The translations under genes were made by a program, and so were the position numbers. A DNA stretch of 62,222 bases, the filler included, from Chrysochromulina tobinii (Eukaryota): the NCBI GenBank assembly GCA_001275005.1. It is 8 parts of 8 records of this genome, joined end to end, with 100 filler letters (N's around TTAATTAATTAA, not from the genome) between each part and the next. Parts side by side here need not be neighbours in the genome. Positions count along the whole stretch, not along the records: positions 54,274 to 58,122 come from JWZX01001158.1; 7 more parts are not named here. One strand, 5' to 3'. The notes under the pieces were generated by a model. The model had not been told where the DNA came from. It made no database searches and saw only the letters and a program-made list of their open reading frames with translations. Positions 1-62,222 of the stretch are shown here, piece after piece. How positions within the stretch are numbered: position 1 is the stretch's first letter; the number at the start of each line of letters is the position of its first letter.

Positions 1-107
1 CCGCGGCGCCGCCCATTCCTGGCCTCCTTCCATCCGACGCCATGGCCGCCATCTCGGCGCTCCTTAGCCAGATCGTCGTGAACGGGGGCCGTGGCGGGTA
101 CCGGTGT

Positions 108-188
108 CGAGCCTGAGTCTGACTCCGCCTACTTTTCTACACCACCGAGCCTGAGTCTGACTCCGCCTACTTTTCTACACCACCGAGC
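108..188. repeat. 38-bp direct tandem duplication
   Basis: cgagcctgagtctgactccgcctacttttctacaccac starts at 108 and again at 146. Confidence 0.9.
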
Positions 189-344
189 ACCGACACCGCC
201 TCGATCGGCATCTGTCCCCCCGGGGACGATAAATTCGGTTTGTGCTCAACACGGCGTTTTGCGGTCGTAGGGTACCAGAGAATCGAGTTCTTGATACTGG
301 AGAATTAATACACAAAACCTAATACACAAGAATTTGGATACTAG

Positions 345-1010
345 GATTCCCCAGAACCACCCCGAGCGTGAGCACCTCCGAGCCCTCCGAGCACACGCGA
401 GCACTTTGGATTCCGGCGAATCCTGACCGATGCAGCGCCTTCCCCCTACCCCTGAGCACACGTCGCTGTGTCGATTCCTCAGAATCTTGCATCCCCCACC
501 CCGAGCGTGAGCACCTCCGAGCACTCCGAGCACGCGCGAGCACTTTGGATTCCGGCGAATCCTGACCGATGCAGCGCCTTCCCCCTACCCCTGAGCACAC
601 GTCGCCGTGTCGATTCTTCAGAATCTTGCATCCCCCCACCCTGAGCGCGAGCACCTCCGAGCACTCCGAGCACGCGCCAGCACTTTGGATTCCGGCGAAT
701 CCTGACCAATGCAGCGCCTCCCCCCTAGCCCTCAGCACACGTCGCTGTGTGGATTCCGTTCAGAATCTTGCGTCCCCCCACCCTGAGCGTGAGCATCTCC
801 GAGCACTCCGAGCACGCCGAGCACGCGCCAGCACTTTGGATTCCGGCGAATCGTGACTGATGCAGCGCCTCCCCCCTAGCCCTCAGGCGAATCGTGATCG
901 ATGCAGCGCCTCCCCCCTAGCCCTCAGCACACGTTGCAGCGTTGATTCCTCAGAATCGTGCGTCCCCCCACCCTGAGCGAGAATAACATCTGACGCATCG
1001 CCTTCCCCCT
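345..1010. repeat. ~140-bp tandem minisatellite, about 4.5 copies, beside the MULE 3' end
   Basis: Unit ccgagcgtgagcacctccgagcac...gcactttggattccggcgaatcctgaccgatgcagcgcc...cagaatcttgc recurs at ~362, 501, 641, 783 and, degenerately, 973. Confidence 0.92.
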
Positions 1011-1054
1011 ACATGTAGCCCATCGACGGTCACATGTGCTCTCCACGTTCATCT

Positions 1055-4000
1055 CTAGTTGTCAATCTCGAGGCAATGGCCACGCTTAGAGAGGGACGCG
1101 CCTGCTGTGGCCTTGCGCTTGCCACAGACGGCCGTTGAGAAGCGCGTTGGCACCTTGATCTGTTTTTTGTGCAGGGCAAAGCCAAGAACGTGTTTGCATG
1201 CGCCCTTCTTGAGGAACTCAGGGCAGGAGCATGTATACCTGTCAAATAAGGGACAGTCCTCAGTGTTGGAAATGGAGCAAGCATCACAAGGAAGGCAATC
1301 GGGTCGGCTGTGTCTTCACCAGATGCCCGCCTCACGCAGCCGTTCAGCACGGGGGTCAGTGTCGCCGGATGGGCGTGAGCATCCAGAAGCTAAACATCAT
1401 GTCCAGCAGCGTGGTCAAGTCCCACTGTTGATCGTCGTTCTCGTCAGTCACCTTCTCGTACTTGTTGCCTTTCTTCACCAGCTCTCCAGCTGGATGTACC
1501 TGATGAGGGAGGTATTCAGGTGGGTGAGTGGACATCGAGTGTGAAGCAGTCGCTCAAGCAGCGCGTACTCTTTTGCCCACGTAGAAATGAACGCGATGAT
1601 CTGGGCCGGCGTCTTTGCATCGTCTGGCAGGAAGCCGCCGCTCTCCTTGGGTTTAAGCAGCTCCGTCGACGGGAAGACAAAGTGCTCCACGCCTTTGATG
1701 GTGAGCTTGAAGCCCAAGTTGAAGTAGCCCTTGCCAACAAGCTTCTGAGCCTCCTTCCAGTAATGGGCGGTCACTGCAGGCACCACCTGAAACGGGTCAG
1801 CCCACTGGGAGAGACGCGTCCCCACCGTCAGGCTCTGGTGTACGACCGTACCGATGCCCTCAACGGTGTCATAGTGTTCCGCGCTCTTGATGAACTCGTG
1901 CATGCGCTCATGCGCGTTGGTCGTTGTCGGCTCTCCAGGCTCATTCCAAGCGTTTGACCACAGGTTCAGCATGTGGTGCTCGAAAAGGTAGTCGACAAGC
2001 GCACCGTCGATTTTCTTGCGCCACTCCGCGTCGAACATCCGGTACAGCGCGCCCCATTGGGCGTATCCCTTGCGCTGCACGTGGTTCACCATGACCTCGC
2101 GCGTGTATCCAGTGGCCGTTGTGAAGAAGAACAAGAGGTCCTTGAAGTGGGGCGGGACCACGTTGAAGAAGGCCAGTTGTGTATACAGCTCGTTGAACAG
2201 CGCCTCGCTCATCTTGTGCTTCAGGTACGTCTGGATGGCGCGCCAGGTGTGCGCCCAGCAGTCCGTGTGCTCGTTCGTGTCGAGCACCTTGTGCAGGCCC
2301 GCCGAGATGGCCGGTGCGAGGTCGGACAGCCCACGGTGCACTTTCACCTGCGGCGCACCTAACGCGATGTCGCCAACGCGGACGGCAGGTACGGCCAGCG
2401 GGTGGGCATCCACAAGAGCGCCATAATCGCGGTAAACAGCCTCCTTGAGGGCTAAGGACCACTGGTCTGGCAGGGAACGATTCCGAATCCCAAGTACCAC
2501 CATGTAGAAGAACTGGGTGAAGATGTGGGTAGCATCTGACACGGCCTCAGTGTCCTCGTGCGACGACTGGCCAAAGGCTAGTAGCTTCCCGTGCTGCGCA
2601 TTGTCGACCGTCGAGATGGTGGCCGTGTTGAGCTGCTCCTTCATGATCTTGAACGTGAAGTCGAAGCTCAACAGCCCCTTGTTCATCCCACCCGTGCCCA
2701 TGGCGATCGAGAAGAAGAGGAACATGACGAGCTTGATTGAGGATGTGAGGATGAGCACACGCCCAGTCGCCTCGTCGAGTCGGAAGCCGATGACACCCGC
2801 TGTGTCGATAGTCGCGACCGGCGAGGCAAGCGTCAGGTTCACATTCGCAACATTCTCGATGAGCTGCATGACGGTGCCAAATGATGACACCCTGCGTGGA
2901 CATGGTGGGGGGGATTAGGCATTCAATTTCAGCAGGGCATTCATTTTCAGCTTCAGCGCGTACCCCAGTGCCAGAGACATGTAGCGGTTTCGATGGTTGT
3001 GCACAAAGTTGCGGACTTGCTGCTTGAGCGATGGCGACACGCTGTGCATCTCCACCAAGTAGTTGAACAGCGCATTCACGCGCATGCGTGGCTGCTGGTT
3101 CAGCATCTTGGTGATCAGGGACTTAACTGCGAGGGCTCGGCAAGGCAACAGCAGCGAGCACAAAGTGAGCGAATATTTGGGGGGCCGACAGGGGAGGCTG
3201 GGCGTACACACCGGTAGGCGGCAACCCACGCTGCAGCATGCACGGCCCATTGTGGTCATGGGGCCAGCCGCTGGCGAACCAGACTCTCTCCGTCCCAGGC
3301 GCCGCCAGGTCTGAGGGACCGGCGCTCCCAAAGCACGCGACGCAAAGGACTTCGATAAGGGCGCGAGCAGGGCACTTGAACGCGACCGCACAGCTGCATC
3401 TGAGCTTGAAGATGTAGGAAGCAGTTGTGGGACGGTAGGTGCCCCCCTTGGGGCCTGCTCATGGGCAGCAAATGGGGGGAGTCAGAACAAGCAGTAGTGG
3501 CTAGTGCAGATGCCGCATGTGCCACGCGTGCATGTGCATGCAGTCAACGGAGATGATGAGTATCCGTCCACGAGTTTTTTAGGCTCGCGGTTGGATAGAG
3601 GTGCATGAGTATGCTAATGTGCATGTGCATGAGCCCCCCTTCCCTGGCTGCAGGCTCTCGACGATGCGTTTTCACGCTACCGAGGGAATGCCATTCACAC
3701 AGGGAAGTCGAGCGATGTGCGCGTGCATATGCATGTGCGCGTGCATCACACACCATCCGCAACCCATCCAGCGCCGCCATTACAGGTCTTCAGGTGGTTG
3801 AGGACCTCAGGGCTTGCACCCTGCCACGACGTTGGCACTGTGTTCGCGGACCCCGGCGTCGTGAATGAGAAGACCATCAACCAGTTAGGCGGCCCCTTGT
3901 TGCTCTTGCCTTTACCGCCGCCGTGGCGCTTAAGAATTCCCTGTGCATATTGGGAGGATGTGAGTGCACGCGCATGTGGGGCAGGCAGCAGAGGCGGATG

Positions 4001-4418
4001 GTGTGCGCAGCAGACTGGCTGCCTGAAATGCTCCCCTGAGGGGCCCGAGTGTGAGTCAGGTGTCACCATGGTCTCCCAAATGGCGACAAGCATCCAGGCA
4101 TGGCCGCAGGCAGCAGACAGCAGTGCAGTGGATACCCGCGCGACGGAATGACCCCATAATGCCAGAGCCGTGCTCAAAGGCAGGGCACTTCTCCGTCGCG
4201 CGTGCGCGCGCGCGATGCGCTGAGGACAAGGGTACACGAAAGGCGAGTTGCAAGGCGGCGTTCACCGTGTTCGACTTGGTGAGTTGCAGGCCATTGGGCA
4301 TGGTCGTCTGGAGCTCGTCCTCGCTGTCGGCGGCGGCGGCGTGGTCGTGCATCGCCTCGTCCAATGCATTGGCCGCGCCCGCGTCGGCGACAGCATCTCC
4401 AGCAGGTGCCATGTCCAT
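1055..4418 (-). mobile_element. Mutator-like (MULE) transposase gene, multi-exon, probably frameshifted
   Basis: ORF 1475-2890 has MULE DDE motifs (SFDFTFK, DCWAH = CxxH, TTNAHERMH). The last exon, 1055-1238, reads YTCSCPEFLKKGACKHVL (SWIM zinc finger). Upstream segments give RCSC...CPA...HDH (WRKY/GCM1-like finger). The putative ATG at 4418 and exon limits are approximate. Confidence 0.85.
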
Positions 4419-4574
4419 GCGGATCGGCAACGGATGCGCGCGCGCTGCCCCATCTTCTTCGAGAGCATCTCGGGGCGGAAGCGCGGGCGGGCCAGTCGTA
4501 GGAGTGGTCCTAGAGTCAATCTGCACGCGCGCACGCGGTGCGCGACGCATTGTTAGGGCTCAGCGACAGGCAGC

Positions 4575-5732
4575 TCAGAGCGAGGAACCAGCGCAAGCTG
4601 AAGGATCAGCGGCGGGTGCAGAGGCTTCGCGCGCAAAGTGTGCAGGGCTGTGGGAAAGTGGCGCAGTCGACGTGCGCGCGCTGGCGCGAGCACGCTGTGC
4701 GGGTCGCGCATGCATGCAAAACGTAGAAGGCCTCGCAGCGGCAGCAGCGGCTCGCACCTGACATTGCGACGAAGAGGCCTGCGCGAGAACCTGATCCTTT
4801 CGTTCGCAAAACTTGAGCACGCTCAACGTGACGCGATCCAAGCAAAGACACACATTATACAACGCATCTACCGCCGCTGGCGGTGGCGGTGATGGCGGTA
4901 GCGGCGATGTCGGTGGCGGTGGAGCGCCACCCACGGCGTGGTGGCGGTGAAGGCGGCGGTGACGGAGGCGGCAATGGTGGAGGCGGGGACGTCGGTGGCG
5001 AGGGCGGCGGATAAGGCGGTGGTGATGGCAGCGGAGGCGAGGGCATCGGTGACGATGGGGGAGGCGCCCGGCGTGGGTTGCAGCGGCGGAGACGGTGCTG
5101 TCGGTGGACCGATGGCGGTGGCATTGATGTCGGTGGCGGTGGTGGTGATGGCGGTGGCGGCGATGCCGGTGGCAGTGGCGGTCGATGCGGTGGCAGTGGC
5201 GGCGAGGGCGGTGGCGGGGAGGGCGGTGGTGAGGGTGGCGGAGGCGGCGGAGGCGAGGGCAGTTGGCTGGGCAGTGGTGGCGAGGGTGGTGGTGAGGGCG
5301 GCGGCGGCGGCGAGGGCGGTGGAGATGGAGGGGGCGGGGATGGCGGTGGGGACGGTGGTGGCGGTGGTGGCGGTGGCGGCGGTGGCCGCGTTGGCGAGAG
5401 CCGCGGTTGCGAGAGCGGTGGAGACGGGGATGGTGGGCTTGGAGGATGCGATGGTGGAGGTGGTGAGGGTGGAGGCGAGCGTGGCGGAGGAGAGGGTGGT
5501 GGCAACGAGGGCGGTGGCGAAGGAGGCGGCGAGGGCGGGTTGGGCTGGGTGGAGGGCTATGTGGCGTTGGTGCGGGCGGGATCCTTGGGGGGCGGTGAAG
5601 GTGATGGGGAGGGAGGTGGTGGTAACGGCGGTGGTGAAGGCGGCGGTGGTGAAGGCGGCGGTGAGTAAGGTTGCAAAGGCGGTGGGGGGAAGTGGAGGTG
5701 ATGGTGGCGGTGAGGGCGGCGGTGAGGGCGGT
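4575..5732 (-). CDS. Pro/Ser-rich (extensin/pherophorin-like) protein fragment, 5'-truncated by the contig end
   Basis: Long PPPSPPP runs on the minus strand, in more than one frame. Confidence 0.5.
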   Translation of the reverse strand, partial: TALTAALTATITSTSPHRLCNLTHRRLHHRRLHHRRYHHLPPHHLHRPPRIPPAPTPHSPPPSPTRPRRLLRHRPRCHHPLLRHARLHPHHLHHRILQAHHPRLHRSRNRGSRQRGHRRHRHHRHHRPHRHPRPLHLHRPRRRRRPHHHPRHHCPANCPRLRRLRHPHHRPPRHRPRRHCHRIDRHCHRHRRHRHHHHRHRHQCHRHRSTDSTVSAAATHAGRLPHRHRCPRLRCHHHRLIRRPRHRRPRLHHCRLRHRRLHRHHAVGGAPPPPTSPLPPSPPPPAAVDALYNVCLCLDRVTLSVLKFCERKDQVLAQASSSQCQVRAAAAAARPSTFCMHARPAQRARASARTSTAPLSHSPAHFAREASAPAADPSACAGSSL

Positions 5733-5832
5733 NNNNNNNNNNNNNNNNNNNNNNNNNNNNNNNNNNNNNNNNNNNNTTAATTAATTAANNNNNNNNNNNN
5801 NNNNNNNNNNNNNNNNNNNNNNNNNNNNNNNN
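5733..5832. other. Artificial contig linker
   Basis: N-run + TTAATTAATTAA (stops in six frames) + N-run, 100 nt. The same linker occurs at 16188-16287, 28240-28339, 30982-31081, 43674-43773, 54174-54273 and 58123-58222. Confidence 0.99.
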
Positions 5833-6164
5833 CTTGCGGCCCGCGTGCCGCTACGCGCACGCCCAAAACTATTACCAGGTGCTCGCGACCTCTGATGACC
5901 TCTGATGGCCTCTGATGACCTCTGAATGACCTCTGATGACCTCTGATGACCAGGTGCTCGCGACCTCCTTCCATCGACGTGATCGTCTCGACTTGGCGAC
6001 TGCAGTGCTCTGGCCGATCGCCGCGACGCGCCTGGAGCGGCTGGGCATCGGCAATGAGCGGTTCGCACAAGGGCGGCGGCAGCGGCGGTGGCGTGAGCGG
6101 TGCGAACGCGGTGGTTGCGGAGGCAATCCCTCGGTACGCACGCGCAGGGCTGCAGGCGCTGGCA

Positions 6165-6201
<37 letters not shown>

Positions 6202-7853
6202 GGTTCGGTGAGGCGGCGGCGGCGGACGAGACATGGCGGGTACTCGAGTGGCTTGGTGAGCCCTGGCATGACCCTAACGCTTATGCGACGGCGATAGCTG
6301 CACTCTCTGGCGAGGCTACTCAGCTCCCGCCGCCATCCTCTGCGCCGCCATCCTCTGCGCCGCCATCTTATCCTTCTCGCGCGCACGCCACAGGCCGTTT
6401 TGTTGAGCGGCTGCAGGAGCGGGCCGCCGGGGCCACTGTGAATGCTACCGTGGCTACTGTGAATAACACTGTGAGTGCCACTGTGAGTGCCACTGTGAAT
6501 GCCGCCGGGGCCACTGTGGGTGCTGCCGGCGAGGCCGCTCCCATCGCTGCTAGGACGATCGAGTCGATCAGCCAACCATCCGAGATTGGGTCCGAGATTG
6601 GTTCCGAGATCGAATCGATCAGCCAACCATCCGAGATTGGGTCCGAGATTGGTTCCGAGATCGAATCGATCAGCCAACCATCCGAGATTGGGTCCGAGAT
6701 TGGGTCCGAGATCGAATCGATCAGCCAACCATCGCAGCAGCAGCAGCAGCAGCAACCTTTTGGGGCGCCATCGAGCATGCTGCACGCACCGCCGCAACAG
6801 CCGCCGCCGCCACACCCGCCAAGCACGCGATCACTCGAGCGGCCCTCGGGCGTGATCGTCTACCTCTGCTGCTCTGACCAAGCCGAGGTCGCTGATCTTC
6901 GCCGATCACTCCGTTACCTCTACGAGTTCTTCAACGCCCATCCACGCTACTCCGTCGTCATCTTCCATGATCTCCTCAGCGAGGAGCAGGAGGGAGCTCT
7001 CCGCGCTCAGGCCGCGCTCGGGATTGCCCGCGCCATCCGCTCCGAGCTCACCTCCGAGCTCACCTCCGAGCTCACCCCCGAGCTCACCCCCGAGCTCACC
7101 CCCGAGCTCACCCCCGAGATCAGCTTCGAGCGCCTATCCGACGACGTCTTTGCCTTCCCCGCCGCCATGAGTGCAGCCGAGCGAGCGGCGCTCCCCCACA
7201 CCATCCGTGGCTTCGGCTTTGGCTACCGTCACATGTGCCGCTTCTTCTCGGGCCCCCTCTTCTCGCACCGAGCCCTCGCGTCGTACGAGTTCGTGTGGCG
7301 TCTCGACACGGACTCGTTCCTCCTCGGCCCGCCGACGAGCGATCCGTTTGTGCAGATGGTGCGCGCGAACGCGAGCTACGGCTGGCTGCATGCGTACCGC
7401 GACGAGGCGGTCTTCGTGCGCGGGCTGTGGGAGACGACGCGCGCGTTCTTCGCCCGCGAAGGGCTCGACGAGCGGCGCGTGCGTGAGTGGCTGCCGGCTT
7501 CTTCGTCGGAGGGCCTTTCGGACGCTTGGGACGACGCGCGCATGTGCTTCGCCACTAATTGCTTTCTCGCGAGGCGCGACTGGTTCACCTCGGCGCAGTA
7601 CCAACGCTATTTTGGCGCGCTCGACGCTGCGGGTGGCTTCTACACTGACCGCTGGGGCGACGCCTGTGTGCACATGCTTGCCGTCGCTGCGATGCTCCCG
7701 CGAGCTGCCGTGCTCCGGCTTCGCTCGCTCGCCTACTGGCACCAGGGCACCGTCATCCTGCCCGCCGGCATGCGGCGGGCCGCGCACGCGCTGCTTGGAG
7801 AGGCGGCGGTGCCCGAAGGCATGTTTGCTGAGGCTAGTGTTGACGGCTTCTAA
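5833..7853 (+). CDS. Glycosyltransferase family 15 (Kre2/Mnt1-like alpha-1,2-mannosyltransferase), 5'-partial
   Basis: Motifs SLRYLYEFFN, GYRHMCRFFSG, YEFVWRLDTDS and ALDAAGGFYTDRWGDA match GT15. Intron at 5879-5953; the N-terminal frame is uncertain. Confidence 0.9.
5879..5953 (+). mobile_element. GT-AG intron of ctgatg(a/g)cct 10-mers flanked by a ~19-nt exon duplication
   Basis: accag|gtgctcgcgacctc occurs on both sides of the repeat core. Confidence 0.8.
6557..6733 (+). repeat. Exonic 60-bp repeat x3 (IESISQPSEIGSEIGSE-type peptide)
   Basis: gatcagccaaccatccgagattgggtccgagattgg recurs every 60 nt. 12-bp ELT(S/P) repeats also occur at ~7041-7120. Confidence 0.9.
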
Positions 7854-8274
7854 GACCTGGCGCGGCGCGTGGGCGCTCGCTCCAGCCGGGAGCCGACAGC
7901 CGACACGCGACAGTCGAGTGCATGAGCATTGCCGAGCAGCAAGCTGCAGTCCGATCCGGATCGGTGAACCTATATCTCATCTTATCGGCCTACCTGCCGA
8001 CTGCCGTGCTACGCTTTGTGCCGGCTACCGTTCATGTACCTACCACCTCGCCTGGGCGCGTGTTTCCACCCCACCCATTTGCGGGGGGGGGCACGCCACC
8101 CCAGGCCCCATGGCCGGGCGCCCGTCCAGCCCCGATCCGGTGGGGGGTCTCGCGGTCTAGGCACGGCATGTGTTCTCGTCTCTAGGCGCTGGCCCGATGC
8201 CTACCGGTACGGCACTTCACCGCGGTACTAACGCGGTACGACCGCTAGCCTAGGTACCGTTCACATGACACCTA

Positions 8275-8370
8275 ACACCTTTGAGCACCTATTACCTGTT
8301 GAGCACCTGATACCTATTGAGCACCTAATACCTATTGAGCACCTTTAACAGATAACACCTATTCGATTGA
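8275..8370. repeat. Short intergenic repeat (ttgagcacct...tacct)
   Basis: Four copies of ttgagcacct spaced 17-19 nt apart. Confidence 0.7.
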
Positions 8371-8480
8371 GCTCCCCAACGGAACTACGTAGACACTCAA
8401 AAAAACCGGAGGCTGTTTGGCAGCAGCAGCACCACCAGCAGCGCAGAACCTCTCTCACCAGGGTCCAGGGTGACTGCTGA

Positions 8481-10217
8481 TTACTCGACAGTAACAGAGA
8501 GGACGCTCAACACTGGCAGTTTGGGATCGTGCGGATGCATGTCGTGCGGCCGGGCAGGCGACAAAGGTGCTGTTCCCAAGGAGGATATCTTGGAAACGAG
8601 GGCGCGCGCAGCACTGGCGACGGCGACGGTGCAAACAACTTTGATACTAGCCACACTGCGCGTAAGGTTCACATCCGAACGACGGACAAGCATCTGCCCG
8701 TCAGTCGAGAAGAACATCTGTCGACACATTTGAACGCCACCAGTCGACAAGTAAGCTGCCATGCTGGTTGCAAACCCTTCGCTGCCAAAGTCCTTTTGAG
8801 CCTCGCTCGACACGGTCACCTCAAATCGAACAGTCGTTTGGCGAGTAGCGCCGAAGTCGGTCGGTGGTCGCGATAGCAGCAACGGTGTAGAGTCAGTGGG
8901 TCGGCCAGGAGGCCTGTGCCCTCCCCAGACGCCGGCCAATCGGTTCCCTGTCACGAAAGGCTCCGGGAAGGTTCGTGGGTACAATGTTGAATTGAGACCG
9001 TTCTCAAAGGCGCATGCTGGGAGGTCCGACAGAACCAGTTCTACCCCTCTCAGCAGGGCAGCACCGTCGATCGAGCACGGCTGCCCTGTACAGTGTGGGT
9101 ACTTTGGTTTCGCTTTGCGTCCAACACTCGTGTAGTTCATTGGACAAGAATGCAGGTGCAGCTGACGGCCATCCACATTTGAACAAGAGTGCAGAAGGAC
9201 GCCATCAGAATCTTGCAAATCTTGCAACGTTCGATTCATACGAGCACGCCACTGCCTCGTGTACATTCGAAAGGTCCACAAAAGACTTTTCCGTCCTTTA
9301 CCCAGAGGATCGTCCCAATTCGACACGAGCGCGCCCGACATCACTCGATTGCAAGGAACGGAGTGGCAGTTGCAATAATATTTGATGTTGTCCCTCATGC
9401 AGACGAGGCTTCTGCAAGCGAACCTCTCTCTCATGCGAGCAATGCAGCCCCGCTTTGCACTGCCATCGATGTACGCTTTGAAAGTGTGGATACAGTACAT
9501 CCAGCCGGGCAGTTCCAAGGCTTGCAGCCCGTCGTGGTACAAGGCGGCTTTCAAAAATGCCTCCGAGCTGACAGTCCCATCCTTCCCTCCGAGCTTGAAG
9601 GGGAGGCCCTGCTGCAATTTGGCGACCGATATGTTGGGCGTGATGTATCGTATCCGTGTGAGGTATTTTGACATGGCCTCGCGGTTTCCGAACGCCGCCT
9701 GGTCGTTCGTTCCATTCGCACAGTTCATCCAAGGCACGTAAAGCGTCGCAGGCAAGAACGGCGAAGGAAAATTCAGCGGGGCTTCCATTGCCAGATCTGC
9801 ACGAAGCCTGTACACCGTATCAAAGCGCCTCCCAAGATGACCTTCGTGCTTGCTTATCATCGCTTCGCAGTGTGCTAAGTCGCACAGTTCCATGACAAAG
9901 CCTGAGCTGCAATCATTTCTCCCCCTATTGGAGCAGTGAAGCCATCTTACCATTCTTCGTTTGCTACGTATTGTATCAAGCAAATATTGTGGAAGGCACA
10001 TTCCCTCCTGTGCCTCAACTATGTGCATGGGAAGCAACTTGAAGATGTTATGCCAAGGATCGAGTTGAGGCTTCACTCCGAAAAAGGTTACCGTGGCTTC
10101 AGGCGTGCCCAGCAAGCGGAAGAGAAATTCACGCACGTTGGAGCCAACGATGGGAAAGTCACGCTCCAGCCCCGTCAGACAGACTGCGTGACGAAGCCCT
10201 GATGGTGCCTGCAGCAT
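8481..10217 (-). CDS. Uncharacterised protein, possibly glycosyltransferase-like
   Basis: 578-aa intronless ORF with AVCLTGLER, FDTVYRLRADL, NDQAAFG and SEAFL, a motif set seen in algal and giant-virus hypothetical proteins. Function is inferred only. Confidence 0.55.
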   Translation of the reverse strand: MLQAPSGLRHAVCLTGLERDFPIVGSNVREFLFRLLGTPEATVTFFGVKPQLDPWHNIFKLLPMHIVEAQEGMCLPQYLLDTIRSKRRMVRWLHCSNRGRNDCSSGFVMELCDLAHCEAMISKHEGHLGRRFDTVYRLRADLAMEAPLNFPSPFLPATLYVPWMNCANGTNDQAAFGNREAMSKYLTRIRYITPNISVAKLQQGLPFKLGGKDGTVSSEAFLKAALYHDGLQALELPGWMYCIHTFKAYIDGSAKRGCIARMRERFACRSLVCMRDNIKYYCNCHSVPCNRVMSGALVSNWDDPLGKGRKSLLWTFRMYTRQWRARMNRTLQDLQDSDGVLLHSCSNVDGRQLHLHSCPMNYTSVGRKAKPKYPHCTGQPCSIDGAALLRGVELVLSDLPACAFENGLNSTLYPRTFPEPFVTGNRLAGVWGGHRPPGRPTDSTPLLLSRPPTDFGATRQTTVRFEVTVSSEAQKDFGSEGFATSMAAYLSTGGVQMCRQMFFSTDGQMLVRRSDVNLTRSVASIKVVCTVAVASAARALVSKISSLGTAPLSPARPHDMHPHDPKLPVLSVLSVTVE

Positions 10218-11044
10218 GACTTCGTTTCAACGACTGCTTGCTGTGCCCCGCAACTGCAACTGGAACTGCTTGCCTTGCTGCCCCGCAGCAGCGATCGCCC
10301 GCGGCAGACACGCAGTGATCGATCACCTCAGTGTTGCAAACGCACTGCGCCTCTCAGTATTTGCCCTCTTCGCGCAAGTGGAGGTTGAAGAGTGCCCTCG
10401 CGGCACGACTACTCGATTCCTGTTCTGCACTGTACCGGTACAGGCCGCCGAGTTGCCGACCGAGATGGCGAACGTAATCAGCAGCAAGTTTGGGAACCGT
10501 CTTAGAATCGTCTCGATAGCTCGAAGTTCAGCACTTCAACTGTAGAGTATGGTGAGCCCCGCGGGGCAGCTGTACATGTATAGAAAAGTTGGTCTTTTGC
10601 CTTGTCTTTTGTCTCACCGGGACTGTACGCAGTACGCTCTCGAGGCGGGCGACCACATGGGTTCCACATCCGGGCGGCAAGTAGAACTTTTGGTAGAAGG
10701 CGTAGAACTGACTGCCCCCTGGCGAGGGGCGGTTCGTTTACCCCCCCTACGTGAAGCACCCACAACAAGTATAACGGCCTATACGGCCCGGGGTTCATCT
10801 GCATGAGTACACCCTTAACCCCCTTCCTGACTCACGCGAAACCACAAACCTCGAATCCCCCAGGCTTTTCCGTACATTGTAGGGGAAGACGGCTTGTTCT
10901 AGTTCATGTAGGGCGCGCGCTAAGTCGCACTCTGATGAAGGCCGCACTCTCAGGGCGAGAGACAGAAGATCGACGCCGCGCCGCTAGCGCGGCAAGGTCC
11001 CCGACTACTCCCGCTGCCAATCCGACGCCCCGACAGCAAGAGCA

Positions 11045-14000
11045 ATGGCCGACCGCGGCAAGCGCAAACGCGCCGAACCGTCGCACCTGTCGGAGGAGCA
11101 TGAGCCCGAGTCACCGATCAAATTTAAGCTTGCGACGCCCTCGGCCAAGTACCTCACGCGCACGGGCCGGCTGCGGCTGCCGGGCGACGAGCGCTGGCTC
11201 AGCTGCAAGCTGCTCTCTTACATCGGAGCGGACAAGCTCACATGCGAGGTCGAGCTCCTCGACGGTGGCGCAAGCAGTGGCGCTGCCGTCGCCGAGGCTG
11301 GCGGCGGACGGCGCATGAAGGTCAAGCTCTCGATGCAGCCACTTCACGCAGCGGAGGATGTTGTGTGGGCGGCCGAGGAGGGCGACGGGCCCACGAACGC
11401 GGCACTGCTGCGCGCGCATGGAGAGAGCGGCAGCGGCGGTCGCAGTGCCACGGACGTGGATGTGCGGCTGCAGGCCGGCTTCGTCGAGGGCCTCGTGCCC
11501 ATGCTCGTGTTCGCACCTCTCGGATTGCCGGAGGCGGAGGCGGAGGACGGGCACGTGCTCGCACTGAATCTGGAGAGCGGCAAGCACGTGTGGATCCGAC
11601 CCGAGGCATCGCGCCCACTTCTCGCGCAGATGCTCCGTCGGCGCACCTCGACCGCGCTGCGCAAGGCCACCGACGCGGCACTCGAGGCCGAGAAGGCCAT
11701 CAAGCTGGTCGAGATGCGAAATAAGAAGAAGGCGGTCGTGGGGCGTCGGCTGGCGGTGTACTGGCCGGACGACGACGCGTGGTACCACGGCACCGTCTCC
11801 TCGTGGGATCCGCAGACCGGCCAACACCACGTGCTCTACGACGACGGCATCGAGGAGGCGATCAACCTGCACGAAGAGGCCAGCCACTTCTTCGCGAGCG
11901 AGGCCGAGGAGGTCGCTTATGTAGAGTATTCGATGATGGGCTCCTGCCTGCACTGCAAGAAGCGAGGCTGGCTGCTGAAGGACGTTGTGTGCCCACCGGT
12001 GGCCGAGGCGCCCGCCGATGAATCGGCGGCGGCTGTCAAGGTGCTTCCCCCGGGATGGAGGGAGGAGCTGCATCAGGCCCCCTCGCGGACCTATTCCGTC
12101 TACCATGGACCGAATGGGGAGAAGGCACGCTCCATCGCCGAGGCCATTCGTCTGCATGATGCGGCGGGAGAGCCTGCTACGAAACGGCCCAAGCCGCCGC
12201 CGCCGCCGCTGCCGCCGGGCTTTGCGATGAAACCTGCGGCCGTCGAGGGCAGCGCCGTCGTGGGCAGCGCCGTCGTGGGCAGTGGCGAGCTGCCGGTACT
12301 CGCGACGCCCGCGGATGCGCCCATGACGGCGCTGCTGCCCACGCCCGGGGCGGCGGAGTCGATCTTCTGTTCCGTCTGCCACGGCGGCGACGCGGAGCTC
12401 GAGAACGACATCCTGATCTGCGACGGGCTCGGCTGCGGAAAGACGTTCCATCAGCGCTGCCACAAGCCGCCGGTGGACGAGGTGCCCGAGAACGAGTGGC
12501 TGTGCGCCGAGTGTGTGCGCTCCGGCAACCGGGTCGATCCCGCGGCCCTCGCCGAGATGGCAGCACAGCAGCAGGTGCTCGCGAAGCAGCGCGGGCTCGT
12601 GGCCGAAGCGGAAGAGCATTATGCAAGCTGGCTGCCCAAGCCCGGTTCGATGCGCGCGGCGATCATCGAGGCGCTGCGGGAGGGCATCACCGAGCGAGAC
12701 GAGATCTGCGAGTTCGTCACGAGACTGCCGGAGCATGCCAGCCTGCATCGCCGAGCGATCCTGGACTCCTGCGGCAAAGAGAAGGGTCGGGAGGTGCCGC
12801 TCTTCGATCAAGACGAGACGAGGTACAAGCTGACACGCGAGGGTCGCCTCGCTCTCGGGCGCGCGGAGCCCTCGGACCTGAGCGAGTGGCAGCAGTCCAA
12901 GGGATCCTTGGCAGCTCCCGCGCGCGTCGGCGGCTTCGACGGCGCGGGGGGCGACATGCTCATGTGTGGCAGCTGCCTCGACCGGTGCCACCTGCAGTGT
13001 CACTGGACGGCGCTCGAGAGTCGGAGCGACCTGTGGCCCAGCTGGAAGTGCCTCGGGTGCAAGCAGTGCGAGTCCTGCGGCGCGGATGGGACCAAAATTC
13101 GGCTGGCCATCTGCGACGTCTGCGACCGTGGCTACCACATCGGATGCCTCGACCCGCCCCTCAAATCGTTCCCTCAGCGCCACTTCAAGTGCCCCCAATG
13201 CGTCAAGTGCTCCTCTTGCGGAACCACCACCTCCAAGGTGTGGGGAAAGGACTACGACATGTGCGGCCCGTGCGAGAAGCAGTTCAAGATCGGCCAGTAT
13301 TGCCCGATCTGCCAACGCGCTCACCGTGCGGAGGAGACCGAAATGCTCCAGTGCGACAGGTAGGCCCCTGATGGCCCCTGATGGCCCCTGATGGCCCCTG
13401 ACGGCCCCTGATGGCCCCTGATGGCCTCTGATGGCCCCTGATGGCCTCTGATGGCCCCTGATGGCCTCTGATGGCCCCTTGATGGCCCCTTGATGGCCCC
13501 TGATGGCCCTCGAGCACCTCCTGATTCGATGTGCTCCCATGCGTCCATGCGACAGTTGCGACTTTTGGGTGCACCAGCGGTGCGATGGCACCCTCGATGA
13601 CCAGACGTTCAGCAGGCTCGTGGGCACCGACGAGTCGTATCAGTGCCCGAATTGCCGCGGCGAGCGTACGACCACACTGCTCCTCCAGACCCTCAGCCTG
13701 TGCGACAAGGAGGACCGCGATCGATTCTTCGCCGAGCCGGTCTCGATCGAGTACGCCCTCGCGACGCAGTACCACACCGTCGTCTCCGTCCCGATGGACT
13801 TCCGGACGATGAGGAAAAAGGTGGCCGCCGAGGAGTACGGCACCGACTTGCGCGCCGCCGTGGGCGCATTCCGTCACGACTTTGACCTCGTGTGCCAGAA
13901 TGCGATCACGTGGCACCGCCCGAATGAGCGCTGTCACATCGTTGCGCGCCGCATGCTCAAGTTTGGCACCGCGCTCCTCAAGTCCACCTTCCCGTGGTAT

Positions 14001-16187
14001 GAGCACGAGGGCACCAAAAGCGGCGTCAAGGGCACCAAAAGCGGTGCGGGCAGCGCCAAAAGCGGTGCGGGCGCCGATGGCACGGTGGGCGCGGGCGCAA
14101 GCAAGGGCGCCACGGGCGCCGCGGGCGCCGCGGGCGCCGCGGGCGCCGTGGCGAGCACTGCGGTGGACGAGCCTCCACTCGAATCGGCTTGGGATTACGG
14201 CGCCACCTTCTCCCTCCAGCCGGACGACGTGGGCGCTATGGAGCCTGACGTGTGCTTCGTGTGTGGTGGGCCGCCCCACTACGGCAGCGGGCGACTCGCC
14301 GAGGAAGAACTGCTACACTGCACCGTGTGCGCCGAGTGCTTCCACAGCTTCTGTACGCCGCTTCCCCAGGCGTCGCTCACGGAGCACACGCGGCTGACGT
14401 GGGTGTGCCCGCGCTGCCGACCGCCGCCGCCGCCGCTGCCGCCGCTGCCCGCACTGCCCGCCGATGCTTTGAGTAAGGACAAGGGTGTCGATCACGCCGA
14501 GATGCTAGAGCGTCGGCGACAGGCGACCATCGCGACGGAGACACGCTGCGCCAAGTGCGACAAGCTTCGACTCAAGGCGCGAGGAGGGGGCGCCGAGGGC
14601 GACGGCGGCGCTGAGGGCGAGGGCGGCTTCTTGAGCCTCTGGGTCTGCGCCGACTGTCGATGCTGTGAGAGCTGCAGCGCGATCCAGTCGCGTACTTGGT
14701 CCATCGACGGCCTCTGGTGCGGCGCCTGCATGCCCCAGGGCGAAAATGGCCAGTATTGCGGGATTTGCTCCAAGGTCTTTGACCATCCAGACGCTCCAGC
14801 GTCACAGGTGATGGTGTGCTGCGACGTGTGCCAAGTGTGGGTGCACACGAGCTGCGACAACATGGGCTACGAGGACTACCGGGGATACGATTCGGGCGCG
14901 CCCGGGTATGAACGGTACGAGTGCCCCGACTGTCGCAAGGGGCAGCACGAGCATGGGCCGTCGCTCTGGCGCATGATCGAGCGGCTCGTCGCTCAAACGC
15001 AGGCAAAGCGCGTCTCGCTCTCGCCCGACCTGCTGCGAGCGAGCGGGCTCGAGATCGGCGTGCACGAGCATCGCCAACGGTATAATTCGACACTTCGGTG
15101 GGTCAAGGAGCGCGGGCGGGCAGGGCTTCCGTGGGCCCAGCACTGGGCACAGGCTCTGACGATGGAGGCGGCGGCGGTGGCGGTCAAGACGGCCGCTGCC
15201 ATGGAGGCTGAAGCGAGGGCGCGGAGGGACGCGGCCGACGCGGCGAGGGCGGAGGCGTCCAGGGCGGCCAAGGCTAAGGCCAAGGAAGCGGCGGACAAGG
15301 CAGCAGAGGTCGGGACGGCGGCTGCAGTGGCACTGGCGCCGGCCGCAGCGACCACAGACGCGGCTGTGGCGCCCGAGGCGCCCAACGAGGATGAGGACGT
15401 GGCAATGGCCGAGAGCGTGCCGGCGGCGGATTCCCCCTCTTCTCCTGCTGCTGCTGCCGCCGCGGCTGACGCGCCTCCCCAGCCGCCCACAGACGATCCA
15501 TCGCCCTCTCCCCCGCACTCGCCTCCGGGCGACGGGGAGGACGAGGAGGACGGGGAGGACGAGGAGGACGGGGCCCACGGGGCCCACGGGGTCGGCGACG
15601 TTGTCGAGGACGACGACGGAGTGGCGGCCCACACGGAGGCGGAGGCTCCGATGAACATGGAGCCACCGGTAAGCGCCTGGACAAGCGCCGTCCCAAGCGC
15701 CGTCTCGAGCGCCTCACCCGCCCCATCGGCCTTACCCACCCCTCTCGTCGTCGCCGCCGCCACAGCCACGCCGCACCAGGCTGATAGCGCCTCGCAGCAG
15801 CAGCTGGCTATGGAGGCAGCCAGGGCCACAGCGGCGCTGGTGGCGAGAGGCGGTCACGGCGCGGCGCACGGCCCGGCGTCCGACATGGCGCCCCCCCCAA
15901 TCCACCTACCCGAACCCCCCGTAGCATCGGGCTACCAATGCCCCAACTGCCTACGCGCCTTCCCATCGGTCCTCGCTCTCGAGCAGCATGCACGTGCGTG
16001 CTCCGCCGTCTTCATCGGCGTCGCCGTCCCCGCTTCTGGGGGCAATGCGGCGGCCCCGCCCAGCCGCTCCCTGCCGCCGCCTCACCCGGCAAGGGCGGCA
16101 GCGGCAGCGGCGATGGCGGCGGCGGCGATGGCAGGTTCGGGAGCGCAGCCGCCCTTGCCGCCCGTGCCCGCTGCCACCGCCGCCGCC
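11045..16187 (+). CDS. Trithorax/MLL-like chromatin reader (Tudor, MBD-like, multiple PHD fingers, bromodomain, zinc finger), 3'-truncated
   Basis: Tudor VVGRRLAVYWPDDDAWYHGTV...VLYDDG; PHD CSVC...ILICDG..CGKTFHQRC...EWLCAEC; tandem PHDs; bromodomain FFAEPVS...YHTVVSVPMDFRTM...LVCQNAITWH. Removing intron 13360-13555 joins the two ORFs in frame (QCDS-CDFWVH). Confidence 0.88.
13360..13555 (+). mobile_element. 196-nt GT-AG intron of (ctgatggccc/t)n with an 8-nt junction duplication
   Basis: tgcgacag ends both the upstream exon and the intron. Confidence 0.85.
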
Positions 16188-16287
16188 NNNNNNNNNNNNN
16201 NNNNNNNNNNNNNNNNNNNNNNNNNNNNNNNTTAATTAATTAANNNNNNNNNNNNNNNNNNNNNNNNNNNNNNNNNNNNNNNNNNNN

Positions 16288-18948
16288 CCTTGTTGCTTTG
16301 GATGGCCTCGCAGACTGCGTTTACGCCCTCATCCTTGAGGCTGTTGGACGACAAATTCAGGGCCGTCAGCCCGCCATTGACGCCTACCATCTTGGCCACG
16401 TCCTTGGCTCCTGCTGACCCACCAATCTCGCTGTGGCTGATGTCGAGCTCCTTGAGCGTCGAGTTCTGTTCTAGTGCCTTGCAGATGGCTTTGGTGCCCT
16501 CCTCCCCCAACCTGTTTACGGCAAGGGACAGCTTCGTCAGCCCGCCATTGACGCTGATCAAGGAGGCGATCACAACCAAAGAGTCAACGCCAAGATTCTT
16601 GCGAGAGAGGTCGAGCGTCTCGACGGGGTCGGTGCCTTTGAGCTTCTTGACAGGGAGAGCAAACCCATCCAAGTTCACCTATGCATTAGGGACCTCCAAA
16701 AATCAGTGCAAGAGGGTGCACATCTGGGCTGAGGGAGCACAGCTGAGCACAGTGTACCTCCGTCAGCGAGCCATTGACGCTGATCAAGGAGGCGATCACA
16801 ACCGCAGAGGCAACGCCAAGATTCTTGCCCGAGAGGTCGAGCGTCTCGACAGTGTCGGTGCCTTTGAGCTTCTTGACAGGGAGAGCAAACCCATCCAAGT
16901 TCACCTATGCATTAGGGACCTCCAGAAATCAGTGCAAGAGGGAGTACATCTGGGCTGAGGGAGCACAGCTGAGCTCAGCGTGCCTCCGTCAGCGCGCAAT
17001 TGACGCGCAGAGCGTCGGCAATGGCCGTGATGCCCTCCGCAGTGTAGGTGCTTCTATTCACTCTGCAGAGTGAGTTGTTGGAGAGGTCCAGGCTCGTCAG
17101 CACGCCTGTGACAATAACCTGTGACAGGTCCGACGCCAGCATGATCGCATCGGGTGGCTGGAGGCTCTTGTTGCAGAAGTCAGCGGTGGCCTGGTCACGC
17201 TGGATGCCGCAGAGCGAGATACCCTTCTGCTTCGCGACTTCGGCGAGCATCTTGGTGGACTCCACATCAAGCTGATTGCCCAGGAGGTTGGCCACCGTCA
17301 GCGCGCTGTTGACACCAAGCATGTCTGCCACATGCTTAGCGCCTACTTCTCTGCCAATATTGTTGTGACCAGACAGATCGAGCTCCTTGAGCGTCTTGTT
17401 CTGTTTGAGAGCCTCGCAGATGGCCTTGGTGCCCTCCTCCTTCAACTTGTTCCACGCCAGGGACAGCTTCGTCAGCGCGCTGTTAACGCCAAGCATGCCT
17501 GCCACATGCTTGGCGCCTGCTACCCCTCCGATATTGCTTCCCACATAGCCAGACAGATCGAGCTCCTTGAGAATCTTGTTCTGTTTGAGCGCCTCGCAGA
17601 TGGCCTTGGTGCCCTCCTCCCCCAACTTGTTTCCGGCAAGTGAAATTTTGGTCAGCCCGCCATTAGCAGGAATGAAATAAGAAATGAGCATGGCCGCAGG
17701 CCCACGAAGCCCCTTTTCACGCAAGTCCAGCTCCGTCATGGTGTCCTCCCGCATGTGCTGCACCGGAATGCCGCATGCCACACCTGAGCCCGCACAGGCG
17801 ACGGCTGTGATGATCAGCTTCAACGGCGCCTCTCCGTCGCCTGATATGCAGCTGTCGAGAGCAGCCTTAGCAGTACCACGAAGCAAAAGAAAGCTAGCAA
17901 AAGGTTCTGGGGCACCAGCACCAAATGCACCGAAGCCGCCGAACGGGCCGCCACCAAAATGATTCGCCTCCTGGACGGCCAGATTCGCGGCCCGTACTTT
18001 CGCCACGTCCACCACAAAGCCGTAGCCATGGAGGCGCGCCAGCCCTGGCAGCATCCGCCCCGCGAGGGCAGTGTCCCAGGGACGGCCGGCCTCGATGAGC
18101 AGCTCAACGTCCAGGTCGGTGATCTCTTCCAGATGTGTGGGTGCCGGCTGCCCGCGGCCGCGGCACAGGCGCGAGCAGAGGACACGCCGTGACAGCGCAC
18201 GCCAAAACCGATTCACGCCCTTGAGCTCGCACAGCGTGGCCACGTCCACCATTCCCAGAGCAGCCTCCCTGGCATCCGTAGTGGCTGGCACCCCCGAGAG
18301 CGAGGGCTGCCGCAGAGGTGCGGGTGGTGCCGTGGAGCTGGCCGCGCCGTGCTGCTGCAGCGCCTCGTAGCCTTCTGGCAGAAAAGCCGACTCGGCGAGT
18401 GCCGCCTCGAGCTCGGCGCCTTCAAAGTCGCTACCCGCGCCAAGCAGCGCACGGAGCTCGTCAGCATTCTTGCCGTTGACCCGGGAAGCGATGACAGACT
18501 GATTGTGCTTGAGTAGCATAGGGGCATCCAGAAACAGGGCGCCCTCGACGTGTTCCACGAGCTGCGATAGCGAATGCTCGTCAGAGCTCGGCGACAAGGG
18601 ATTGCTGGCGTAACCCTCGTACCGGAGCTCTTCAAACGACTTGTTTTGGCATTGCTCCATCCGATGCATGAGTGCGCCCAGCATCTCCGGCATGCGAACC
18701 AGCGCGCGAAGCGTCGAGGCTGTGACAACGGGCACCGGATACACGCCGTCCTCGGAGCTGGCATCGTCCATGAGATCCTTCAAATGACCCGCGAGTCGAG
18801 CCACCTCGCGCGACATCGTGACCTCCTCTCCGTCTCGCGCTCGCACGCGGATTGGCTCGTCATCACGTGTGGCCTTCTTCGCCGCGGGCGCCTCTTCCTG
18901 CTCCTCGGCCGGCGATCCAGCGACGATTGTCTTGCCCGAGAGGCTCAT
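16288..18948 (-). CDS. Skp1-like + F-box-like + RNI/NLRC3-type LRR protein, 3'-truncated
   Basis: Skp1-like IRVRARDGEEVTMSREVARLAGHLKDLMDD and GALFLDAPMLL...IASRVNGKNADELRALLG; F-box-like LGMVDVATLCELKGVNRFWRAL; LRRs such as LTKLSLAWNKLKEEGTKAICEALKQNKTLKELDLS. Introns at 16905-16983 (GC-AG) and 16679-16757 (GT-AG). Confidence 0.85.
16535..16992. repeat. 226-bp exon+intron tandem duplication in the LRR region
   Basis: A 147-nt exon (NLDGFALPVKKLKGTD...) plus a 79-nt intron is present twice, nearly identical. Confidence 0.92.
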
Positions 18949-19201
18949 CGTTGCTTACACGCCGTAAGGCAACCACACAGTTGCTTTCGCGGGGCGTCCG
19001 AGCTTTTTGCCCGCGGGAAGTCCGTGCAGGAAGTCCGTGTGCCACGAGACCGGAACGTGTGCCGAAGTTGGCCTTTGTGAAACCCTTTTTTTCTCAGATA
19101 CCGGTAAGTTCCTGAAGAAAAACCACACTTGAAGGTCATCTTTCCCCTTCACAGGTTGGTGTCGTCCCCGTCGTCGCAGGCATCAGGCCGCACGGGGCCA
19201 A

Positions 19202-22200
19202 GTGCCTCGGACCTCGAAGACAGGAGAAAGAAGCAAGAGGCAGAAGCTCACTCAACTCCTTCCAAAGAGTCGCTCCGCCGTCCTTGGGCTGCACACGATT
19301 GTGAGTACCGGAGCGCTTGATGGTAGTTTCGACTCTCTTCCCCCAAACTACCGGAATGAAAACTTTTTCACAGCCTGGGCGTTCGGGATGTCGGACGCCG
19401 ACGACGGCACCCGTGCAGCCAAGGCGCGCTGCCGGCGCAGTGCAAGCCGCTCGGCTGTCGATCGGCGCGCGTGCGTGTCTGCATACCTGGCCAAGAAGGC
19501 GATTGGCTCCAATGACAGCGTCGCGGAATATGTAGCCCGAAGCGGGCCCCGCCGCTGTGCGACCCCCTCTGACTCTATGAGTGATGCAGATCGCGTGGAG
19601 ATGGCACGTTGCTTGCGAGCCATGGCGCCACCCACGGCGGGTGCCGCCCTCGCAATGTCCACCCTCGTTCATCAGCATTTGTGGACGCCTCCGGCAGCGC
19701 CGCCGCCGCAGTGCAAGCCGCTCGGCACCTCGGCTACGACGACAACGGTAAGGGGTGCGTCTTCAGCCTCCGCCGAGTGCGTGAAGAGTGCCGGGATGGC
19801 CTCGTGGTCTGTCTCGGGGCTTGCGAGCGAGAATGGCTCCGAGTGCGGCCGTCATTGGCAGGGCACGGCCGAGGTGCGCTGCCTTTTTGCGGACCGCGAC
19901 GTGCTCTTCATTGGCAATAGCGTGATGCGTCGTCAGGTGTTCACACTTCTCGACTTGCTCGCTGGGCCAGCGGCGCATCGGCTCAGTGTGAACGGTGGCG
20001 AGACCGTGAATGTGAGCACGGCGGACGGCACGCCCGCGATGGCGCCGAGTGAGCTCCTTTCAAGCACAAGGCTGTGGGATCTTGATGGTCACGAGCATGG
20101 GTACCACGCCGCACAGCTGCTGACCATCGATCTCGCCACCGGGGCCCACCGCTTCCACCTTCCCCACAGGTGATTGCAATTGATGGCCACTGATGGCCTC
20201 TGATGACCACCGGGGCCCACCGCTTCCACCTTCCCCACAGGTGATTGCAATTGATGGCCACTGATTGCCTCTGATGACCACCGGGGCCCACCGCTTCCAC
20301 CTTCCCCACAGGTGATTGCAATTGATGGCCACTGATGGCCTCTGATGACCACCGGGGCCCACCGCTTCCACCTGCCCCACAGCGAGCTATGTGGCGTCGA
20401 GAGGGCTTATGCCAACTTCAACGCGGGCCGAGCGCGCCAATGGTGGTCCCCTTCCGCACAGGTGATTGCCACTGATTGCCTCTTGATTGCCATTGATTGC
20501 CACTGATGGTCCCCTTACGCACAGGTGATTGCCACTGATTGATGTCCACTGATTACCGCTGACCGTGCGCGCCACCGATCTCGCCGATCTCGCCGATCTC
20601 GCTGATATGACCGACTCGTCGATCTCGTCGATCTCGTCGACCAGATCGACGCGCAGTGGCTGAGCTCGAAGTGGCGAGATCGTGAGTGGCGGCCGCTCGT
20701 GTCAATGACTCTCGGATGGGATTCCACACGAGCACCCGTCGCCGTTACATCGACGGGTGCCGCGCAGCATGCAAGTGCTCGCCACGGCGCCGACGCGACG
20801 GGTGCAGCCGCGAACGCGAGCGAGCGAGCGCGAGCATGCCTGGAGCAGCCATCGGTGATTTGGGCGGGAAGTCATCGTGCGGGCTTAGTGCCCGGCGCGG
20901 CGCTTCCAAATAAGGACCTGCCTAATCAGGACCTGCCTCATCAGGGCACATCCCGTGCTGAGGCCGTGCGCCGTCAGCTGCTGGACGCTGTGCGCGCGCA
21001 CCTGGTGAAGCTCGATCCAACGGCCGCTGAGTGGGTGGGCAATCTCACCGTCCATCTCGACGAACGCCCAGCATGCAAGCGCTCACCACGGCGCCGTGTC
21101 CCTTCCCCACAGGTGGGCAATCTCACCGTCCATCTCGACGAACGCCCAACACAGCGCGCACCCAGCAGGGCGGCGGAGTCTACGCCCCCCCGCGCCCGTG
21201 CTTCCCACGCCCGAGCTTCCCCGAACGCATGGGTGGTCTTCCCTACCTACCATGGAGAGCGCCAGAAGTTCAATGGGTATCAGTGCTCATTCCCACTGAT
21301 GGCCACTGATTGCCACTGATTGCCTCTGATGGCCTCTGATGGCCTCTGATGGCCTCTGATTGCCTCTGATTGCCTCTGATTGCCTCTGATTGCCTCGTGG
21401 TATCAGAGCTCATTCCCACTGAGATGCCCGCTGCATGCCCTTCTGATTGCCTCTGATGACCTCTGATGACCTCTGATTGCCTTCCTCATCAGGTACTGCG
21501 GCGGTGCCATGCCGCCGGGCGAAGTCTGTAAGTGCACTACCACCGTGCCGCCCACGTGCTCAGACCGGCGCGCGTCGTGCTACGGCAAGCGGCTGTGCGC
21601 GCCGCTCGCGCCCGGCTCGGCGCGTTTCGTCGAGGCGGCTCGCGGGCTGGCCGCTGCGCTCTCATCGCCGTCGGCCGAATCTCGAGATCGCGAGCTCGCG
21701 CGGGGAGATCGCGAGCTCGCGCGGGGAGATCGCGAGCTCGCGCGGGGAGACCTCGAGCTCGCGATCTCCGTGTCCCGCGTGCGCGTCTCTCCCTTGTATG
21801 ACGACTGCTGGGAAGGGCGCGACCGGTGTATGGGGTACGCTGATTGCCTCTGATGGCCTCTGATGGCCTCTGATGACGGCTGATGTCGGCTGATGATGGC
21901 TGATGACGGCTGATGACGCGTGATGGTCTCCCTCATCAGGCAACGACCGTGCCACGAGCGCCTACGCAGCCCAGCATGCAAGTGCTCACCACGGCGCCCC
22001 CTTCCCCACAGGCACCGACCGTGCCACGAGCGGCTGGATGCGGCGTACATCTGCCGATCGACTGCACTGCTCTGTCCCCGTACGTGCTCGTGGCCTCTGA
22101 TTGCCACTGATTGCCACTGATGGCTCTGTCCCCGTACGCGCTCGTGGCCGCCGGGGGTGCATGCAAGTGCTCACCACGGCGCGGACGCGCTCGTGGCCGC

Positions 22201-23185
22201 CGGCCCTCAGCCGTTGGGGGTCTGCATGCAAGTGCTCACCACGGCGCGCCCGCACTTCCCCACAGGCACGCGCTCGTGGCCGGCGGCTCTCAAGCAAGCC
22301 AAGTCGTGGATCCCAGCTGCCCATCCCTCGGCGTCGCTCCTCTACCTCTATGATGGGCAGGTGATTGCCGTTGATTGCGACGGAGGCCCCCTCACTGCCC
22401 CCCATCTGCCACTGTTGGCTTCGGCGTCCCTCCATTACCTCCATGATGGGCGCCATGATGGGCAGACGCAGAATGCGATGGATGCGTCTCACTGATGACC
22501 ACTGATGACCTCCATTGCATCCATGATGGGCAGACGCAGGATGCAATGGATGCGACGTTTCGAAGCTGGGCGCCTCCCACGATTGGGTACGGCTCGCATG
22601 CAATCATCCTCGGGCCGCAGGTGATTGCCTTTGATGATCACTGATGGCCACTGATTGCCACTGATTGCCACTGATGGCTAAATATTGCCTCCGGCTCGCA
22701 TGCAATCATCCCCTGGCCGGCAGTTCGCCAACACACGCAGCGTCGGCGCGATGCGTCGCTCTCTCAGCCTGATGCGAGCCGCTCTCACTCATGCCGATCT
22801 ATGCCTGGGCCAACGTACGCTCGCCGTCTTCCGATCACCCGCGTTGGGGGTCTGCATGCAAGCGCTCACCACGGCGCGTCCGCACTTCCCCACAGGTACG
22901 CTGGCCGTCTTCCGATCTCCCGCGTTCAACTTCGACCCGGTGAACACCTTCCACCAGCAGGCTGCCTTTGCGCAGCGCATGCGCCCGATCGTCGAAGAGT
23001 TCGGCGCCGTCTTCGTCGATCTATTCCCAGCGACGCTCCGGGCGGCCTTCCCACCCCCATCGGTGCCCGACGCTGAGCAGATTGCCATCCGATTCGACCG
23101 GAACAGCGCGTTCCACTACCTCGACGCTGGGCGCTATCTCATGGCGCAGATCCTGCTCCACGTCCTCCACTTAATCTCCACTTAA
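19202..23185 (+). CDS. SGNH/PC-esterase-like (O-acyltransferase/esterase) protein, many introns
   Basis: N-terminal block CLFADRDVLFIGNSVMR and C-terminal DRNSAFHYLDAGRYLMAQILL. About ten repeat-derived introns lie between 20170 and 22895; exon limits are partly uncertain. Confidence 0.65.
20170..20382 (+). repeat. Intron made of three 71-bp units (core + duplicated upstream exon end)
   Basis: gtgattgcaattgatggccactgat...caccggggcccaccgcttccaccttccccacag x3 = 213 nt. Confidence 0.88.
21035..21112 (+). mobile_element. Family-B intron (gcatgcaag.gctcaccacggcgc...ccccacag) with a 36-nt exon duplication
   Basis: gtgggcaatctcaccgtccatctcgacgaacgccca opens both the intron and the next exon. Related cores occur at ~21973, 22159, 22224, 22854 and 51863-51932 (minus strand). 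Confidence 0.85.
22815..22895 (+). mobile_element. Family-B intron with a ~31-nt exon duplication
   Basis: gtacgct(c/g)gccgtcttccgatc(a/t)cccgcgtt is duplicated around the core gggggtctgcatgcaagcgctcaccacggcgcgtccgcacttccccacag. Confidence 0.85.
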
Positions 23186-23744
23186 TCTCCACTTAATCTC
23201 ATGGCGCAGATCCTGCTCCACGTCCTCCGACTGCTTGCACAAGGCTGAGCCGTGCATAGATCTCCACTCGAGATCTCCACTTAATCTCCACTCGCGAGAT
23301 CTCCACTCGCAACGGCCAGAATGACCAGTGGCACACGTGCGCGCGCGGCCCCGCCGCACGAGGGCATCTTGCCCCCTGAGACAAGTTTCGGACGGGATTC
23401 TTGCGTGGTCCATTTTCCATTCTGCCGGTTGTCAATGCTAGTCGCGACTTTGAAACAGGTACAGGACGGTTCGTCAACCGCAACCCCTAAAGGCACACGA
23501 CGGCGGCGAGACTCGTGAGGCGAAAGGTGAGTTGGTGCCTTCTCGGGTCCCGACGTTCCTCAACCTCAACCTCCAAAAGCCGTTTCACACAGAGGGTGTG
23601 TGATAACGTGTATTATCAGAGCTGAAACCGAATCCCAAAACTGCACCCAAAAGCAATCAACAAGTTACACTTCGCAACATTCCTGGTATCGCCTGCCGCA
23701 GTCCGTGCCTCTAAGGAGCTCCGAGCGAGCGGACAAGAAGGGCG

Positions 23745-26700
23745 ATGGCGAGCAGCTCCGATACCTTGCCGCTTCTGCCAAACGGCGTGGAGCGCAGCAA
23801 CTGGAAGCCACCCAGGGAGGGGCGCGGCCCGCACAGGCCAGCCGACCGGCCAGACGAGTCAGAGGGCCGCAACTCTCTGCTCGATATAGCCAACCAGCAG
23901 CGCATAAGCTGGTGGTCGGGCGCGGTTGCAGGAGCCATCGTAGGTATATTTGTGGGTGGTGTGCTTGGTAAAGCGGTGCAGCCACTCATTTACGGCCCGA
24001 TGATACCCGCCAACCAGTGCTGCGCATGCCCTCAACCGCCGCCACAACTACCGCCTCCCTTGACACCGCCGCCGTCGAGCCCACCGCCACCGTCACCGCC
24101 GCCGCCTCGGCTGCCGCCACCTCGTACTCCGCCGTCAGTGCCGCCGCCCCTCACACCGCCAGCGTCACCGCCGCCGCCAAGCCCGCCGCCGCGGGCACCG
24201 CCGCCACTACTACCGCCGCCTTTGCAACCGCCACCGTCGAGCCCACCGCCATCGTCACCGCCGCCTCCTTCTCCGCCGCCACCTCGTACTCCGCCGTCAG
24301 TGCCGCCGCCCCTCACACCGCCAGCGTCACCGCCGCCGTCAAGCCCGCCGCCACGGGCACCGCCGCCACTACTACCGCCGCCTTTGCAACCGCCACCGTC
24401 GAGCCCACCGCCATCGTCACCACCGCCTCCATCTCCGCCGCCACAGCCGCCGCCAAGGCCGCCAAGGCCGCCGCCGCCAAGACCGCCGCCGCCGCCGCCG
24501 CCCGAGGTTGCTCTGTGCGGCACCCTCTCGGCAGACACGTTCCTCACCGCGGGTCCAGTCTGCGTTCTCACTTGCCAGGTGTTCGTTCCCTCGGGCATCG
24601 TCCTGAGTATCCAGCAGGGCGTCACCATTTACGCCTCGCCGGTGGCTGCGGATGGCGGCGGTGCGCCCGCCCTGATCATCGAGAAGGGCGGCTCTCTGCT
24701 CGCCGAGGGCTCTGCGACTGCGCCGATCACCTTCACTGCCTTCAACCCCACCGAGTCGTCCTCGTCGTCGGTGTCGAGTGACTCTTCCAGCGCGGATACC
24801 GTGCTCGAGAAGCGCGGCAAGTGGGGCGGCCTGATCCTGCTCGGCAACGCGCCGACGAATAGGGCGACCACCACGACAATCGAGGGCATCACAGCGCAAA
24901 CGTACGGCGGCACCAATCCGACCGACTCGTCGGGCTCCATGCAGTACGTGCGCGTCTGGCACGGCGGCGCGGTCGTGGGCGCGAACAACGAGATCAACGG
25001 CATCACCTTCGGCGGCGTGGGCTCCGGCACCGTCGTCGACCACTGCGAGGTGGCGTACAGTGCGGACGACGGCTTCGAGTTCTTCGGCGGCACCGTGAGC
25101 GTCAAGTACCTGTCGGTGCTCTTCGCAGGCGACGACGGCTTTGACACGGACCAGGGCTACATTGGTAAGGGCCAGTTCCTTTTCGTGATCGAGGGCCTGG
25201 GTGGCGACCACTCGATGGAGATCGACTCGGGCATCGGCTCGAATCAGGACGTGACCCCGCGCTCGCACCCTGCTTTCTACTCGTTCACCTTGATCGGCGG
25301 AGGCACCGGTACTGGCGCGCGCACGGGCGAGCTGATGCACATCAACGACGGCACGGGTGGCAAGTTCGGCAACGGCATCCTAGCTCACCCGCACTTGGAC
25401 GGCCTCCTCTTCGAGGACTGTGGCTCGATGAGCTACACGCAGACGCTTCCGGCGGCCTCGGTCAGCATTTCGAACCCCGGATACTTTTACTTCTCGGCCA
25501 ACAACATCATCGACACGGCGACTGCTTCGTCGCAGTTCGCTCTGCACACAGGCACCACCACCTCTTGCACACCCGTGGGCACGTGGACGGCTGAGTTTGG
25601 TGCCCCCGGCTTCGTTGCGGTCGCCACCACTGACCTCGCGGAGGGCTCCGCCACCTTCAACCCTCTGCCGTCCCCCACCGGCGCGGCGTGCACGGGCGCC
25701 AAGGACGTACCACCCAACGGCGACACCTTCTTCTCGGCGGTGAGCTGCAAGGGCGCGTTCGGCACCTCGACGGACAACTGGCTCGGCGGCTACTCATGGC
25801 TCGCGTGCAGCGGCAGGATGGCTGGTGCCACATGCACTTCCAGCGCTGCGAGAGCGGCCCTGACGCCGCCGTTCGTGCCGCTGCTTTCGAATGTCACCTT
25901 GCTGTCGAGCAAGTACTCTTCCAACACGGCCCTCGGCACGAAAATCTCGTACATTCTTGCCTCCCAAGTCCTCGTGTCGGCAACCCTCACGATCCCTGCT
26001 GGCACCACCTGTTTTGCGCTGCCCAACGGCGTTGCCGCTCCAGCACTCGTGGTCTTGAAGGGCGGCTCGATCAGCGCGTCGGGCACGTTCTCGATGCCGA
26101 TCACGTTCACGTCCGTGCTTGCGGAGTCGGCGCTCGTGAGCTCGGCCACCGCCGTGACGGACTCCAACGAAAACGCCATCACGCTCGGCGAGCGCGGCAA
26201 GTGGGGCGGGCTCATCCTGCTCGGCAACGCGCCGACCAACGTGGCGACCACCAAGCAGATCGAGGGCATCACCGGCCCCACCTACGGTGGCAGCAACCCG
26301 ACCGAGTCATCGGGCACCCTGCAGTACGTGCGCGTGTGGCACGGCGGCGCGATAGTGGGCGCGAACAACGAGATCAACGGCATCACTTTCGGCGGCGTCG
26401 GCTCCGGCACGACGGTCGCGTTCTGCGAGGTGGCGTACAGTGCGGACGACGGCTTCGAGTTCTTCGGCGGCACCGTGAACGTCAAGTACCTGTCGGTGCT
26501 CTTCGCGGGCGACGACGCCTTCGACACGGACGAGGGCTACGTGGGCAAGGGCCAGTTCCTGTTCGCGATGCTCGGCGCTGTGGGCAACCACGGCGCAGAG
26601 ATGAACTCTCTGTATGGGAGCATGCCACGCTCGCACCCGGCCTTTAACGGCATGACCATCGTGGGCGCCGGCGCCCTCTCGACGCGCGTGAGCAACGCGA

Positions 26701-28239
26701 TGATGTGCCTGCGCAAGGGCACGGGCGGCAAGTTCGGCAACTTGATCCTCGCCAATGTCGCGACGCACCCTGGCATCCGCATCGATACCTGCAGTCACAG
26801 CGGCAGCGCCGCGCCCTCCATTGTGTCAGTGCTGCCAGCGGCATCGGTGTCGCTGGGCACGTACCTGTTCTTCTCTTCGAACAACATTATCGAGAGCCCC
26901 ACCGTCGGCTTCGTAATTGTGCCGCCATGCACCGGCACGGCGCCGGCCTTTGTGAACACGGATCCGCTCATGTCAGGAGGCACGTTCATTGAGACCAGCA
27001 CGGTTCCGATCGAGCCGCGCCCCGCGTGCGGCTCGGCCGCGTACTCCAGCGTTGACCCGGTGCCCAACGGCGACTCCTTCTTCAGTGCGACCACGTACAA
27101 GGGCGCGTTCGGCAGCGTCAACTGGCTCGATGGCTGGTCGTTCTTCAACCTACTCAACCGTCGAGGCTTTGTCAACGCCAGCTTCACCTGCCCCCCGCTG
27201 CCGCCGCCGCCGCCCTCGCCCTCACCGCCGCTGGCACCTTCGCCCTCGTCACCGCCGCCGCCAAGCCCGCCACCGCGGGCACCGCCGCCACTACTACCGC
27301 CGCCTTTGCAACCGCCACCGTCGAGCCCACCGCCATCGTCACCACCGCCTCCTTCTCCGACGCCACCTCGTACTCCGCCGTCAGTGCCGCCGCCCCTCAC
27401 ACCACCAGCAACACCACGACCTGTGCTGCCGCCATCCCCTGTGCGGCCGCCACCCCGGACTCCTGAACCCCCTAGAACTCCGCCCCCCCCTGTGCTGCCG
27501 CCACCCCGGACTCCGCCCCCACCTGAAACTCCGCCTCCACTGCGTCCTCCGCCTCCGCTGCGTCCTCCGTCGCTGCCTCCACCAGTGCCATCGCCGCCAC
27601 CTCCATCGCCGCTGCCTCCACCTCCATCTCCAGCGCTACCGCCTCCACTATCACCGCGTCCTCTGTCGCCCCCGCCACCGCGGTTGCCGCCTCTGTCACC
27701 GCCTCCACTTCCGCCGCCGCCACCTGCTATGCCGTCGCCGCCACTGCCACCACCACCGCTCATACCACCACCTCCGCCGTCGCCCTCTCCTCCACGGGCA
27801 CCTTCGCCGCAGCCACTGCCACCACCGCCGCCGCCGCCGACTCCACCGCCGCCGCCATCGCCGCTGCCGCCGTGCCCACCGTTAAACCCGCCACCGCCAG
27901 ACCCACCGCCACCACCTGAGCCGATGCCGCCATCGCCGATGCCACCAGGGCTGCCGCCCCATCCACCACACGCTCCCAGCTTTTTGAACGTCATGAGCTC
28001 CGAGTTCGATTGGATCCTGCAGAAAGCAATGGGCATGGGTTCAATTATTCTATTGCTAATCCTATTGCTTGCCTTTGGATGTCTTTGTCATTCGGTCATT
28101 TCCTTGTGTTGCGTATGGTTGAAGACCTACTGCAACTGGGCGGAGGAGAAAAAGAAGAGCCCGAGCCCGGAGGAGAAAAAGAAGAGCCCGAGCCCGGAGG
28201 AGAAAATGAAGAGCCCGGAGGAGAAAAAGGAGGAGAAAA
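23745..28239 (+). CDS. Membrane-anchored surface protein: TM, Pro-rich stalk, two bacterial-type beta-helix domains, Pro-rich stalk, TM; 3'-truncated
   Basis: GKWGGLILLGNAP...SSG.(M/L)QYVRVWHGG...NEINGITFGGVGSGT...DDGFEFFGGTV occurs twice. Hydrophobic segments GAVAGAIVGIFVGGVLG and IILLLILLLAFGCLC; C-terminal EEKKKSPSP repeats. Confidence 0.85.
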
Positions 28240-28339
28240 NNNNNNNNNNNNNNNNNNNNNNNNNNNNNNNNNNNNNNNNNNNNTTAATTAATTAANNNNN
28301 NNNNNNNNNNNNNNNNNNNNNNNNNNNNNNNNNNNNNNN

Positions 28340-28422
28340 CCCTAACCCTAACCCTAACCCTAACCCTAACCCTAACCCTAACCCGAACCCTAACCCTAAC
28401 CCTAACCCTAACCCTAACCCTA

Positions 28423-28454
<32 letters not shown>

Positions 28455-28456
28455 CC
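28340..28456. repeat. Telomeric repeat (CCCTAA)n grading into CCCTCA
   Basis: About 14 CCCTAA units (one CCCGAA) then 5 CCCTCA at the contig start, C-rich strand oriented as expected at a chromosome end. Confidence 0.95.
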
Positions 28457-29605
28457 ACTGCGCTCCTTGACCTTCGCTGCACACTTGGCGCTCGTTGCGC
28501 CGCGCCTCCGTCATCGCCTTGTTCTTCTTCTTCTTCTTCTTCTCAATCGGCCGCCTTGCGCCACGCGTCTTGCAGGCGCTTTGAGGCCGCTTGCTGTACG
28601 CGCGCTCTATGCGTGCGAACGAGTAGACCTTGGGACCAACGGATGCGTCCTCGAAGGCGTTGGGTTCGGGTTAGCATCGGCCGAGACGAGGGCGCAACAC
28701 GTACCTGTACGGACGCTTTCGTCGAGCATTTATCTTGGTTCGAAAAATGGACAGGGAATGGACAAATTCACAGTCACTCCCTTCCACCGCCTTCGCCGCC
28801 GCTGTCCTCGCCCTGCCGCCGTCCCCGCCGCCGCCCTCGTTGCTTCCGCCCACGCCGCCGCCGCTCTCGCCGCCGCCGCCCTCGCCGCCGGCGAGCTTCA
28901 CTGCCGTGTGGTCAGGTGTGATCGATTTCTGTTCGAACGTGCCCGAAATCGCCCTCGGGTGGCCGCTGCTCGTCGAGAATCGGCCTTGTGAGGCACGGGC
29001 TGTGCCTGAGCCCTGCTACCACGCAGCGAGAGTGTGATAAAAAGTCATGACTTCGGATGGACTCGATTGTAAGCTATCTTATGTGGGTGCGTTGAGGGTC
29101 CTGATGGCACCGACGCTGTGATCGGTATCGAGCGAGTCTGACACATGGGTATGCTGTTTGCTGCATGAGTGTCGACTCCTGCCGGTAACGTTGATTCTTG
29201 ATATTTTTCCCTCCTTATATTCATTGAATATCTTTACTAAATATTCTTTTGCTGGTGAGCTTCTGGGACGTCGCACTGGCGCACGGACAGACAGACACAC
29301 GGACAGAAAATCGGGCTCCACCGCAAATTCCTATCGTTTCGCGCACGCGCTCATTTCACGCTGGCGGTTAATCTCTGAGGCTTCCCTCCCGGTATTCAGA
29401 CGAAACCGGGGGTGGGGAAGAATATACCCTACTCAGAGTTGTGAATGCGCCGTGGGGATGGACATGGGAGCAGGGAACACCAGCCCTTGCCCCTTGGCCC
29501 CTGGCCCCTGCGGAATCGGGAAAGTTGATACAGGAATGTATTCGCCCCTCTATTTTTTCTTCCCCCACTTCTTTTTCTTTCCCCTACTATTTGACGAACT
29601 CCGTC

Positions 29606-29690
29606 CGGACCATCGTCGGACGTGTCTTGAAACCACCGTCGCGGTTTCAAGACACCTGACCATCGTCAGTGTCTTGAAACCACCGTCGCG
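29606..29690. repeat. 13-bp-stem hairpin with an adjacent direct repeat
   Basis: gtgtcttgaaacc (29622-29634) pairs with ggtttcaagacac (29643-29655); the left half is repeated at 29658-29690. Confidence 0.85.
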
Positions 29691-29724
29691 CTCGTGCTGC
29701 GATGATGCAGAGCCTTACTCGCAA

Positions 29725-29880
29725 CAGTGCTCAGCGTGCTCATCGTGCTCTCCTCTCGAGATCATTGTGCTCATTGTGCTCAGTGTGCTCAGTGAGCTCA
29801 GTGAGCTCAGCATGCTCGGCGTGCTCAGCATGCTCGGCTTGCTCAGCTTGCTCGTGCTCATTGTGCTCATCGTGCTAGAC
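29725..29880. repeat. Degenerate 9-bp microsatellite (gtgctca..)
   Basis: tgctc/agctc recurs with 9-nt periodicity. Confidence 0.8.
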
Positions 29881-30076
29881 CAGCTCGTTGCGCGCGGACG
29901 TCGCCGATGATGCCAACAAAGAATGGCGCGATGTCGTCCACCATCGATGGCGTATCGAGTGCCGTCGATCGACGCACTGGCCGCTGAGGACGAGCGCGCT
30001 TGCTCAGGCCATCATCACTTAGCGAGGGGTGCTATGTCCTATGAGCGGGCTCCGCTTGTCTTCTTTTTTCGGGTTC

Positions 30077-30126
30077 GCGAAACCACCTATGCGAGGGTTC
30101 ATGAACCCTCGCATAGGTGGTTTCGC
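30077..30126. repeat. Perfect 50-bp palindrome without spacer
   Basis: gcgaaaccacctatgcgagggttca|tgaaccctcgcataggtggtttcgc. Confidence 0.95.
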
Positions 30127-30699
30127 CTTTTGAAAGGATGACGTGGCTGATTGCCCTTCTCATCAAGCGGTTTTAATGGGTGGCTGTGGAGGGTTTGTGG
30201 ACTTGGTGCCAGCGGTTATCCTGTGGTACTATGGTAGCACCGAGTTAGGCTGAGAGAGAGGCTGAGAGAGAGGGACCCTTCGGTATGAACATGGCTCCGA
30301 AACCACTTTCCCAAACCTTATGATGATGCTCGGGATGGCCAAATCCAAAATGGACTTCAATGACCACCCCTCACTTCCATGACTATCCCTGGGATTCCCT
30401 GTGACGTCTATGTGACGTCAGCATGACGTCGGTTTCCCGTGGGCTGGATGGGTCGCGGTTTTTTTGTATTCACAGTGAACGAGAAAGGCCGCAGTCGCCG
30501 CGCCCGCCGCAGGGTCGCCGCGCGCCCGCCGCCATCGCCGCGGTGGGAGCTGTGCTCATGCGCCCTCCGGCCTCCACCCTTTCTCGAGCTGGAATGGTCG
30601 TGCGTGGGAGCATCATCGTGGCGCTGGCGCTCGCCTCCGCCTGCTGGAGCCGCTGCATCATGTTCCTCACCGGCGCTTCGCCACTCGACGGCGCTGCTG

Positions 30700-30981
30700 G
30701 CCGCGCGATCCCCTCTGCACTTCATTGGCGCAGGCAACACGTGGGAGGGCAAGCGCGTGCACCCCTTGATGGTCTGCCTGTGAAGGCACGCAGCCTTGCT
30801 GGCCGCTAGTCTGAGCGAGGAGCAGGCTGCAGATGCTTATGCCAAGCACCGCGAGCTGGCGGTGATCGCCGACATGATCCACGACGACGTGCTCGATGGC
30901 GCCGACACACGACGCTGAGGCTCCGCCGTCAACTTGTTCTTTTCGATGAAGGCGGCCGTGCTCTCCGGCAACTTCTTGCTC
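30700..30981 (+). pseudogene. Trans-polyprenyl (solanesyl/decaprenyl) diphosphate synthase pseudogene fragment
   Basis: GKRVHPLMVCL* then ELAVIADMIHDDVLDGADTRR*GSAVNLFFSMKAAVLSGNFLL: first DDxxD motif present, in-frame stops, and the usual xASLxH segment is missing. Confidence 0.85.
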
Positions 30982-31081
30982 NNNNNNNNNNNNNNNNNNN
31001 NNNNNNNNNNNNNNNNNNNNNNNNNTTAATTAATTAANNNNNNNNNNNNNNNNNNNNNNNNNNNNNNNNNNNNNNNNNNNN

Positions 31082-33201
31082 ACTGTGCCATCTACGCCTT
31101 CTCCATCACGAGGGATGCCCTGGAGCGCGTCATGGAGCTGATGGATGGTGATGCGGCGGTCGATCTCCTTGGCGAACGCTCCCTGATCTTCGACTACTCG
31201 CCGCAGTCCACACGGTACCGTCTTTACCTGGCGGGTGCTGGGGGCGAGGCGCTCTTTGAGCAGGACCACGTCCGGCAGAACTTCGCCGACGCTCTCGAGA
31301 CGAACCCCAACACGATGACGATCTCCCCTGTCCGGGATATTCCTCTCAAGCATGGTAACGTCGTGTGCTTGGAGATCGACTGGTCCCCAACGTCGTACGA
31401 GCGCATCCTCGAGCTGACTACCCAGGGCTTCGTACGCATCGCTCACCCCACCAAGCTGCACCTCAACGGCACCAAAGTGGCTGTCGCTCAGTCCATCGAC
31501 GATCTACAGCAAATGTATGGCTACAATATTACTCGCGCCATCGGCTCTACTGCTACCGACGGTGGAAACGAGGTTGGTGCTGCGCCTCTGCGTATTGCAC
31601 CGCAGACGCTTCGCCTCACGGCTGCGTATGTATCTGGAGCCACCGGACCCTACCCGTCCTGGGCTGCGCCACCGTCGACCCAGCCACCAGGATCGCAGCC
31701 GCCACCGTCCACCCTGCCCCCCGCCACTACGCAAGGCGTGGTACCATCGACGGCGCCGCCGCCCGCGCAGGTCTCCCCCGCCGGGGTCGGGGAACTGAAC
31801 GCTAGCTACAGGCAGTTCAGACTTCACCAAGAGCAATTTCGTGCGTGGTTGGCGACCCAGCCGTCCAACCAGGAGGCAAGCGCTGGCGTGCATACCGCTA
31901 GTGACCGGTCCGATATGGAGGTCGTTACGGCGGAGGCCGCGCCTCCTACCCCGGGCGCCCAATGGAACGTCGACGCCTGGCTGGACGGCGCCGCTCGCGA
32001 AGCCGCTGTCGCCAGTGGCTCGCCACTGACGAGTGGTGCTTCTGGTGCTCCATCTTCTGCGGACGTTACGGGAGGTAGCCAGCTGCGCCACCCGCGTCCG
32101 CACCCTCTGCCCTCCTTTCCTCCCGGACTCCTTCATCGCCCCTCTTCCATCTCGCCGTCTCATCCTCTTCAACCCGCCCTTCCTCCACGTGTGCAGCCGC
32201 CTGATGGGCGTGGTCGTCTGGGCCGCGTTTCCGCCATGGGCGATGCGCTCCGGTGTGGCACCTCGGGTCCTTCCTGCGACGTCCGTGCTCCCCTTCTTGC
32301 GGAGTGCGCGACCCGGTTGGATGCCATGAGGGCAAGGGAAGAGAGGGGAGATCATGGAGAGCTCGAGAGCGAGCCGACGCATACAGCCCTCGAGGCTGCG
32401 GTCGGATGTGAAATACCAGGGATAGGCAGTGTGTCAGTTCATGCCGTCGTCGCTAGTGATCATCAGAACGACGTCAGGGGCGTCGGCGGGGCGGGACGGC
32501 CGGGCGGGCTGGGCGGGGCTGAGTCTATTGGCTTGGCGAGGCTTGGCGGGCTAGGCGAGGCTGCGCCTTTCAGCGGGCCACACATGACGGGGGTGTATGC
32601 ATCTTCGGCACAGCATGGGGAAGCGCCTTTGGACGTGGAGCTTGGGGCCGGCCGGCAGGGCATCGGCATGGCACTGCTCGGCATTGGGCGGCCGGACGGG
32701 ACTTCGCCCGATGGCAGGCGCGGCGTGGCTGGGACTGGGATGGACGCGCCTATGGTGCTGCCTATTGCAGCACCTCAGGTTGCCGGGCTTGGGGCCGACC
32801 CGTGGCGCGTGGGGCATCGGCGCGGCACCGCCTGGCGGCGGAATGGGGGCCGAGTTCGGGGCCGCCTGGCAGGGCGTGGCACTGCTCGGCGGGGGGCTGG
32901 CGCTTGGCGGCGCTTTCGTGCTCGGGGGCGACGTCGGTGTCGACCCATCGTCTCTGTCCATGTGGTGGGGTGCTCATCGAGAATCTTTTTGGGACAACAC
33001 CCGCGGGATTCACTCCTACCTTGGCGTCACGTATGCGTCTTGCTCCTATGCGTCTTGCTCCTCGCGCGTGCGGCGCAAGCGACGCGCTTGGGGAGACGGG
33101 GCGAGCGTTCTGACTCGTGCACTGGTCAGCGATGTCGTACACGTGGCTCCTACTGTTGCTGCGACCGATTGTGCCGTTGCTTCCGTTGGCGCCATTGCTG
33201 A
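31082..33201 (+). CDS. Upstream ORF (ORF1-like) of the retrotransposon, 5'-partial
   Basis: Frame is open from the contig start; globular-looking N-terminal part followed by low complexity. No domain recognised. Confidence 0.55.
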
Positions 33202-33555
33202 CGCTGACGGCGCCGCTGCTCTCGCCGATACCACCGACGCCGTTCTCCCTGTCGTCCTCGTTTCTGCCGACACTTGTCACGGCGTTATTGCTGTCTATTT
33301 TGCTGCTGTCTATCTTGCTGCTGCCGTCTATTTTGCTGCGGCCGTCTATTTTGCTGCGGTCTATCCTGCTGTTGCTGTCTATTTTGCTGCTGTTTTCTCC
33401 ACCACCACACGTATCGCCGCTCCTTCTACCACACGTCGTTCCCTTCGCTGCCGTGGAGCTGGCGACACGAGCGGTGTACGCGATGAGGTGCCCTCTCCGC
33501 GTTTCTACCGCGTTTCTCTCCCTTTCCTCGCCACGCCTGCGCCGAGGTTGATCGA

Positions 33556-36500
33556 TTGGCACTGTCTGCTCTTCAACGCAATTATCCCGGCCTTGCCCCG
33601 TCTCGCCTTCGACGGATTTGGAGTCGCCTTGCTGGGAATGCGCAATTCCGCGGGTATCAGGTTGGATGGGCTGTCGTTCGAGGACACGGGAGCGACCCGC
33701 TGATCGCCGTCGCCAAACTTCTCGTGTCTTCCCGGGAAGTGTGGGTAGATGAACTCGCTGCTACACGAGATGGCTCGGCTGCGGCGCGCTGGGCTCTCTT
33801 GTCGGCACTCGAATCCGCGCTCGAGCTGCGCCTCACCGCTCCCGAGGCTGTTGTCCGCCTGCGTGTGGCTCTCGCACCCTCTCGAGACTCGCGAGGTGCG
33901 CACGGCATGTACCGTAACCAACTGCACCTCCGCGACGGCGTACCAGAGCTCCCCGGGCCGTGGCAGCACGATTGTACTGAACCTGGATACGTTCTCATGC
34001 ATGGACTGGTTGGCGAGCTCGTTGCTCGCCTCTGCGTGGTACTATCTTCGAGACCTAATGCTCCGGGGACGCAATTCTACTGGCGCACGTCGTGCTCGAT
34101 TCCCGCTGCTTTCTCGCTTGCCTTTGCGTCCACAGCTTCTCTTCTTGCTCCTATCGGTACCGCTGCTTCGCCCGATGGGGCTGCTGCTTCATGCACGCCT
34201 CCTGATGCCGCGCCGTGCGACGCTCTCGACCGGAGTGTGCTTGTACCTCTTTCATCCGTCACTCCATCCGCACCTGCTGGTTCTTCTCGTCCACCATTCG
34301 ATGTTGATCCTGCTGCTGGTCTCCTCACTCCACCGCCCCGAGGGCGCTCTGGCACGGCATGGGAAGATGAGGGCGCGCTCCTTCACGCCATTGTCGCTGC
34401 AAGCTGCGAACCTTCTTCCGCGTGCCACGCACCGCCCACTGATGACGACCCAACCGACGTACGTCCGCCGCCGCCTCCTCTCTCACCGTCCCTTCCACGT
34501 CTTCGCTTCGACACCCTGCCTTCCTCCCACCCGTCGACTCCCACCGTCGATCCTGCGCCCTCCACGTCCACCGGTACTCAGGCGCTGGTCGCGCCCCTGC
34601 TGCCCTCTGCGCCGGTGCTGCCTCCTCGCGGCGAGTCTCTCCTTGTATGGAACGCGGCCGGGTGGTGGTGCGGAGACAGCGAGTCGGGCTCCGACGAGCA
34701 CCAGGCTATCGTTGCCTCTCGATATGACGTGCTTAACCCTTTGCTTCGCGGACGCGACGCGCCGACGTACATCGTGCTCAACGAGATCAGCGGATCCATG
34801 CGAGATTCGGCTCATCCGCGTGGTCTTGGTGCGTGGCTTCGTGCGGCCGGGTATGGCCACTTCTTTTATCCGGGGGGGTCGACTACGCGACAGCGCAGCG
34901 ATGGGTCCACAGGGGCCACTGGCGGCGTCCTCCTCGCGTGGATGCGCAGCGAGACGAGCGCGTGCGGCTCGCCCCACTTTGATCCTAAGTCCATGACGAT
35001 CGCTCTCGACTTTCGCCATCGGAGCTGTGCGCGAGACGCTCCACCTATGCGACTGCTCGCCGTCTACGGGGCGCATCGGCGGAACGGACGGGAGCAGGCG
35101 CTTCGAGCCATCACTCGGCACGTTACGCAGACTCGGGGGTGCCTGGTCGCGGGCGATCTCAACGTTGTTCCTAGTTCTACGTGGAAATGCCGCGCTCGGC
35201 GAATGACCGTCGCCGACGAGGAATTTGCTGCCCTTACGGACGGCGGCGCACTTCTGGATGCCGGTACATCGATGGTCCATATTGTTGATCTTGGTCTCGA
35301 TCACGATCGTGGACAGTTTTCTCGGGCGCACTGGACGGCGACTCTTGCTGATGGGTCGCCACAGGGCACGGCGACACTCGATCATGTTCTCACCGCGGGC
35401 TTGGAGCGTGGTCGGTGGCAGCGCCGTGCGGCATGGTATGCCTTTGGTGACGATGGCAAGCTCCTATCGGATCACATGGTCATTGTCGTGGACCGTGCCT
35501 CTCGCTCGGTTACCTCTGACGACCGCGGCGTGCATCGGCCGCCGCGCTTTCTGGTGAGCCGATGGTCCGGGCGCCAGCGAGCTGCCTTCATCGCCTCTTT
35601 TGAGCGCAATCTACAACAGCTGCGTGCTGGCGCGTGGCGCGCCTGCCCGGGGGAGGCTCGACAATCTCTCGCCGAGGGTGCTACGGCTATCACTCAACTG
35701 GTGTCTCTTCTGAATGTCGCCGCCCTCGCCGCGGAGGGCTCCGTGCGGAGCGATCCTCGAGGCGATCGGCTTCGTCGTGTGCATGACGGTGGAGGCGGCC
35801 TTCAAGGGGTTAAGGCGCAGCTCCAACGCCAGCAAGGCATTCTACGGCGTGTTAGAGTTGCCCGTCTCGCCGTCGAGCATGCTGCTGCATCGCTCGCGGC
35901 CTTGCGACACGATGTGCTCGCTCATCTCCGTCTTCGCGCGGAACTTCAACTACAGAGCGCCTTGGCCACCGAGCGGGCGCTTTATACACCCACCTCGGCC
36001 ACGTACCTTGCTCGCCACGACCGTAGCCTCCATCGTGCTCTGCTCAGGCCGTATCTTGGACCGCCCGATCAAGCTGCTGCCGTGCGCTCGTCTGCGGCCG
36101 CCTCTCGGCTTCTTCGCGACATTACCTACTACAGCCATCAACTTCGAAAGCTTGAGCGACGGGCCGATCGCCCGATCTGGCAGGGGATTGCCGATGCGAT
36201 GGCGGGTGGCGGGCGCGACGCCATCGTTGCTGCGATGAGGCGGCCGACGCAGCGCGATGGTTCCCACGGCGGCATTATGGGCTTGTACCGCAATGACCAG
36301 CCGATGGTCAACCGCAACGGCGCTCAAGTTCCAGGCGAATGGATTAGCGAACCCTCGGCGGTACGGGCGGAAGCGGGCGCCATCTACCGACACATCGATG
36401 ATGCCAACTTTGGTGCTGGTACCGTGGACGCTCGCGTGATTGGGTTTCACAACGCCCTGTGTCAGCCCCCGTGGCCCGAGCTTCCCGGCCACGACGGTTC

Positions 36501-39500
36501 AGAGTGGCGCCTTCCACACGAGTGCGATTTTGCTGCCTTTTGTGCACTGCTTTGGCGCATGCACTCGAACAAGGCTACCTCTCTTGACCGCGTCTCCAAG
36601 GAGATGCTCGAACTCCTCCCCGACGCGCTGCGTCGTCCCTTCTACGTTGCGGCCATGGCTGTGGCCACTCCCGACGCGCGCGGTGCCCGCTCCAAGCCCG
36701 CGTACTGGACGCGCGTGCCGGTCAAGCTCCTCGATAAGAAGGTCCCGTCGCCGTGCATCTCCAAGAAGCGCGACATCGGTCTCCCTTCGCAGTTGCTGAA
36801 GATTCAAGCGGGTCTCTACCTGCCCGCGTACGCGGCAATCATGGGACGGCTGCCTGGCAACTTTGGCTGGACGCCCGGAGTGGCTGCGCGTGGCGCCGCC
36901 TTGTGTGGCGGCCTCGTGCTCGATCACACACATCTCCTGTCGCACTTTCTCCTCGCCATTTACGCGGATATCCAGCGCTTCTTCCCGTCTATGGACCGTG
37001 GCTACGTCCTTATTGCTGAACAGTGGCGCGGGCTCCCGCGCGATGTGCGCGAGGCGACCCTTGCACTCTACCACGACTCCTGCTTCCTCTACGAGACGGA
37101 GCATGGGCTCGCCGAGGGTGCTGCGCGACCTGCTCGCGACTCGGGTGGCGTCGAGTTCGACTTCACGACCGTTCAGTCGCGGTGCGGCTACTTCCAGGGG
37201 TGCCTCCTCTCTACCGAAAAGGCCAAGATTTTTATGGCCAGCCTCAGCGAGGCGATCGACACGCTGGTCGGCGGCGGCGGGGTTCGTTTGTGGAACGGCA
37301 CTTTCCACGGGGGACGGCGGTACCCGAGCATTCTTTGCGCCGACGACCTGCTCGGTAGCTTGACGAGCTGGGTGGCTGGCATCGTCTTCATTCGCCTTCT
37401 GGACGAGTGGGCCGACGTCTCGGCTAGCCACTTTGGCATCGCCGACGACGCGTCCAAGACGACGTTCTCTGCCATCTTTGTCGATGGCTCCGGCGTGCCG
37501 CACGAAGCCCCGGCGCCGCCTGCGTTCCTCGCCGCCGCGCGCATTGGTGGCCGCGCCATCCCGCGCCTCCCGTACGACGCCGAGTACGCACACGTCGGCG
37601 ATCGACGCAAGCTCAACGGCGATCAGAGCCCCACCCGGGGCAAAGCGGTCGGCCTCTGCATGGCGTGGCTCAAGCGCGTTGAGCAGATGTGTAGGTGCAG
37701 CCCGCGCGAGTTTGCTCATGCTACATACGTTGGCCTTGCCTCTGTCATCGACGCGTACGCTCCGTTGGCGCCGCTGACTTTCGCGCAAGCCGAGGCGATC
37801 GAAAAGGTTAAGCGTGCTATTTATAAGCGACGCTTCCGCGGGCTGGTCTCTGCAGCCTGCGCCGACCGGTATCTACCTGATGCTCTGCGCGCGGCCCCAC
37901 AGTACGGTCTCCTCACGGCAGGCCTTCCCGAGGCCTCGCGTGTTGGCGATGGGTGGTTTCACTGCGCTTCTCTCAACGCCGCCAGCATCCACGCTGCTTT
38001 TACCGACGCCATCTCCGATGGCATCGACAGCCAGCTCCGATTCTGTGCCCGGGCGCTTCTTTCCCTTACGTGCTTTCTCTGGGGCAGCTTTGGTGCCCAT
38101 CCGGCCACTTGGTCTTGGGTACACCTCGAACATCTCCTTGCGAACCCGGATCCATCCGTCGGCTCCTCCTCGGTGGGCCGTGTCTTCGCCACCGAGGTCT
38201 ACATGAAAAACGTGGCTTTGCTTCGCCGACTCGCCGCATTGTCCAACGGCGATCTAGCGCCCTCGTTCAACTTCACCTTCGAGCACGTACCGCCCGCCGG
38301 GGATCCCTTTGATCGGACCGCCCTCATCTACTCTTCCAAGCTGGCGCATGATACCTTACGCTTGTTTGAGGGCGACCTCATCTCGGAGACCACGTGCGTG
38401 CAACTTGGGCGACGGCGTCGACCGGTGTGGCTTCTCCTCTCTGCAGGCATTGTCGTCCGGTCGCATGTATGTCGTGCAGACGGCTCCGACTTTATGACCT
38501 TTGCTGAAGCGGCGCTGGTCGTACCCGCGTTTGCGCGACGTGCGGGTTCTGCACTCCTCGCCTCGCAACGCGCGTGGGATCAACTGATCACCGACCTTCG
38601 CGATCTCGACGTCGAGACGGTCCCGGGGGAGGCCGTCCTCGATGCACAGACGATCTGGCGGGGCACGGCGTTCAACATGGCCGGGGCGCCTGACGGCTCC
38701 GCCGGCACTGGGCCCCGCGCCGAGCTCGATGATCTCATACAGCGCATGGCGAACGGCGACGTCGCCGCCGCGAGCGAGTGGACAGCTGCTTATCGCACCT
38801 GGTCCGCGGCACCACCCCCCCCGCGATGCGAACGGCCGCTGCCGTCACCCACCGCGGAGGAACTCTGCGGTCCTCACACCCGATTTCTCGTCCCTGCGCG
38901 CGGAGGGGAAATCGAGACCATTGTCCGAGGACGGCCCGCCCCGACCTGCTCCGCGGTTGATGCGGCTGTGCTTGCGCGGTTCCAGTCGCAATCGTGGCGC
39001 GTCGCCCGCGACGGCCGCTCGCTTGCCTGCTCCCACGGCACCGAGCTCCGGCAGGCGTCCGTCATCGTCCAACTCTACGCGGCCGCGCTCCCCATCGCCA
39101 TCGCTGCGTTCGACCGCGAGCAAGCCGCCAAGGCTCATCGTCGTCTCAAAGTCAACGAGAAGCGCAACCTTGCTGGACTCGACCCGCTGCCGCCCGATGA
39201 GCCTACTCCCGAGGAGAGGTCCTGGCAAGGGGGACCGGGCTTCTGCGTTGCGCTCGCCAATGCAACCCTCGACGAGATGCTCGCCGACGAGCAGAGCCAA
39301 GGGTTCGCCTACACGGCTGCGGTTGTCGGCGATGGGTCGTGGGATCCTCGGCGGAAGCGCCTCTCGCGCGCCGCGCTGATGCATACCGGCGCATGCCTCG
39401 GCGGCGCTCTCGCTGCCGACGACTTGATTGGAGGCACTCGCGACAACTACGATGCCGAGCTTGCGCATCGCGTCGATGCGCTCGCACGGCTCGAGGGACA

Positions 39501-41784
39501 GCGCGTCTTCTATATCTTTGACTCCACCTCTCCCATTCTCGCAGGAGAGCACTTTCGCCGCCTGAGTCTCCCAGCTCGATCGCGCATGCTCTGCGACGAT
39601 TGGCTCGCCTGGGCCATGTCGTTTGAGCAGCGCCTAGAGACGCTCACCTATTGGTGGTCGCACTCTCACTGCGGCCATTTGCCCGAAGCTGCCGTCGACG
39701 CGCTCGCCAAATCGTTTCTCGCAGGCGATCCGATGCCCCTCCCTCGCCCTCTCGAACCCCCTCGCCATCGGTCCATTCGGCACTATGCCAAGGGCTCGGA
39801 GCGCGACCTCATGCTGCACGTGTACAACCTACACGTCGTGCGGACGCACTACACCGCGCCCTCTTCGATGTTCGCACGTCCAGGGTGCCTCGAGCTTCTG
39901 CGGGTTGCCAAGCTCAACGATCAGCAGCGCTCCACCGTGTTGGCAGTTCGAGATGATCGAGTACGGCTCTTGGGCAGCCGAATCTTTCGGGACACGGGCC
40001 CGCATTCCCTCGGGGCGGTGCTTACTAAGCTGGGCTGCCCGTGCGGCAAGGGGCGACAGACTGTCGAGCATGTTCTCTGGGAGTGCGAGCTGTCCAGCGT
40101 CGTCGCGCGGCGCGCGACGCTCCTCACTCCCGCCTGCACCGTCCTTGGTACCGCACTTGATCGCTGCGAACCCATCACACGCGATCACGCTGTCTCCTCG
40201 ATTGTGCGCCGCGCTCTTGAACGCGGGCAACGCCCGGAGGCGTATCGCACGCTCACGGGTGCTGGGACGCCCCTGAGCATTTCGCGAGACGAGGCTCGGC
40301 AGGCTGCTCTCGCGCACGTACTCGGCATCGTTCAAGAGCCTCTGAACTGGTTTCGCCCGACCAGTCAGCTTGCCCGCCCTCTCCTCCATGCCTCTCTTGC
40401 AATGATTGCTGCCGCGATCCAGGCCTCCACGACCACACTCCGGCATGCCATCCTCACCAGCCGGCGCCGAATGACCCTCTCCTGCGCCCTCCAGCGGCTT
40501 CGGTATCAGACTTGGACCCACCCTAAGCCCGCAGGCACGCCGTGCAGGTGTTGTGCAATCCCCGGCTCGCCCGCGCCGGGCGTTCATGTCCTCGGGTCGC
40601 GTCGTCCGATCGATGGTGCTCGCGCTCTTCAAGCTGTTCAACAGCGGGAGGGCGTCCGCGCTCAGGGTCCTCCCCAGCTCTCGAGCATTCGCTCTCTCGT
40701 CACCCGTGCTCGTGAGGAAGCATTTCTCTCGAGCAGCGCTGCTCTCGAGGTCTCTTTTCGACTACAGCAGGATTGCCTCGCACGGGACGACGACGCATCC
40801 GCCACGTTTGCACGTGTCAATGACGCTCGAGCGCTTGCCGACGACGCTCGGACGCGTGCTGACGACGCTCGGGTGCTTGCTGATGCGCTCGACGGGATCG
40901 ACGAACTTTCTTCTACGCAGGCATGTGCAGACGCGGAGCGTGCATGCGCAGACGCGGAGCGTGCAAGTGTAGACGCGGCGCGTGCACTCGCTGCGCATCG
41001 CGCGGCCGTCATCGCAGCCGCCAATGCTGCTCGACTCTCGAACGCGGCGGACGCCCGCTATCGTGACCTCGACTCGCACGCTCATCGGGTCTCGGACTTT
41101 GCGTATTTCGCCGCCCAACATGTCTCTGGTATCATCCTCGACAGCCAACGTGCTGCGGTTCGATCACATCGGGCTCAGAAGGCGGCCGCGGCGGCGCGGG
41201 CGGCGGCGACGCCGCGCCTCACCCCTGCGGAACGCCGGGTGCTCACGGTCCAGCGTAAGCGTCGGCGGCGAGAGGAGCAGGAGGCGGACTCGACCGTCCA
41301 GTTTCTCCTCGCTAAACGACGCCTCGATGCGTGCCCGGCAGCCGCTGACATGGTCACTCGGGCTCGCGCTGCTGCGCGCAGGTGTCGCGCGAACGTCTTG
41401 AGTCTCGACGATCGACTGCGGGCGACCCGCCGATCGGCGATTGTGGCCAGCTACTTGGCTTTGCGACGCGAGGTGGTGGGCGCTAATCATGCGGTTCAGG
41501 AGATCGTTCTGCGTATGCGCACGGCTGCGCGCGACATGCGCAGAGGGGTGCTTGCTCGGAGACTACACGGGCCTCCCCCTCGGATAGGGTACGAGCGGCG
41601 AGTGTGGATCCGGCTCGCGGGGCTTACGCCGCCGCGGCGCTCGCGCGTGCGTGCTGCGGCAGCTGTGGCCGCCGCGAACAGCGGTCCTATTGGTACCTCT
41701 ACTATACATTCGGGGGAAGGGGGGCACCGGTCTGGAGCAGATGCTAGTCCGGCGCTCTCCCTTCCCCCACGACTTGCCGATTAA
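33556..41784 (+). CDS. LINE polyprotein: possible GNAT, APE endonuclease, reverse transcriptase, RNase H, zinc knuckle, helical/basic tail
   Basis: APE motifs LVWNAAG, VLNEI, LAVYG, VAGDLN, TLDHVL, SDH (34639-35478). RT motifs KKRDIGL, ADIQRFFPSMDR, GYFQGCLLS, LCADDL. RNase H motifs VGDGSW, DAEL, IFDSTS, SHSHCG...VDALAK. Knuckle CPCG...EHVLWEC. The listed start is TTG, so the true start is uncertain. Confidence 0.93.
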   Translation: MALSALQRNYPGLAPSRLRRIWSRLAGNAQFRGYQVGWAVVRGHGSDPLIAVAKLLVSSREVWVDELAATRDGSAAARWALLSALESALELRLTAPEAVVRLRVALAPSRDSRGAHGMYRNQLHLRDGVPELPGPWQHDCTEPGYVLMHGLVGELVARLCVVLSSRPNAPGTQFYWRTSCSIPAAFSLAFASTASLLAPIGTAASPDGAAASCTPPDAAPCDALDRSVLVPLSSVTPSAPAGSSRPPFDVDPAAGLLTPPPRGRSGTAWEDEGALLHAIVAASCEPSSACHAPPTDDDPTDVRPPPPPLSPSLPRLRFDTLPSSHPSTPTVDPAPSTSTGTQALVAPLLPSAPVLPPRGESLLVWNAAGWWCGDSESGSDEHQAIVASRYDVLNPLLRGRDAPTYIVLNEISGSMRDSAHPRGLGAWLRAAGYGHFFYPGGSTTRQRSDGSTGATGGVLLAWMRSETSACGSPHFDPKSMTIALDFRHRSCARDAPPMRLLAVYGAHRRNGREQALRAITRHVTQTRGCLVAGDLNVVPSSTWKCRARRMTVADEEFAALTDGGALLDAGTSMVHIVDLGLDHDRGQFSRAHWTATLADGSPQGTATLDHVLTAGLERGRWQRRAAWYAFGDDGKLLSDHMVIVVDRASRSVTSDDRGVHRPPRFLVSRWSGRQRAAFIASFERNLQQLRAGAWRACPGEARQSLAEGATAITQLVSLLNVAALAAEGSVRSDPRGDRLRRVHDGGGGLQGVKAQLQRQQGILRRVRVARLAVEHAAASLAALRHDVLAHLRLRAELQLQSALATERALYTPTSATYLARHDRSLHRALLRPYLGPPDQAAAVRSSAAASRLLRDITYYSHQLRKLERRADRPIWQGIADAMAGGGRDAIVAAMRRPTQRDGSHGGIMGLYRNDQPMVNRNGAQVPGEWISEPSAVRAEAGAIYRHIDDANFGAGTVDARVIGFHNALCQPPWPELPGHDGSEWRLPHECDFAAFCALLWRMHSNKATSLDRVSKEMLELLPDALRRPFYVAAMAVATPDARGARSKPAYWTRVPVKLLDKKVPSPCISKKRDIGLPSQLLKIQAGLYLPAYAAIMGRLPGNFGWTPGVAARGAALCGGLVLDHTHLLSHFLLAIYADIQRFFPSMDRGYVLIAEQWRGLPRDVREATLALYHDSCFLYETEHGLAEGAARPARDSGGVEFDFTTVQSRCGYFQGCLLSTEKAKIFMASLSEAIDTLVGGGGVRLWNGTFHGGRRYPSILCADDLLGSLTSWVAGIVFIRLLDEWADVSASHFGIADDASKTTFSAIFVDGSGVPHEAPAPPAFLAAARIGGRAIPRLPYDAEYAHVGDRRKLNGDQSPTRGKAVGLCMAWLKRVEQMCRCSPREFAHATYVGLASVIDAYAPLAPLTFAQAEAIEKVKRAIYKRRFRGLVSAACADRYLPDALRAAPQYGLLTAGLPEASRVGDGWFHCASLNAASIHAAFTDAISDGIDSQLRFCARALLSLTCFLWGSFGAHPATWSWVHLEHLLANPDPSVGSSSVGRVFATEVYMKNVALLRRLAALSNGDLAPSFNFTFEHVPPAGDPFDRTALIYSSKLAHDTLRLFEGDLISETTCVQLGRRRRPVWLLLSAGIVVRSHVCRADGSDFMTFAEAALVVPAFARRAGSALLASQRAWDQLITDLRDLDVETVPGEAVLDAQTIWRGTAFNMAGAPDGSAGTGPRAELDDLIQRMANGDVAAASEWTAAYRTWSAAPPPPRCERPLPSPTAEELCGPHTRFLVPARGGEIETIVRGRPAPTCSAVDAAVLARFQSQSWRVARDGRSLACSHGTELRQASVIVQLYAAALPIAIAAFDREQAAKAHRRLKVNEKRNLAGLDPLPPDEPTPEERSWQGGPGFCVALANATLDEMLADEQSQGFAYTAAVVGDGSWDPRRKRLSRAALMHTGACLGGALAADDLIGGTRDNYDAELAHRVDALARLEGQRVFYIFDSTSPILAGEHFRRLSLPARSRMLCDDWLAWAMSFEQRLETLTYWWSHSHCGHLPEAAVDALAKSFLAGDPMPLPRPLEPPRHRSIRHYAKGSERDLMLHVYNLHVVRTHYTAPSSMFARPGCLELLRVAKLNDQQRSTVLAVRDDRVRLLGSRIFRDTGPHSLGAVLTKLGCPCGKGRQTVEHVLWECELSSVVARRATLLTPACTVLGTALDRCEPITRDHAVSSIVRRALERGQRPEAYRTLTGAGTPLSISRDEARQAALAHVLGIVQEPLNWFRPTSQLARPLLHASLAMIAAAIQASTTTLRHAILTSRRRMTLSCALQRLRYQTWTHPKPAGTPCRCCAIPGSPAPGVHVLGSRRPIDGARALQAVQQREGVRAQGPPQLSSIRSLVTRAREEAFLSSSAALEVSFRLQQDCLARDDDASATFARVNDARALADDARTRADDARVLADALDGIDELSSTQACADAERACADAERASVDAARALAAHRAAVIAAANAARLSNAADARYRDLDSHAHRVSDFAYFAAQHVSGIILDSQRAAVRSHRAQKAAAAARAAATPRLTPAERRVLTVQRKRRRREEQEADSTVQFLLAKRRLDACPAAADMVTRARAAARRCRANVLSLDDRLRATRRSAIVASYLALRREVVGANHAVQEIVLRMRTAARDMRRGVLARRLHGPPPRIGYERRVWIRLAGLTPPRRSRVRAAAAVAAANSGPIGTSTIHSGEGGHRSGADASPALSLPPRLAD

Positions 41785-41948
41785 CGGCTTGTGTTCACAC
41801 GAGTTCTTTGTGTTGGCACGGGCTGTGTCGGCCACACCTCCGTCCATAGTGATAGTGGCTCTCGTGCTTGGGGGTCCGGAGAGTGTGCGCGTTGTGTTGA
41901 GCAGCAGCAGCAGCTGCACAGGAAAGTTACCATTTTGGGAATTCATCC

Positions 41949-43673
41949 ATGGACGCGAGTGGTGGTAGCTTCGTGGCGGCCAATGCGATGGTCGACGCGC
42001 TCCGTCGCGGCGACGAGGCCAAGGCCGAGGGCCTCATCGACAGGGTGACAGGAGCGGCCCACCTCGGCCTTTGCCTGCTTCGTGCATGTGAGACTGGTCA
42101 CCCTAAGTGCACGAAGCTGCTGCTCGCCGCCCACGCCGCCGTCGACCATGCAGACAGCGACGGCGTCACGCCTCTGTTCGCCGCCTGCGTCAAAGGGCGC
42201 GGCGACTGCGTGCAGCTACTGCTCGCCGCCCACGCCACCGTCGACCAGGCAGACAGCGACGGCAACACGCCTCTGATCGCCGCCTGCGACAGAGGCCACG
42301 GCGTCTGCGTGCAGCAGCTGCTCACCGCCCACGCCGTCGTCGACGAGGCAGACAGCAACGGCTTCACGCCTCTGATCGCCGCCTGCGACAAAGGGTACGG
42401 CGACTGCGTGCAGCTGCTGCACGCCGCCCACGCCGCCGTCGACCAGGCAGACAGCGACGGCAACACGCCTCTGTTCGCCGCCTGCGGCAAAGGCAACGGC
42501 GACTGCGTGCAGCTGCTGCTCGCCGCCCACGCCGTCGTCGACCAGGCAAACCGCAATGGCTTCACGCCTCTAATCGCCGCCTGCACCAAAGGCGACGGCG
42601 GCTGCGTGCGGCTGCTGCTCGCCGCCCACGCCGCCGTCGACCAGGCAGACAGCAACGGCAACACGCCTCTGATCATGGCTTGCGACAAAGGGCGCGGCGA
42701 CTGCGTGCGGCTGCTGCTCGCCGCCCACGCCGCCGTCGACCAGGCAAACACCGACGGCATCACGCCTCTGCTCATCGCCTGCGACAGAGGCCACGGCGGC
42801 TGCGTGCAGCTGCTGCTCGCCGCCCACGCCGTCGTCGACCAGGCAGACAGCAGCGGTACCACGCCTCTGTTCGCCGCCTGCGTCAAAGGGCGCGGCGACT
42901 GCGTGCAGCTGCTGCTCGCCGCCCACGCCGTCGTCGACCAGGCAGACAGCAACAGCCGCACGCCACTGTACGCCGCCTGCATCAAAGGCAGCGGTGACTG
43001 CGCGCGGCTGCTGCTCGCCGCCCACGCCGTCGTCGACCAGGCAGACAGCAGCGGTACCACGCCTCTGTACGCTGCCTGCGACAAAGGGTACGGCGGCTGC
43101 GTGCAGCTGCTGCTCGCCGCCCACGCCGCCGTCGACCAGGCAGACAGCGACGGTACCACGCCTCTGTACGCCGCCTGCGACGAAGGCCACGGCAAGTGTG
43201 TGCAGCTGCTGCTCGCCGCCCACGCCGCCGTCGACCAGGCACACAGCGACGGCGTCACGCCTCTGATTGCCGCCTGCGATGAAGGCCACGGCGGCTGCGT
43301 GCGGCTGCTGCTCGCCGCCCACGCCGCCGTCAACCAGGCAGCCTGTGACGGCGTCACGCCTCTGTACGCCGCCTGCTTCAAAGGCCACGGCAAATGCGCG
43401 CAAATGCTGCTCGCCGCCCACGCCGCCGTCAACCAGGCAGCCAGCAACGGCGTCACGGCTCTGATCGCCGCCTGCAACGAAGGCCACGGCGACATAGTCA
43501 AGGTGCTCGTGCATGCTGGCGCACGCACCGACATGCGATGCGGTGCGGCCACAGCCCTCAATCTCGCAGAGGCCCACGGCCATACCGCCATCGCAACATT
43601 CCTGCGCAGCCGGCGCCGCGCACCTGCGACGATCGCTGCGGTCGCTCCGGTGTCGAGTGCTGAGCGTGCGGCT
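41949..43673 (+). CDS. Ankyrin-repeat protein (~16 repeats), 3'-truncated
   Basis: 33-aa/99-bp units GxTPLxAACxxGxGxCVxLLLAAHAxVDQAD. Confidence 0.95.
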
Positions 43674-43773
43674 NNNNNNNNNNNNNNNNNNNNNNNNNNN
43701 NNNNNNNNNNNNNNNNNTTAATTAATTAANNNNNNNNNNNNNNNNNNNNNNNNNNNNNNNNNNNNNNNNNNNN

Positions 43774-43776
43774 CCA

Positions 43777-43813
<37 letters not shown>

Positions 43814-44476
43814 GGCCGCCGCGGCCGCCGCCGATTCCGAGAAAGGCACGCAGCTTCGGAAAGATGCGCGCCAGTTTGGTCGCGAAGCGAAGGGTCTCGC
43901 CAGCTGGCAGCTGCTCGACGTCAGCATCGTCTTTGAAACCTGGTGGGTCCTCATTGCCAAGGCGACGAAACAGCTTCGTGAGCCACTCGACGTACTCGTC
44001 TGGATCCGTACTGACGGTCCAAACGTCGGCCAATTCAAAAACGGAGTCCAAGAAGAGGCGCTCGTTCAGGCTCTTATTGCCTTTCCTGTCTTCTTCCCAG
44101 GCCTGCTCTGCCTGTTGCTTGCATACCTCTGCGTCGGCAACTTCACCTTCTTCTGTAAGCGCGAGCCCAATCTTTGTGAAGACCATCACATACCTATTGC
44201 GGTCGACACTCGCCTTCTTGCCGCCACTGGTTACTGCTTGCCACCAAACGTCGAGGATGGCGAGCACATCGGGATGGCTCCGGTTCCTTGCGCGTGCCTT
44301 GAGGTTGTCTGCTGTGTACATGGCTTCATCACCTTGTTGCCACCACATCAGGTTCGCTAAATCCTCTGCCTTGGCTACTTTTGTGACCACCAGCGGTGGC
44401 ACCTCCACACCGGGCCTCCAGCCACGGGCCGCCGGCGAGAGTGGAGAGGACGGCGATGGAGGAGCTGCCTGCATCT
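43774..44476 (-). CDS. Conserved hypothetical protein with an EF-hand-like segment, 3'-truncated
   Basis: WEEDRKGNKSLNERLFLDSVFELADVWT...EYVEWLTKLF resembles an uncharacterised protist domain. Confidence 0.55.
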
Positions 44477-45048
44477 TGCCAGGTGTCCGCTCCGAGCCGC
44501 GAACGCTGTGAGCACCCTGCGTCCACCCACTCCTCACAACTTTTCGTGACGCGGTTGATGCGGGCGGGCGGGTCGGGAGAGGGGAGTGAAGTGCTCACAC
44601 CGCGCTACGCGCGCCCCCGTGGGCGTTCACACAACACATCGTCAGCACTAACGTGCTCTCCTCACCTAGAGGGATCGGCATCCTCGCGCAGTCCCCCACG
44701 GCGCGACCAGAGGGGAAGGAGGGCGACGCACGCGTCGGACCCCCCCACACACACAAGCCACCGACAGGGTACGAACGCGGCACGGCTCCAAAGCCGGCAG
44801 TCTCAGTCCTCCTCGCACTCAGTACTCTCTCAGCAGCCGCTCCGGTTGAGGGCGGGCGGGTGGGCAACCAATGGGCGGCTGCTGCGCACCCCCCTTCGGA
44901 CCCGCGGGGCCCCGACCACCCGACGGGCGGGCGCTGACCGCGCCCTCCCCCCGGCCGGTCCCCCCGCTCAGACGCGCGGCACTCGCGACGGTCTGACCCC
45001 GAATCGACAGCTGGAGCTGGCGCCGCCGCGGCGATTCCACACCTAACT

Positions 45049-45987
45049 ATGCATGCATGCGCGAGACCCGTTCTGCGCCTGCCACCCCCGGGGGGAAGAC
45101 TCACGCCCCCCCTTCAGGGCCCCCGCATCCGCGCTGAGACGAGCGCGACCTCCGCCGAGCGACGGCGGACGCGCCCCGGAATGCGTGCGATTGCGCTCTC
45201 TACCTTGCGACCTCGAGGCAGTCCGCTCCAAATGAGCAGCCTCACCGGCGGCCAGGCGGCGGGTGCCCTGGCATCATCGGCAGTGATCCTCGAGGCAGTG
45301 CAGGTTGCAGGCACGGCCGCAGCCCTGGCCGTTGCACAGCATCAGCTCGGAACGAGCAATCCTTTCGAGACCGTTGGGTCTCTAGTTGCCCTTTTGCAAG
45401 ATCTGGGACTCGCCGGCTACGCTGTCTTCTCGGCCATCGCGGTCTTCTTCCAAATCTTTCCGATTGTGAGCGCATATCTTGTGATGCTAACCGCCGGTGC
45501 CATCTTCGGAGCTGCCAAGGGCACCGCGACCGTGCTCATGTGCTCGACCATCGGCGCGACGCTCTGTTTCCTGATTGCACGCACGTTTGCTCGCGACGTC
45601 GTCATCGAGTCTGCGAAGGAGTCGACACAGTTCTTGGCTCTTGACAAGGCCTTAGGTGAAGCCACCTTTTCCAAATCAGTTACGCTCATCACACTTCTGC
45701 GCCTGTCGCCGGTGATCCCTTTCGTATGGGGCAGTTACGTCTTTGGTCTCCTGCCCATATCGATCTTCACCTTTGCCGCCGGTACCTTTGTCGGCTGCCT
45801 GCCGTATGCCGTCGCTGCGAGCATCTCTTCTGAGCAACTGGGGGTTGAGGCGGCTGTCCACGGCGAGGCCCTGAACCCATACCTGCTGGGCCTCGGAGTG
45901 GCTGCCACCATCGGAGCGCTCGGCGTCGCGGGCAACTTGGCGACCGATGCCCTCCGCGAGGCGGGCCTTGATGTCTCGACTGACTGA
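45049..45987 (+). CDS. VTT/DedA-family (TVP38/TMEM64, SNARE-associated) membrane protein
   Basis: LTAGAIFG...STIGATLCFLIARTFAR, LLRLSPVIPF and FAAGTFVGCLP. The start could be a downstream ATG (45181). Confidence 0.9.
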   Translation: MHACARPVLRLPPPGGRLTPPLQGPRIRAETSATSAERRRTRPGMRAIALSTLRPRGSPLQMSSLTGGQAAGALASSAVILEAVQVAGTAAALAVAQHQLGTSNPFETVGSLVALLQDLGLAGYAVFSAIAVFFQIFPIVSAYLVMLTAGAIFGAAKGTATVLMCSTIGATLCFLIARTFARDVVIESAKESTQFLALDKALGEATFSKSVTLITLLRLSPVIPFVWGSYVFGLLPISIFTFAAGTFVGCLPYAVAASISSEQLGVEAAVHGEALNPYLLGLGVAATIGALGVAGNLATDALREAGLDVSTD

Positions 45988-46501
45988 GTACATTAAAGCC
46001 GTTGAGTGCTTTCAGACACGACGCATGAATATCGAGCCCGGATTCCCGCGGATCATGCATATAAGGCAAGACGTTGACGAGCCATGACACGCATGAGAGT
46101 ACCGAGTACTGCCTTACGTATAACGGCAGTAACCACTTATTCAAGCCGCAAGCTAAACACGATATTGCGTACATAGTTGTCGTCCTTCTTACCCGTTAAG
46201 CTGACGTGATGTGAAACGGTGAAAGTCCGAGAGGCCACGGCAAAGCGCCGTTAATTATATCGCATATCCGATATCGCGGTTATGCGAGTTAACGTAAAAC
46301 TAAAAGTCCGTAACAATAATAAACGTATAGCCGCTAACAATAAACGTATAATTCGTAACACGGGGGCCACGAGCGGGTAGAGGCAAGAGCTCTAGGACAT
46401 TCGACGTGAAAGCTTGGGCGTTTGGGAGCTCGTCAGCTCGCACCGGGGCTATTCCCCATTCCTATCCCGTCACTCTCAAGCTGCAGACGGAATGACGGAT
46501 G

Positions 46502-49500
46502 TCATCCAAGGTGCAGGACAGAGCGTAGGGCGTTCTCCTCGAAGAGGCGCGTGCGGCGCGGAACCGCCCCGGCAGAGAGCGCCTGCTGCTGCCTCGGGCT
46601 CAGCAGGTCCGATCCCGAGCGTGGGTCCGAGCCCGACCGTGGCGTGGCGTGAGCGTGCCCGATCCGCGGCGTGATGATCAGCAGTGGGCTGGGCGCCACG
46701 GCGCTCACGGACGAGGGTCGACTCGAGAGGCTTCGCGCCAGCGAGGAGAGGCCGTGGCCTGATGAGGGACGCAATCAAGGGGCATTAGGAGGCAATCACG
46801 AGGAGCCATCAAGGGTCTCGCGCCAGCGAGGAGAGGCCGTGGCCTGCACCTGTAGTGAGCGAGCGAGTGCTGCAGCGAGAGCTCGTCGGCGTCTCCCCGT
46901 GCTGTGCGCGCGCCGCACCCTCCGGAGTGAGCAGCTCCAGGCCCAACTGATGCTCGCCACAGCGCGCAGCCCGGCGCTCAGCCTGGAGATGCTCGCCACC
47001 CCCGAGTGCCGGGCTGCGCGCTGTGGGGTCTCGTGGCTGTCTCGACATGGCTTGGTATCCCTGGAGGACCTCTCTTGCAGCCGTGAGCTCGGCCGAAGCC
47101 GCCACGTCGACGGACGGTGCGGTGGCCCATGCGGCGAAGGCAAACGATGCGGCGGCGGAGCCTGTCTGGCCGCCAGTCTCCGCGCCGACGCTGCCGCTGC
47201 AAGCGCCGAGCTGCAACTGGCTGAGCTGGAGCTGTTCCCAGGTTGAGCAGCTCAGCCGTGGCGTCGAGCCCACTGCTGGCGTCGAGCCCACGCCAGCAGT
47301 ACAGCCCACTCCAGCAGTACAGCCCGCGCAAGCCTCGGCCGCCACGGTGCTCGTGCCAACGGGGAGAGCGCCGGCGTGCCCCCCCTGCACGCGCCCGGCT
47401 CCTTCGACAAGCGCTCGAGACGACGCGCCTTCGACGAGCGCTCGAGACGACGCGCCTTCGATGAGCGCTCGAGCGCGCAGGTCGACGATCGCGGACTGCT
47501 TCGCTTGCTCCAGCAACTCCGTCTCCTGCCGGCGCTTCACCTCTCGCCCTGCCTCCTCCCACGCGGCGTGTGCGGACGTTTGCCAACGGGCGAGCTCCGC
47601 AACGGTCGCCGAGAGCTGCAGCACACGTTCCTGGTCTCCTCGTTCCGCAAGCTGCGCCATGCGCGCCACCGCCTCCTCGGCCACCGCTGCGGCCGTCTCC
47701 GCCTCCACCTTGTCAGCGCGCTCTGCCTCGAGAGCCAAGGCAGCCTCCGCGAGGGTCTCGCGCACCTGATGAGGAACGCAATCAAGGGTCATTAGGAGGC
47801 AATCACGAGGAGCCATCAAGGGTCTCGCGCACCTCCGCCACGTATTGATCGCGCTCGGCTGCCTCGGCCATGCTCGCCCTACGGAACTGCACGGCGTGCC
47901 CGCGCGCCGCCTCGAAGTCGCCCTCCGCATGCCGCAGCTCGAGATGCATCTGCGTCACCATGACCGCCGCGCGCGCCTCGGACGCTCGGCAGCGTGCCTC
48001 GGACGTTGCGAGCTGCTCGCGCAGTGCAGCCAGCCCGCTTGCCTGCTCGCTCAGCCGCCCTTCGAGCTCGGCACAGCGCGCGCCCGCCCGGGCCGACTCT
48101 TCAAGTGCCGTACTCGCCTGATGAGGGACGCAATCAAGGGTCATTAGGAGGCAATCACGAGGAGCCATCAAGGGTCTCGCGCACCTCCGCCGCGCGTGCT
48201 TGCGCGTCCCGACGGCTGAGCTGCCAGTTCGCCTCCGCGCCCGCGCTGGTGGAGCGCGCCGTCTCGAGCGCCTCCTCGAGCGCGTGGCGTGCTACGCGCC
48301 ACGACGCCTCCGCCTCGGCGCGCGCCGCCGCCGCTCGTTCTCGCTCGAGCGCCTCGCCGTCGGCGCGTCTGGCGTGCGCGGCAGCCTCCGCGGCCGCCGC
48401 GTGCGCGCGCTTCTCCGCCTCCGCCGCGCGCTTCTCCGCGAGGGTGAGCTTGAGTCGTATAGCGCCCAACTGCTTCTCCGCCGCGTTCAGCTCGTGCGCC
48501 ATCACGTAGACGCTCAGATGGGTCTCGTTCTGAGCTCCGACGAGCTCCGCCGAGATGGCGCGGCAGGCTTCGTCAGCCGCCGCAGCGGCGCCCTCACTCT
48601 CGCGCAGCTCGAGCTCGAGCGTCGTCTCGAGCACGTGCGCCTGTGCCGCGTGCAGGTTCCTTGTGGCCTCGAGCCGCGTGAGATGGCAGGACGACAAGCT
48701 CTGCTGCACGGCGCTCAGGCGCGAGGCGAACTCGCTCGCCTGCGCATCGGCCGCCGCCTCAATCGCCGCAATCGAGGGCGACGCCACCGGCAGCGGCAGG
48801 GTCGGCGGCGGCGGCGTCGGCGGCGCCTCGTATCGCCACACGTGTTGTGGGTGCAGAGGCTGGCTGCTCTGGGGTGTGGAGGGCGCTTGGGGGCTCAACT
48901 TCTCCAGAAGCCACGTAATGGCCTCCGGCAAGGTGGGGCTCGACTCCGCATGCAGGTGCTCACTACGGCGCGCGTTCGACTCCGCATGCAGGTGCTCACT
49001 ACGGCGCGCGTTCGACTCCGGCGGCGCGCCGCTGCCTCGCCAGCGATCGCCTGCGCCGTAGTGAGCACCCGCACGCGCGTCGCCCTGGATCCTCGCCAGC
49101 TCAGCGCTCACGCCGCTCAGCCGCTCCTCGAGCTCGCGCACGAGATTGGCCGTGCCCTCCTCAACGCGCCTCATGCGCTCCTCGTGCTCAGCCAGCCCGG
49201 CAGCTTCGCGCGCCGCGCATGCACGGGCGGACGCGGCGATGGCGGCGGCGGCCTCGTGCTTCAGCCGTTGGCGCATCTCTTCACCCTCCGCCGTCCCTTT
49301 GCGCACCAGAGCCTCACGCTCGGCGAGCAGTGCAGCCTCCCGCTCGGCGAGCTGCCTCTCGGCCTCGCCCGCCGCACGCGTAGCCGCCTCCGCCGTCTCT
49401 CTGAGGGCGCCCAACTCGGCGTCCGTACGCATCAGATCCACGAGCAGCACGCGCGCCTGCGCCTTGGCCGCCGCCGCCTCGTGCGCCCTCTGCGCCTGCA

Positions 49501-52500
49501 ACTGCTGGTGCAGCTCGGCCGCCGTCTTGGCCATATCTTGCTCACGACGGCGCGCCTCGGCCATCAGCTCGTTGAACCGTCTCTGCTCGTTGGAGACATG
49601 GTGCGCGGTGCGCAGCTCGATGACCCCACGCTCCATCGCCTGCGCCTCGAGTGCCTCGCGGGCCTCCACCTCGCGTTCCGCCGCCTCATGTGCACGTTGC
49701 TCGGCCTCAGACGCGCGCCGCTCCGCTTCCACAGCGCGCGCCTCGGCCGCCGCCTCGACCGCCATGGCCGCCTGCTGCATCGACGCGGCGGCCGCCTCGG
49801 CTTGCTCCGCTCGGCTGAGCGCCGCCGCTGCGCGCGTGCTGGCTTCACTCACCTGCCGCGCGGCCTCTCGAGTGGCGGAATGGGCTCTGTCGCTCAACTG
49901 CTGCGCTTCGCGCGACGCATGAGCCGCTTCGGCCTCCAACCTCGCTGTCGCGTCGCTCAGCGCGGATTGGGCCTGGCGCACCTCCTCGTGCGCCTTGTGC
50001 ACTGCCGCGTCGCGCGCCGCCGTTGCCGCGGTCGCCTTCGCCTCCGCGCGGAACGCGTCGTCACGGGCGCTCTGGCACAAGGCAATCGCCCTCGAGTGCG
50101 CCGCCTCGGCGGCTGTGGTGGCCTCGCACTGCTGCCCGAGCGCGCGCAGAGTCGTGTGGAACCCTTGCTCGACCGCCGCAAGCTCCGCGCTGAGCAAGAG
50201 CTCGTGCGCCGCCGCTTGGGCCTCGTGCAGCCGCTGCGCACGCGCCGCCCCCTCGGCCGCCGCCGCCGCCGCCTCCCAAGCTTCCGCCGAGGCATGCACG
50301 GACAGGCGCCGAGAGGACGTCACCGACTCGAGCGCCGCGTGCGTGCGCTTCGTCTCGTCGCCTGATGAGGGAGGCCATCAGAGGCCATCAGAGGTCATCA
50401 GAGGCCATCAGAGGTCCGCAGAGGTCATCAGAGGAGGTCATCAGAGGAAATCAGAGGCCATCAGAGGAGGCCATCAGAGGAGGTCATCAGAGAAGGTCAT
50501 CAGAGGAGGTCATCAGAGGCCATCAGAGGCCATCAGAGGCCATCAGAGGCCATCAGAGGCCATCAGAAGTCATCAGAGGAGGTCATCAGAGGAGGCCATC
50601 AGAGCTCGGTGCGCAGTTTCGTCACCTAGCTTGCGCTCAGCGGCAGTGACCAGTCGATCGGCGTCCCGGAGCGCCGCGCCGAGCGTCGCGCCCACCACGG
50701 CGCGTTCGGCTTGCTCTGCGAGCGAGCTTCGCATCCGTTCAACACCCGCGCGCGCGGCCTCGGCTCGTGCGCACTGCAGCGCCGCCGCCGTCCCGGCCGC
50801 CTCGGCCTCGGCGCTGGCGAGCGCAGTGCGCCACGTGGCACGCTCCGCACACGCTTCCGTCCGCCAGGCGGCGCGCTCCGCCGCCGCCTCGGATTTCTCC
50901 AAGTCCGCGCCGTCCAACAAGTGCTGGACGGCCGCGAGCGCGCCGTCGAGCTCCTGCTTCGCCTCGAGGATCCCGCTCGCAGCCGCCTCGTGAGCTGCCC
51001 TCGACTCTGCCCTCGACTCGCGGGCGGCTGTGCCGGACTTGCGCCGAGGAGGAGGCGAGGAGGAGGAGGCACGCCGGCGAGAGGGCGGCGGCAGCGGAAA
51101 GGCCGAAGAGGAGGAGGAGGCACGCCGGCGAGTCGGCGGCGACAGCGACCCAATGTCGAGGCGTGCCTGCTGCAAGTGCCCTTCGATGATTTCATTTGCA
51201 GTCGTGAACAGAGTCTTGTTGACATTGTCATCCAACACCCCGGCCGCGGCGGCCGCCCGTCGCGCCTTGGAAAGCGGGCTGAGCCCTATTCGGAGCTCCT
51301 CCTTGGCCGCGGCCGCGCGCCGCTCCGCCTTCGCCGCTCGCGCCTCGGCCGTCTTGGCCGCCTGCCGCGCGGCCGAGAGAGGGCTCAGTGCGCGCTCCGT
51401 CTCCTCCTCCGCCTCCAAGACGGCCACGCGAAGCATCGAGCGCTCTGTCTGGTGCAGCCGTTGCTTCTCATCGAACGCCTCGAGGAGCTTGCGATGCTTC
51501 TCATCGAACGCCTCGAACAGCTGCCGCTTCTCACCGTCCCAGGCTGCCGCCGCCTCCGCCGTCGCCTCAGCGAGGGCCGCCTTCTCGGCTGCGGCCGCCT
51601 CCATGCGCTCCGAGAGGCACTTGAGCTCGCTCTGAGCTCGAACTGCGCCTCGATAGGCGGCGGCCAGCTCAGCCTTGAGAGCCTCGATCGTCTCGACTGC
51701 TGCTGCTGCGAGCGCATCGGCATCGGAGACAGCCTCGCGGAGCAGCGCACGCTCGATCTCGAGCTCGGCGGCGCTCCCTGCCCACTGTTGTACCTGCTCA
51801 GCAAGCGTCGTCGCCTGCTCCTCGGCCAGCTCCGCTCGGCGCTGCCACGTGGCCAGCCGCACCTGTGGGGAGGGGGGCGAATCGTGAGCACTTGCATGCA
51901 GCGCGCCCTCGAGGCCACGTGGCCAGCCGCACCTCGAGAGCGCCTATCCCGTTCCTCATCTGCAGCCGGGTCGCGAGGACGCTCTGCTCGGCCACTTGCT
52001 GCTGGCGCTGCACGTCCGCCATTGCGTCCTCGAGCACCACCACCGTCGCCTCCACCTCCGCCAGCGCGTCGCTGAGCGCGCGGCCCGCTGCCGCCGCTTG
52101 CTCCCCCTCCAGCTTCAGCTGCGTCGTCTGCGCGGCCGCGTGCTCGAGTGTCGTCCTGTGCTGCACCTCCAGAGCCCCCAGCTCCTCCATGTACGCTCGG
52201 CTGGCGACGCTCAGCGCGCTCTCGGCCCGCTCAGCGCGCGCAGCGGCCGCGTTGGCGGCCTTTTCGAGCTGCATAAGGGTCGTCTTGTGTGCCTCGGCCC
52301 TCGCGGCTGCTTCCGAGCGCATACTCTCCACCTCATCCGCCACGGCCATGTGCTCGCGCATGCTCGCCTCTCGTGCGGCCGTCACGAGCGCACGGCGCTC
52401 GTCCTGGAGGCGCTGCTCGGCCTTCGCCACGGCGGCCTCGCGTTCCTCGAGGAGTGTCGTGAGCTCCTCGACTGCGAGCTCGCCCGTCTCGGCGCGCTGA

Positions 52501-53810
52501 CGCCATCCGTCCGCTCGGACGCTCAGAGAGCGGTGCGCGTCGGCCGTGTCCGCCAGCAGCGCCTCGAGCGCCTCGAGCACCTGCGCGGAGCGCCCGCACC
52601 CCTCCTCGAGCCGTAGCTCCGACAGCACACAGCACGTCGTCGCTTCCGCACACGCAGCCTCGCGGTAGATGCCAGCGAGGCGCTCGGCGCCGCGCCTCTC
52701 TGCGGCCTCGAGTTTCGTCTCTGCGGCCTCGAGTTTCGTCGCCGAGATTCGTCGCTCCGCGCGCCCCTTGACGTGCATGGCCAGCAGGCTCACGGCAAGG
52801 CGGCGCTGGCGCGCCTGGAGTCCGTCGAGGGCGGTCCGCAGCATGCTCGCCTGATGAGGGACGCAATCAAGGGTCATTAGGAGGCAATCACGAGGAGCCA
52901 TCAGGGCGGTCCGCAGCATGCTCGCCTCGTCTTCTGCATCCGCGAGAGGGCCACACAGTGCGCGTGCGACCACGTCGCTGTGGACCTCCACCGCCGCTTC
53001 CCTCGCCGCCGCCGCATCCGCCTGCACGGCAGCTAGGTGCTCAAGCACATGGCTCGGCCACACGTCACGCGCGGGCATCATCGGCATCGGGCTGGACGCA
53101 ACCACAGAAGGGGCCATCGCGGTCGGGCCCGGCGGCACACGCCGCGGCGACGCACGCTGCGGCGGTGGTGCGTGCGCTGCCTTGCTCGCGGTGGCCGGCG
53201 TGGGCTGCGTGATGCCACGCGCCTCGTGCTGCGTGATGCCACGCGGCTCGTGCTGCCACGCCTCATGCGGCTCGTGCTGCCAAGTCGCTGCACCCGCGGC
53301 TGCCAGCGGCGCTGCCGCAGCAAGGAACTCGCGGCGGCGCTCGTGCACGTCGAGGGCATGTGCGACTTCCTGCAGCTGCTCCATCTCTGAGAGAGGCGGC
53401 GGGCTCGGAGAATCTGCTTCGTGCTGCTCTAGCTGCGCAGCGTCCTCGGCCTGGCGGCGACGGCGGAGCGCATTCAGCTCGTGCTCGGCACGTAACAAAG
53501 AGGCATGCTGCCGCCTCTCCTCCTCTTCACTGCGGAGCTGGGCGAGCTCCGCCTCGCGCTGAGCGCGCTGCTGACGTAATTGCTCCTCCTGCTCTTGTTG
53601 TTTCGACGAGAGCTCGCGCACGGCGGCGCGCATCTGATCGAGCTCAGCGTTGGCGAGTGTGAGCGCCCTGGACGACCTCCACTCCGCGAGCTCCTTGTCT
53701 CTCAGAGACTCCTTGAGCTGCTGCCGCTCACGGACCGCCGCAAAGTAAACGGCGTCGCGACGCTCCCAGCGGGCCGAGGCGAGCGCATCATCGAAGCGGT
53801 TGGACGCCAT
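46502..53810 (-). CDS. Large Ala/Glu/Arg-rich coiled-coil protein (~2,226 aa, six introns)
   Basis: Removing introns 52851-52925, 51863-51932, 50362-50625, 48118-48184, 47766-47832 and 46759-46843 leaves 6681 nt (2227 codons) and links the listed ORFs in frame. Confidence 0.8.
46759..46843 (-). mobile_element. Family-A intron (GC-AG), 28-nt duplication
   Basis: Core tgatggctcctcgtgattgcctcctaatg.cccttgattgcgtccctcatcag; flanking repeat aggccacggcctctcctcgctggcgcga. Confidence 0.88.
47766..47832 (-). mobile_element. Family-A intron (GT-AG), 16-nt duplication
   Basis: Same core; aggtgcgcgagaccct at both junctions. Confidence 0.88.
48118..48184 (-). mobile_element. Family-A intron (GT-AG), near-identical to 47766-47832 but lacking its own duplication
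   Basis: Begins gtgcgcgagaccct, which matches the exon after the 47766 intron rather than its own downstream exon (gcgagtacgg). Confidence 0.88.
50362..50625 (-). mobile_element. 264-nt intron of ctctgatg(g/a)c repeats ending cctcatcag
   Basis: Splicing joins ERKLG to DETKRTHAA in frame; degenerate junction duplication. Confidence 0.8.
51863..51932 (-). mobile_element. Family-B intron, 21-nt duplication
   Basis: aggtgcggctggccacgtggc flanks ...gcatgcaagtgctcac...ccccacag. Confidence 0.85.
52851..52925 (-). mobile_element. Family-A intron (GC-AG), 25-nt duplication, in frame and stopless
   Basis: aggcgagcatgctgcggaccgccct is duplicated; reads through as ASMLRTALMAPRDCLLMTLDCVPHQ. Confidence 0.88.
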
Positions 53811-53989
53811 GATGGGTTGAAGATGAAGATGAAGACCCGTCGTGTGTGACAGTAGTTAGGTTGTAACATAACTTTGACGGTGAACTGTTTTCCCACTGCA
53901 CCCATTACATGGACTCCTTTGCGCTGCGTATGTGTAATATTTCATTACGGTACCAGAAGTCCCGACGTCGGCGTTGGTGTCGCGCAGAC

Positions 53990-54075
53990 CGCATGTTCTC
54001 GGCATGTCCTAGCATGTCCTAGCAAGCATGTCCCAGCATGTTCTCGCATGTCCTCGCATGTCCTAGCATGTCCTC
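53990..54075. repeat. 10-bp tandem repeat gcatgtcct(a/c)
   Basis: About eight copies upstream of the coiled-coil gene. Confidence 0.85.
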
Positions 54076-55035
54076 AAAGAACCCCGGCACCTCGGCCACC
54101 GTTTGGAGTGATTCTGAAGCGGTCTGTGGGGGGGGGGGGGGTTGTGTTGTATGCGTGGCCTCTACTCGGCGGCNNNNNNNNNNNNNNNNNNNNNNNNNNN
54201 NNNNNNNNNNNNNNNNNTTAATTAATTAANNNNNNNNNNNNNNNNNNNNNNNNNNNNNNNNNNNNNNNNNNNNAAAAGTTTTGACAGGGGGTTTATGACA
54301 GGTGACACTTAGCTCTTGTGCACCGCCTTCGAAGTCGAGAGCCGTGCGTGAGGATCATCCAACTCCGGATCATCGATGAGATCCATGCACACCGGCCTTG
54401 ATAGAACTCGAGGTGTGTCAGGAGGTCGCTGAATCACGCGAGCAGAAAGGAAGGTAACATGGACGGGTCCGGTAAGAAGACATATTGAAGCCAAGCATCC
54501 ACAGGCAACGAACGAAGAAAATCGCGATAACGACATGCCTGTGACACGCACTGAGACTCACTGGTGCTGCCTTGTTCTTGCAGTTGAAGTAGTTTGCTAT
54601 GTACAGCAACCACATGTAGCACTTCACGTTCAAGATGAAGTTCGGAATCGTCGAGTAGAGATCTCAGAGTGCCACATCGATTGGCAAGAAGAATATCACG
54701 GAACGCCAGTGACAGTGGAATGCAACTGATGACCTCCATGTACTCAGAGGGAATGATGACGTCACGCAAAAAGCAAAACAAAAAGATATGCCAAGCACTG
54801 CACTGCTGATCATATTCCAGAACCCAGCCTTGAACTGCCGTGACTTGCGACAGGAATTCGCATTCGGCGCGAGAGGACGGGCTGCACAATGACGACAAAG
54901 ATGTCGCGTCGGATGCAGATCGGACGCGAACCAGCGATCCGTGGGACACGAGGGCACCCCCGACCAAAGGCCAAGAAGTCCCCCCGGCGGACATGGATTT
55001 CGCGCGAAGTGGTCTCAACAAAAAGACAACGAGGT

Positions 55036-55492
55036 GCGAAACCCGGACTTCCGAAGTCCGGGTTAGGCACCTGTCCCGAGTACCCGGACTTGGCAGGTGC
55101 CTAACCCGGACTTAGCCAAACGAGGGCGGGAAAAGGTCCGGGATAGTTGCCTAACCCGGACTTAGATAACGCTGAAGGTGCGTAACCCGGACTTCCCAGC
55201 AATACCTAAGTCCGGGTTAGGGACCGGGCACAAGTCCTTAACCCGGTCTTCACACCTCCAAGTCCGGGTTAAGAACCGGGCACGGTTCCCTAACCCGGGA
55301 CAATTTGAATTTTCAAATATCCAAGTCCGGGTTAGGGACCGGGCACAAGTCCCTAACCCGGTCTTCACACCTCCAAGTCCGGGTTAGACACCCGGGCACG
55401 GGTTCTTAACCCGGACTTGGCCAAGTCCGGGTTAGGCACCTCTGGCCAAGTCCGGGTTAAGAACCCGTGCCCGAAAGATGTCCGGGTTACGC
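55036..55492. repeat. Array of inverted taacccggac/gtccgggtta motifs
   Basis: About 20 motifs in mostly alternating orientation; a ~64-bp block is repeated at 55208 and 55323. Confidence 0.9.
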
Positions 55493-55647
55493 ACACCACT
55501 CGTACTCAACCGTCCGCGTCTGCAGTCCGCGTCGAGGACAGGTGAACGCTCAGCGACATCCTTCCCAACTCTGTCGCGGCACAGCCAATACCACATAGCG
55601 ACTTCATCTTTCGCAGCGGCGATCGGCTCTCTCCGTAGCGCGACGCG

Positions 55648-57960
55648 ATGGATTGGGCCAACGGCGTCTATCGCGGCGAGCCTCGCGTGGAGGAATTGCA
55701 CGCCAAAGTCGTCCGCCTCAGGCAAGAGGTGGCCGCTGCAGAGCCAGTCGACACGACGGCAAAGATGCGAGTCGCAGCGGCCACGGATGCCCTGAGCCGC
55801 GCGGAGACCAAGGCGGCAGAGGCTGAAAATGCCGTGAGTGAATACATCAAATCCCAGGCCAGCGCCTTCAAAGAGGACGCGCGGATGGCGACCAAGGTTG
55901 ATGCCGCCACCGCAGAAGTCGACCAGGCGCGACACCGGTTGCAGGAGCTCAACGAGCAGCCGACTGCGCAGAATGCCTGGGACGGTAGCGCCAACGCGAA
56001 GGCGCTCGGCGCGCTCACGGACCGCGATCTGAACGAGGTGCGCAAGTTTTCGAAGCCCCCTCATGTTGTGCGCCGCGCCCTCGAGCTCGTGCAGGCCATG
56101 CTGGCGGTGGCCGACGGTACCGAGAGCCTGCCGCCGTCGGGCACGGGCGACGTGCAGTGGGCAGAGCTGCAGCGAATGCTCGCGCGCGACGATTTCATAC
56201 GGCAGATGCTCACGCTCAAGCCGGCGGCCCTCTCCGCGCGCCCGCACCTGCTCACCGAGATCGGCGAGCGCTGGCCTTCGCTGCAGGAGGCTGTGGGTAC
56301 CAAAGCTGTGCCGCACGACAGAGGAGGCTGGCGCGCCATCGCAAAGGCCGCGAGCTCCACACGCGGCGGCGGCGGCGACGGTGGTGGCGGCGGCATGCGT
56401 GCAGCTGCTCCGGCGGCGGCGGCGGCCAAGGAGAATACTGGCATGAGCGACGCGCAGCAGGTGGCTGCACCACCGTCGAGTGCCAAGAGCAGTGGCGGCG
56501 CACGCGGCGCTTCGACGGCCGGTCGCACGGGCCGCTTTGCGGCGGCAGTAGCGGCGGCAGCGGCGGAGTCAGACGCGGCGGCGGTCTCGAGAGGCGAGAA
56601 GCAACCAGCGGCCTTGGGCCTCTCGAGCCTCACGATCGAAGCTGTGGAGTACGCGTCGCGGCCGTGTGGGGCCATCTTCCGGCACTGCGCCAACGTGGCC
56701 GCCGCGGCGCTGGCTCTAGCGCTTGAAAGGGCGCGTGCCCAAGCGGTGCTTGAGGCTGCGATCCAGCGGCTCGCTGGCGTGTCGGGTGAGCGGGCGGCGA
56801 CGCAAGCGTACTTGCAGTCTTGTGTGGAGGAAAAGCACCGACGCGAAGAAGTCGTCACCGCCGCGCAGGCTGCAGTCGCTGCGGCTAATGACGCGCGGCT
56901 GGACGCCAAGGTGGCGGCCTCGATGGCCGCGACGGCGCTCGATGGGTTGCGGAAGTCTCTCGAGGAGGCGGAGCGGTTGCTTTCGAGCGCCATCGAGGCC
57001 GTCGAGCGCCGTCGCGAGCGAGACGCTAAGTGGCGCGAAGGGCAAGCCGAGCGCGACGAGGCCGCGCGCCGGGCGGCCCAGGCGGAGATCGAGCGCGATC
57101 TGGCCTCGCGAACTGCACGCCCGCCCGCCGCGTGGCTGCACGAGCATCATATCAAGGAAGATCTGAGCGCCGTGGCGATCGAGTTTGCGACGGTCTCGGC
57201 GTCACTGCCGGCCGATGCATCCAATAGCCTCGCCAAGATTGCCAGCGAGCTGCGCTCCTCGGTCACGCTGCGCCTCCACATTGCGGGGCACGTGCAGCCC
57301 GATGAGGACGCGCGACTCGCCTCGCAGCGTGCCATGAACGTCGGCGGCTTGCTCATCGCACTCGGCGTACTCCCACTCCAGCTTCGCGCCAAGGGATACG
57401 GCGCCAGGGCCCCGATCGGGCCGGGAGAGAAGAGACGCCTTGGACTCAAGTCGCTCCGCCGCGTCACGCTGCATGCCCTGGCCGAGGTGCGCACGCGCAC
57501 GCCGTGCGAGTTCGGGCCGGGGGAGCTGGCGCCGCTGGAGAGCGAGGCGGTGCGGGAGATGGTGCGTGCGGTCGCGGCGTTGATGCAGCTCGATGAGCAC
57601 AAGGAGGTTCGCCTGAGCGTTGAGGGTCACAGCGACGACCATGGAAGCGCAGCAGAGAATGTGAGGATCTCCCTCGCCCGCGCAAACGCCGTGTGCCGCC
57701 AGCTCGAAGGCTTAGGCGTCGACCAGGCGCGGCTCGTGCCCCATGGCTTCGGCGCCGCCTTCCCGATCGACGACAATGGCACCGAGGACGGCCGACAGCA
57801 CAACCGGCGCGTCGAATTCCTGGTCATCCCGACATGCTTCGCCGCCGCGGTGCGGAGTGACGCGACGGCCGCGTCGACCGGGGGCAGGGGCATGGGAGAA
57901 GGACTTTCTAGCCATTTGAGCAACCGTCCTGGCGTGGCTAAGGTGCTTCGGTTGTTTTGA
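55648..57960 (+). CDS. Dynein stalk/microtubule-binding-like domain fused to two OmpA C-terminal-like domains
   Basis: Coiled coil, then DLNEVRKFSKPPHVVRRALELV...WAELQRMLARDDFI...VEYASRPCGAIFRHC, then coiled coil, then LHIAGHV...ASQRA...KGYG...RRV and VEGHSDDHGSAAENVRISLARANAV...GFG...P...NRRVEF. Confidence 0.85.
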   Translation: MDWANGVYRGEPRVEELHAKVVRLRQEVAAAEPVDTTAKMRVAAATDALSRAETKAAEAENAVSEYIKSQASAFKEDARMATKVDAATAEVDQARHRLQELNEQPTAQNAWDGSANAKALGALTDRDLNEVRKFSKPPHVVRRALELVQAMLAVADGTESLPPSGTGDVQWAELQRMLARDDFIRQMLTLKPAALSARPHLLTEIGERWPSLQEAVGTKAVPHDRGGWRAIAKAASSTRGGGGDGGGGGMRAAAPAAAAAKENTGMSDAQQVAAPPSSAKSSGGARGASTAGRTGRFAAAVAAAAAESDAAAVSRGEKQPAALGLSSLTIEAVEYASRPCGAIFRHCANVAAAALALALERARAQAVLEAAIQRLAGVSGERAATQAYLQSCVEEKHRREEVVTAAQAAVAAANDARLDAKVAASMAATALDGLRKSLEEAERLLSSAIEAVERRRERDAKWREGQAERDEAARRAAQAEIERDLASRTARPPAAWLHEHHIKEDLSAVAIEFATVSASLPADASNSLAKIASELRSSVTLRLHIAGHVQPDEDARLASQRAMNVGGLLIALGVLPLQLRAKGYGARAPIGPGEKRRLGLKSLRRVTLHALAEVRTRTPCEFGPGELAPLESEAVREMVRAVAALMQLDEHKEVRLSVEGHSDDHGSAAENVRISLARANAVCRQLEGLGVDQARLVPHGFGAAFPIDDNGTEDGRQHNRRVEFLVIPTCFAAAVRSDATAASTGGRGMGEGLSSHLSNRPGVAKVLRLF

Positions 57961-58222
57961 GACGCCCGCACGTGTGGGCGGGACATCAAGGACGTAGCCC
58001 TTCCACGCCTCAAAGCTCAATCGCCCACTTTTTTGTTCTTTTCGACGTTATACTCGTTTTCCCCCGCCCACCGGCGCGGCATAGCCGGGGCGGGGGCACG
58101 CGCGCCCGCCGCCGGCGCCGCGNNNNNNNNNNNNNNNNNNNNNNNNNNNNNNNNNNNNNNNNNNNNTTAATTAATTAANNNNNNNNNNNNNNNNNNNNNN
58201 NNNNNNNNNNNNNNNNNNNNNN

Positions 58223-61200
58223 AGCCTCGGCACATTCGCCTGTGCCGCCGCCTTTGACCGTAGTGCCGCCTCCGCCACTCCCGCCCGCGCCCGACGACAG
58301 CGGATTCCGCCCTCTGCCGCCGCCGCGACCGCCTTCGACGGAGCTCGGGCGAGCCCTCACGAGCAGCCAGCATGATGGGCGGCAGCTTGCGCACTCCACA
58401 ACCATCGTGGGCTCCGGGTCGATCGTGGGCGACGTCACCTCGGCGTCCGTTTTGGATTACGTGCGTGCGACTCGACCCTGCTCTTTCGCCTCGGGCGCCG
58501 CGGCTCGTCGCCTGTCCACCCCCCGCAAAGCATGCTCGCCCACCTGCCTGGCCGCTCATGCCCTCTCGCGTTCTCACTCGCTCGCTCGCACGTGCTGTGC
58601 ACACAGGCTGTTAGCGTCGCCGTGAGCGGCTCGTTCGCTTACGTGGCGGGATATGGTTCCCACTCGCTAGTGGTGATCGACGTGAGCAACTCTACATCTC
58701 CAGTCATCCGGGGCAGCGTGGTCTCGTCGTCTCTCATGTTGCATGCTCGTGGCGTCGCCGTGAGCGGCTCGTACGCTTACGTGACGGGATGTTATTCGGA
58801 CTCGCTGGTGGTGGTCGACGTGAGCAATCCTTTGTCTCCAGTCATCCGAGGCAGCGTGGTCTCATCGTCTCTTATGGATGAGGTGCGGGTGACCCTGAGC
58901 TGAGTCCATCTCGCTCGCGTCCGCGGTGCCACCGCTTGCTGATGCCCTCTCGCGCTCTCACTCGCTCGCTGTCACGTGCTGTGCTCACAGGCTCTCGGAG
59001 TCGCCGTGAGCGGCTCCTACGCTTACGTGTCGGCACGTCTTTCCGGCAGGCTGACTGTGGTGCTTCTAGACCTGCACTCGCCGCCGTCACCGCCGCGCTT
59101 GCCGCCGCCGCCCTCGCCGCCGCCGTATCCGCCGGGGACAGCGGCGGTGAGCACCGCCGTCGCCCTGACCAGTGCACTCGCCAATACCGCCGTCGGCCGC
59201 ATTGTCCTTGCCCCCGGCACGTACATACTCAGCGCCGAGCTCAGCATCACCAGGAGCGTCGTCCTCGAGGCGGCCGTGGCGAGCTCGGTCGTGCTGAATG
59301 CACAAGCGAGCTCCTCGAGTCCGCGCCGTGTGCTGAACATCAACCTGGGTACGTCGGGCGTCGTGCAAGTGATCGGGCTCATCATCACGGGAGGTTACAC
59401 GTTCACCGTAGGCGGTGGTGTCTTCGTCCAGGGCGGCACGGTGACCTTCTCATCGTGTACCATCACTAGCAACACAGCTGATAATGAGGGGGGCGGCGGT
59501 GTCTATGTCGGGGGTGGCACAGTGGCCATCTCATCGTCCACCATCAGTGGAAACACAGCTTCAACTGGTGGAGGCGGTGTTAAAATCAATGGTGGCACGG
59601 TGACCTTGTCATCGTGCAGCATCACAGGCAACACAGCTATTTATTATGGATCGGGCGGCGGTGTTTTCATCAATGGTGGCACGGTGACCTTGTCATCGTG
59701 CACCATCACTGGCAACACAGCTACATTTACTTATGCGAGTGCGTGGAATGGATGGGGCGGCGGTCTTTACATCCATGGTGGCACGGTGACCTTGTTATCG
59801 TGCACCATCACTGGCAACACAGCAGGAACACAGGGGCCCAATGTCTTTAACTCCGGATCCAACGTCTGCTCCTGGGCAACGGCCCTCACCGGCGTCCATG
59901 GCCCAGTCTCAACTTGCCCGGCACCACCGCCGCTGCCGCCGCCCTCGCCGCCGTCCTCGCTGCCGCCGCCCTTGCCGCCGCCCTCGCCCTCGCCGCCGCC
60001 GCCTCCACCTTCGCCGCCGCCGCCATCGCCCTCCCCACCGCCGCCGTTGCCCTCGCCGCCGCCCTCGCCGCCGCCGCCCTCGCCCTCGCCGCCGCCGCCC
60101 TCGCCCTCGCCGCCACCAACACCACCATCACCGCTCGCGCAGCCCAGATGCGCGGGTGCCTTCAACCTCGTCTTGGTCATTGATAGGTCCACCTCGATGC
60201 TATCGAATATCAATGACACTGAAACCGCGCGGAACTGCCAGTCCAACTGCCCAAGCGGCCAGGTCCCAATCGGCTCAGGGGGGTGTGCAGCGCTGGGTTC
60301 GGCCGCATGGAGAATTGCCTTAAGCAATGGGGCTTGCGGGGCCACCACGATGAGCGCCGTGAAAGACGTGGCCATCTCCATCCTCGATCAAGTGGATTTG
60401 AACGTGGCACGTGTGGGCATCGTCACATTCAGCACCTCCTCCCAAATCTTGGTGCCGTCCCTCCTCAGTACCTCCGGTTCTACCCACCAAATCTCGATGC
60501 CGTTGAGCGCGAATCGAGCTGCGCTGACTGCATCCATCCGGAGCACATTCGCCCATGGCGACACATACACTTCCACCGGCCTTCTTTCCGCCGAGACGTT
60601 ACTCAAGAACGCCACTTCCAGAGTGCGCTCGAACATACCGGATATGATCTGGCTGCTGACGGATGGCGTTCAGAGTTCTCAATTTGGAGGCGACCGCGCT
60701 GCGATCGAGACCGCGGCGGCGATCAAAGCCAACGGCACCACCATATACTCGGTCGGCATCGGAGCTGCTTCGAGCCAGACGATGGAGATGATCGCCAGCG
60801 CTCCAGCAGATATCCACTCGTTTGTGACGTGCAAGACCTGCCTCCAAGACGTTCGCAACAGGTTTGCGAACTTTTGCAACCTCGCTACGAGTCCGAGGCT
60901 GCCGCCAGCACCGCGACCTCCGCTTCCCGACTTGCCACCTCCACTGCCCTCACCACCACCGCCGTCGCCACCGCCGTCTTCACCCTCGCCGCCGCCGCCC
61001 TCGCCCTCGCCACCGCTGCCCTCGCCCTCACCAGCAAACCAGCTAACCAGCTCACCAGCTAGCCAGCCAGGGACCGCGGTGAGCAGCGTTGTAGGCCTGA
61101 CCAGTGCACTCGCCAACCCCGCCGTCGGCCGCATTGTCCTTGCCCCCGGCACGTACATACTCAGCGCCGAGCTCAACGTCACCAGGAGCGTCGTCCTCGA

Positions 61201-62222
61201 GGCGGCCGTGGCGGGCTCGGTCGTGCTGGATGCACAAGCCAGCTCCTCAAGTTCGCGCCGTGTGCTGAACATCAACCCGGGCTCGTCGGGCGTCGTGCAA
61301 GTGATCGGGCTCAACATCACGGGAGGCTACGTAGATGAAGGAGTACCGGGGGCTTTGTGCTCAGAGACGTGCAACTACGCCATCGACGGCTTATGCGACG
61401 ACGGCGGCCCCGGCCATGAGTACAATTACGACGAGTACTATGACTTTTCCCTACGGTATAGAAGTACCTGCGACCTCGGCTCCGACTGCACCGACTGCGG
61501 CCCTCGAGGGGGATGGGGCGGCGGTGTCTATGTCACTTCTGGCACAGTCACAATCACGTCTTCGTCGATCTACGGGAACTCGGTGCAGTCGACGTATGGA
61601 GGGGGCGGCGGTGTTTACGTCTATTCCGGAGATGTCTCAATCATCAACTCGCAGATCTACTCCAACTCAGCGCCTGGCTTTGATCATAGGATTTGGGGGG
61701 CGAGCGCCGGTGTCTATGTCTATTCCGGCACCGTCACGATAACGTCTTCCTTGATCTACGGGAACACCGCTTCCGGAGGCGGTGGTGGTGTCTTTGTCAA
61801 TTCTGGCACAGTCTCACTCACCAACAGCCAAGTGTATTCCAACCAAGCTAACTCGGGCGCAGGTGTCTTTATCTATGGAGGCACTGTCTCAATCATCGGC
61901 TCCCAGATCTACTCCAACACAGCTTCTGGCCCTTGTTGCGCATCGGTGGGCGGCGGTGTCCTTGTCAGTTCTGGCACAGTCACGATTGCGTCTTCGTCGA
62001 TCTACGGAAACACAGCCATTGGCTCTAATGGAGCTCAACAAAATCAGGGTGGTGGTGTCAGTGTCTGGTCGAGTGCACTTGTCAGTATCTCGTCATCTAT
62101 GATCTATGGAAACACAGCTGCTTATGGGCCCAATGTCTATGCCGGCTGTGCCTACATGCAGCATTGCATCTGCACCTGGGCAACGACCCTCACCGGCGTC
62201 TACAGCGGGTGGACGTCAGAGC
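58223..62222 (+). CDS. Large surface protein, partial at both ends: LVIVD repeats, Pmp-like beta-helix, Pro-rich linkers, VWA, Cys-rich module
   Basis: Introns at 58461-58606 and 58883-58990; the frame from 58991 appears open to the window end. VAVSGSYAYV repeats, GGGV/ITGNTA repeats, VWA LVLVIDRSTS...LLTDG...IYSVGIG (60161-60810), and CDDGGPG...CDLGSDCTDCGPR. Confidence 0.85.

What the first reader, a model, noticed from the sequence alone, without database searches (positions are those of the whole stretch)
17000..18948. Skp1-like, F-box-like and LRR domains in one polypeptide
Seen: both halves of a Skp1-like domain, an F-box-like motif (~18180-18260) and then LRRs. Established: Skp1 and F-box/LRR receptors are normally separate SCF subunits. 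Inference: a pre-assembled Cullin-1 adaptor or decoy with a diversifying LRR, possibly acting in immunity.
Basis: partly seen in the sequence, partly recalled or inferred. Interest (0 to 1): 0.7.

Follow-up and report, generated by a model that had tools for sequence, protein, structure and literature searches.

The report
One-chain Skp1–F-box receptors in algae
A freshwater alga gene joins, in one protein, the Skp1 adaptor, the F-box and the leucine-rich-repeat parts that are normally separate pieces of the cell's protein-disposal machinery; it belongs to a large family with fast-changing repeat tails that likely works as a set of ready-made target receptors, though binding to the cullin scaffold is untested.

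Summary
Confirmed and extended. ORF 18948-16975 (-) is exon 1 of a Chrysochromulina-type haptophyte gene: a full-length Skp1 domain (profile E 2e-17; confident model superposes on F-box-bound Skp1, rmsd 2.8 A over 138 residues), a linker, an F-box, a conserved ~135-residue domain of unknown fold, then LRRs that run on through two predicted introns to the contig end. The F-box scores nothing in Pfam alone but is supported through relatives (51% identity to a Pfam-positive F-box protein; the family profile hits solved F-boxes). The fusion is a family: 252 held proteins carry Skp1 plus F-box, up to 10 loci in one assembly, named members in C. tobinii, C. parva and Prymnesium polylepis. The module is under purifying selection; tails are shuffled and swapped (RI-type LRR, BspA LRR, ankyrin, HEAT). 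Best reading: one-chain Cullin-1 substrate receptors, a BTB-like design rebuilt from SCF parts (0.55). Cul1 binding is untested; the Skp1 helix-5 Asn and F-box Pro are mostly lost; immunity is speculation. This copy is a 5'/3' mosaic of two paralogues, probably a misjoin; both parents share the architecture. Not found in ten paper searches or earlier in this scan.

The parts
16984..18948 (-). Exon 1 of the gene (the unspliced ORF reads on to a stop at 16975 inside predicted intron 1; 657 aa, P0001)
18376..18855 (-). Skp1-like domain, residues 32-191, with the C-terminal helices H6-H8
18532..18537 (-). Leu138-Phe139, aligned to the Asn-Tyr pair of Skp1 helix 5 (Cul1 face): Asn lost, aromatic kept
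   Evidence: alignment; family counts; coordinates
18286..18375 (-). Linker between Skp1 and F-box, residues 192-221, low model confidence; median 25 aa between the profile blocks in the family
18163..18285 (-). F-box, residues 222-262, three predicted helices; canonical Pro absent, following acidic position kept (Asp225)
17755..18162 (-). Conserved third domain (D3), residues 263-398, with a variable insert at about 17985-17890; fold not identified
16984..17754 (-). Ribonuclease-inhibitor-type LRRs in exon 1
16905..16983 (-). Predicted intron 1, 79 nt, GC-AG
   Evidence: not seen spliced in RNA contigs
16758..16904 (-). Predicted exon 2, 147 nt LRR cassette; second copy of a 226-nt intron-plus-exon tandem duplication
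16679..16757 (-). Predicted intron 2, 79 nt, GT-AG
16288..16678 (-). Predicted exon 3, further LRRs, cut by the end of the contig
   Evidence: continuation read in L001
18113..18242 (.). 130-nt tract in which the window switches from the L002-type 5' part to the L001-type 3' part
16188..16287 (.). Gap with an artificial spacer joining two contigs; the PHD/bromodomain gene beyond it is not shown to be a true neighbour

Best explanation
The gene encodes a Skp1 domain, an F-box and LRRs in one chain, and likely acts as a ready-made substrate receptor of a Cullin-1 ubiquitin ligase: the F-box is predicted to dock on its own Skp1 domain, the joined module would bind Cul1-Rbx1, and the variable tail would pick the target. 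Shown: the domain order, the family, purifying selection on the module, variable tails. Predicted: Skp1 fold with helices H6-H8 placed as in F-box-bound Skp1, and one compact Skp1-F-box-D3 unit. Inferred: binding in cis, Cul1 binding, ubiquitylation of tail-bound targets. Such a receptor would need no free Skp1, which would let a large, fast-changing receptor set expand without competing for Skp1 or being displaced by viral F-box proteins; that last step is speculation.
For: Skp1 homology over the whole chain; model pLDDT 85.8, pTM 0.83 over 370 residues; Z 12.8, rmsd 2.8 over 138 residues, model 1-161 on Skp1 1-160 of an F-box complex. F-box: 13 of 33 relatives hit F-box-like at E<=1, best 2.8e-6; 9 of 12 PDB hits of the family profile fall on the motif and 8 of the 9 are named F-box proteins, best E 0.011; 51% identity over 91 residues to P0228, which passes the Pfam F-box cut-off. 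The same module carries RI-LRR, BspA-LRR, ankyrin (P0217) or HEAT-like (P0246) tails, as F-box receptor families do. 38 of 38 non-redundant loci are open through the module, dN/dS 0.28-0.50, lowest in the F-box. On the Cul1 face: helix 2 and strand 3 are well kept (Leu56 53 of 61, Pro71 41 of 61), the helix-5 aromatic in 52 of 61, the F-box acidic position in 55 of 61. Yeast Skp1 with the helix-5 Asn changed to Tyr stays in SCF (PMC11648922, passage).
Against: No Cul1 binding was tested. The helix-5 Asn is kept in only 15 of 61 and is Leu here; changing that Asn-Tyr pair to Lys-Lys abolishes Cul1 binding in human Skp1 (as cited in 10.1101/2023.05.13.540652, passage). The F-box Pro is present in 1 of 42 fused forms against 5 of 21 Skp1-less forms. 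Cul1 helix 5 inserts between the Skp1 C-terminus and the F-box N-terminus (PMC10156175 section 12), just where the linker arrives, so the linker could block it. The Asn of the strand-3 motif is not conserved. The window's own F-box has no Pfam hit. Skp1-fold domains diverged to about 21% identity are often used outside SCF.
Confidence: 0.55

Rival explanations
1. The Skp1-F-box unit has left SCF and serves as a folded docking cap for another partner (a lineage-specific cullin, Cul3, or a non-ligase complex) on a variable sensor protein.
For: Loss of the helix-5 Asn and F-box Pro; family-specific conserved surface residues such as Lys243 (61 of 61), Glu186 (61 of 61) and Trp45 (40 of 61); BTB-plus-3-box/BACK chains align from the Skp1 domain into model residues 214-236; divergent Skp1 paralogues bind lineage-specific cullins in trypanosomes (10.1101/2023.07.24.550360, passages); worm Skp1 proteins act outside SCF (10.1101/2023.05.13.540652, passages).
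Against: Helix 2, strand 3 and the helix-5 aromatic, which form the Cul1 contact, are kept; the best fold and sequence matches are Skp1, ahead of BTB domains.
Confidence: 0.25
2. A decoy or inhibitor: it binds Cul1 (or viral F-box proteins) without ubiquitylating targets, damping or guarding SCF during infection.
For: A virus of Chrysochromulina parva encodes six F-box proteins and four E3 ligases (PMC12085832, passages); the family is multi-copy and variable.
Against: A decoy needs no varied target-binding tail, yet tails are long, swapped and variable at exposed positions; in the model the F-box site of Skp1 appears already filled in cis (inference). No infection data were examined.
Confidence: 0.12
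3. A neutrally amplified repeat-gene family whose N-terminal module is a passenger without function.
For: Many near-identical copies and frequent exchange among paralogues; dN/dS of the Skp1 parts is only 0.43-0.50.
Against: 38 of 38 loci open, dN/dS well below 1 in all five blocks; order kept down to about 30% identity and across genera; transcript-derived members exist (P0307).
Confidence: 0.05
4. The fusion is an assembly or gene-calling artefact.
For: This copy is a mosaic of two loci with the switch inside the F-box.
Against: Both parent loci, L001 and L002, have the whole order in one frame; 158 of 263 proteins held at that point have all five blocks in order; an 815-nt contig from a poly(A) library spans Skp1 C-terminal helices, linker, F-box and D3.
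Confidence: 0.03

Closest known systems
SCF receptors of the FBXL type (Skp1-Skp2, ASK1-TIR1, Skp1-FBXL17)
   Same: Skp1 fold with F-box-binding helices, an F-box, then an LRR solenoid.
   Different: Skp1 and F-box lie in one chain; Skp1 is diverged to about 21% identity; helix-5 Asn and F-box Pro mostly lost; an extra conserved domain sits before the repeats; each receptor carries a private Skp1.
BTB-domain adaptors of Cul3 (KEAP1, SPOP, KLHL, NPR1)
   Same: Adaptor and receptor merged in one polypeptide (PMC4403949, passages); BTB-plus-3-box chains align from the Skp1 domain into the F-box region of the model (Z 7-9).
   Different: Here the parts are a true Skp1 homologue and a true F-box homologue, not BTB and 3-box; sequence matches go to Skp1 and F-box proteins. 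The single-chain design looks convergent (inference).
Lineage-specific Skp1 paralogues (worm SKR proteins, trypanosome Skp1.2-1.4)
   Same: Diverged, duplicated Skp1 domains with possible new partners (passages).
   Different: Those are described as stand-alone Skp1 proteins; no F-box or repeat tail in the same chain was reported in the passages read.
Chrysochromulina 'protein nlrc3' / 'nod3 protein' LRR proteins (database names)
   Same: Several members carry these names, and one is named 's-phase kinase-associated protein, partial'.
   Different: The names come from the LRR or from Skp1 alone; no NACHT domain was reported by Pfam in the members scanned, and no name records the Skp1-F-box fusion.

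Membership tests
Skp1 family | BTB/POZ core (S1-S2-H1-H2-S3, H5) | tested here: met
   Profile E 2.3e-17; Z 11.2, rmsd 2.9 over 117 residues to 1ldk_D, the best of 48,161 chains; Pfam Skp1_POZ above cut-off in relative P0187, not in P0001.
Skp1 family | C-terminal F-box-binding helices H6-H8 | tested here: met
   Pfam Skp1 E 0.00068 on the segment, below cut-off, above cut-off in P0140; model aligns to Skp1 residue 160.
Skp1 family | Helix-5 Asn-Tyr pair that contacts Cul1 | tested here: inconclusive
   Leu-Phe here; Asn 15 of 61, aromatic 52 of 61.
Skp1 family | Small stand-alone protein that binds many F-box proteins in trans | tested here: not met
   Fused to its own F-box and a tail.
F-box proteins | Three-helix F-box with the L..L...L..V...W pattern | tested here: met
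   Leu231 57, Leu239 60, Leu242 58, Val245 55, Trp249 57 of 61; helices at model 195-201, 207-213, 218-233; homology to Pfam-positive P0228 and to solved F-boxes at E 0.011-1.8.
F-box proteins | Leu-Pro at the start of helix 1 | tested here: not met
   Pro in 1 of 42 fused forms, 5 of 21 Skp1-less forms. Many accepted F-boxes also lack it (recalled).
F-box proteins | F-box fold match in a structure search | tested here: inconclusive
   The result lists were filled by the Skp1/BTB domain; the F-box was not folded alone.
SCF (CRL1) substrate receptor | Binds Cul1-Rbx1 through Skp1 and F-box | not tested
SCF (CRL1) substrate receptor | C-terminal substrate-binding repeat domain | tested here: met
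   RI-type LRR; BspA LRR, ankyrin, weak HEAT in relatives. Substrate binding itself untested.
SCF (CRL1) substrate receptor | Drives ubiquitylation of a substrate | not testable with these tools
   Needs biochemistry.
BTB-Cul3 adaptor | BTB domain of the Cul3-binding type followed by 3-box/BACK | tested here: inconclusive
   Fold shared (Z up to 10.2) but no BTB Pfam family among the families shown and no BTB chain among the sequence hits shown; closer to Skp1.
NLR immune receptor | NACHT or NB-ARC nucleotide-binding domain | tested here: not met
   No such Pfam family in P0001 or among the families shown for 78, 58 and 27 members.

The most novel reading that the evidence does not exclude
Prymnesiophyte algae have rebuilt the single-chain BTB/Cul3 receptor design from SCF parts, giving an expanded family of self-contained Cul1 receptors whose LRR tails are reshuffled by exchange of intron-bearing repeat cassettes and selected for new surfaces: an intracellular, ubiquitin-based recognition repertoire against viruses that cannot be disabled by viral F-box proteins competing for Skp1.
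Probability: 0.2. Interest if true: 0.85.

Novelty: new variant of a known kind. Interest (0 to 1): 0.62.

Why it matters
SCF ligases are defined by a shared Skp1 and exchangeable F-box proteins. A natural, expanded family in which each receptor carries its own Skp1 shows that this split can be undone, offers a living parallel to how single-chain BTB receptors may work or have arisen, and gives natural test cases for CAND1-driven exchange and for which Skp1/F-box residues Cul1 really needs. The rapidly varying tails make it a candidate recognition system in bloom-forming algae under heavy virus pressure. The proteins are hidden in databases under LRR names.

Tried and rejected
No whole genome is held, so paralogue counts are lower bounds from capped scans. 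Pfam on the window's F-box and Skp1 N-half alone: no hit. First model from 78 close relatives: pLDDT 67, no Foldseek match at E<=0.001, VIA list filled by LRRs; replaced by the model from 110 diverse relatives. ESM Atlas: first hit an unnamed haptophyte cluster at 0.92, named hits under 0.9, leads only; no usable hit for P0131 10-215. Viral contigs: 249 pattern matches, none confirmed as a relative. No fold match was found for D3, but it was not folded alone, so nothing follows. RNA contigs show no joint at the predicted introns among the joints listed, and one covers intron 1; no contig bridges the mosaic junction; lack of cover upstream of the ATG is shared by the unlabelled run X15, so it says nothing. 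The first LRR-parsing script had a pattern error and was redone; the first splice calculation was off by one and redone. Skp1-less forms fall in at least 5 places of the tree, but without their DNA I cannot tell true loss from truncated gene calls. Paper searches without a report of a natural Skp1-F-box fusion or of this family: (listings and abstract starts only); some searches were for interface residues and the BTB parallel. The C. tobin genome paper has no occurrence of Skp1, F-box, LRR or cullin in its main text (PMC4580454, word search); its supplements were not read and may list these genes. A paper on the F-box proline and Cul1 binding is recalled but not held.

Full report
Source and gene. 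The region is eukaryotic. The closest named homologues are from Chrysochromulina tobinii, so the window is most likely a Chrysochromulina-type haptophyte; no genome is held. The window is made of contigs joined by gaps with a spacer; the gene lies on the contig 16288-28239. The ORF 18948-16975 gives 657 aa. A 226-nt tandem duplication at 16532-16983 consists of a 79-nt intron and a 147-nt exon; with a GC-AG and a GT-AG intron the frame continues in LRRs to the contig end. The same 3' sequence in locus L001 gives, with one more intron, an open 1006-aa product. These introns are predictions; no RNA joint confirmed them.

Skp1 domain. Alone the match is weak (Pfam Skp1 E 0.0027; yeast Skp1 E 0.0028). 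Family profiles match solved Skp1 chains from end to end at E 9e-10 (21 sequences) and 2.3e-17 (58 sequences). At E<=1, Pfam Skp1 hit 34 of 58 diverse members and Skp1_POZ 9 of 58. A model of residues 30-399 from 110 sequences has pLDDT 85.8 and pTM 0.83. Foldseek gave 52 matches at E<=0.001, the listed rows all from Skp1-containing entries. VIA-align gave Z 12.8, rmsd 2.8 A over 138 residues, through Skp1 residue 160, to Skp1 in an F-box complex; in the unbiased search Skp1 came first (Z 11.2), BTB domains next (Z 10.2), a gap of about one unit. An earlier model from 78 close relatives was poor (pLDDT 67; no match at E<=0.001).

F-box. The window's motif has no Pfam hit, and only 2 of 78 close relatives hit F-box-like at E<=1. 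Support comes through distant relatives found. Some lack Skp1 and begin with a canonical Leu-Pro F-box. P0228 passes the Pfam F-box cut-off and is 51% identical to P0001 231-319 (E 1e-24). Of 33 members of alignment A3, 13 hit F-box-like, best 2.8e-6. The A3 profile had 12 PDB hits at E<=10: three LRR proteins on its tail and nine on the motif, eight of them named F-box proteins (GID2, FBXW8, FBXO22, FBXW19, FBXW21), best E 0.011. P0217 carries Skp1 (E 1.5e-4) and F-box-like (E 6.9e-5) hits in one chain, both just under cut-off, followed by ankyrin repeats; it aligns with P0001 over 33-263. Each line is modest; together they make the F-box assignment firm.

Family. One search found 183 proteins among 7,993 candidates, one search found 259 among 1.84 billion representatives, one search found 274. 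With profiles built from the family itself, 158 of 263 proteins held had all five blocks (Skp1-N, Skp1-C, F-box, D3a, D3b) in order, and later 252 of 350 family proteins had both Skp1 halves and the F-box; these include alleles and re-assemblies, and reduce to 61 at 80% identity (from 213). Named members: C. tobinii (P0012, P0048, P0054, P0068, P0094, P0446, and partial P0089), C. parva (P0450), Prymnesium polylepis (P0145) and a transcript-derived protein (P0307). Tails are RI-type LRR, BspA-type LRR, ankyrin or weakly HEAT-like; BRCT, PFU and SAP domains are added in some. Skp1-less forms need at least 5 changes on the tree of 64 rows; fused looks ancestral, but truncated gene calls cannot be excluded.

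Selection and diversification. All 38 non-redundant loci tested are open through the module; pooled dN/dS is 0.43 (Skp1-N), 0.50 (Skp1-C), 0.28 (F-box), 0.36 and 0.32 (D3). Tails differ in number and order of shared repeat types and introns (50 rows; the parser misses units). L042 and L060 share both flanks at 99% but differ over about 1 kb inside the LRR tail, which one misjoin cannot explain. In 29 tail units of the 28-residue class, pN at exposed strand positions is 0.60 against pS 0.35. In 120 dereplicated units taken from anywhere in the loci, which may include neighbouring LRR genes, pN exposed is 0.63, pS overall 0.40, ratio 1.46-1.72 by bootstrap, while other free positions have pN 0.28. 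These are uncorrected all-against-all values among related units in a GC-rich genome: suggestive of diversifying selection, not proof.

This copy is a mosaic. The window matches L002 at 99.9% over 8.9 kb upstream and has no difference from it in the gene down to 18113; it has no difference from L001 from 18242 to 17601, and the 98.35% identity to L001 over 18950-16288 is accounted for by the differences upstream of 18243. The switch lies in a 130-nt shared tract in the F-box. Three more mosaics (L009, L016, L018) are each seen once, all in NODE-named assemblies. I put an assembly misjoin at about two in three, real recombination at one in three; no contig bridged the junction. Both parents have the full architecture, so the finding stands.

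Expression. An 815-nt contig from a poly(A) library (24 differences, so an allele or paralogue) spans 17881-18668, across the Skp1 C-terminal helices, linker, F-box and D3. Contigs from RNA libraries can hold DNA, so this is weak; the transcript-named P0307 has the whole order.

Mechanism. The compact, confident model with H6-H8 placed as in F-box-bound Skp1 suggests docking in cis (inference; I could not inspect coordinates, and the likeness to solved Skp1-F-box pairs may drive the model). For Cul1: Skp1 helix 2 and strand 3 straddle Cul1 helix 2, and Cul1 helix 5 inserts between the Skp1 C-terminus and the F-box N-terminus (PMC10156175, section 12 read). In 61 representatives helix 2 and strand 3 keep their pattern, the helix-5 aromatic is kept in 52 and its Asn in 15. 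A double Lys change of that pair abolishes Cul1 binding (10.1101/2023.05.13.540652, passage citing earlier work), while Asn to Tyr in yeast leaves SCF intact (PMC11648922, passage). The F-box Pro is kept in 1 of 42 fused forms, the next acidic position as Asp in 37 of 42; changing that Pro stabilised fungal SconB (PMC5029927, passages). That the acidic position contacts Cul1 is recalled. The evidence is mixed, hence 0.55 for a Cul1 receptor, 0.25 for a cap with another partner, 0.12 for a decoy. The link to immunity rests only on the variable tails and on six F-box genes in a C. parva virus (PMC12085832, passages).

Comparison and novelty. It works like a BTB/Cul3 adaptor in design (adaptor and receptor in one chain; PMC4403949, passages) but is built from Skp1 and F-box homologues. 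It is not a canonical Skp1 (not stand-alone), not an NLR (no nucleotide-binding domain), and not yet shown to be an SCF receptor. Searches listed no report of a natural Skp1-F-box fusion or of this family (listings and abstract starts seen); the C. tobin genome paper does not mention these terms in its main text (supplements not read); most subscription journals are outside the library. PMC13237083 and PMC4675558 were seen as passages and not used. This scan had no look-alike and no finding with all the words. Verdict: real, a new variant of a known kind, interest 0.62.

Noticed in passing
window 16188-16287 and six other gaps (5733, 28240, 30982, 43674, 54174, 58123): The window is a string of contigs joined by N runs with an artificial spacer; genes across a gap are not shown to be neighbours.
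   Followed up: yes
window 11045-16187 (+): Chromatin-reader gene(s) with PHD fingers, weak Tudor and MBD hits, and a bromodomain, cut by the gap.
   Followed up: no
window 41949-43673 (+): Long ankyrin-repeat protein cut by a gap.
   Followed up: no
window 33556-41784 (+): 2742-aa ORF with one endonuclease/exonuclease/phosphatase domain (E 4.7e-6) and no other Pfam hit at E<=0.01; could be a retroelement-like or secreted protein.
   Followed up: no
window 55648-57960 (+): 770-aa ORF with two OmpA-family stretches (E 1.7e-25), a bacterial-type domain in an algal assembly.
   Followed up: no
window 23745-28239 (+): Very long ORF (about 1500 aa) with internal repeats and no Pfam hit.
   Followed up: no
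window 19153-19338: A 190-nt stretch just upstream of the gene has an 86% copy about 2 kb downstream of the gene in L002-L004.
   Followed up: no
window 16984-16905; L001, L002: The same short intron recurs with particular LRR cassettes across paralogues, with GC or GT donors, so repeats are duplicated together with their introns.
   Followed up: partly
L081 2833-4875, L083 1102-3195, L082 1380-4244: Giant-virus metagenome contigs encode full-length cullins; the L081 protein is about 40% identical to stramenopile Cul1.
   Followed up: partly
proteins P0228, P0235, P0254, P0263, P0196: Skp1-less members keep or regain the canonical F-box Leu-Pro, in three separate parts of the tree.
   Followed up: partly

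Follow-up and report, generated by a model that had tools for sequence, protein, structure and literature searches.

Some introns of Chrysochromulina tobinii appear to have been pasted in, recently and at the DNA level, from existing introns by microhomology-mediated template switching, with selection keeping those outcomes that can be spliced or that stay in frame; we give this reading a probability of roughly 0.55. How new introns originate has long been an open question, the source of most recent gains is unexplained, and transposons get the credit for mass gains. A broader proposition, which we would place a little short of even odds, is that of a transposase-free, self-amplifying mass intron gain, in which repair pastes a branch-point module near and far while duplicating the piece of exon that supplies a splice site, and which is invisible to end-to-end surveys. 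If this is true, introns breed introns without a transposase. Each intron here records its own origin in the form of a dated exon copy and a module that can be traced, and for several the donor can be identified as well. Given a culturable strain with what are likely hundreds of sites and RNA data, and related strains elsewhere, models based on repair, reverse transcription, or retroelements become directly testable.

The window, that is, the whole stretch of 62,222 nt that was analyzed, consists of eight contigs joined by N spacers, and one of these carries the host gene of the intron hot spot (Table 1). The reading frame of this host gene is intact after intron removal, and its protein is 45%–47% identical to the best homologs over the full length and ~40% identical to that of Prymnesium parvum; judged by protein alignment only, the homologs lack the residues inserted here. 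A second protein encoded in the window is no more than 52% identical to a cluster in which one member is labelled Chrysochromulina. RNA contigs of the same strain directly join exons across five of the nine introns (3, 6, 7, 8, and 9), and for introns 1 and 2 removal fits the lengths of RNA records. Intron 4 is probably removed as well, given that the match of X12 rec 19 to the window stops at 21275 and that removal restores FNGYCG as in homologs, and intron 5 is probably removed in full, judging from homologs and from contig ends at 22011/21835. A 123-nt intron at 21276–21398 was considered and rejected, having no GT..AG register. The inserts are spliceosomal introns with GT/GC..AG boundaries, as RNA demonstrates for five of them, and the gene is transcribed and intact; the untranscribed, decaying pseudogene that the first-pass annotation had held open is contradicted by same-strain splice joints and an intact frame of 795 aa. 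The X16 data are RNA only, and high-depth contigs among them look defective; one X16 contig retains intron 9, which we did not count against splicing because X16 contigs carry other anomalies.

Table 1. Introns, inserts, and related copies in the window (positions along the whole stretch)
Feature	Position	Strand	Structure	Basis
Host gene	19388..23185	+	haptophyte protein, 795 aa once nine introns are removed	gene model, alignment
Intron 1	20170..20382	+	mirror geometry, 3 x 71 nt	sequence; removal fits X16 rec 25 and X12 rec 18 lengths
Intron 2	20462..20644	+	two stacked units, 63 nt and 120 nt	removal fits record lengths
Exonic in-frame 45-nt insert	20751..20795	+	tail-less B core 20767–20790, 10-nt duplication	RNA
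Intron 3, family B	21035..21112	+		X12 rec 19 joins 21033 to 21112
Intron 4	21277..21492	+	decamer arrays, internal 24-nt duplication	inferred
Intron 5	21835..22011	+	decamer intron (acceptor 21939), 72-nt B module stacked behind (acceptor 22011)	
Intron 6	22080..22265	+	stacked decamer, tail-less B, full B; GT..AG	joint 22079–22266 in X13 and X14
Intron 7	22361..22533	+	mirror geometry, GTGATTGC donor	joint in X13 and X15
Intron 8	22621..22723	+	mirror, ~30-nt upstream-exon copy gives AG	joint in X13, X14, X15, X16
Intron 9, family B	22815..22895	+	31-nt downstream-exon copy	joint in X14 and X15
Unspliced 60-nt insert	23136..23195	+	33-nt duplication and 11-mer repeats; replaces last residues	RNA
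Daughter intron	46759..46843	-	own 26-nt exon copy; 6-nt microhomology into donor's exon-derived part	
Decamer-variant intron	47766..47832	-	own 14-nt exon copy	sequence comparison
Whole-intron copy	48118..48184	-	includes an exon fragment of the donor site, without local duplication; 7 nt of upstream exon shared	
Two tail-less B-core variants	48940..49020	+	period 36 nt; in frame within an exon of the minus-strand gene to which they are antisense	
B-like intron, other contig	51863..51932	-	70 nt; 16-nt partial core; exon duplication gives GT	sequence
Daughter intron	52851..52925	-	own 23-nt exon copy (GC donor); ~4-nt microhomology to 47766..47832-type core	

Two geometries occur in the host gene. 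In the forward one, exemplified by intron 3, a copy of the downstream exon gives the GT, and the core and its tail give the AG. The duplications of 31–36 nt first reported for family B are found at introns 3 (36–37 nt) and 9, but that range does not extend to the B module at 21940 (only ~21–24 nt) or to the three modules of intron 6, each preceded by a copy of the downstream-exon start (14–25 nt). In the mirrored geometry, recognized already in the first-pass annotation, each unit of intron 1 consists of GT, a decamer core, and a 34-nt copy of exon 20136–20169 ending in AG. The reported triplication is also there, with one base difference each in units 2 and 3 and a copy number that stands without an independent read check because DNA contigs break at the 71-nt repeat. 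The 63-nt unit of intron 2 is of the mirror type, with an ~18–26-nt copy of the upstream exon, and its 120-nt unit contains 9-mer repeats; intron 7 has a 29-nt upstream-exon copy plus a 68-nt duplication. Mirror geometry was found in the host gene only, and the control value for its four sites (25.8%) is uninformative because all of them lie in one gene; both facts weigh against template switching. The described stacking of a decamer-type and a B core was recovered at intron 5, whose two acceptors are mutually in frame and whose B part is unbroken in RNA contigs X13 rec 2 and X14 rec 6. B cores of the host gene lie at 20767, 21071, 21974, 22159, 22224, and 22854, and five exact ones fall within <2 kb, compared with ~0.03 expected. 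The earlier picture of an intron hot spot with a family B, donors supplied by duplication, and mirrored, tandem, and stacked insertions holds throughout, and its count of about ten insertions in 20170–22895 is a fair one for nine introns, several of them compound (~16–18 modules), plus an exonic insert. To it we add gene-private variants, local donor-to-daughter copying, exonic and antisense copies, and a second in-frame acceptor.

Family B extends far beyond this gene. At least 163 exact cores occur in at least 139 loci, the genome may hold ~740 B sites by a rough estimate, and the core is likely a splice-signal module common to hundreds of other introns. Among 108 sampled sites having a pyrimidine tail and AG, 76 open with a 10–44-nt copy of the downstream exon (with one 74-nt tandem case), compared with 13 of 2000 shuffled pairings (0.65%), and the remaining 32 fall below the duplication threshold, which speaks against template switching. 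In all 76 the duplication starts exactly at the acceptor, in 72 with GT/GC; its length has a median of 26.5 nt (10th–90th percentile 14–36) and no fixed value, intron lengths are without mod-3 bias (24/31/21), and the exon copy is still perfect in 29. A B intron is accordingly composite in make-up: the exon copy gives the GT/GC, and a 24-nt core with a branch-point-like motif comes, with the AG, from elsewhere. Similarity among B introns is confined to this internal core and to their final 8 nt. Conservation spans exactly the 24 nt of the core, between a variable linker and tail, a result of the kind that fuzzy search favors, and 74 of the 108 tails end in TCCCCACAG. Plain block copying leaves such exact conservation unexplained, a point against template switching. 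The putative branch point is the CTCAC A of the core, a median of 27.5 nt before the acceptor end. The hairpin inside a B intron is weak and internal (-4.3 kcal/mol). Decamer-type acceptors have the same forward geometry in 8/25 cases (control 0.43%). Duplications are not short and fixed (3–9 bp) as in introners of the DNA-transposon type, and none of the inverted repeats found lies as a terminal inverted repeat at intron ends. Target duplication is not expected of Helitrons, and on that ground a Helitron-type origin was rejected. A search of Rfam over 19300–23500 returned no relevant match (the tRNA/5S/7SL head is absent), with one hit elsewhere at E 0.21, and a search of viral contigs matched once, where a short contig ends, with no sign of a viral source.

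Sometimes the donor can be recognized nearby, because daughter introns carry exon fragments of donor introns 0.35–5 kb away. From sequence comparison, the intron at 47766–47832 probably served as donor to three others of its gene; all three daughters of this contig-6 family have junction microhomology (4–7 nt), a tally for this one family, and microhomology junctions are suggested also at 21071 and 22212 of the host gene. Intron 9 is likely the donor of the last intron 6 module, with which it shares a linker and four exon-derived nucleotides, and L017 likewise reads as copied from L018. Some variants are private to one gene: one linker is found in three of the six host-gene cores and in 0/139 other loci sampled, one decamer variant in four introns of one gene and 0/139 loci sampled, and all five AG|GTGATTGC donors found sit in the host gene. 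Linkers are shared over at least 8 nt in 2/21 same-contig pairs versus 10/5543 other pairs; because 19 of the 21 pairs have no long common linker and linker subfamilies recur across contigs, most donors must be distant. Distant donors are equally well explained by mobile RNA, which also weighs against template switching. The recurrence of family B at 51863–51932, rightly assigned to another contig, stands as regards its exon duplication and GT..AG, but of the B core just the initial 16 nt are present. In DNA no empty allele turned up, and we thus infer both recency and the donor-to-daughter order.

Copies also occur where they are not spliced. In the exonic insert at 20751–20795, which amounts to extra residues relative to homologs, the branch-position A is replaced by G, and continuous RNA pieces (X16 rec 25, 20642–20790; X11 rec 12, 20767–20968) show it unspliced; the 60-nt insert is likewise covered by continuous RNA pieces (23136–23225) in X12 and X15. 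By hand count, 12 of 16 tail-less duplicated sites that contain no other intron motif show periods that are multiples of 3 (P = 8e-4). The CCCCACAG tail is missing from 5/5 antisense sites examined (L099, L130, L139 according to a codon model, L052/L122 counted once, and 48940), and the fixed 3' end therefore looks selected rather than like the end of an element. The core variant of 48940–49020 has a sense copy ~60 nt away, and among antisense copies there are some with a duplication, one of which runs into a 3' UTR. Of 64 degenerate cores, 63 share the strand of their neighbor, a bias that template switching does not readily accommodate.

Under template switching, a nascent or broken 3' end within an exon would anneal to an existing intron, sometimes a nearby one of the same gene, through microhomology of 2–7 nt; the branch-point core would be copied, in many cases on to the donor intron's AG; and synthesis would return to its own gene 0–45 nt upstream of the exit, often at G|GT, which would duplicate the exon stretch. 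Repeated cycles would give tandem and stacked modules, and selection would retain clean splicing (copies starting at GT/GC or, in the mirrored case, ending in AG) or in-frame copies. Hot spots would be self-feeding because each new intron serves as a new donor.

Several other explanations have to be set beside this one. Reverse transcriptase working on the gene's transcript could jump at AG|GT to the 3' end of an intron, in that pre-mRNA or a different one, and back, and the cDNA recombine into the gene. This would account for the sense bias, for same-gene donors, and for the precise 3' junction, and template switching by reverse transcriptase has been proposed for intron gain (PMC3443670 section 6); we nevertheless consider it unlikely, given the antisense copies with a duplication, including the one in a 3' UTR, and the tendency of cDNA recombination to lose neighboring introns, of which nine are kept here in 2.7 kb. 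Still less probable, in our judgment, is a short non-autonomous SINE-like introner ending in CCCCACAG, which would insert through target-primed reverse transcription and leave target-site duplications that are long and vary in length. Non-LTR introners exist, according to the portion of PMC12130899 used here, and the 3' end common to most tails, the variable 5' end and duplication length, and the cross-contig linker subfamilies would suit one. However, the 3' end is not fixed in both orientations, the tail being absent from exonic as well as antisense copies, under mirror geometry it is the 5' end that is fixed, decamer cores act in the same manner, daughters contain donor exon fragments, and there is no poly-A or repeat tail to go with the missing Rfam match.

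The introns might also be old, with an unusually long selected branch-point motif and 5' ends over which the next exon was later written by local slippage or gene conversion. Sharp conservation of 24 nt between variable flanks would agree with this, as would the weak 5-bp hairpin around the branch-position A that core variants mostly retain and the altered branch A of the exonic copy. Cores in exons and in antisense, positions without a splicing role, together with the excess of exact cores within <2 kb, the stacking of cores, and the donor-derived fragments, make it improbable. An assembly artefact or pseudogene decay we regard as very improbable: DNA contigs do break at repeats, and the X16 contigs have the defects mentioned, but X1 DNA contigs contain the inserts with 0 differences and at the full depth of a single copy, the RNA joins already refute it for introns 3, 6, 7, 8, and 9, the protein is full length, and a second gene has a 2241-codon frame after removal of six such introns, compared with 740 unspliced.

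Template switching also has to be placed among known systems, several of which it resembles in part. Introners (PMC9860276; bioRxiv 10.1101/2020.10.14.339549; PMC12130899) are, in the sections of these papers drawn on here, families of related introns that carry one splice site and recruit the other from a target duplication, in either direction; in some dinoflagellates a single gene has tens of introns, and one family with a 4-bp duplication is reported from Chrysochromulina sp. Family B shares their many dispersed related introns, but introner duplications are family-specific and of 3–9 bp in those sections, whereas here they are variable and of 10–44 nt. The 2022 introner survey required similarity starting within ten intronic bases of both ends, and in 76/108 B sites the first 10–44 nt are locus-specific. 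Family B acts like an introner family and yet would be discarded by these filters, which exposes a blind spot in published introner surveys, whose end-to-end criterion misses such introns; a related haptophyte family could be among those that the surveys list. Intron gain by staggered breaks, as far as the sources consulted describe it, likewise leaves direct repeats, and repeated bouts lengthen young introns, but those repeats are short or internal and the inserts make up no genome-wide family, whereas here a shared splice-signal module is captured from other introns. In tandem genomic duplication (PMC3443670), too, a duplicated stretch of exon furnishes a splice site, and the coding sequence stays as it was; in that model a duplicated AGGT gives both sites, and here an ectopic patch of intron contributes the branch point and one of the two. 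Intron transposition by reverse splicing (PMC3443670 section 6) resembles the whole-intron copy at 48118–48184, in the same gene and without local duplication, whereas most events here take over only a portion of an intron and come with an exon duplication, and antisense copies exist. Polymerase theta with SD-MMEJ and patch-type tandem duplication (PMC7407515, in part) offers microhomology junctions, direct or inverted inserts, iterative cycles of templated insertion, and nearby donors, within 200 bp for rice insertions with duplications; that source treats these as repair scars rather than as a source of intron families. Its typical synthesis of 1–25 nt, compared with patches of 40–60 nt here, is a further point against template switching.

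As to the function of the host gene, Pfam searches with four pieces of exon and with two homologs at full length yielded no meaningful hit; PF13839 occurs in 16% of the members of related Atlas clusters, and the protein may, as a lead only, be SGNH/PC-esterase-like.

The hot spot lies in the contig at 16288-28239, one of eight contigs joined by N spacers, and its host gene is real. Protein homologs and a CCCTAA telomere array indicate that the DNA comes from a haptophyte alga. Removal of nine GT..AG segments downstream of the ATG at 19388 gives a gene model of 795 aa, which aligns end to end with the best three of 16 homologs at 46-47% and matches a Prymnesium parvum protein at 40%. According to this model, retention of any one of seven of the nine introns would truncate the protein; those at 21035 and 22815 are in frame and stop-free if retained. 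The stretch is contained in public runs labelled mixed culture (10 DNA, 5 RNA) and freshwater (1 RNA), and splicing was assessed on assembled contigs, not raw reads. RNA contigs that join across introns 3 and 6-9 show zero differences from the window. Upstream, record 25 of X16 (an RNA run of another strain) has 84 unplaced letters from 20161 to 20642, equal in size to the retained exon pieces, and the length of record 18 of RNA run X12 matches removal of introns 1 and 2. Because the DNA run X1 carries the inserts unbroken (20344-21063, 22227-22668 and 22649-23165, at depth 68-85, with the flanks alike), the RNA joins represent splicing rather than empty alleles. The possibility, raised in the first-pass annotation, of an untranscribed, decaying pseudogene is refuted by these joins and by the end-to-end alignment of the 795-aa frame.

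Introns of the host gene and the evidence for each
Intron	Position	Strand	Evidence
1	20170-20382	+	fits by length arithmetic (X16 record 25, X12 record 18)
2	20462-20644	+	fits by length arithmetic (X16 record 25, X12 record 18)
3	21035-21112	+	RNA join, X12 record 19
4	21277-21492	+	homologs and contig ends
5	21835-22011	+	homologs and contig ends
6	22080-22265	+	RNA join, 2/4 runs compared
7	22361-22533	+	RNA join, 2/4 runs compared
8	22621-22723	+	RNA join, 4/4 runs compared, including the other strain (X16)
9	22815-22895	+	RNA join, 2/4 runs compared

The stacking of a repeat-type and a B core described earlier for 21834-22012 is borne out: the decamer part of intron 5 ends at an acceptor at 21939 and is followed by a 72-nt B module ending at 22011. 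The two acceptors are in frame with each other (819 or 795 aa). Two RNA records (X13 record 2, X14 record 6) continue without a break from the B core to the exon behind it, and each has intron 6 removed, so that either the upstream acceptor is in use or intron 5 is still unspliced; X11 record 13 ends where the two spliced forms would part, which is a hint only. High-depth X16 contigs, compared over 22051-23479, retain part of intron 7 as well as intron 9, start with 363 unrelated letters ahead of 22471 and are 4 nt short past 22290. At the site of intron 6, one X16 contig shows the letters of the first copy. These contigs may represent a copy that has decayed or been rearranged, or an allele lacking intron 6. 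Exonic in-frame repeats at 20907-20945 (a 15-mer resembling the acceptor end of decamer introns) and 21684-21763 (a 21-mer) encode residues absent in homologs and are further exonised inserts of this gene. One homolog (P0001) carries a separate insertion of 28 residues close to its C-terminus, which is probably a read-through intron.

Family B is genome-wide. The exact 24-nt core pattern has at least 163 matches at at least 139 loci; among the matches listed, 145 sites were kept after duplicates and short-flank sites were dropped, 108 with a pyrimidine tail and YAG and 37 without. In 76 of the 108 tailed sites among these matches, the beginning of the downstream exon, counted exactly from the acceptor, is repeated upstream of the core (13/2000 in shuffled pairings). 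The 76 listed copies have a median of 26.5 nt (range 10-44 nt, with one 74-nt tandem unit besides), begin with GT in 67 cases and GC in five, and are perfect in 29. Listed introns have a median length of 80.5 without mod-3 bias and a G|GTGCGC-like donor consensus that the exon start mirrors. Among the listed matches, the CTCAC motif has its A 22-36 nt ahead of the acceptor end, the distance expected of a branch point, which makes this A a putative one. A rough recapture estimate (109 sites, 8 pairs; loci grouped by hand) gives about 740 exact sites, and about 2 kb of the hot spot, picked for its density, holds five exact cores against 0.02-0.04 expected for an assumed genome of 40-100 Mb. A short contig in a viral collection, probably host DNA, also has an exact core at its end (L140).

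Forward geometry, in which the downstream-exon copy supplies the donor, extends to 8/25 decamer-type acceptors (control 0.43%). The mirrored arrangement noted at 20170, where the upstream-exon copy gives the AG, is present in intron 1 and likewise in introns 2, 7 and 8; a narrow search pattern found none in 105 kb of other loci. A PHD/Tudor/bromodomain gene (10988-16187) has a single decamer-array intron near 13363-13509.

Several introns share private variants. In the contig at 43774-54173, removal of six predicted introns from a minus-strand gene leaves a modelled frame of 2241 codons, and four of the introns have in common a decamer variant found at 0/139 other loci among the matches listed. 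Of these four, 47766-47832 (-) alone has a local source for the 14-nt exon copy with which it begins. The same fragment is present without a local source in 48118-48184 (-), and 46759-46843 (-) and 52851-52925 (-) switch into it at microhomologies of 6 nt and about 4 nt. In the host gene, one linker is common to 3/6 B cores and occurs at 0/139 loci among the matches listed. The final module of intron 6 is 95% identical to intron 9 over 60 nt, including 4 nt from intron 9's exon copy. Locus L017 has the beginning of the L018 exon, the two loci lying 1.2 kb apart. Among the matches listed, linkers of at least 8 nt are shared by 2/21 same-contig pairs vs 10/5543 others (pairs not independent). 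The remaining 19/21 listed same-contig pairs lack such a linker and some linkers recur on different contigs, which counts against a purely local copying process.

Not all copies are spliced. The 20767 core lies within an exon and keeps the reading frame, and at its branch position G replaces A. Of 16 listed tail-less sites that have a duplication but lack any other intron motif, 12 show a period that is a multiple of three. A codon model that called the right strand in 61/67 known cases places L099, L130 and L139 antisense to their own genes; L052/L122 is antisense as judged from neighbouring introns, and 48940-49020 holds two antisense copies, with the same variant in sense orientation beside them. 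The CCCCACAG tail is absent from all of these antisense copies. This absence argues that spliced copies owe their fixed 3' end to selection and that some events at least happen on DNA. The L052/L122 core overlaps the stop codon of a gene whose last exon may resemble the C-terminal end of a family-A DNA polymerase.

For the observed composition, splicing, clustering and shared private variants of these introns, we favour DNA-level template switching, at a probability of roughly 0.55. Copying, which we infer to run from an existing intron (donor) to a daughter intron, would be primed at microhomology and return into the gene upstream of the exit point; cycles would be repeated, and selection would act on the resulting copies. 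Template switching leaves unexplained why the 24-nt core is sharply conserved beside variable flanks (72 degenerate copies); core variants mostly retain a weak hairpin, which transitions would retain anyway. A template-switch route through RT is an unlikely source of the same introns, a SINE-like element somewhat less likely again, and it is improbable that they are old introns whose long motif is under selection.

The duplication from which introners obtain a splice site measures 3-9 bp, with 4 bp in one Chrysochromulina sp. family (PMC9860276), and 3-8 nt in dinoflagellate classes (bioRxiv 10.1101/2020.10.14.339549), whereas the exon copies listed for family B measure 10-44 nt (one 74-nt tandem unit). 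The 2022 introner pipeline required similarity to start no more than ten intronic bases from each end; a 2025 survey describes non-LTR and unknown-mechanism families, haptophytes being unmentioned in its main text (PMC12130899); and repair-linked intron gain and tandem duplication are each known separately (PMC3443670, PMC4202315, PMC7407515, PMC8469720). No description of the present architecture was found in the papers cited here or in the literature listings searched, which include few subscription papers. The hot-spot introns behave like introners and, by the features tested, are not members; a distinct, transposase-free mechanism has a fair chance.

Elsewhere in the window, 33487-41784 is a 2765-codon frame without introns whose sole domain match is endonuclease/exonuclease/phosphatase, and which could be a large mobile element. 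A CCCTAA telomere repeat occupies 28340-28456 at the start of its contig, and a frame at 55639-57960 has two OmpA-family domain matches, the rest of the window being eukaryotic.

What the first reader, a model, noticed from the sequence alone, without database searches (positions are those of the whole stretch)
46759..52925. Intron-gain system: conserved ~50-nt core inserted between long, variable exon duplications (family A)
Seen: four near-identical cores lie in one gene, each ending cctcatcag. In three, 16, 25 or 28 nt of the host junction (AG|GT or AG|GC plus downstream exon) is duplicated, so the duplicate supplies the donor, the core supplies the acceptor, and splicing restores the exon exactly. 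Established: characterised Introners are mostly MITE-like with short fixed-length target duplications. Inference: long variable duplications and the lack of long TIRs suggest another route, such as templated insertion during break repair or replication. I cannot tell whether this has been described for this lineage.
Basis: partly seen in the sequence, partly recalled or inferred. Interest (0 to 1): 0.85.

Follow-up and report, generated by a model that had tools for sequence, protein, structure and literature searches.

The report
Introns seeding new introns next door
Four short introns in one gene of a likely alga share the same tail and sit beside doubled pieces of the gene, and relatives lack two of them, so they are likely young introns made when DNA copying slipped onto a neighbouring intron, which would give a rare traceable view of how introns are born without a jumping gene.

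Summary
The four 50-nt cores and the 16, 25 and 28-nt duplications are real. RNA contigs skip all four, and six introns give one open 2,224-aa frame. Corrections: A1 is spliced as 91 nt from a GT 6 nt upstream of the duplicate, losing two codons; A3 carries A2's duplicate, not its own; the RNA skip at A4 cannot be told from an A4-less allele. An exact 40-nt core scan of metagenomes hit only this gene (10 of 10 stretches), so 'family A' looks gene-local. Relatives lack A4 (30 of 30 proteins) and A1 (16 of 40): recent gains. Duplicate-to-core junctions show 3-7 nt microhomology to a neighbouring intron, and two exonic inserts in this gene have the same duplication-plus-local-template anatomy in inverted orientation. 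Best reading (0.55): DNA template switching copies a nearby intron's 3' half while duplicating 14-36 nt, and selection keeps spliceable products. Rivals: reverse-transcribed intron RNA (an intact LINE lies in the window) or a Replitron-like element. The scan noted this footprint before in another piece of this genome (e1-2577349), read there as a mobile family.

The parts
46502..53810 (-). Host gene, 7 exons, 2,224-aa Ala/Glu/Arg-rich likely coiled-coil protein of unknown function
   Evidence: Open frame after removing six introns; 8 of 8 distinct exonic indels in orthologues are multiples of 3; intron-free relatives end in the same C-terminus; no Pfam family below E 0.05 in 4 exon stretches
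52851..52925 (-). Intron A4, 75 nt, GC-AG, phase 0, in frame without stop; 25-nt duplication (52828-52852 = 52903-52927); youngest gain
   Evidence: Skipped in 3 of 4 RNA runs, confounded by a likely A4-less DNA copy; present in window and L006, absent in 30 of 30 related proteins
51863..51932 (-). Intron B, 70 nt, GT-AG, unrelated core, 21-nt duplication
   Evidence: Skipped in 4 of 4 RNA runs; unspliced in DNA run X1
50362..50625 (-). Predicted intron of 10/13-nt tandem repeats, 264 nt, same acceptor nonamer as A, degenerate likeness of its 5' end to the downstream exon
   Evidence: Needed for the open frame; no RNA joint in 4 runs; length varies among alleles
48118..48184 (-). Intron A3, 67 nt, GT-AG; end-to-end copy of A2 including A2's 14-nt duplicate, plus 7 shared upstream exon bases
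   Evidence: Skipped in 1 of 4 RNA runs, 30 nt on the short side; sister lineage has its own 18-nt duplicate here in 15 of 16 proteins
47766..47832 (-). Intron A2, 67 nt, GT-AG, 16-nt duplication; likely the oldest A copy and local parent
   Evidence: Skipped in 2 of 4 RNA runs; present in 64 of 64 proteins that show the site
46759..46849 (-). Intron A1, spliced as 91 nt from a GT 6 nt upstream of the 28-nt duplication (85 nt if the duplicate's GC were used)
   Evidence: 91-nt skip in 1 of 4 RNA runs; absent in 16 of 40 related proteins, which keep the two codons
46960..46999 (-). Exonic in-frame 39-nt insert: inverted copy (22 of 23 nt) of 47004-47026 between two copies of a 12-nt duplication
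   Evidence: present in 23 and absent in 14 of 37 related proteins
48940..49020 (-). Exonic in-frame 36-nt insert (two tandem copies): inverted copy (23 of 25 nt) of 49053-49077 beside an 8-nt duplication
   Evidence: absent in 13 of 14 related proteins, all 13 of the sister lineage
21035..22895 (+). Second gene on another contig with four predicted B-core introns carrying 36, 21, 21 and 31-nt duplications
   Evidence: sequence only, no RNA laid here

Best explanation
These are spliced introns whose 3' halves match each other and whose 5' ends repeat the next exon, likely made when a DNA polymerase copying or repairing the gene switched template onto a nearby intron and back. Steps. (1) Shown: each intron is [copy of the first 14-36 nt of the next exon] + [35-55 nt ending in a neighbour's acceptor]. 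(2) Shown at protein level: A4 and A1 are missing from relatives; inferred: they are gains. (3) Inferred: the growing strand passes a GT/GC site, stalls 14-36 nt further on, pairs through 3-7 nt of microhomology with an existing intron 0.35-6 kb away, copies through that intron's branch region and AG, then re-pairs at the GT/GC site upstream, which doubles the stretch in between. (4) Inferred: most such events are lost; those kept are the ones where the doubled stretch starts with a usable donor, so the fixed acceptor end is a product of selection. (5) Shown as allele differences, inferred as order: later switches overwrite the 5' parts with the neighbour's sequence (A3, one A1 haplotype), the donor can slide (A1), and the duplicates decay (A2 in the sister lineage).
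For: Locality: 10 of 10 metagenome stretches with the exact 40-nt core are this gene; a second gene has its own cluster of four B introns. Junction microhomology to a neighbour where splicing sets no constraint: 6, 3, 7, 5 and 4 nt in 5 of 6 junctions examined, 1 nt (4 with a one-base slip) in A4; random joins reach 3 nt in 9%, 5 nt in 1.3%, 7 nt in 0.1% (parents were chosen after looking, among about three candidates each). Parent flank carried along: 6 nt in A1, 14 nt in A3, 8 nt in B22895. Two unrelated cores and a pure repeat tract (5879-5953, 19-nt duplication) share the anatomy, so it is not tied to one sequence. Two exonic inserts in this gene are duplication plus an inverted copy of DNA 25-80 nt away, lineage-specific, with no splice signal; exonic length variants of 9-36 nt are common among alleles. 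No hairpin (z 0.15-1.2).
Against: The acceptor nonamer and the B motif also occur in other genes (loose ends), and an earlier unchecked note reports over a hundred related introns (e1-2577349), so spread is not only local. The locality test used one strict 40-nt pattern in a collection that may hold the genome only in part; no whole genome was available. Microhomology and variable duplications are also expected from LINE insertion and are described for Replitron-1. Distances of 1-6 kb are long for polymerase-theta-type templating (recalled). The acceptor-side match of A4 to A3 (5 exon bases) is weak, because an unrelated pair (A2, B51863) also shares 5. 6 of 14 acceptors show no duplication. 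No repair or replication enzyme was examined.
Confidence: 0.55

Rival explanations
1. Reverse transcription of intron RNA: a LINE enzyme, or RNA-templated repair, primes on the 3' AG end of an intron just excised from the same nascent transcript, copies about 50 nt, and joins the 5' side by microhomology; staggered nicks give the 14-36 nt duplication.
For: Geometry fits target-primed reverse transcription: fixed 3' end, variable 5' end, variable duplication. An uninterrupted 2,765-codon frame at 33487-41784 has an endonuclease domain (PF03372, E 5e-06) and motifs that I read by eye as reverse transcriptase motifs (motif knowledge recalled). Dualen LINEs make long variable duplications (PMC9977147, passages). 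A3 is an end-to-end copy of A2.
Against: No Pfam reverse transcriptase hit up to E 1 and no PDB hit. The cores share at most 10-11 nt with that contig. A LINE acting in trans gives no reason for same-gene clustering. The inverted exonic inserts need no intron RNA. A3 shares 7 upstream exon bases with A2.
Confidence: 0.2
2. Tiny non-autonomous transposons (introners) moved by an HUH enzyme of the Replitron/Helitron kind, with one exact end, one fuzzy end and variable duplications, perhaps hopping locally.
For: Replitron-1 insertions have one fixed end, a fuzzy end taken from the parent's flank and variable-length duplications (PMC10288648 section 9); a Replitron protein is reported at one locus of Chrysochromulina tobinii. 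Related cores occur in several genes (e1-2577349).
Against: No terminal direct repeat, no hairpin, only about 50 nt against 52-53 nt needed at each Replitron end; target is not RG on the matching strand; exact core found in one gene only; unrelated cores behave alike; no transposase in 18 long frames scanned.
Confidence: 0.15
3. Old introns whose sequences were homogenised and whose 5' ends were overwritten by gene conversion; the absences are losses by slippage between the duplicates.
For: Conversion is visible: A3 differs between lineages, and A1 has two 5' haplotypes (10 and 14 of 24 proteins). Direct repeats allow exact loss.
Against: A4 is absent from the sister lineage, from most close alleles and from a 50%-identical relative, so many losses would be needed. 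The duplicates themselves need an origin. A1-less relatives keep the two codons that the observed splice removes.
Confidence: 0.1

Closest known systems
Intron gain by repair of staggered double-strand breaks in Daphnia pulex (PMC4202315; abstract and passages)
   Same: Population-level presence/absence, direct repeat of exon sequence at the far end of the intron, parallel gains at one site, small coding changes when a nearby splice site is used.
   Different: Repeats there are 4-12 bp and the source of most inserts is unknown; here 14-36 nt and the source is a neighbouring intron.
Introners that co-opt the 5' site from the duplication and carry the 3' site (Symbiodinium, Polarella classes 4/5, 6/8/10; 10.1101/2020.10.14.339549 parts 1-2 of 4; 10.1101/2022.06.06.494994 passages)
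   Same: Donor from the duplicate, acceptor from the insert, GC and GT donors, near-identical copies.
   Different: Those have fixed 3-8 nt duplications, mostly inverted ends and hundreds of dispersed copies. The Chrysochromulina example has 4-bp duplications and the opposite geometry. A 2025 survey lists 0 families for C. tobinii and a 5-copy Emiliania family of unknown class with '10bp terminal direct repeats' that co-opts 5' and carries 3' (PMC12130899 supplements), the nearest listed case.
Replitron-1/N1 of Chlamydomonas (PMC10288648 section 9 and passages)
   Same: One exact end, one fuzzy end with parent flank, variable duplication.
   Different: 0.9-3.6 kb, terminal direct repeats, hairpin, RG target, under-represented in genes, not reported to make introns in the passages seen.
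Tandem genomic duplication and intron transposition by reverse splicing (review PMC3443670, passages)
   Same: A duplicated AG|GT-like site gives the donor; an existing intron is reused, also within its own transcript.
   Different: Plain duplication has no foreign core; reverse splicing makes no 14-36 nt duplication. This case joins both.

Membership tests
U2-type spliceosomal intron | GT/GC-AG ends, removed from RNA | tested here: met
   Joints for A1, A2, A3, B in RNA contigs while DNA run X1 runs through those sites unspliced
U2-type spliceosomal intron | A4 removed from transcripts of the A4-bearing allele | tested here: inconclusive
   Skip in 3 of 4 runs but an A4-less DNA copy is likely present (table 8)
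Introner (MITE-like) | Near-identical introns at non-homologous positions | tested here: met
   49-50 of 50 nt among four copies
Introner (MITE-like) | Copies dispersed over many genes | tested here: not met
   Exact 40-nt core: 10 of 10 stretches are this gene; looser relatives not scanned genome-wide
Introner (MITE-like) | Fixed short target duplication | tested here: not met
   16, 25, 28 nt; 14-36 nt over 8 sites
Introner (MITE-like) | Terminal inverted repeats | tested here: not met
   Only a 5-6 nt inverted match at the core ends (sequence); folding no better than shuffles
Replitron/Helitron-type HUH element | One exact end, fuzzy other end with parent flank, variable duplication | tested here: met
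   against PMC10288648
Replitron/Helitron-type HUH element | Terminal direct repeat and subterminal hairpin | tested here: not met
Replitron/Helitron-type HUH element | Autonomous partner with matching ends | not testable with these tools
   No whole genome held
LINE-mobilised retrocopy (TPRT) | Fixed 3' end, 5' truncation, variable duplication | tested here: met
LINE-mobilised retrocopy (TPRT) | Poly(A) or 3' tail shared with a LINE | tested here: not met
   No tail; at most 10-11 nt shared with the contig of the one LINE-like frame in the window; other LINEs of the genome not seen
Break-repair intron gain (Daphnia type) | Recent gain with exon-derived direct repeat at the intron end | tested here: met
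   A4 and A1
Break-repair intron gain (Daphnia type) | Dependence on a repair or replication enzyme | not testable with these tools
   Needs mutants or de novo events

The most novel reading that the evidence does not exclude
This lineage gains introns continuously and genome-wide without any transposon: existing introns seed new ones nearby through the cell's own template switching, giving gene-private intron families whose parent-daughter trees can be read from junction scars and whose youngest members still segregate in wild populations and in culture. A bolder variant (about 0.2) is that the template is the excised intron RNA, copied back into its own gene by a LINE enzyme.
Probability: 0.4. 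Interest if true: 0.85.

Novelty: new variant of a known kind. Interest (0 to 1): 0.7.

Why it matters
Where the sequence of a new intron comes from is unknown for most gains that are not transposons (PMC4202315, passages). Here the likely parent, the junction scars, an intron-free allele and RNA all exist for one gene in an organism that is in culture, so template switching, RNA copying and transposition make different, countable predictions. Introner screens that ask for dispersed families with fixed duplications would tend to miss or misfile such gene-private families. Gene finders also read through these introns (the in-frame A4, the retained B in 26 proteins).

Tried and rejected
No whole genome is held, so no genome-wide count. 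Short acceptor and repeat motifs found nothing in viral contigs and five prokaryote matches that I did not use (loci L009-L013 left out). Assembly artefact rejected. MITE reading rejected. The 85-nt splice of A1 was not seen, but only one RNA contig spans the site. No RNA joint for the 264-nt repeat intron in the runs laid; repeats break contigs there, so this says nothing against it. A first start codon was in the wrong frame and was corrected. P0089 first looked A2-less; it holds an in-frame A2. Host function: Pfam and one Atlas look-up (best 0.85, unnamed, low recognition) gave nothing; a second Atlas look-up got no answer. Broad acceptor motifs mostly hit non-introns and its control was inflated by tandem repeats, so it was replaced. 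Literature: ten searches showed no paper that describes this anatomy in haptophytes; the library lacks most subscription papers, the Oikopleura primary paper was not available (seen only through a review passage), the 2022 supplement was cut and its per-family duplication table was not read, and 2 of 14 files of the 2025 supplement were not searched.
Full report
Setting. The window is eight contigs joined by N spacers; the finding lies on the contig 43774-54173. No whole genome is held. I did not test the taxon.

Observation. Four cores match over 50 nt at 49-50 positions and no other copy lies in the window. A1, A2 and A4 are bracketed by perfect 28, 16 and 25-nt duplications that begin with AG and run into the downstream exon. 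A3 has none of its own: it equals A2 from donor to acceptor and shares 7 more upstream exon bases. Removing four A introns, one B intron and one repeat intron gives an open 2,224-aa frame; keeping any one but the in-frame A4 cuts it short. In orthologous contigs 8 of 8 distinct exonic indels are multiples of three and 3 of 4 intronic ones are not.

Splicing. Of 21 runs listed I laid five RNA runs and one DNA run, all as contigs. In one search the joints are B in 4 of 4 runs, A4 in 3, A2 in 2, A3 in 1 (30 nt on the short side), A1 in 1, and the repeat intron in none. DNA run X1 passes unspliced through the A1, A2, A3 and B sites, so those skips are splicing. A1 is skipped as 91 nt from a GT six bases upstream of the duplicate. 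And at A4 the X1 contigs break exactly at the duplicate, with five extra letters and raised depth, which I read as an A4-less copy in the DNA; the RNA skip at A4 is therefore not proof of splicing.

The family looks gene-local. An exact 40-nt core pattern in the metagenome collection gave 10 stretches on 5 contigs; all align to this gene. One contig is 99.95% identical to the window and is not independent; the other four differ by 0.8-1.5% in exons. Other genes in the window share only 9-11 exact bases at the acceptor. The anatomy, however, is general: 5 of 5 B-type and 3 of 9 A-type acceptors have 14-36 nt duplications, against 0 of 170 cross pairs. Four of the B introns cluster in one gene on another contig (sequence only), and three of them have no AG before the donor, so there the duplicate starts at the GT/GC itself.

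History from relatives. Three protein searches gave 42 hits; I listed members for 14 of these clusters (15 of 16 and 15 of 29 members for the two largest). The gene calls read into introns, which shows intron state; members are not independent samples. A4 is absent in 30 of 30 proteins that span the site; 26 of them read into intron B unspliced, one comes from a 50-kb contig, and several come from assemblies whose word length exceeds the duplicate (word length recalled). A4 is present in the window and L006. A1 is present in 24 and absent in 16 of 40; 14 of the 16 start inside unspliced A2, and all keep the two codons that the 91-nt splice removes. So A1 likely inserted at the duplicate's AG|GC and the donor then slid. 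A1 has two 5' haplotypes: a longer exon-type duplicate (14) and one ending in A2's sequence (10). At A3 the sister lineage (about 85% identical) has its own 18-nt duplicate before a related core (15 of 16), so the window's A3 was converted by A2 or gained in parallel. A2 is present in 64 of 64, and its duplicate has drifted from the exon in the sister lineage. Order inferred: B and A2 old, A3 shared in position, A1 lineage-specific, A4 still segregating.

Junctions. Where the duplicate meets the core, splicing sets no constraint. Overlap with a neighbouring parent is 6 nt (A1, window type), 3 nt (A1, exon type), 7 nt (A3), 5 nt (B21112), 4 nt (B22895) and 1 nt, or 4 with a one-base slip (A4); random joins reach 3, 5 and 7 nt in 9%, 1.3% and 0.1%. 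Parents were picked after looking. Three daughters carry 6-14 nt of the parent's flank. The acceptor-side match of A4 to A3 is not counted, since an unrelated pair does as well. Two exonic, in-frame, lineage-specific inserts in this gene are a short duplication plus an inverted copy of DNA 25-80 nt away; they show duplication with local templating in the absence of any splice signal.

Mechanism. I favour DNA template switching during replication or break repair, filtered by selection for a usable donor and acceptor (0.55). Reverse transcription of intron RNA fits the fixed 3' end, and a likely intact LINE lies at 33487-41784, but it has no RT hit in Pfam or the PDB, shares nothing with the cores and does not explain locality (0.2). 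Replitron-1 leaves the same one-exact-end, fuzzy-end, variable-duplication footprint (PMC10288648), but the cores lack its terminal repeats and hairpin (0.15). Homogenised old introns with losses explain A3 and the A1 haplotypes but not A4 (0.1).

Comparison with print. Daphnia gains have 4-12 bp repeats and mostly unknown sources (PMC4202315). Dinoflagellate introners share the donor-from-duplicate geometry with fixed 3-8 nt duplications. Marine Chrysochromulina introners are known, and the figured one has 4-bp duplications and the opposite geometry. The 2025 survey lists none for C. tobinii and one small unclassified Emiliania family with 10-bp terminal direct repeats. Hypoxylon sister introns have no flanking duplication (PMC8469720, passages). 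A 2024 review had no passage on haptophytes (PMC11282704, passages). Ten searches (listings and abstract starts) showed no description of this anatomy; unread supplements and subscription papers may hold one. The scan itself noted the duplication footprint in another piece of this genome and read it as a mobile family; I confirmed the footprint in other genes here but not its count, and my locality result differs from that reading.

Verdict. Real, recent intron gains with traceable local parents; a new variant of break-repair intron gain that borrows from intron transposition, not a member of the MITE-like introners. Interest 0.7.

Noticed in passing
window 33487-41784 (+): Uninterrupted 2,765-codon frame with an APE-type endonuclease domain and motifs that look like reverse transcriptase: a likely intact, very large LINE that Pfam's RT model misses.
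   Followed up: partly
window 51767-53810: DNA depth about 80 against about 49 elsewhere in run X1, a loose end at 51767 in RNA run X15, and three proteins (P0018, P0032, P0033) with a foreign C-terminus suggest a second, transcribed copy of the gene's first 2 kb fused to other sequence.
   Followed up: partly
window 19700-23200 (+): Intron-dense gene with stacked units at single sites: a 71-nt intron-like unit three times in tandem (20136-20382) and an A-type acceptor followed directly by a B-type intron (21939/21940).
   Followed up: partly
P0055 and P0089 (A2 site): P0055 reads as two A2-like units in tandem; both proteins read through an in-frame 66-nt A2.
   Followed up: partly
window 5887-5951, 13363-13509, 21296-21396, 21839-21930, 50371-50604: 10-nt repeat tracts fill introns on four contigs; each unit holds a branch-site-like word and a TGA, and the acceptor nonamer resembles an inverted unit.
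   Followed up: no
window 28340-28456: About 19 copies of CCCTAA at a contig start, a likely telomere.
   Followed up: no
window 55033-55473: Cluster of nested direct and inverted 24-80 nt repeats, possibly an element end or palindromic satellite.
   Followed up: no
window 54174-54273 and six similar places: The window is eight contigs joined by N spacers with a 12-nt linker, so neighbourhood across spacers means nothing.
   Followed up: yes

What the first reader, a model, noticed from the sequence alone, without database searches (positions are those of the whole stretch)
46759..48184. Introns carry a neighbour's duplication scar, suggesting local intron-to-intron copying
Seen: gtgcgcgagaccct is native exon only after intron 47766-47832, yet intron 48118-48184 starts with it and both are preceded by gcggag. 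Intron 46759-46843 switches from its own duplication into gaccct-core at the shared hexamer gcgcga. Inference: the 47766 intron templated the other two through 6-nt microhomology, giving both direction and mechanism.
Basis: partly seen in the sequence, partly recalled or inferred. Interest (0 to 1): 0.8.

Follow-up and report, generated by a model that had tools for sequence, protein, structure and literature searches.

The report
Introns copied and overwritten by neighbours
One algal gene holds four near-identical short introns; relatives lack two of them, which were likely copied from neighbours in the same gene, while a third was likely overwritten later by its neighbour, leaving a rare readable record of where new introns come from.

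Summary
Minus-strand introns C (46759-46843), A (47766-47832) and B (48118-48184) share a 53-nt core; a fourth copy, D (52851-52925), was missed. All lie in one 2226-codon coiled-coil gene. The 14-mer is native exon only after A (an outgroup reads VRGTL there), and the one other gene found with this core lacks it, so the stated refutation is not met.

Relatives change the mechanism. A sister lineage has A, lacks C and D, and has B with its own duplication (15 of 15). So C and D are young local copies, while A's scar in B is likely a later overwrite. C's junction is polymorphic (10 A-type, 13 own-exon alleles), so the hexamer switch may also be secondary.

Best reading: each intron is born as a duplication of its downstream exon plus a neighbour's 3' core, then ectopic conversion reshuffles 5' ends. 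A DNA template is favoured; a LINE-like ORF in the window keeps RNA templating open. Intron E appears to carry another gene's scar, so copying is local-biased, not local-only. No whole genome was available. The scan noted the duplication footprint before on another piece of this genome (e1-2577349).

The parts
46502..53810 (-). Host gene: coiled-coil protein of 2226 codons after removal of six introns; no Pfam family in the four exon frames scanned
   Evidence: in-frame indels among alleles; homologues
46759..46843 (-). Intron C (85 nt, GC-AG; alternative GT donor at 46849): own 26-nt exon duplication plus shared core; absent in the sister lineage
46812..46823 (-). C junction, A-type here (GCGCGAGACCCT); own-exon type (GCGCGAAGCCT) in other alleles
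46733..46758 (-). Exon copy of C's duplication
47752..47765 (-). Native exon 14-mer (codons VRETL), source of the scar
47766..47832 (-). Intron A (67 nt, GT-AG): own 14-nt duplication plus core; present in both lineages; skipped in an RNA-library contig
48118..48184 (-). Intron B (67 nt, GT-AG): starts with A's 14-mer (48171-48184), no own duplication here; has its own duplication in the sister lineage
48185..48191 (-). Upstream exon end shared with A (GGCGGAG), likely end point of the A-to-B tract
52851..52925 (-).
50362..50625 (-). Intron E (264 nt): repeat core; first 23 nt match an exon start and an intron start in another gene (20 of 23)
51863..51932 (-). Intron F (70 nt): own 19-nt duplication plus a different core type

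Best explanation
[quoted passage not shown] Inferred birth step: a nascent or broken DNA end at an AG|G site primes on a nearby intron's acceptor (2-7 nt of homology), copies about 50 nt of core, and rejoins its own locus 14-31 nt downstream at a short match (CCT in A, D and own-exon C). The duplicated exon piece supplies the GT/GC donor and the copied core supplies the acceptor, so the protein is unchanged. Inferred second step: ectopic gene conversion between the near-identical introns moves A's duplication into B (fixed in this lineage) and swaps C's junction (polymorphic). Shown: the anatomy, the presence/absence pattern, B's two states and C's two states. Inferred: the enzymology, DNA as template, and the order of C's two states.
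For: Four cores differ at 0-2 of 53 positions, and the window's two private substitutions are absent from other alleles. The 25-nt core hit 9 contigs: 5 this gene, 4 one other gene. Sister lineage: A present (14 of 15 listed ORFs start inside it), C absent (15 of 15), B with own duplication (15 of 15); window lineage: B A-type in 11 of the 11 that reach the site. D absent in 19 of 19 hits; contig breaks in two culture DNA runs fit a D-less second copy. C junction 10 A-type, 13 own-exon. Only 2 of 72 CCT sites in the coding sequence follow GCGCGA within 4 nt, A and C, which points to an A-type donor for C. D and B share 5 nt of downstream exon (4 of 191 sites), which fits a template that includes the donor's exon. 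Nearest neighbour lies in the same gene or contig for 14 of 25 catalogued introns, null 6.0, p=0.002. A second near-identical pair lies 630 nt apart on another contig.
Against: Sister-lineage B is known only as peptide, so independent gain at the same site is not excluded. The sister set could be a paralogue. P0020 may come from spliced RNA, so it shows native exon sequence but not intron absence. Without A-D the nearest-neighbour excess is 10 of 21 against 5.8, p=0.06. The short homologies occur at 1-10% of sites by chance. Intron E and the second gene with the core imply copying between genes. A LINE-like ORF in the window offers an RNA route with the same footprint. No genome was held, so the core's true copy number is unknown.
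Confidence: 0.55

Rival explanations
1. Same history, but births are RNA-templated: a LINE-like endonuclease and reverse transcriptase nick the target, prime on an excised intron or the gene's own pre-mRNA at the acceptor, and stop early at microhomology, giving a variable target-site duplication and a 5'-truncated copy near the transcription site.
For: Variable 16-34 nt duplications (AG included), a fixed 3' end and a truncated 5' end at microhomology match target-primed reverse transcription (recalled). ORF 33487-41781 has an APE-type domain (PF03372, E 3.6e-7), feature similarity 0.93 to RVT_1/RNase H clusters and fitting motifs. All four copies are sense and inside one gene. An R-loop route to local insertion is proposed for Micromonas (PMC4540971, passages).
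Against: No tail at the 3' end. No RVT_1 match by HMM or PDB search. Sense orientation is required for splicing anyway. D-B homology runs into the donor's exon, which an excised intron lacks. It does not explain B's overwrite or C's polymorphism without added recombination.
Confidence: 0.25
2. One reading: B and C were each born directly from A through 6-7 nt microhomology; the sister lineage gained a different intron at B's site independently, and own-exon C alleles are later conversions from C's own exon.
For: B is a clean full-length copy of A with 7 nt upstream homology. The two most divergent DNA alleles (window and L007) share the A-type C junction, and L005, L009 and L012 share derived changes near C's donor. 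Parallel gains are reported in Daphnia (cited in PMC4540971, passage).
Against: Needs two gains at one of 192 AG|G sites. Sister B shares 12 of its last 13 codons with A. The own-exon C junction ends at CCT like A and D. All four combinations of junction and a marker about 60 nt away occur (10, 9, 3, 1), which fits repeated exchange, though assembly mixing can mimic this.
Confidence: 0.13
3. A dispersed introner (transposon) whose consensus includes the 14-mer and which prefers similar target sites.
For: The wider repeat-core family is abundant: 78-83 contigs per DNA run share E's 3' end (table 7). The core has a 5-7 nt inverted match at its ends. Introners are reported from Chrysochromulina.
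Against: 0 of 5 matches in the other gene carry the 14-mer; none in the other 7 window contigs. Duplication length varies. The core was found in two genes only. Folding is no better than shuffles (z -0.56 to +1.20).
Confidence: 0.05
4. Assembly artefact: A's start was pasted onto B and C by repeat collapse.
For: A and B share 74 nt and lie 352 nt apart.
Against: Same B junction in L003, L009, L012 and 11 predicted proteins. Single contigs of two DNA runs cross the B and C junctions with no differing letters (table 8, records 3, 4, 11, 12).
Confidence: 0.02

Closest known systems
Same-gene near-identical introns: Oikopleura pairs (as cited in PMC3879977, passage) and fungal same-gene duplications (PMC3609843, passages)
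   Same: Near-identical introns at non-homologous positions of one gene, in low copy number.
   Different: Those were read as whole-intron reverse splicing or segmental duplication, and the passages seen give no donor. Here only the 3' part is copied, the donor site comes from a target duplication, order of birth is resolved, and later conversion is visible.
Introners that carry the 3' splice site and recruit the 5' site from the target duplication (Symbiodinium; Polarella classes 4, 5, 6, 8, 10; bioRxiv 10.1101/2020.10.14.339549 part 1 of 4; 10.1101/2022.06.06.494994 passages)
   Same: Acceptor carried by the insert, donor taken from the duplication, protein unchanged.
   Different: They have fixed 4- or 8-nt duplications and are dispersed in many copies. 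Here duplications are 14-31 nt and variable, and this core is confined to two genes. The Chrysochromulina example has a 4-nt duplication and the opposite polarity.
Intron gain by double-strand-break repair (Daphnia, 5-12 nt repeats; cited in PMC4540971; PMC3443670 passages) and templated insertion by alt-EJ/SD-MMEJ (PMC7407515 passages)
   Same: Direct repeats flanking a new intron; microhomology at the joins.
   Different: The Daphnia donor was unclear; here the donor is an identifiable neighbouring intron.
Tandem genomic duplication of AGGT exons and intron transfer between paralogues (PMC3443670 passages)
   Same: Duplicated AG|G supplies a splice site; recombination moves intron sequence.
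   Different: The intron body is foreign to the exon, and exchange is between non-homologous positions of one gene.

Membership tests
Introner (transposon-derived intron family) | Many near-identical copies in unrelated genes | tested here: inconclusive
   This core: two genes only. Wider repeat family abundant. No whole genome.
Introner (transposon-derived intron family) | Fixed element ends and fixed-length target duplication | tested here: not met
   3' end fixed, 5' end variable; duplications of 14, 19, 23 and 26-31 nt.
TIR/MITE introner | Terminal inverted repeats | tested here: inconclusive
   7-nt inverted arms in D only; none of 6 nt or more at the core ends of A or C; folding not above shuffles.
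Same-gene duplicated introns by reverse splicing | Near-identical introns in one gene without flanking exon duplication between sites | tested here: met
   Four cores, 0-2 differences; downstream exons share 1-5 nt.
Same-gene duplicated introns by reverse splicing | Whole intron inserted cleanly, no target duplication | tested here: not met
   A, C, D and sister B have own duplications; only window B looks clean, and it is likely converted.
Repair/template-switch intron gain | Direct repeats flanking a recent insertion with microhomology at the joins | tested here: met
Repair/template-switch intron gain | DNA template and dependence on repair or replication enzymes | not testable with these tools
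   Needs genome-wide orientation and distance data, or experiments.
Non-LTR (target-primed) retro-insertion | Variable target duplication, 5' truncation, fixed 3' end | tested here: met
   hallmark list recalled
Non-LTR (target-primed) retro-insertion | 3' tail shared with an autonomous partner | tested here: inconclusive
   No tail at the intron ends; 220 nt after the LINE-like ORF were only read by eye and showed no core.
Ectopic (non-allelic) gene conversion | A pre-existing locus takes on the donor's sequence while the donor is unchanged | tested here: inconclusive
   B differs between lineages while A is kept; C polymorphic. Sister DNA and phasing not available.

The most novel reading that the evidence does not exclude
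This lineage makes introns as a chain reaction with no master element: any intron of the repeat-core family can template a new one, nearby more often than far, and each copy or overwrite leaves another site's exon sequence at its 5' end. Those scars would let one draw donor-to-recipient genealogies for hundreds of introns and measure how intron copying falls off with distance, possibly driven in trans by a LINE-like enzyme.
Probability: 0.35. Interest if true: 0.85.

Novelty: new variant of a known kind. Interest (0 to 1): 0.62.

Why it matters
The source sequence of a newly gained intron is usually unknown; reviews read here list many gains without a mechanism and about 72% of introner families unclassified (PMC12130899, passage). 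Here donor, order of birth and later remodelling can be read from one gene and its alleles. It also warns that near-identical introns and clean insertions can be products of later conversion, which would mislead dating of introner bursts and claims of reverse splicing. Seven literature searches showed no listing that describes scar-traced donors or conversion between introns of one gene. Subscription papers and the family lists in bioRxiv supplements were not visible, so this family may already be catalogued there.

Tried and rejected
No whole genome was held, and the loci's records were not searchable as genomes, so the genome-wide nearest-neighbour test was replaced by a 27-intron catalogue from the window and L011 (2 tandem members dropped). 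Three viral-contig scans and one prokaryote-genome scan for family motifs found nothing. Depth per bin could not give a copy number for the core, because low-complexity matches inflate bins without introns. A close-up read-laying on intron B gave no result, so B's splicing and the core's copy number in the culture stay open. A first automatic duplication finder was swamped by core repeats and its output was cut. RNA folding gave no signal. The Atlas search on P0020 gave only generic coiled-coil neighbours and no taxon. Midpoint rooting of five DNA alleles, done by eye, leaned to the A-type C junction as ancestral but was rejected as unreliable because several sites conflict. A symmetric AGG/CCT double-nick model was considered: it fits A, D and own-exon C, but several L011 introns do not end at CT (by eye), and microhomology to the core explains the same letters. 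The Oikopleura paper was not held and is cited second-hand. Equal contig lengths suggest P0037 and P0061 (4867 nt) are one sister-lineage contig, but P0017 and P0056 also share a length (6858 nt) across lineages, so this link was not relied on.

Full report
Setting. The window is eight contigs joined by spacers; the finding lies on 43774-54173. The organism is a GC-rich eukaryote, likely a haptophyte alga; that label comes from an earlier scan note and from recall, and I did not test it. No whole genome was held.

Observation. All stated features are present on the minus strand. A (47766-47832) begins with a 14-nt copy of its downstream exon. B (48118-48184) begins with the same 14 nt although its own exon differs, and shares 7 nt of upstream exon with A. 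C (46759-46843) begins with 26 nt of its own exon and switches at GCGCGA. A fourth copy, D (52851-52925), has its own 23-nt duplication. The 53-nt cores differ at 0-2 positions. Removing these and introns E and F gives one frame of 2226 codons; keeping A, B or C ends it early, while D is in frame. One RNA-library contig skips A and one skips D; these are contigs, not raw reads, and B and C were not seen skipped.

Chance. The 14-mer has a per-site chance of 1.2e-8. The microhomologies are modest: 8 of 191 AG|G sites share 7 nt or more with A's upstream exon, 20 of 191 have GCGCGA within 40 nt, 2 of 72 CCT sites follow GCGCGA closely (A and C), and 4 of 191 begin GCGAG (B and D among them).

A scan of metagenome contigs for 25 nt of core gave 16 stretches on 9 contigs: 5 are this gene, 4 are one other gene. 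In that gene 0 of 5 matches carry the scar. The scar is absent from the other seven window contigs. It is therefore not family consensus on this evidence, with the limit that fragmented assemblies may hide copies.

Order of events. Prokaryote-style gene calls on contigs read into introns, which reveals intron states. The distant homologue P0020 (67% over the first 100 residues after A) reads VAEVRGTL, so the 14-mer is native exon. A sister lineage (83-98% by exon) has A: 14 of 15 listed members start inside it, and all 15 read straight through C's site (29 members read, 15 listed). D is missing from 19 of 19 hits, both close alleles and sister, and present in the window and L008-L010. In two culture DNA runs a contig ends at 52852 and the next has five unplaced letters beyond 52903, which fits a D-less copy at about twice the depth (my inference from 31-mer geometry). 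So A is old, C younger and D youngest, and the only matching donors found for C and D are in the same gene.

What changes the story. In the sister lineage B is present, but as a 69-nt in-frame insert that begins with its own exon (ASTALA) and shares only 12 of the last 13 codons with A; 15 of 15 listed members agree. In the window's lineage 11 of 11 proteins that reach the site have the A-type start; one more ends before it. The simplest reading is one gain with its own duplication, later overwritten by A. Independent gain at the same site remains possible because only peptide is available. C is polymorphic: window, L003 and L007 have the A-type junction, L005, L009 and L012 continue their own exon to CCT; among proteins the split is 10 to 13, with some overlap with those loci. 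Either state must have been templated from the other source, so exchange at this junction is shown, but its direction is not.

Is copying local in general? In 25 of 27 catalogued introns, the nearest neighbour by the last 50 nt lay in the same gene or contig 14 times against 6.0 expected (p=0.002); without A-D it was 10 of 21 against 5.8 (p=0.06). L011 entered this set because it matched the core and may be another strain. A separate pair 630 nt apart shares 52 nt with 2 mismatches. Against strict locality, E's first 23 nt match another gene's intron and exon starts at 20 of 23, and A's core has a relative in a second gene.

Mechanism. Birth leaves a variable duplication that begins at AG|G, then a copy anchored at the donor's acceptor and cut short at a small match. 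DNA template switching explains this, the local bias and the homology into the donor's exon at D, and the same recombination explains B and C; I put this at 0.55. Target-primed reverse transcription gives the same footprint (recalled), and the window holds a LINE-like ORF on another contig, although no RT model matched it; 0.25. Selection for an intact frame filters all routes, so sense orientation and AG|G sites do not discriminate.

Comparison with known work. Same-gene near-identical introns are known from Oikopleura (second-hand) and fungi. Donor recruitment from a target duplication is known in dinoflagellate introners with fixed 4- or 8-nt duplications. Repeat-flanked gains are known in Daphnia with unclear donors (second-hand). 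I read passages of 10.1101/2022.06.06.494994, PMC12130899, PMC3443670, PMC3609843, PMC3879977, PMC4540971, PMC7407515 and PMC7789003, part 1 of 4 of 10.1101/2020.10.14.339549, and listings only for the rest. Seven searches showed no listing of scar-traced donors or intron-to-intron conversion within a gene; supplements were not seen. An earlier scan note reported the duplication footprint elsewhere in this genome and read it as a mobile family; my data agree on the footprint and add the donor and the later overwriting.

Verdict. Real, and a new variant of known local intron copying.

Noticed in passing
window 33487-41781 (+): Intronless 2765-codon frame with an APE-type endonuclease domain, feature similarity to RVT_1/RNase H clusters and a C-terminal Cys/His motif: likely a large LINE-like retroelement missed by the Pfam RT model.
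   Followed up: partly
window 50603-50625 (-) and L011 5536, 5329 (-): Intron E's first 23 nt match another coiled-coil gene's intron start and exon start at 20 of 23, the only other hits of 17 or more in 184,076 positions: a likely between-gene scar. L011 may be another strain.
   Followed up: partly
L002 5960-6075; L011 3079-3230: The only other gene with the core has the core's 11-mer CTCCTCGTGAT in its own exon, so A's core may itself carry an older scar. The intron is tripled in tandem in L001.
   Followed up: partly
window 22180-22265 and 22810-22895 (+); 21035-21112 and 21940-22011 (+): Two more pairs of similar introns on one contig, with a different core type and own duplications.
   Followed up: partly
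window 51767-53810: About twice the depth of the rest of the gene in two culture DNA runs, with contig breaks that fit a second copy lacking intron D.
   Followed up: partly
window 46842 and 46845: In L005, L009 and L012 two substitutions destroy C's GC donor, implying use of the GT donor 6 nt upstream.
   Followed up: partly
P0007 and P0044 (intron A region): Alleles in which intron A reads through in frame, and one with a tandem extra unit of A.
   Followed up: no
window 44468-45160: High-copy repeat (about 40 times local depth) upstream of a VTT-domain gene.
   Followed up: no
window 28340-28460: CCCTAA telomere-like array at a contig start.
   Followed up: no
whole window: Eight contigs joined by N-spacer-N blocks; distances across spacers are meaningless.
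   Followed up: yes

What the first reader, a model, noticed from the sequence alone, without database searches (positions are those of the whole stretch)
55648..57960. Dynein microtubule-binding stalk fused to tandem peptidoglycan-binding OmpA domains
Seen: coiled coil, MTBD-like segment, coiled coil (no AAA motor), then two OmpA_C-like domains; no signal peptide or TM is evident. Established: OmpA_C binds mDAP peptidoglycan through the GHxD Asp and the LSxxRA Arg; domain 2 keeps both, domain 1 lacks the Asp. Inference: a cytoskeleton-tethered bacterial-wall sensor or tether in a possibly bacterivorous alga, or an OmpA fold repurposed in the flagellum or haptonema.
Basis: partly seen in the sequence, partly recalled or inferred. 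Interest (0 to 1): 0.78.

Follow-up and report, generated by a model that had tools for sequence, protein, structure and literature searches.

The report
Motor-less dynein stalk with OmpA domains
A transcribed gene of a haptophyte alga joins the microtubule-gripping stalk tip of dynein, without the motor, to two bacterial-type cell-wall-binding (OmpA) domains; it belongs to a conserved eukaryotic family and likely works as a passive microtubule adaptor whose second OmpA pocket is predicted to bind a cell-wall-type amino acid.

Summary
Window 55648-57960 is one intact, intron-free ORF of 770 aa: coiled coil, dynein-type microtubule-binding domain (MTBD), coiled coil, then two OmpA_C domains, with no AAA motor. 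Pfam PF12777 misses the MTBD. A family profile matches cytoplasmic dynein-1 MTBD in two collinear pieces (E 1e-13), and the predicted fold matches dynein MTBDs (Z 15.5). A disordered insert of about 110 aa splits the domain before helix H6 in all full-length members examined. RNA contigs from one lake sample span the ORF unspliced, and 28 of 35 listed coding differences are silent. The NCBI Chrysochromulina tobinii model ('outer membrane protein') cuts out H6 as an intron that these contigs do not show. At least 26 near-full-length proteins (this one included) share the architecture. OmpA domain 2 keeps the mDAP-binding Asp and Arg; domain 1 lacks the Asp. Two H1 tubulin contacts are invariant, but the H6 arginine is lost in all members. 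Best reading: a passive microtubule adaptor with one ligand pocket. Microtubule and peptidoglycan binding are both untested. No paper describing it was found; three earlier AI notes of this scan report the same architecture.

The parts
55648..57960 (+). Whole gene, single exon, 770 aa (P0001)
   Evidence: Open frame; RNA contigs 55587-58032 unspliced; 28 silent vs 7 replacement differences
55675..55956 (+). CC1: 94-residue helix (residues 10-103), outgoing strand of the stalk
   Evidence: AlphaFold helix H10-103, pLDDT 88-97 in 10-residue blocks 11-100; Foldseek matches dynein chains over about 450 columns
55987..56292 (+). MTBD helices H1-H5 (residues 114-215); E130 and R132 match yeast dynein E3122 and R3124; PP and W motifs kept
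56293..56625 (+). Low-complexity, net basic insert (residues 216-326; K+R 13, D+E 7) between H5 and H6; mostly disordered in the model
   Evidence: yeast dynein has 4 residues at this place (chain 94 to 99)
56626..56658 (+). MTBD helix H6 (residues 327-337); Y335 stands where yeast dynein has R3201
56659..57099 (+). CC2: returning helix (residues 338-484), running past the stalk into the OmpA pair; R338 matches yeast K3204
57130..57480 (+). OmpA_C domain 1, degenerate: no Asp after GH, loop 4 residues shorter, Arg kept
   Evidence: Pfam PF00691, 37 bits
57481..57831 (+). OmpA_C domain 2, canonical: D663, R678, NRR 719-721
   Evidence: Pfam PF00691, 56 bits
57832..57957 (+). Low-confidence C-terminal tail
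   Evidence: pLDDT below 50 for residues 734-770

Best explanation
The protein carries a dynein-type stalk and MTBD with no motor, plus two OmpA domains, and likely acts as a passive cytosolic microtubule adaptor whose second OmpA domain is predicted to bind a diaminopimelate-type amino-acid ligand. Shown: the architecture, a single transcript, purifying selection and the conserved residues. Inferred: CC1 and CC2 pair into an antiparallel stalk of about 14 nm (94 residues at 0.15 nm each) with the MTBD at its tip. With no AAA ring there is no ATP-driven helix sliding, so binding would be static and set by the stalk's own registry. The invariant H1 Glu/Arg pair, a basic residue after H6 and the basic disordered insert would supply the grip, probably weaker than dynein's strong state. 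CC2 runs on and holds the OmpA pair away from the lattice. Domain 2 would bind the ligand (most simply an mDAP-bearing peptidoglycan fragment reaching the cytosol, or an endogenous mimic), and domain 1 would be structural. The MTBD most likely derives from a cytoplasmic dynein-1.
For: MTBD homology. Residues matching yeast E3122 and R3124, named as tubulin salt-bridge partners in PMC7042235, are Glu in 37 of 37 and basic in 37 of 37 aligned members. The K3204-equivalent is basic in 20 of 22 members of the window's group; PMC4298687 names R3469 and/or K3472 as partners of alpha-tubulin E416, and I take these as the yeast R3201/K3204 equivalents (inferred from their place in H6 and spacing of three). 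The distant group C keeps basic residues at the K3117 (9 of 9), R3152 (9 of 9) and R3159 (8 of 9) positions. OmpA2 Asp is kept in 31 of 33 and Arg in 31 of 35, while OmpA1 has Asp at that place in 1 of 33; D271 and R286 bind diaminopimelate (PMC6572160). The architecture is kept end to end between groups only 27% identical. One transcript; 28 of 35 differences silent against 26% expected, p 3e-11.
Against: No binding of either kind was tested. The H6 arginine (yeast R3201) is Tyr, Phe or His in 33 of 33 members. In this protein three more contact positions are not basic (D125, A172, A179), though R126, R176 and R180 lie next to them. The insert of 62-299 residues sits beside H6 and could hinder docking. 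The OmpA Arg may be kept for structural reasons, since it also survives in domain 1. How mDAP would reach the cytosol of this alga is not shown. The full-length model has pTM 0.43, so the arrangement of the domains is uncertain. The dynein-1 origin rests on ranked profile scores, not on a tree, and this protein alone scores best against an axonemal MTBD.
Confidence: 0.45

Rival explanations
1. Purely structural microtubule strut or cross-linker (cortical array, flagellar root, axoneme or haptonema). The OmpA pair serves as a protein-docking or dimerising module, and no bacterial ligand is involved.
For: Long rigid helices and a cytosolic build. Bacterial OmpA C-terminal domains dimerise (PMC6572160). 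Haptonema microtubules have links and no visible motors (PMC6398456).
Against: The ligand-contact Asp is kept in domain 2 (31 of 33) but lost in domain 1, which suggests selection for a pocket. No localisation evidence exists.
Confidence: 0.25
2. The MTBD fold is a relic that no longer binds microtubules; the helical hairpin has been reused for another partner.
For: The R3201-equivalent is never Lys or Arg (0 of 33); the K3117-equivalent is acidic in 18 of 25 members of the window's group; the R3152- and R3159-equivalents are basic in 0 of 25 there. Single neutral substitutions at such sites lowered affinity more than 2-fold in yeast dynein (PMC7042235). A large insert lies next to H6.
Against: The two H1 contact residues are invariant, group C keeps five of the six contact charges, and neighbouring basic residues could substitute.
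Confidence: 0.18
3. One reading: a tether that grips intact walls of prey or associated bacteria and links them to the cytoskeleton during feeding.
For: Intact OmpA2 motif. Several haptophytes hunt bacteria with the haptonema (PMC5095461).
Against: No signal peptide or membrane-spanning segment is evident in this protein, and no member of the 43 scanned exceeds a 19-residue hydropathy of 1.81. A membrane would therefore lie between the protein and any prey.
Confidence: 0.1
4. Artefact: assembly chimera, bacterial contamination, a broken dynein gene or two genes.
For: The gene lies alone on a 3.8 kb contig, and the public gene model differs.
Against: One RNA contig spans the ORF. Purifying selection. 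26 near-full-length proteins, this one included, share the same build. Pattern scans found no relative in prokaryote genomes (0 of 93 candidates) or viral contigs (0 of 32).
Confidence: 0.02

Closest known systems
Stalk and MTBD of cytoplasmic dynein-1 heavy chain (PDB 6kjo/6kjn/6kio yeast; 3err, 5ayh, 3wuq, 3j1t mammalian; Pfam PF12777 MT)
   Same: CC1-MTBD-CC2 order, helical fold (Z 15.5, rmsd 5.7 over 163 residues to 3err; Z 12.2, rmsd 2.5 over 128 to the axonemal MTBD 6l4p), H1 'L.EVR..PP' and H6 'AS..CG' motifs. The first 19 of 40 PDB hits of the family profile are dynein-1; the best axonemal hit has E 2.7e-5.
   Different: No AAA ring, linker or tail; 770 aa instead of more than 4000; an insert of 62-299 aa between H5 and H6; H6 Arg replaced by Tyr or Phe; below Pfam's threshold.
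Bacterial OmpA_C / Pal / MotB / YiaD peptidoglycan-binding domains (Pfam PF00691; PDB 3td3-5, 5u1h, 2k1s)
   Same: Both domains pass Pfam's cut-off. The model matches OprF 5u1h at rmsd 1.2-1.4 and the mDAP-bound 3td4/3td5 at rmsd 1.4. Domain 2 keeps the Asp/Arg pair at the same spacing.
   Different: No beta-barrel or export signal; fused to a eukaryotic cytoskeletal module; domain 1 lacks the Asp. No NCBIfam whole-protein cut-off is reached among the 25 of 39 families shown.
Chain L of Toxoplasma intraconoidal microtubule structure 9ya2 (probably ICMAP2; identity inferred, not verified)
   Same: A microtubule-bound globular domain that aligns to the MTBD model over its whole length (Z 8.2, rmsd 3.2, 124 residues). 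ICMAP2 binds the microtubule surface with 8-nm periodicity (PMC12819142 section 8).
   Different: Z 8.2 is inside the range that helical bundles reach by chance. No sequence match at E up to 10. The paper's main text draws no dynein link. Whether it carries any OmpA domain was not checked.

Membership tests
Dynein heavy chain | Ring of six AAA+ modules | tested here: not met
   No AAA family in Pfam or in the 25 NCBIfam rows shown; the 770-aa model holds no such domain
Dynein heavy chain | N-terminal tail and linker, length above 4000 aa | tested here: not met
   RNA contigs match from 55587 to 58032, close to the ORF ends; the 27 proteins in the tree are 421-1071 aa
Dynein stalk/MTBD (PF12777) | Pfam gathering score | tested here: not met
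   No hit for this protein or its pieces or for 6 relatives; 1 of 10 further relatives gives 13.5 bits against a cut-off of 24
Dynein stalk/MTBD (PF12777) | Sequence homology across H1-H6 between two coiled-coil strands | tested here: met
   Profile E 1.2e-13, two collinear stretches, chain 16-94 and 99-133 of 6kjo; group C profile E 6e-10 to 3wuq; Atlas score 0.93
Dynein stalk/MTBD (PF12777) | Helical MTBD fold | tested here: met
   Predicted model only: ranks 1-5, 7 and 9 among 48,161 chains are titled as dynein stalk/MTBD entries, Z 7.8-15.5
Dynein stalk/MTBD (PF12777) | Tubulin salt-bridge residues on H1, H3, H6 | tested here: inconclusive
   Of six yeast contact residues this protein keeps two exactly and group C keeps five; the H6 Arg is lost in 33 of 33. 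The H3 positions were mapped by eye from the conserved Trp.
Dynein stalk/MTBD (PF12777) | Binds microtubules | not testable with these tools
   Needs co-sedimentation or cryo-EM
OmpA_C domain (PF00691) | Pfam gathering score and fold | tested here: met
   37 and 56 bits against 27.2; Foldseek rmsd 1.2-1.5 over about 108 columns for the best pairs
OmpA_C domain (PF00691) | mDAP-binding Asp and Arg (A. baumannii D271/R286), domain 2 | tested here: met
   D663 and R678; family 31 of 33 and 31 of 35
OmpA_C domain (PF00691) | mDAP-binding Asp and Arg, domain 1 | tested here: not met
   Q550 in place of Asp; Asp in 1 of 33; His-to-Arg spacing 13 instead of 17 in 32 of 33
Bacterial OmpA/Pal/MotB envelope proteins | Export to the periplasm with a membrane anchor (barrel, lipobox or TM helix) | tested here: not met
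   Hydropathy scan only; no barrel family in Pfam
Bacterial OmpA/Pal/MotB envelope proteins | Binds peptidoglycan | not testable with these tools
   Needs pull-down or calorimetry

The most novel reading that the evidence does not exclude
A protist cytosolic peptidoglycan-fragment receptor, built from a bacterial OmpA domain and anchored on microtubules by a stalk taken from cytoplasmic dynein-1, a motor that haptophytes are reported to have lost. It would couple detection of digested or invading bacteria to the cytoskeleton, a role analogous to animal NOD1 (analogy recalled, not from a call) but with unrelated parts.
Probability: 0.2. Interest if true: 0.9.

Novelty: new variant of a known kind. 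Interest (0 to 1): 0.66.

Why it matters
It shows dynein's microtubule-binding tip used as a portable, motor-free module, and a bacterial wall-binding fold kept under selection inside eukaryotic cells. Both halves are small, soluble by prediction and easy to assay, so two open questions become testable: how an MTBD behaves with no AAA ring, no H6 arginine and a 100-residue insert, and whether mixotrophic algae sense bacterial wall fragments. If the dynein-1 origin holds, the gene is a relic or an import of a motor reported absent from haptophytes. The public annotation ('outer membrane protein', with H6 spliced out) hides the architecture.

Tried and rejected
Pfam PF12777 as the test of the MTBD: no hit, one sub-threshold hit in a relative; too insensitive for the split domain. 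Whole-protein Atlas search: no usable hit. Whole-genome context: no genome is held, so I could not check whether this alga encodes dynein-1 or other OmpA proteins. Neighbouring genes: the window joins eight contigs with linkers, so adjacency means nothing. Taxon of group C: cluster look-ups gave no organism names; the one locus fetched (L001) shows no spliced leader that I could recognise from memory at its 5' end, which is uninformative. Prokaryote and viral pattern scans were negative but are insensitive. No search for longer, fused forms was run (all three homologue searches used 'near' lengths). No tree with real dyneins was built, as no dynein sequences were held. The careful family tree did not finish; the quick tree was used. 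Foldseek on the MTBD-only model and the VIA second look on the full model were never run because the machine was busy. 51 top-scoring OmpA proteins outside the family carry mostly bacterial partner domains (barrels, PD40, TSP3, BON) or none, so they gave no view of other eukaryotic OmpA fusions. RNA runs X13 and X17 cover the gene only in pieces, with little or no cover over the insert; this is not evidence either way. The 5' end of the transcript remains unresolved. No complex prediction was run: no tubulin sequence was held.

Full report
1. The observation. Window 55648-57960 (+) is one open frame of 770 aa. It lies on a 3.8 kb contig; the window is eight contigs joined by linkers, and several of the others carry plainly eukaryotic genes such as PHD/bromodomain proteins. 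A named record, 'outer membrane protein [Chrysochromulina tobinii]' (P0005), is 100% identical over the part it shares, so the source is that haptophyte or a very close relative. Pfam finds two OmpA domains above the curated cut-off (37 and 56 bits) and no AAA or MT family.

2. It is one real gene. In two RNA runs of one lake sample (X14, X15; X15 is a polyA library) a single contig covers 55587-58032 at about 98% identity with no intron, while the flanks are uncovered. Of the 40 differences listed (7 more were not shown), 35 fall in the ORF; 28 are silent and 7 change a residue, against 26% silent expected (p 3e-11). The NCBI model starts at M40 and removes residues 216-407, which correspond to a GT-AG stretch at 56293-56868. 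That cut would delete MTBD helix H6 and half of CC2. The RNA contigs run through it and no such joint is listed. This rests on one sample; two other RNA runs gave only fragments. The relatives also keep H6 after an insert.

3. The dynein part. Residues 101-225 alone give weak but repeated hits to dynein MTBDs (best 2rr7, E 0.0012). The ESM Atlas places residues 100-225 with PF12777 clusters (27 of 30 hits, best 0.93, 182 shared features). A profile of ten N-terminal sequences gives dynein-1 MTBD at E 3e-5, the distant group C profile gives E 6e-10, and a profile of nine sequences cut to this region gives yeast dynein MTBD at E 1.2e-13 in two collinear pieces. The pieces match chain residues 16-94 and 99-133: where yeast has four residues, the family has an insert of 62-299 residues in the 24 of 26 sequences that cover both sides. 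The AlphaFold model has mean pLDDT 79 and pTM 0.43, with confident CC1, MTBD helices, CC2 and both OmpA domains and a disordered insert. The model of residues 101-391 ranks dynein MTBDs first among 48,161 chains (3err Z 15.5, rmsd 5.7, 163 aligned; 6l4p Z 12.2, rmsd 2.5, 128 aligned). The full model also aligns to dynein chains over about 450 columns. The first 19 of 40 profile hits are cytoplasmic dynein-1 (6rzb recognised as mouse dynein-1 from memory); the best axonemal hit has E 2.7e-5. PMC3583065 (passages) lists Haptophyceae, from Emiliania huxleyi as of 2011, as lacking dynein-1 and dynactin. Against a firm dynein-1 origin: no tree was built, and this protein alone scores best on an axonemal MTBD.

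4. Can it still bind microtubules? PMC7042235 (passages) names six yeast contact residues: K3117, E3122, R3124, R3152, R3159, R3201. I mapped them through the alignment and counted them in 43 family sequences, fragments included (n is the number with a residue in the column). E3122 is Glu in 37 of 37 and R3124 is basic in 37 of 37. R3201 is Tyr, Phe or His in 33 of 33. In the window's group A, the K3117 position is acidic in 18 of 25 (the next residue is basic in 21 of 25), and the R3152 and R3159 positions are basic in 0 of 25 (the residue after the latter is basic in 15 of 25). The K3204 position is basic in 20 of 22; PMC4298687 (passages) allows the Dictyostelium lysine three residues after the H6 arginine as an alternative partner of alpha-tubulin E416. 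Group C keeps five of the six charges. The surface is therefore conserved in part and remodelled in part. Binding is likely but unproven.

5. The OmpA part. Domain 2 aligns without a gap to the GHTD..SLARA motif of A. baumannii OmpA, whose D271 and R286 bind diaminopimelate (PMC6572160, passages). D663 is kept in 31 of 33 and R678 in 31 of 35 members; some exceptions are visibly garbled gene models. Domain 1 has Asp at that place in 1 of 33 and a loop four residues shorter in 32 of 33. The model matches OprF and the mDAP-bound OmpA structures at rmsd 1.2-1.5 (the output does not say which domain). No export signal or membrane helix is evident by hydropathy.

6. The family. Searches and a domain scan of 157 proteins give 26 near-full-length proteins (this one included) plus fragments. 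In a quick tree of 27 rows, groups B and C each form one side of a 100% branch, and the long branch separates C from A+B. Groups A and C align end to end at 27% identity (E 6e-46) and share the H5-H6 insert, the H6 aromatic and the degenerate first OmpA domain, which points to a single old fusion (inference). Only P0005 carries an organism name; two group C proteins come from EukProt. Pattern scans found no relative in prokaryote genomes (0 of 93 candidates) or viral contigs (0 of 32). Three earlier AI notes of this scan report the same architecture in other genomes and name dinoflagellates and euglenozoans; I could not check that range, and these notes are not independent support.

7. How it most likely works. 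A stalk of about 14 nm carries the MTBD at its tip. With no AAA ring there is no nucleotide-driven sliding, so it would be a static clamp, perhaps helped by the basic insert (K+R 13, D+E 7). CC2 continues to the OmpA pair, where domain 2 offers one amino-acid pocket. I give 0.45 to this adaptor with an mDAP-type ligand, 0.25 to a purely structural strut, 0.18 to an MTBD that no longer binds microtubules, 0.10 to a tether on intact prey walls and 0.02 to an artefact. Haptophytes hunt bacteria (PMC5095461, whole text), and the haptonema shows microtubule links but no motors (PMC6398456, passages); neither fact places this protein.

8. Novelty. Ten literature searches (listings and abstract starts seen) found no description of an MTBD-OmpA fusion. 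The main text of the C. tobin genome paper has no occurrence of OmpA, dynein or peptidoglycan (PMC4580454, term search only); its supplements were not read and might list the gene. PMC2784329 (passages) reports only the flagellar DHC1b type in E. huxleyi ESTs. The library lacks most subscription papers. The protein is not a dynein and not a bacterial envelope protein; it is an undescribed combination of two known modules. I rate it a new variant of a known kind, interest 0.66.

Noticed in passing
window 55033-55494: A dense array of a 14-18 nt unit in both orientations just upstream of the gene: 8 direct copies in one family and many inverted pairs, one of 31 nt with 100% complementarity. It resembles the subterminal repeats of a DNA transposon (recalled resemblance, not tested).
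   Followed up: no
window 56293-56868: The NCBI C. tobinii model treats this GT-AG stretch as an intron; the RNA contigs read through it. Probable mis-annotation; a minor spliced form is not excluded.
   Followed up: yes
window 55587: The RNA contigs of X14 and X15 carry 59-66 further letters at the 5' end that do not match the window (table 8): an upstream exon or strain divergence. Unresolved.
   Followed up: partly
PDB 9ya2 chain L and 9e5c chain 2e: A Toxoplasma intraconoidal-microtubule chain (Z 8.2) and a 507-residue Trypanosoma doublet chain (Z 6.9) align to the MTBD model; they may be motor-less MTBD-fold proteins already seen on microtubules. The identity of chain L as ICMAP2 is my inference from PMC12819142 section 8; its supplements were not read.
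   Followed up: partly
protein P0046: A family member with an EF-hand (Pfam EF-hand_6, 25.7 bits, cut-off 25) inserted between CC1 and the MTBD; could give calcium control. The record ends before the OmpA domains.
   Followed up: no
proteins P0048, P0049, P0066, P0079, P0152: Group C has a conserved C-terminal extension of about 100 aa after OmpA2 with no Pfam match.
   Followed up: no
window 10988-16187: PHD-finger, Tudor-like and bromodomain ORFs, probably one chromatin-reader gene.
   Followed up: no
window 33487-41781 and 41901-43673: A 2765-codon open frame whose first 1504 residues were scanned and hold an endonuclease/exonuclease/phosphatase domain, possibly a retroelement; next to it an ankyrin-repeat ORF.
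   Followed up: no
window 58943-62221: A proline-rich ORF with a VWA domain and repeated glycine-rich segments, probably a surface protein.
   Followed up: no
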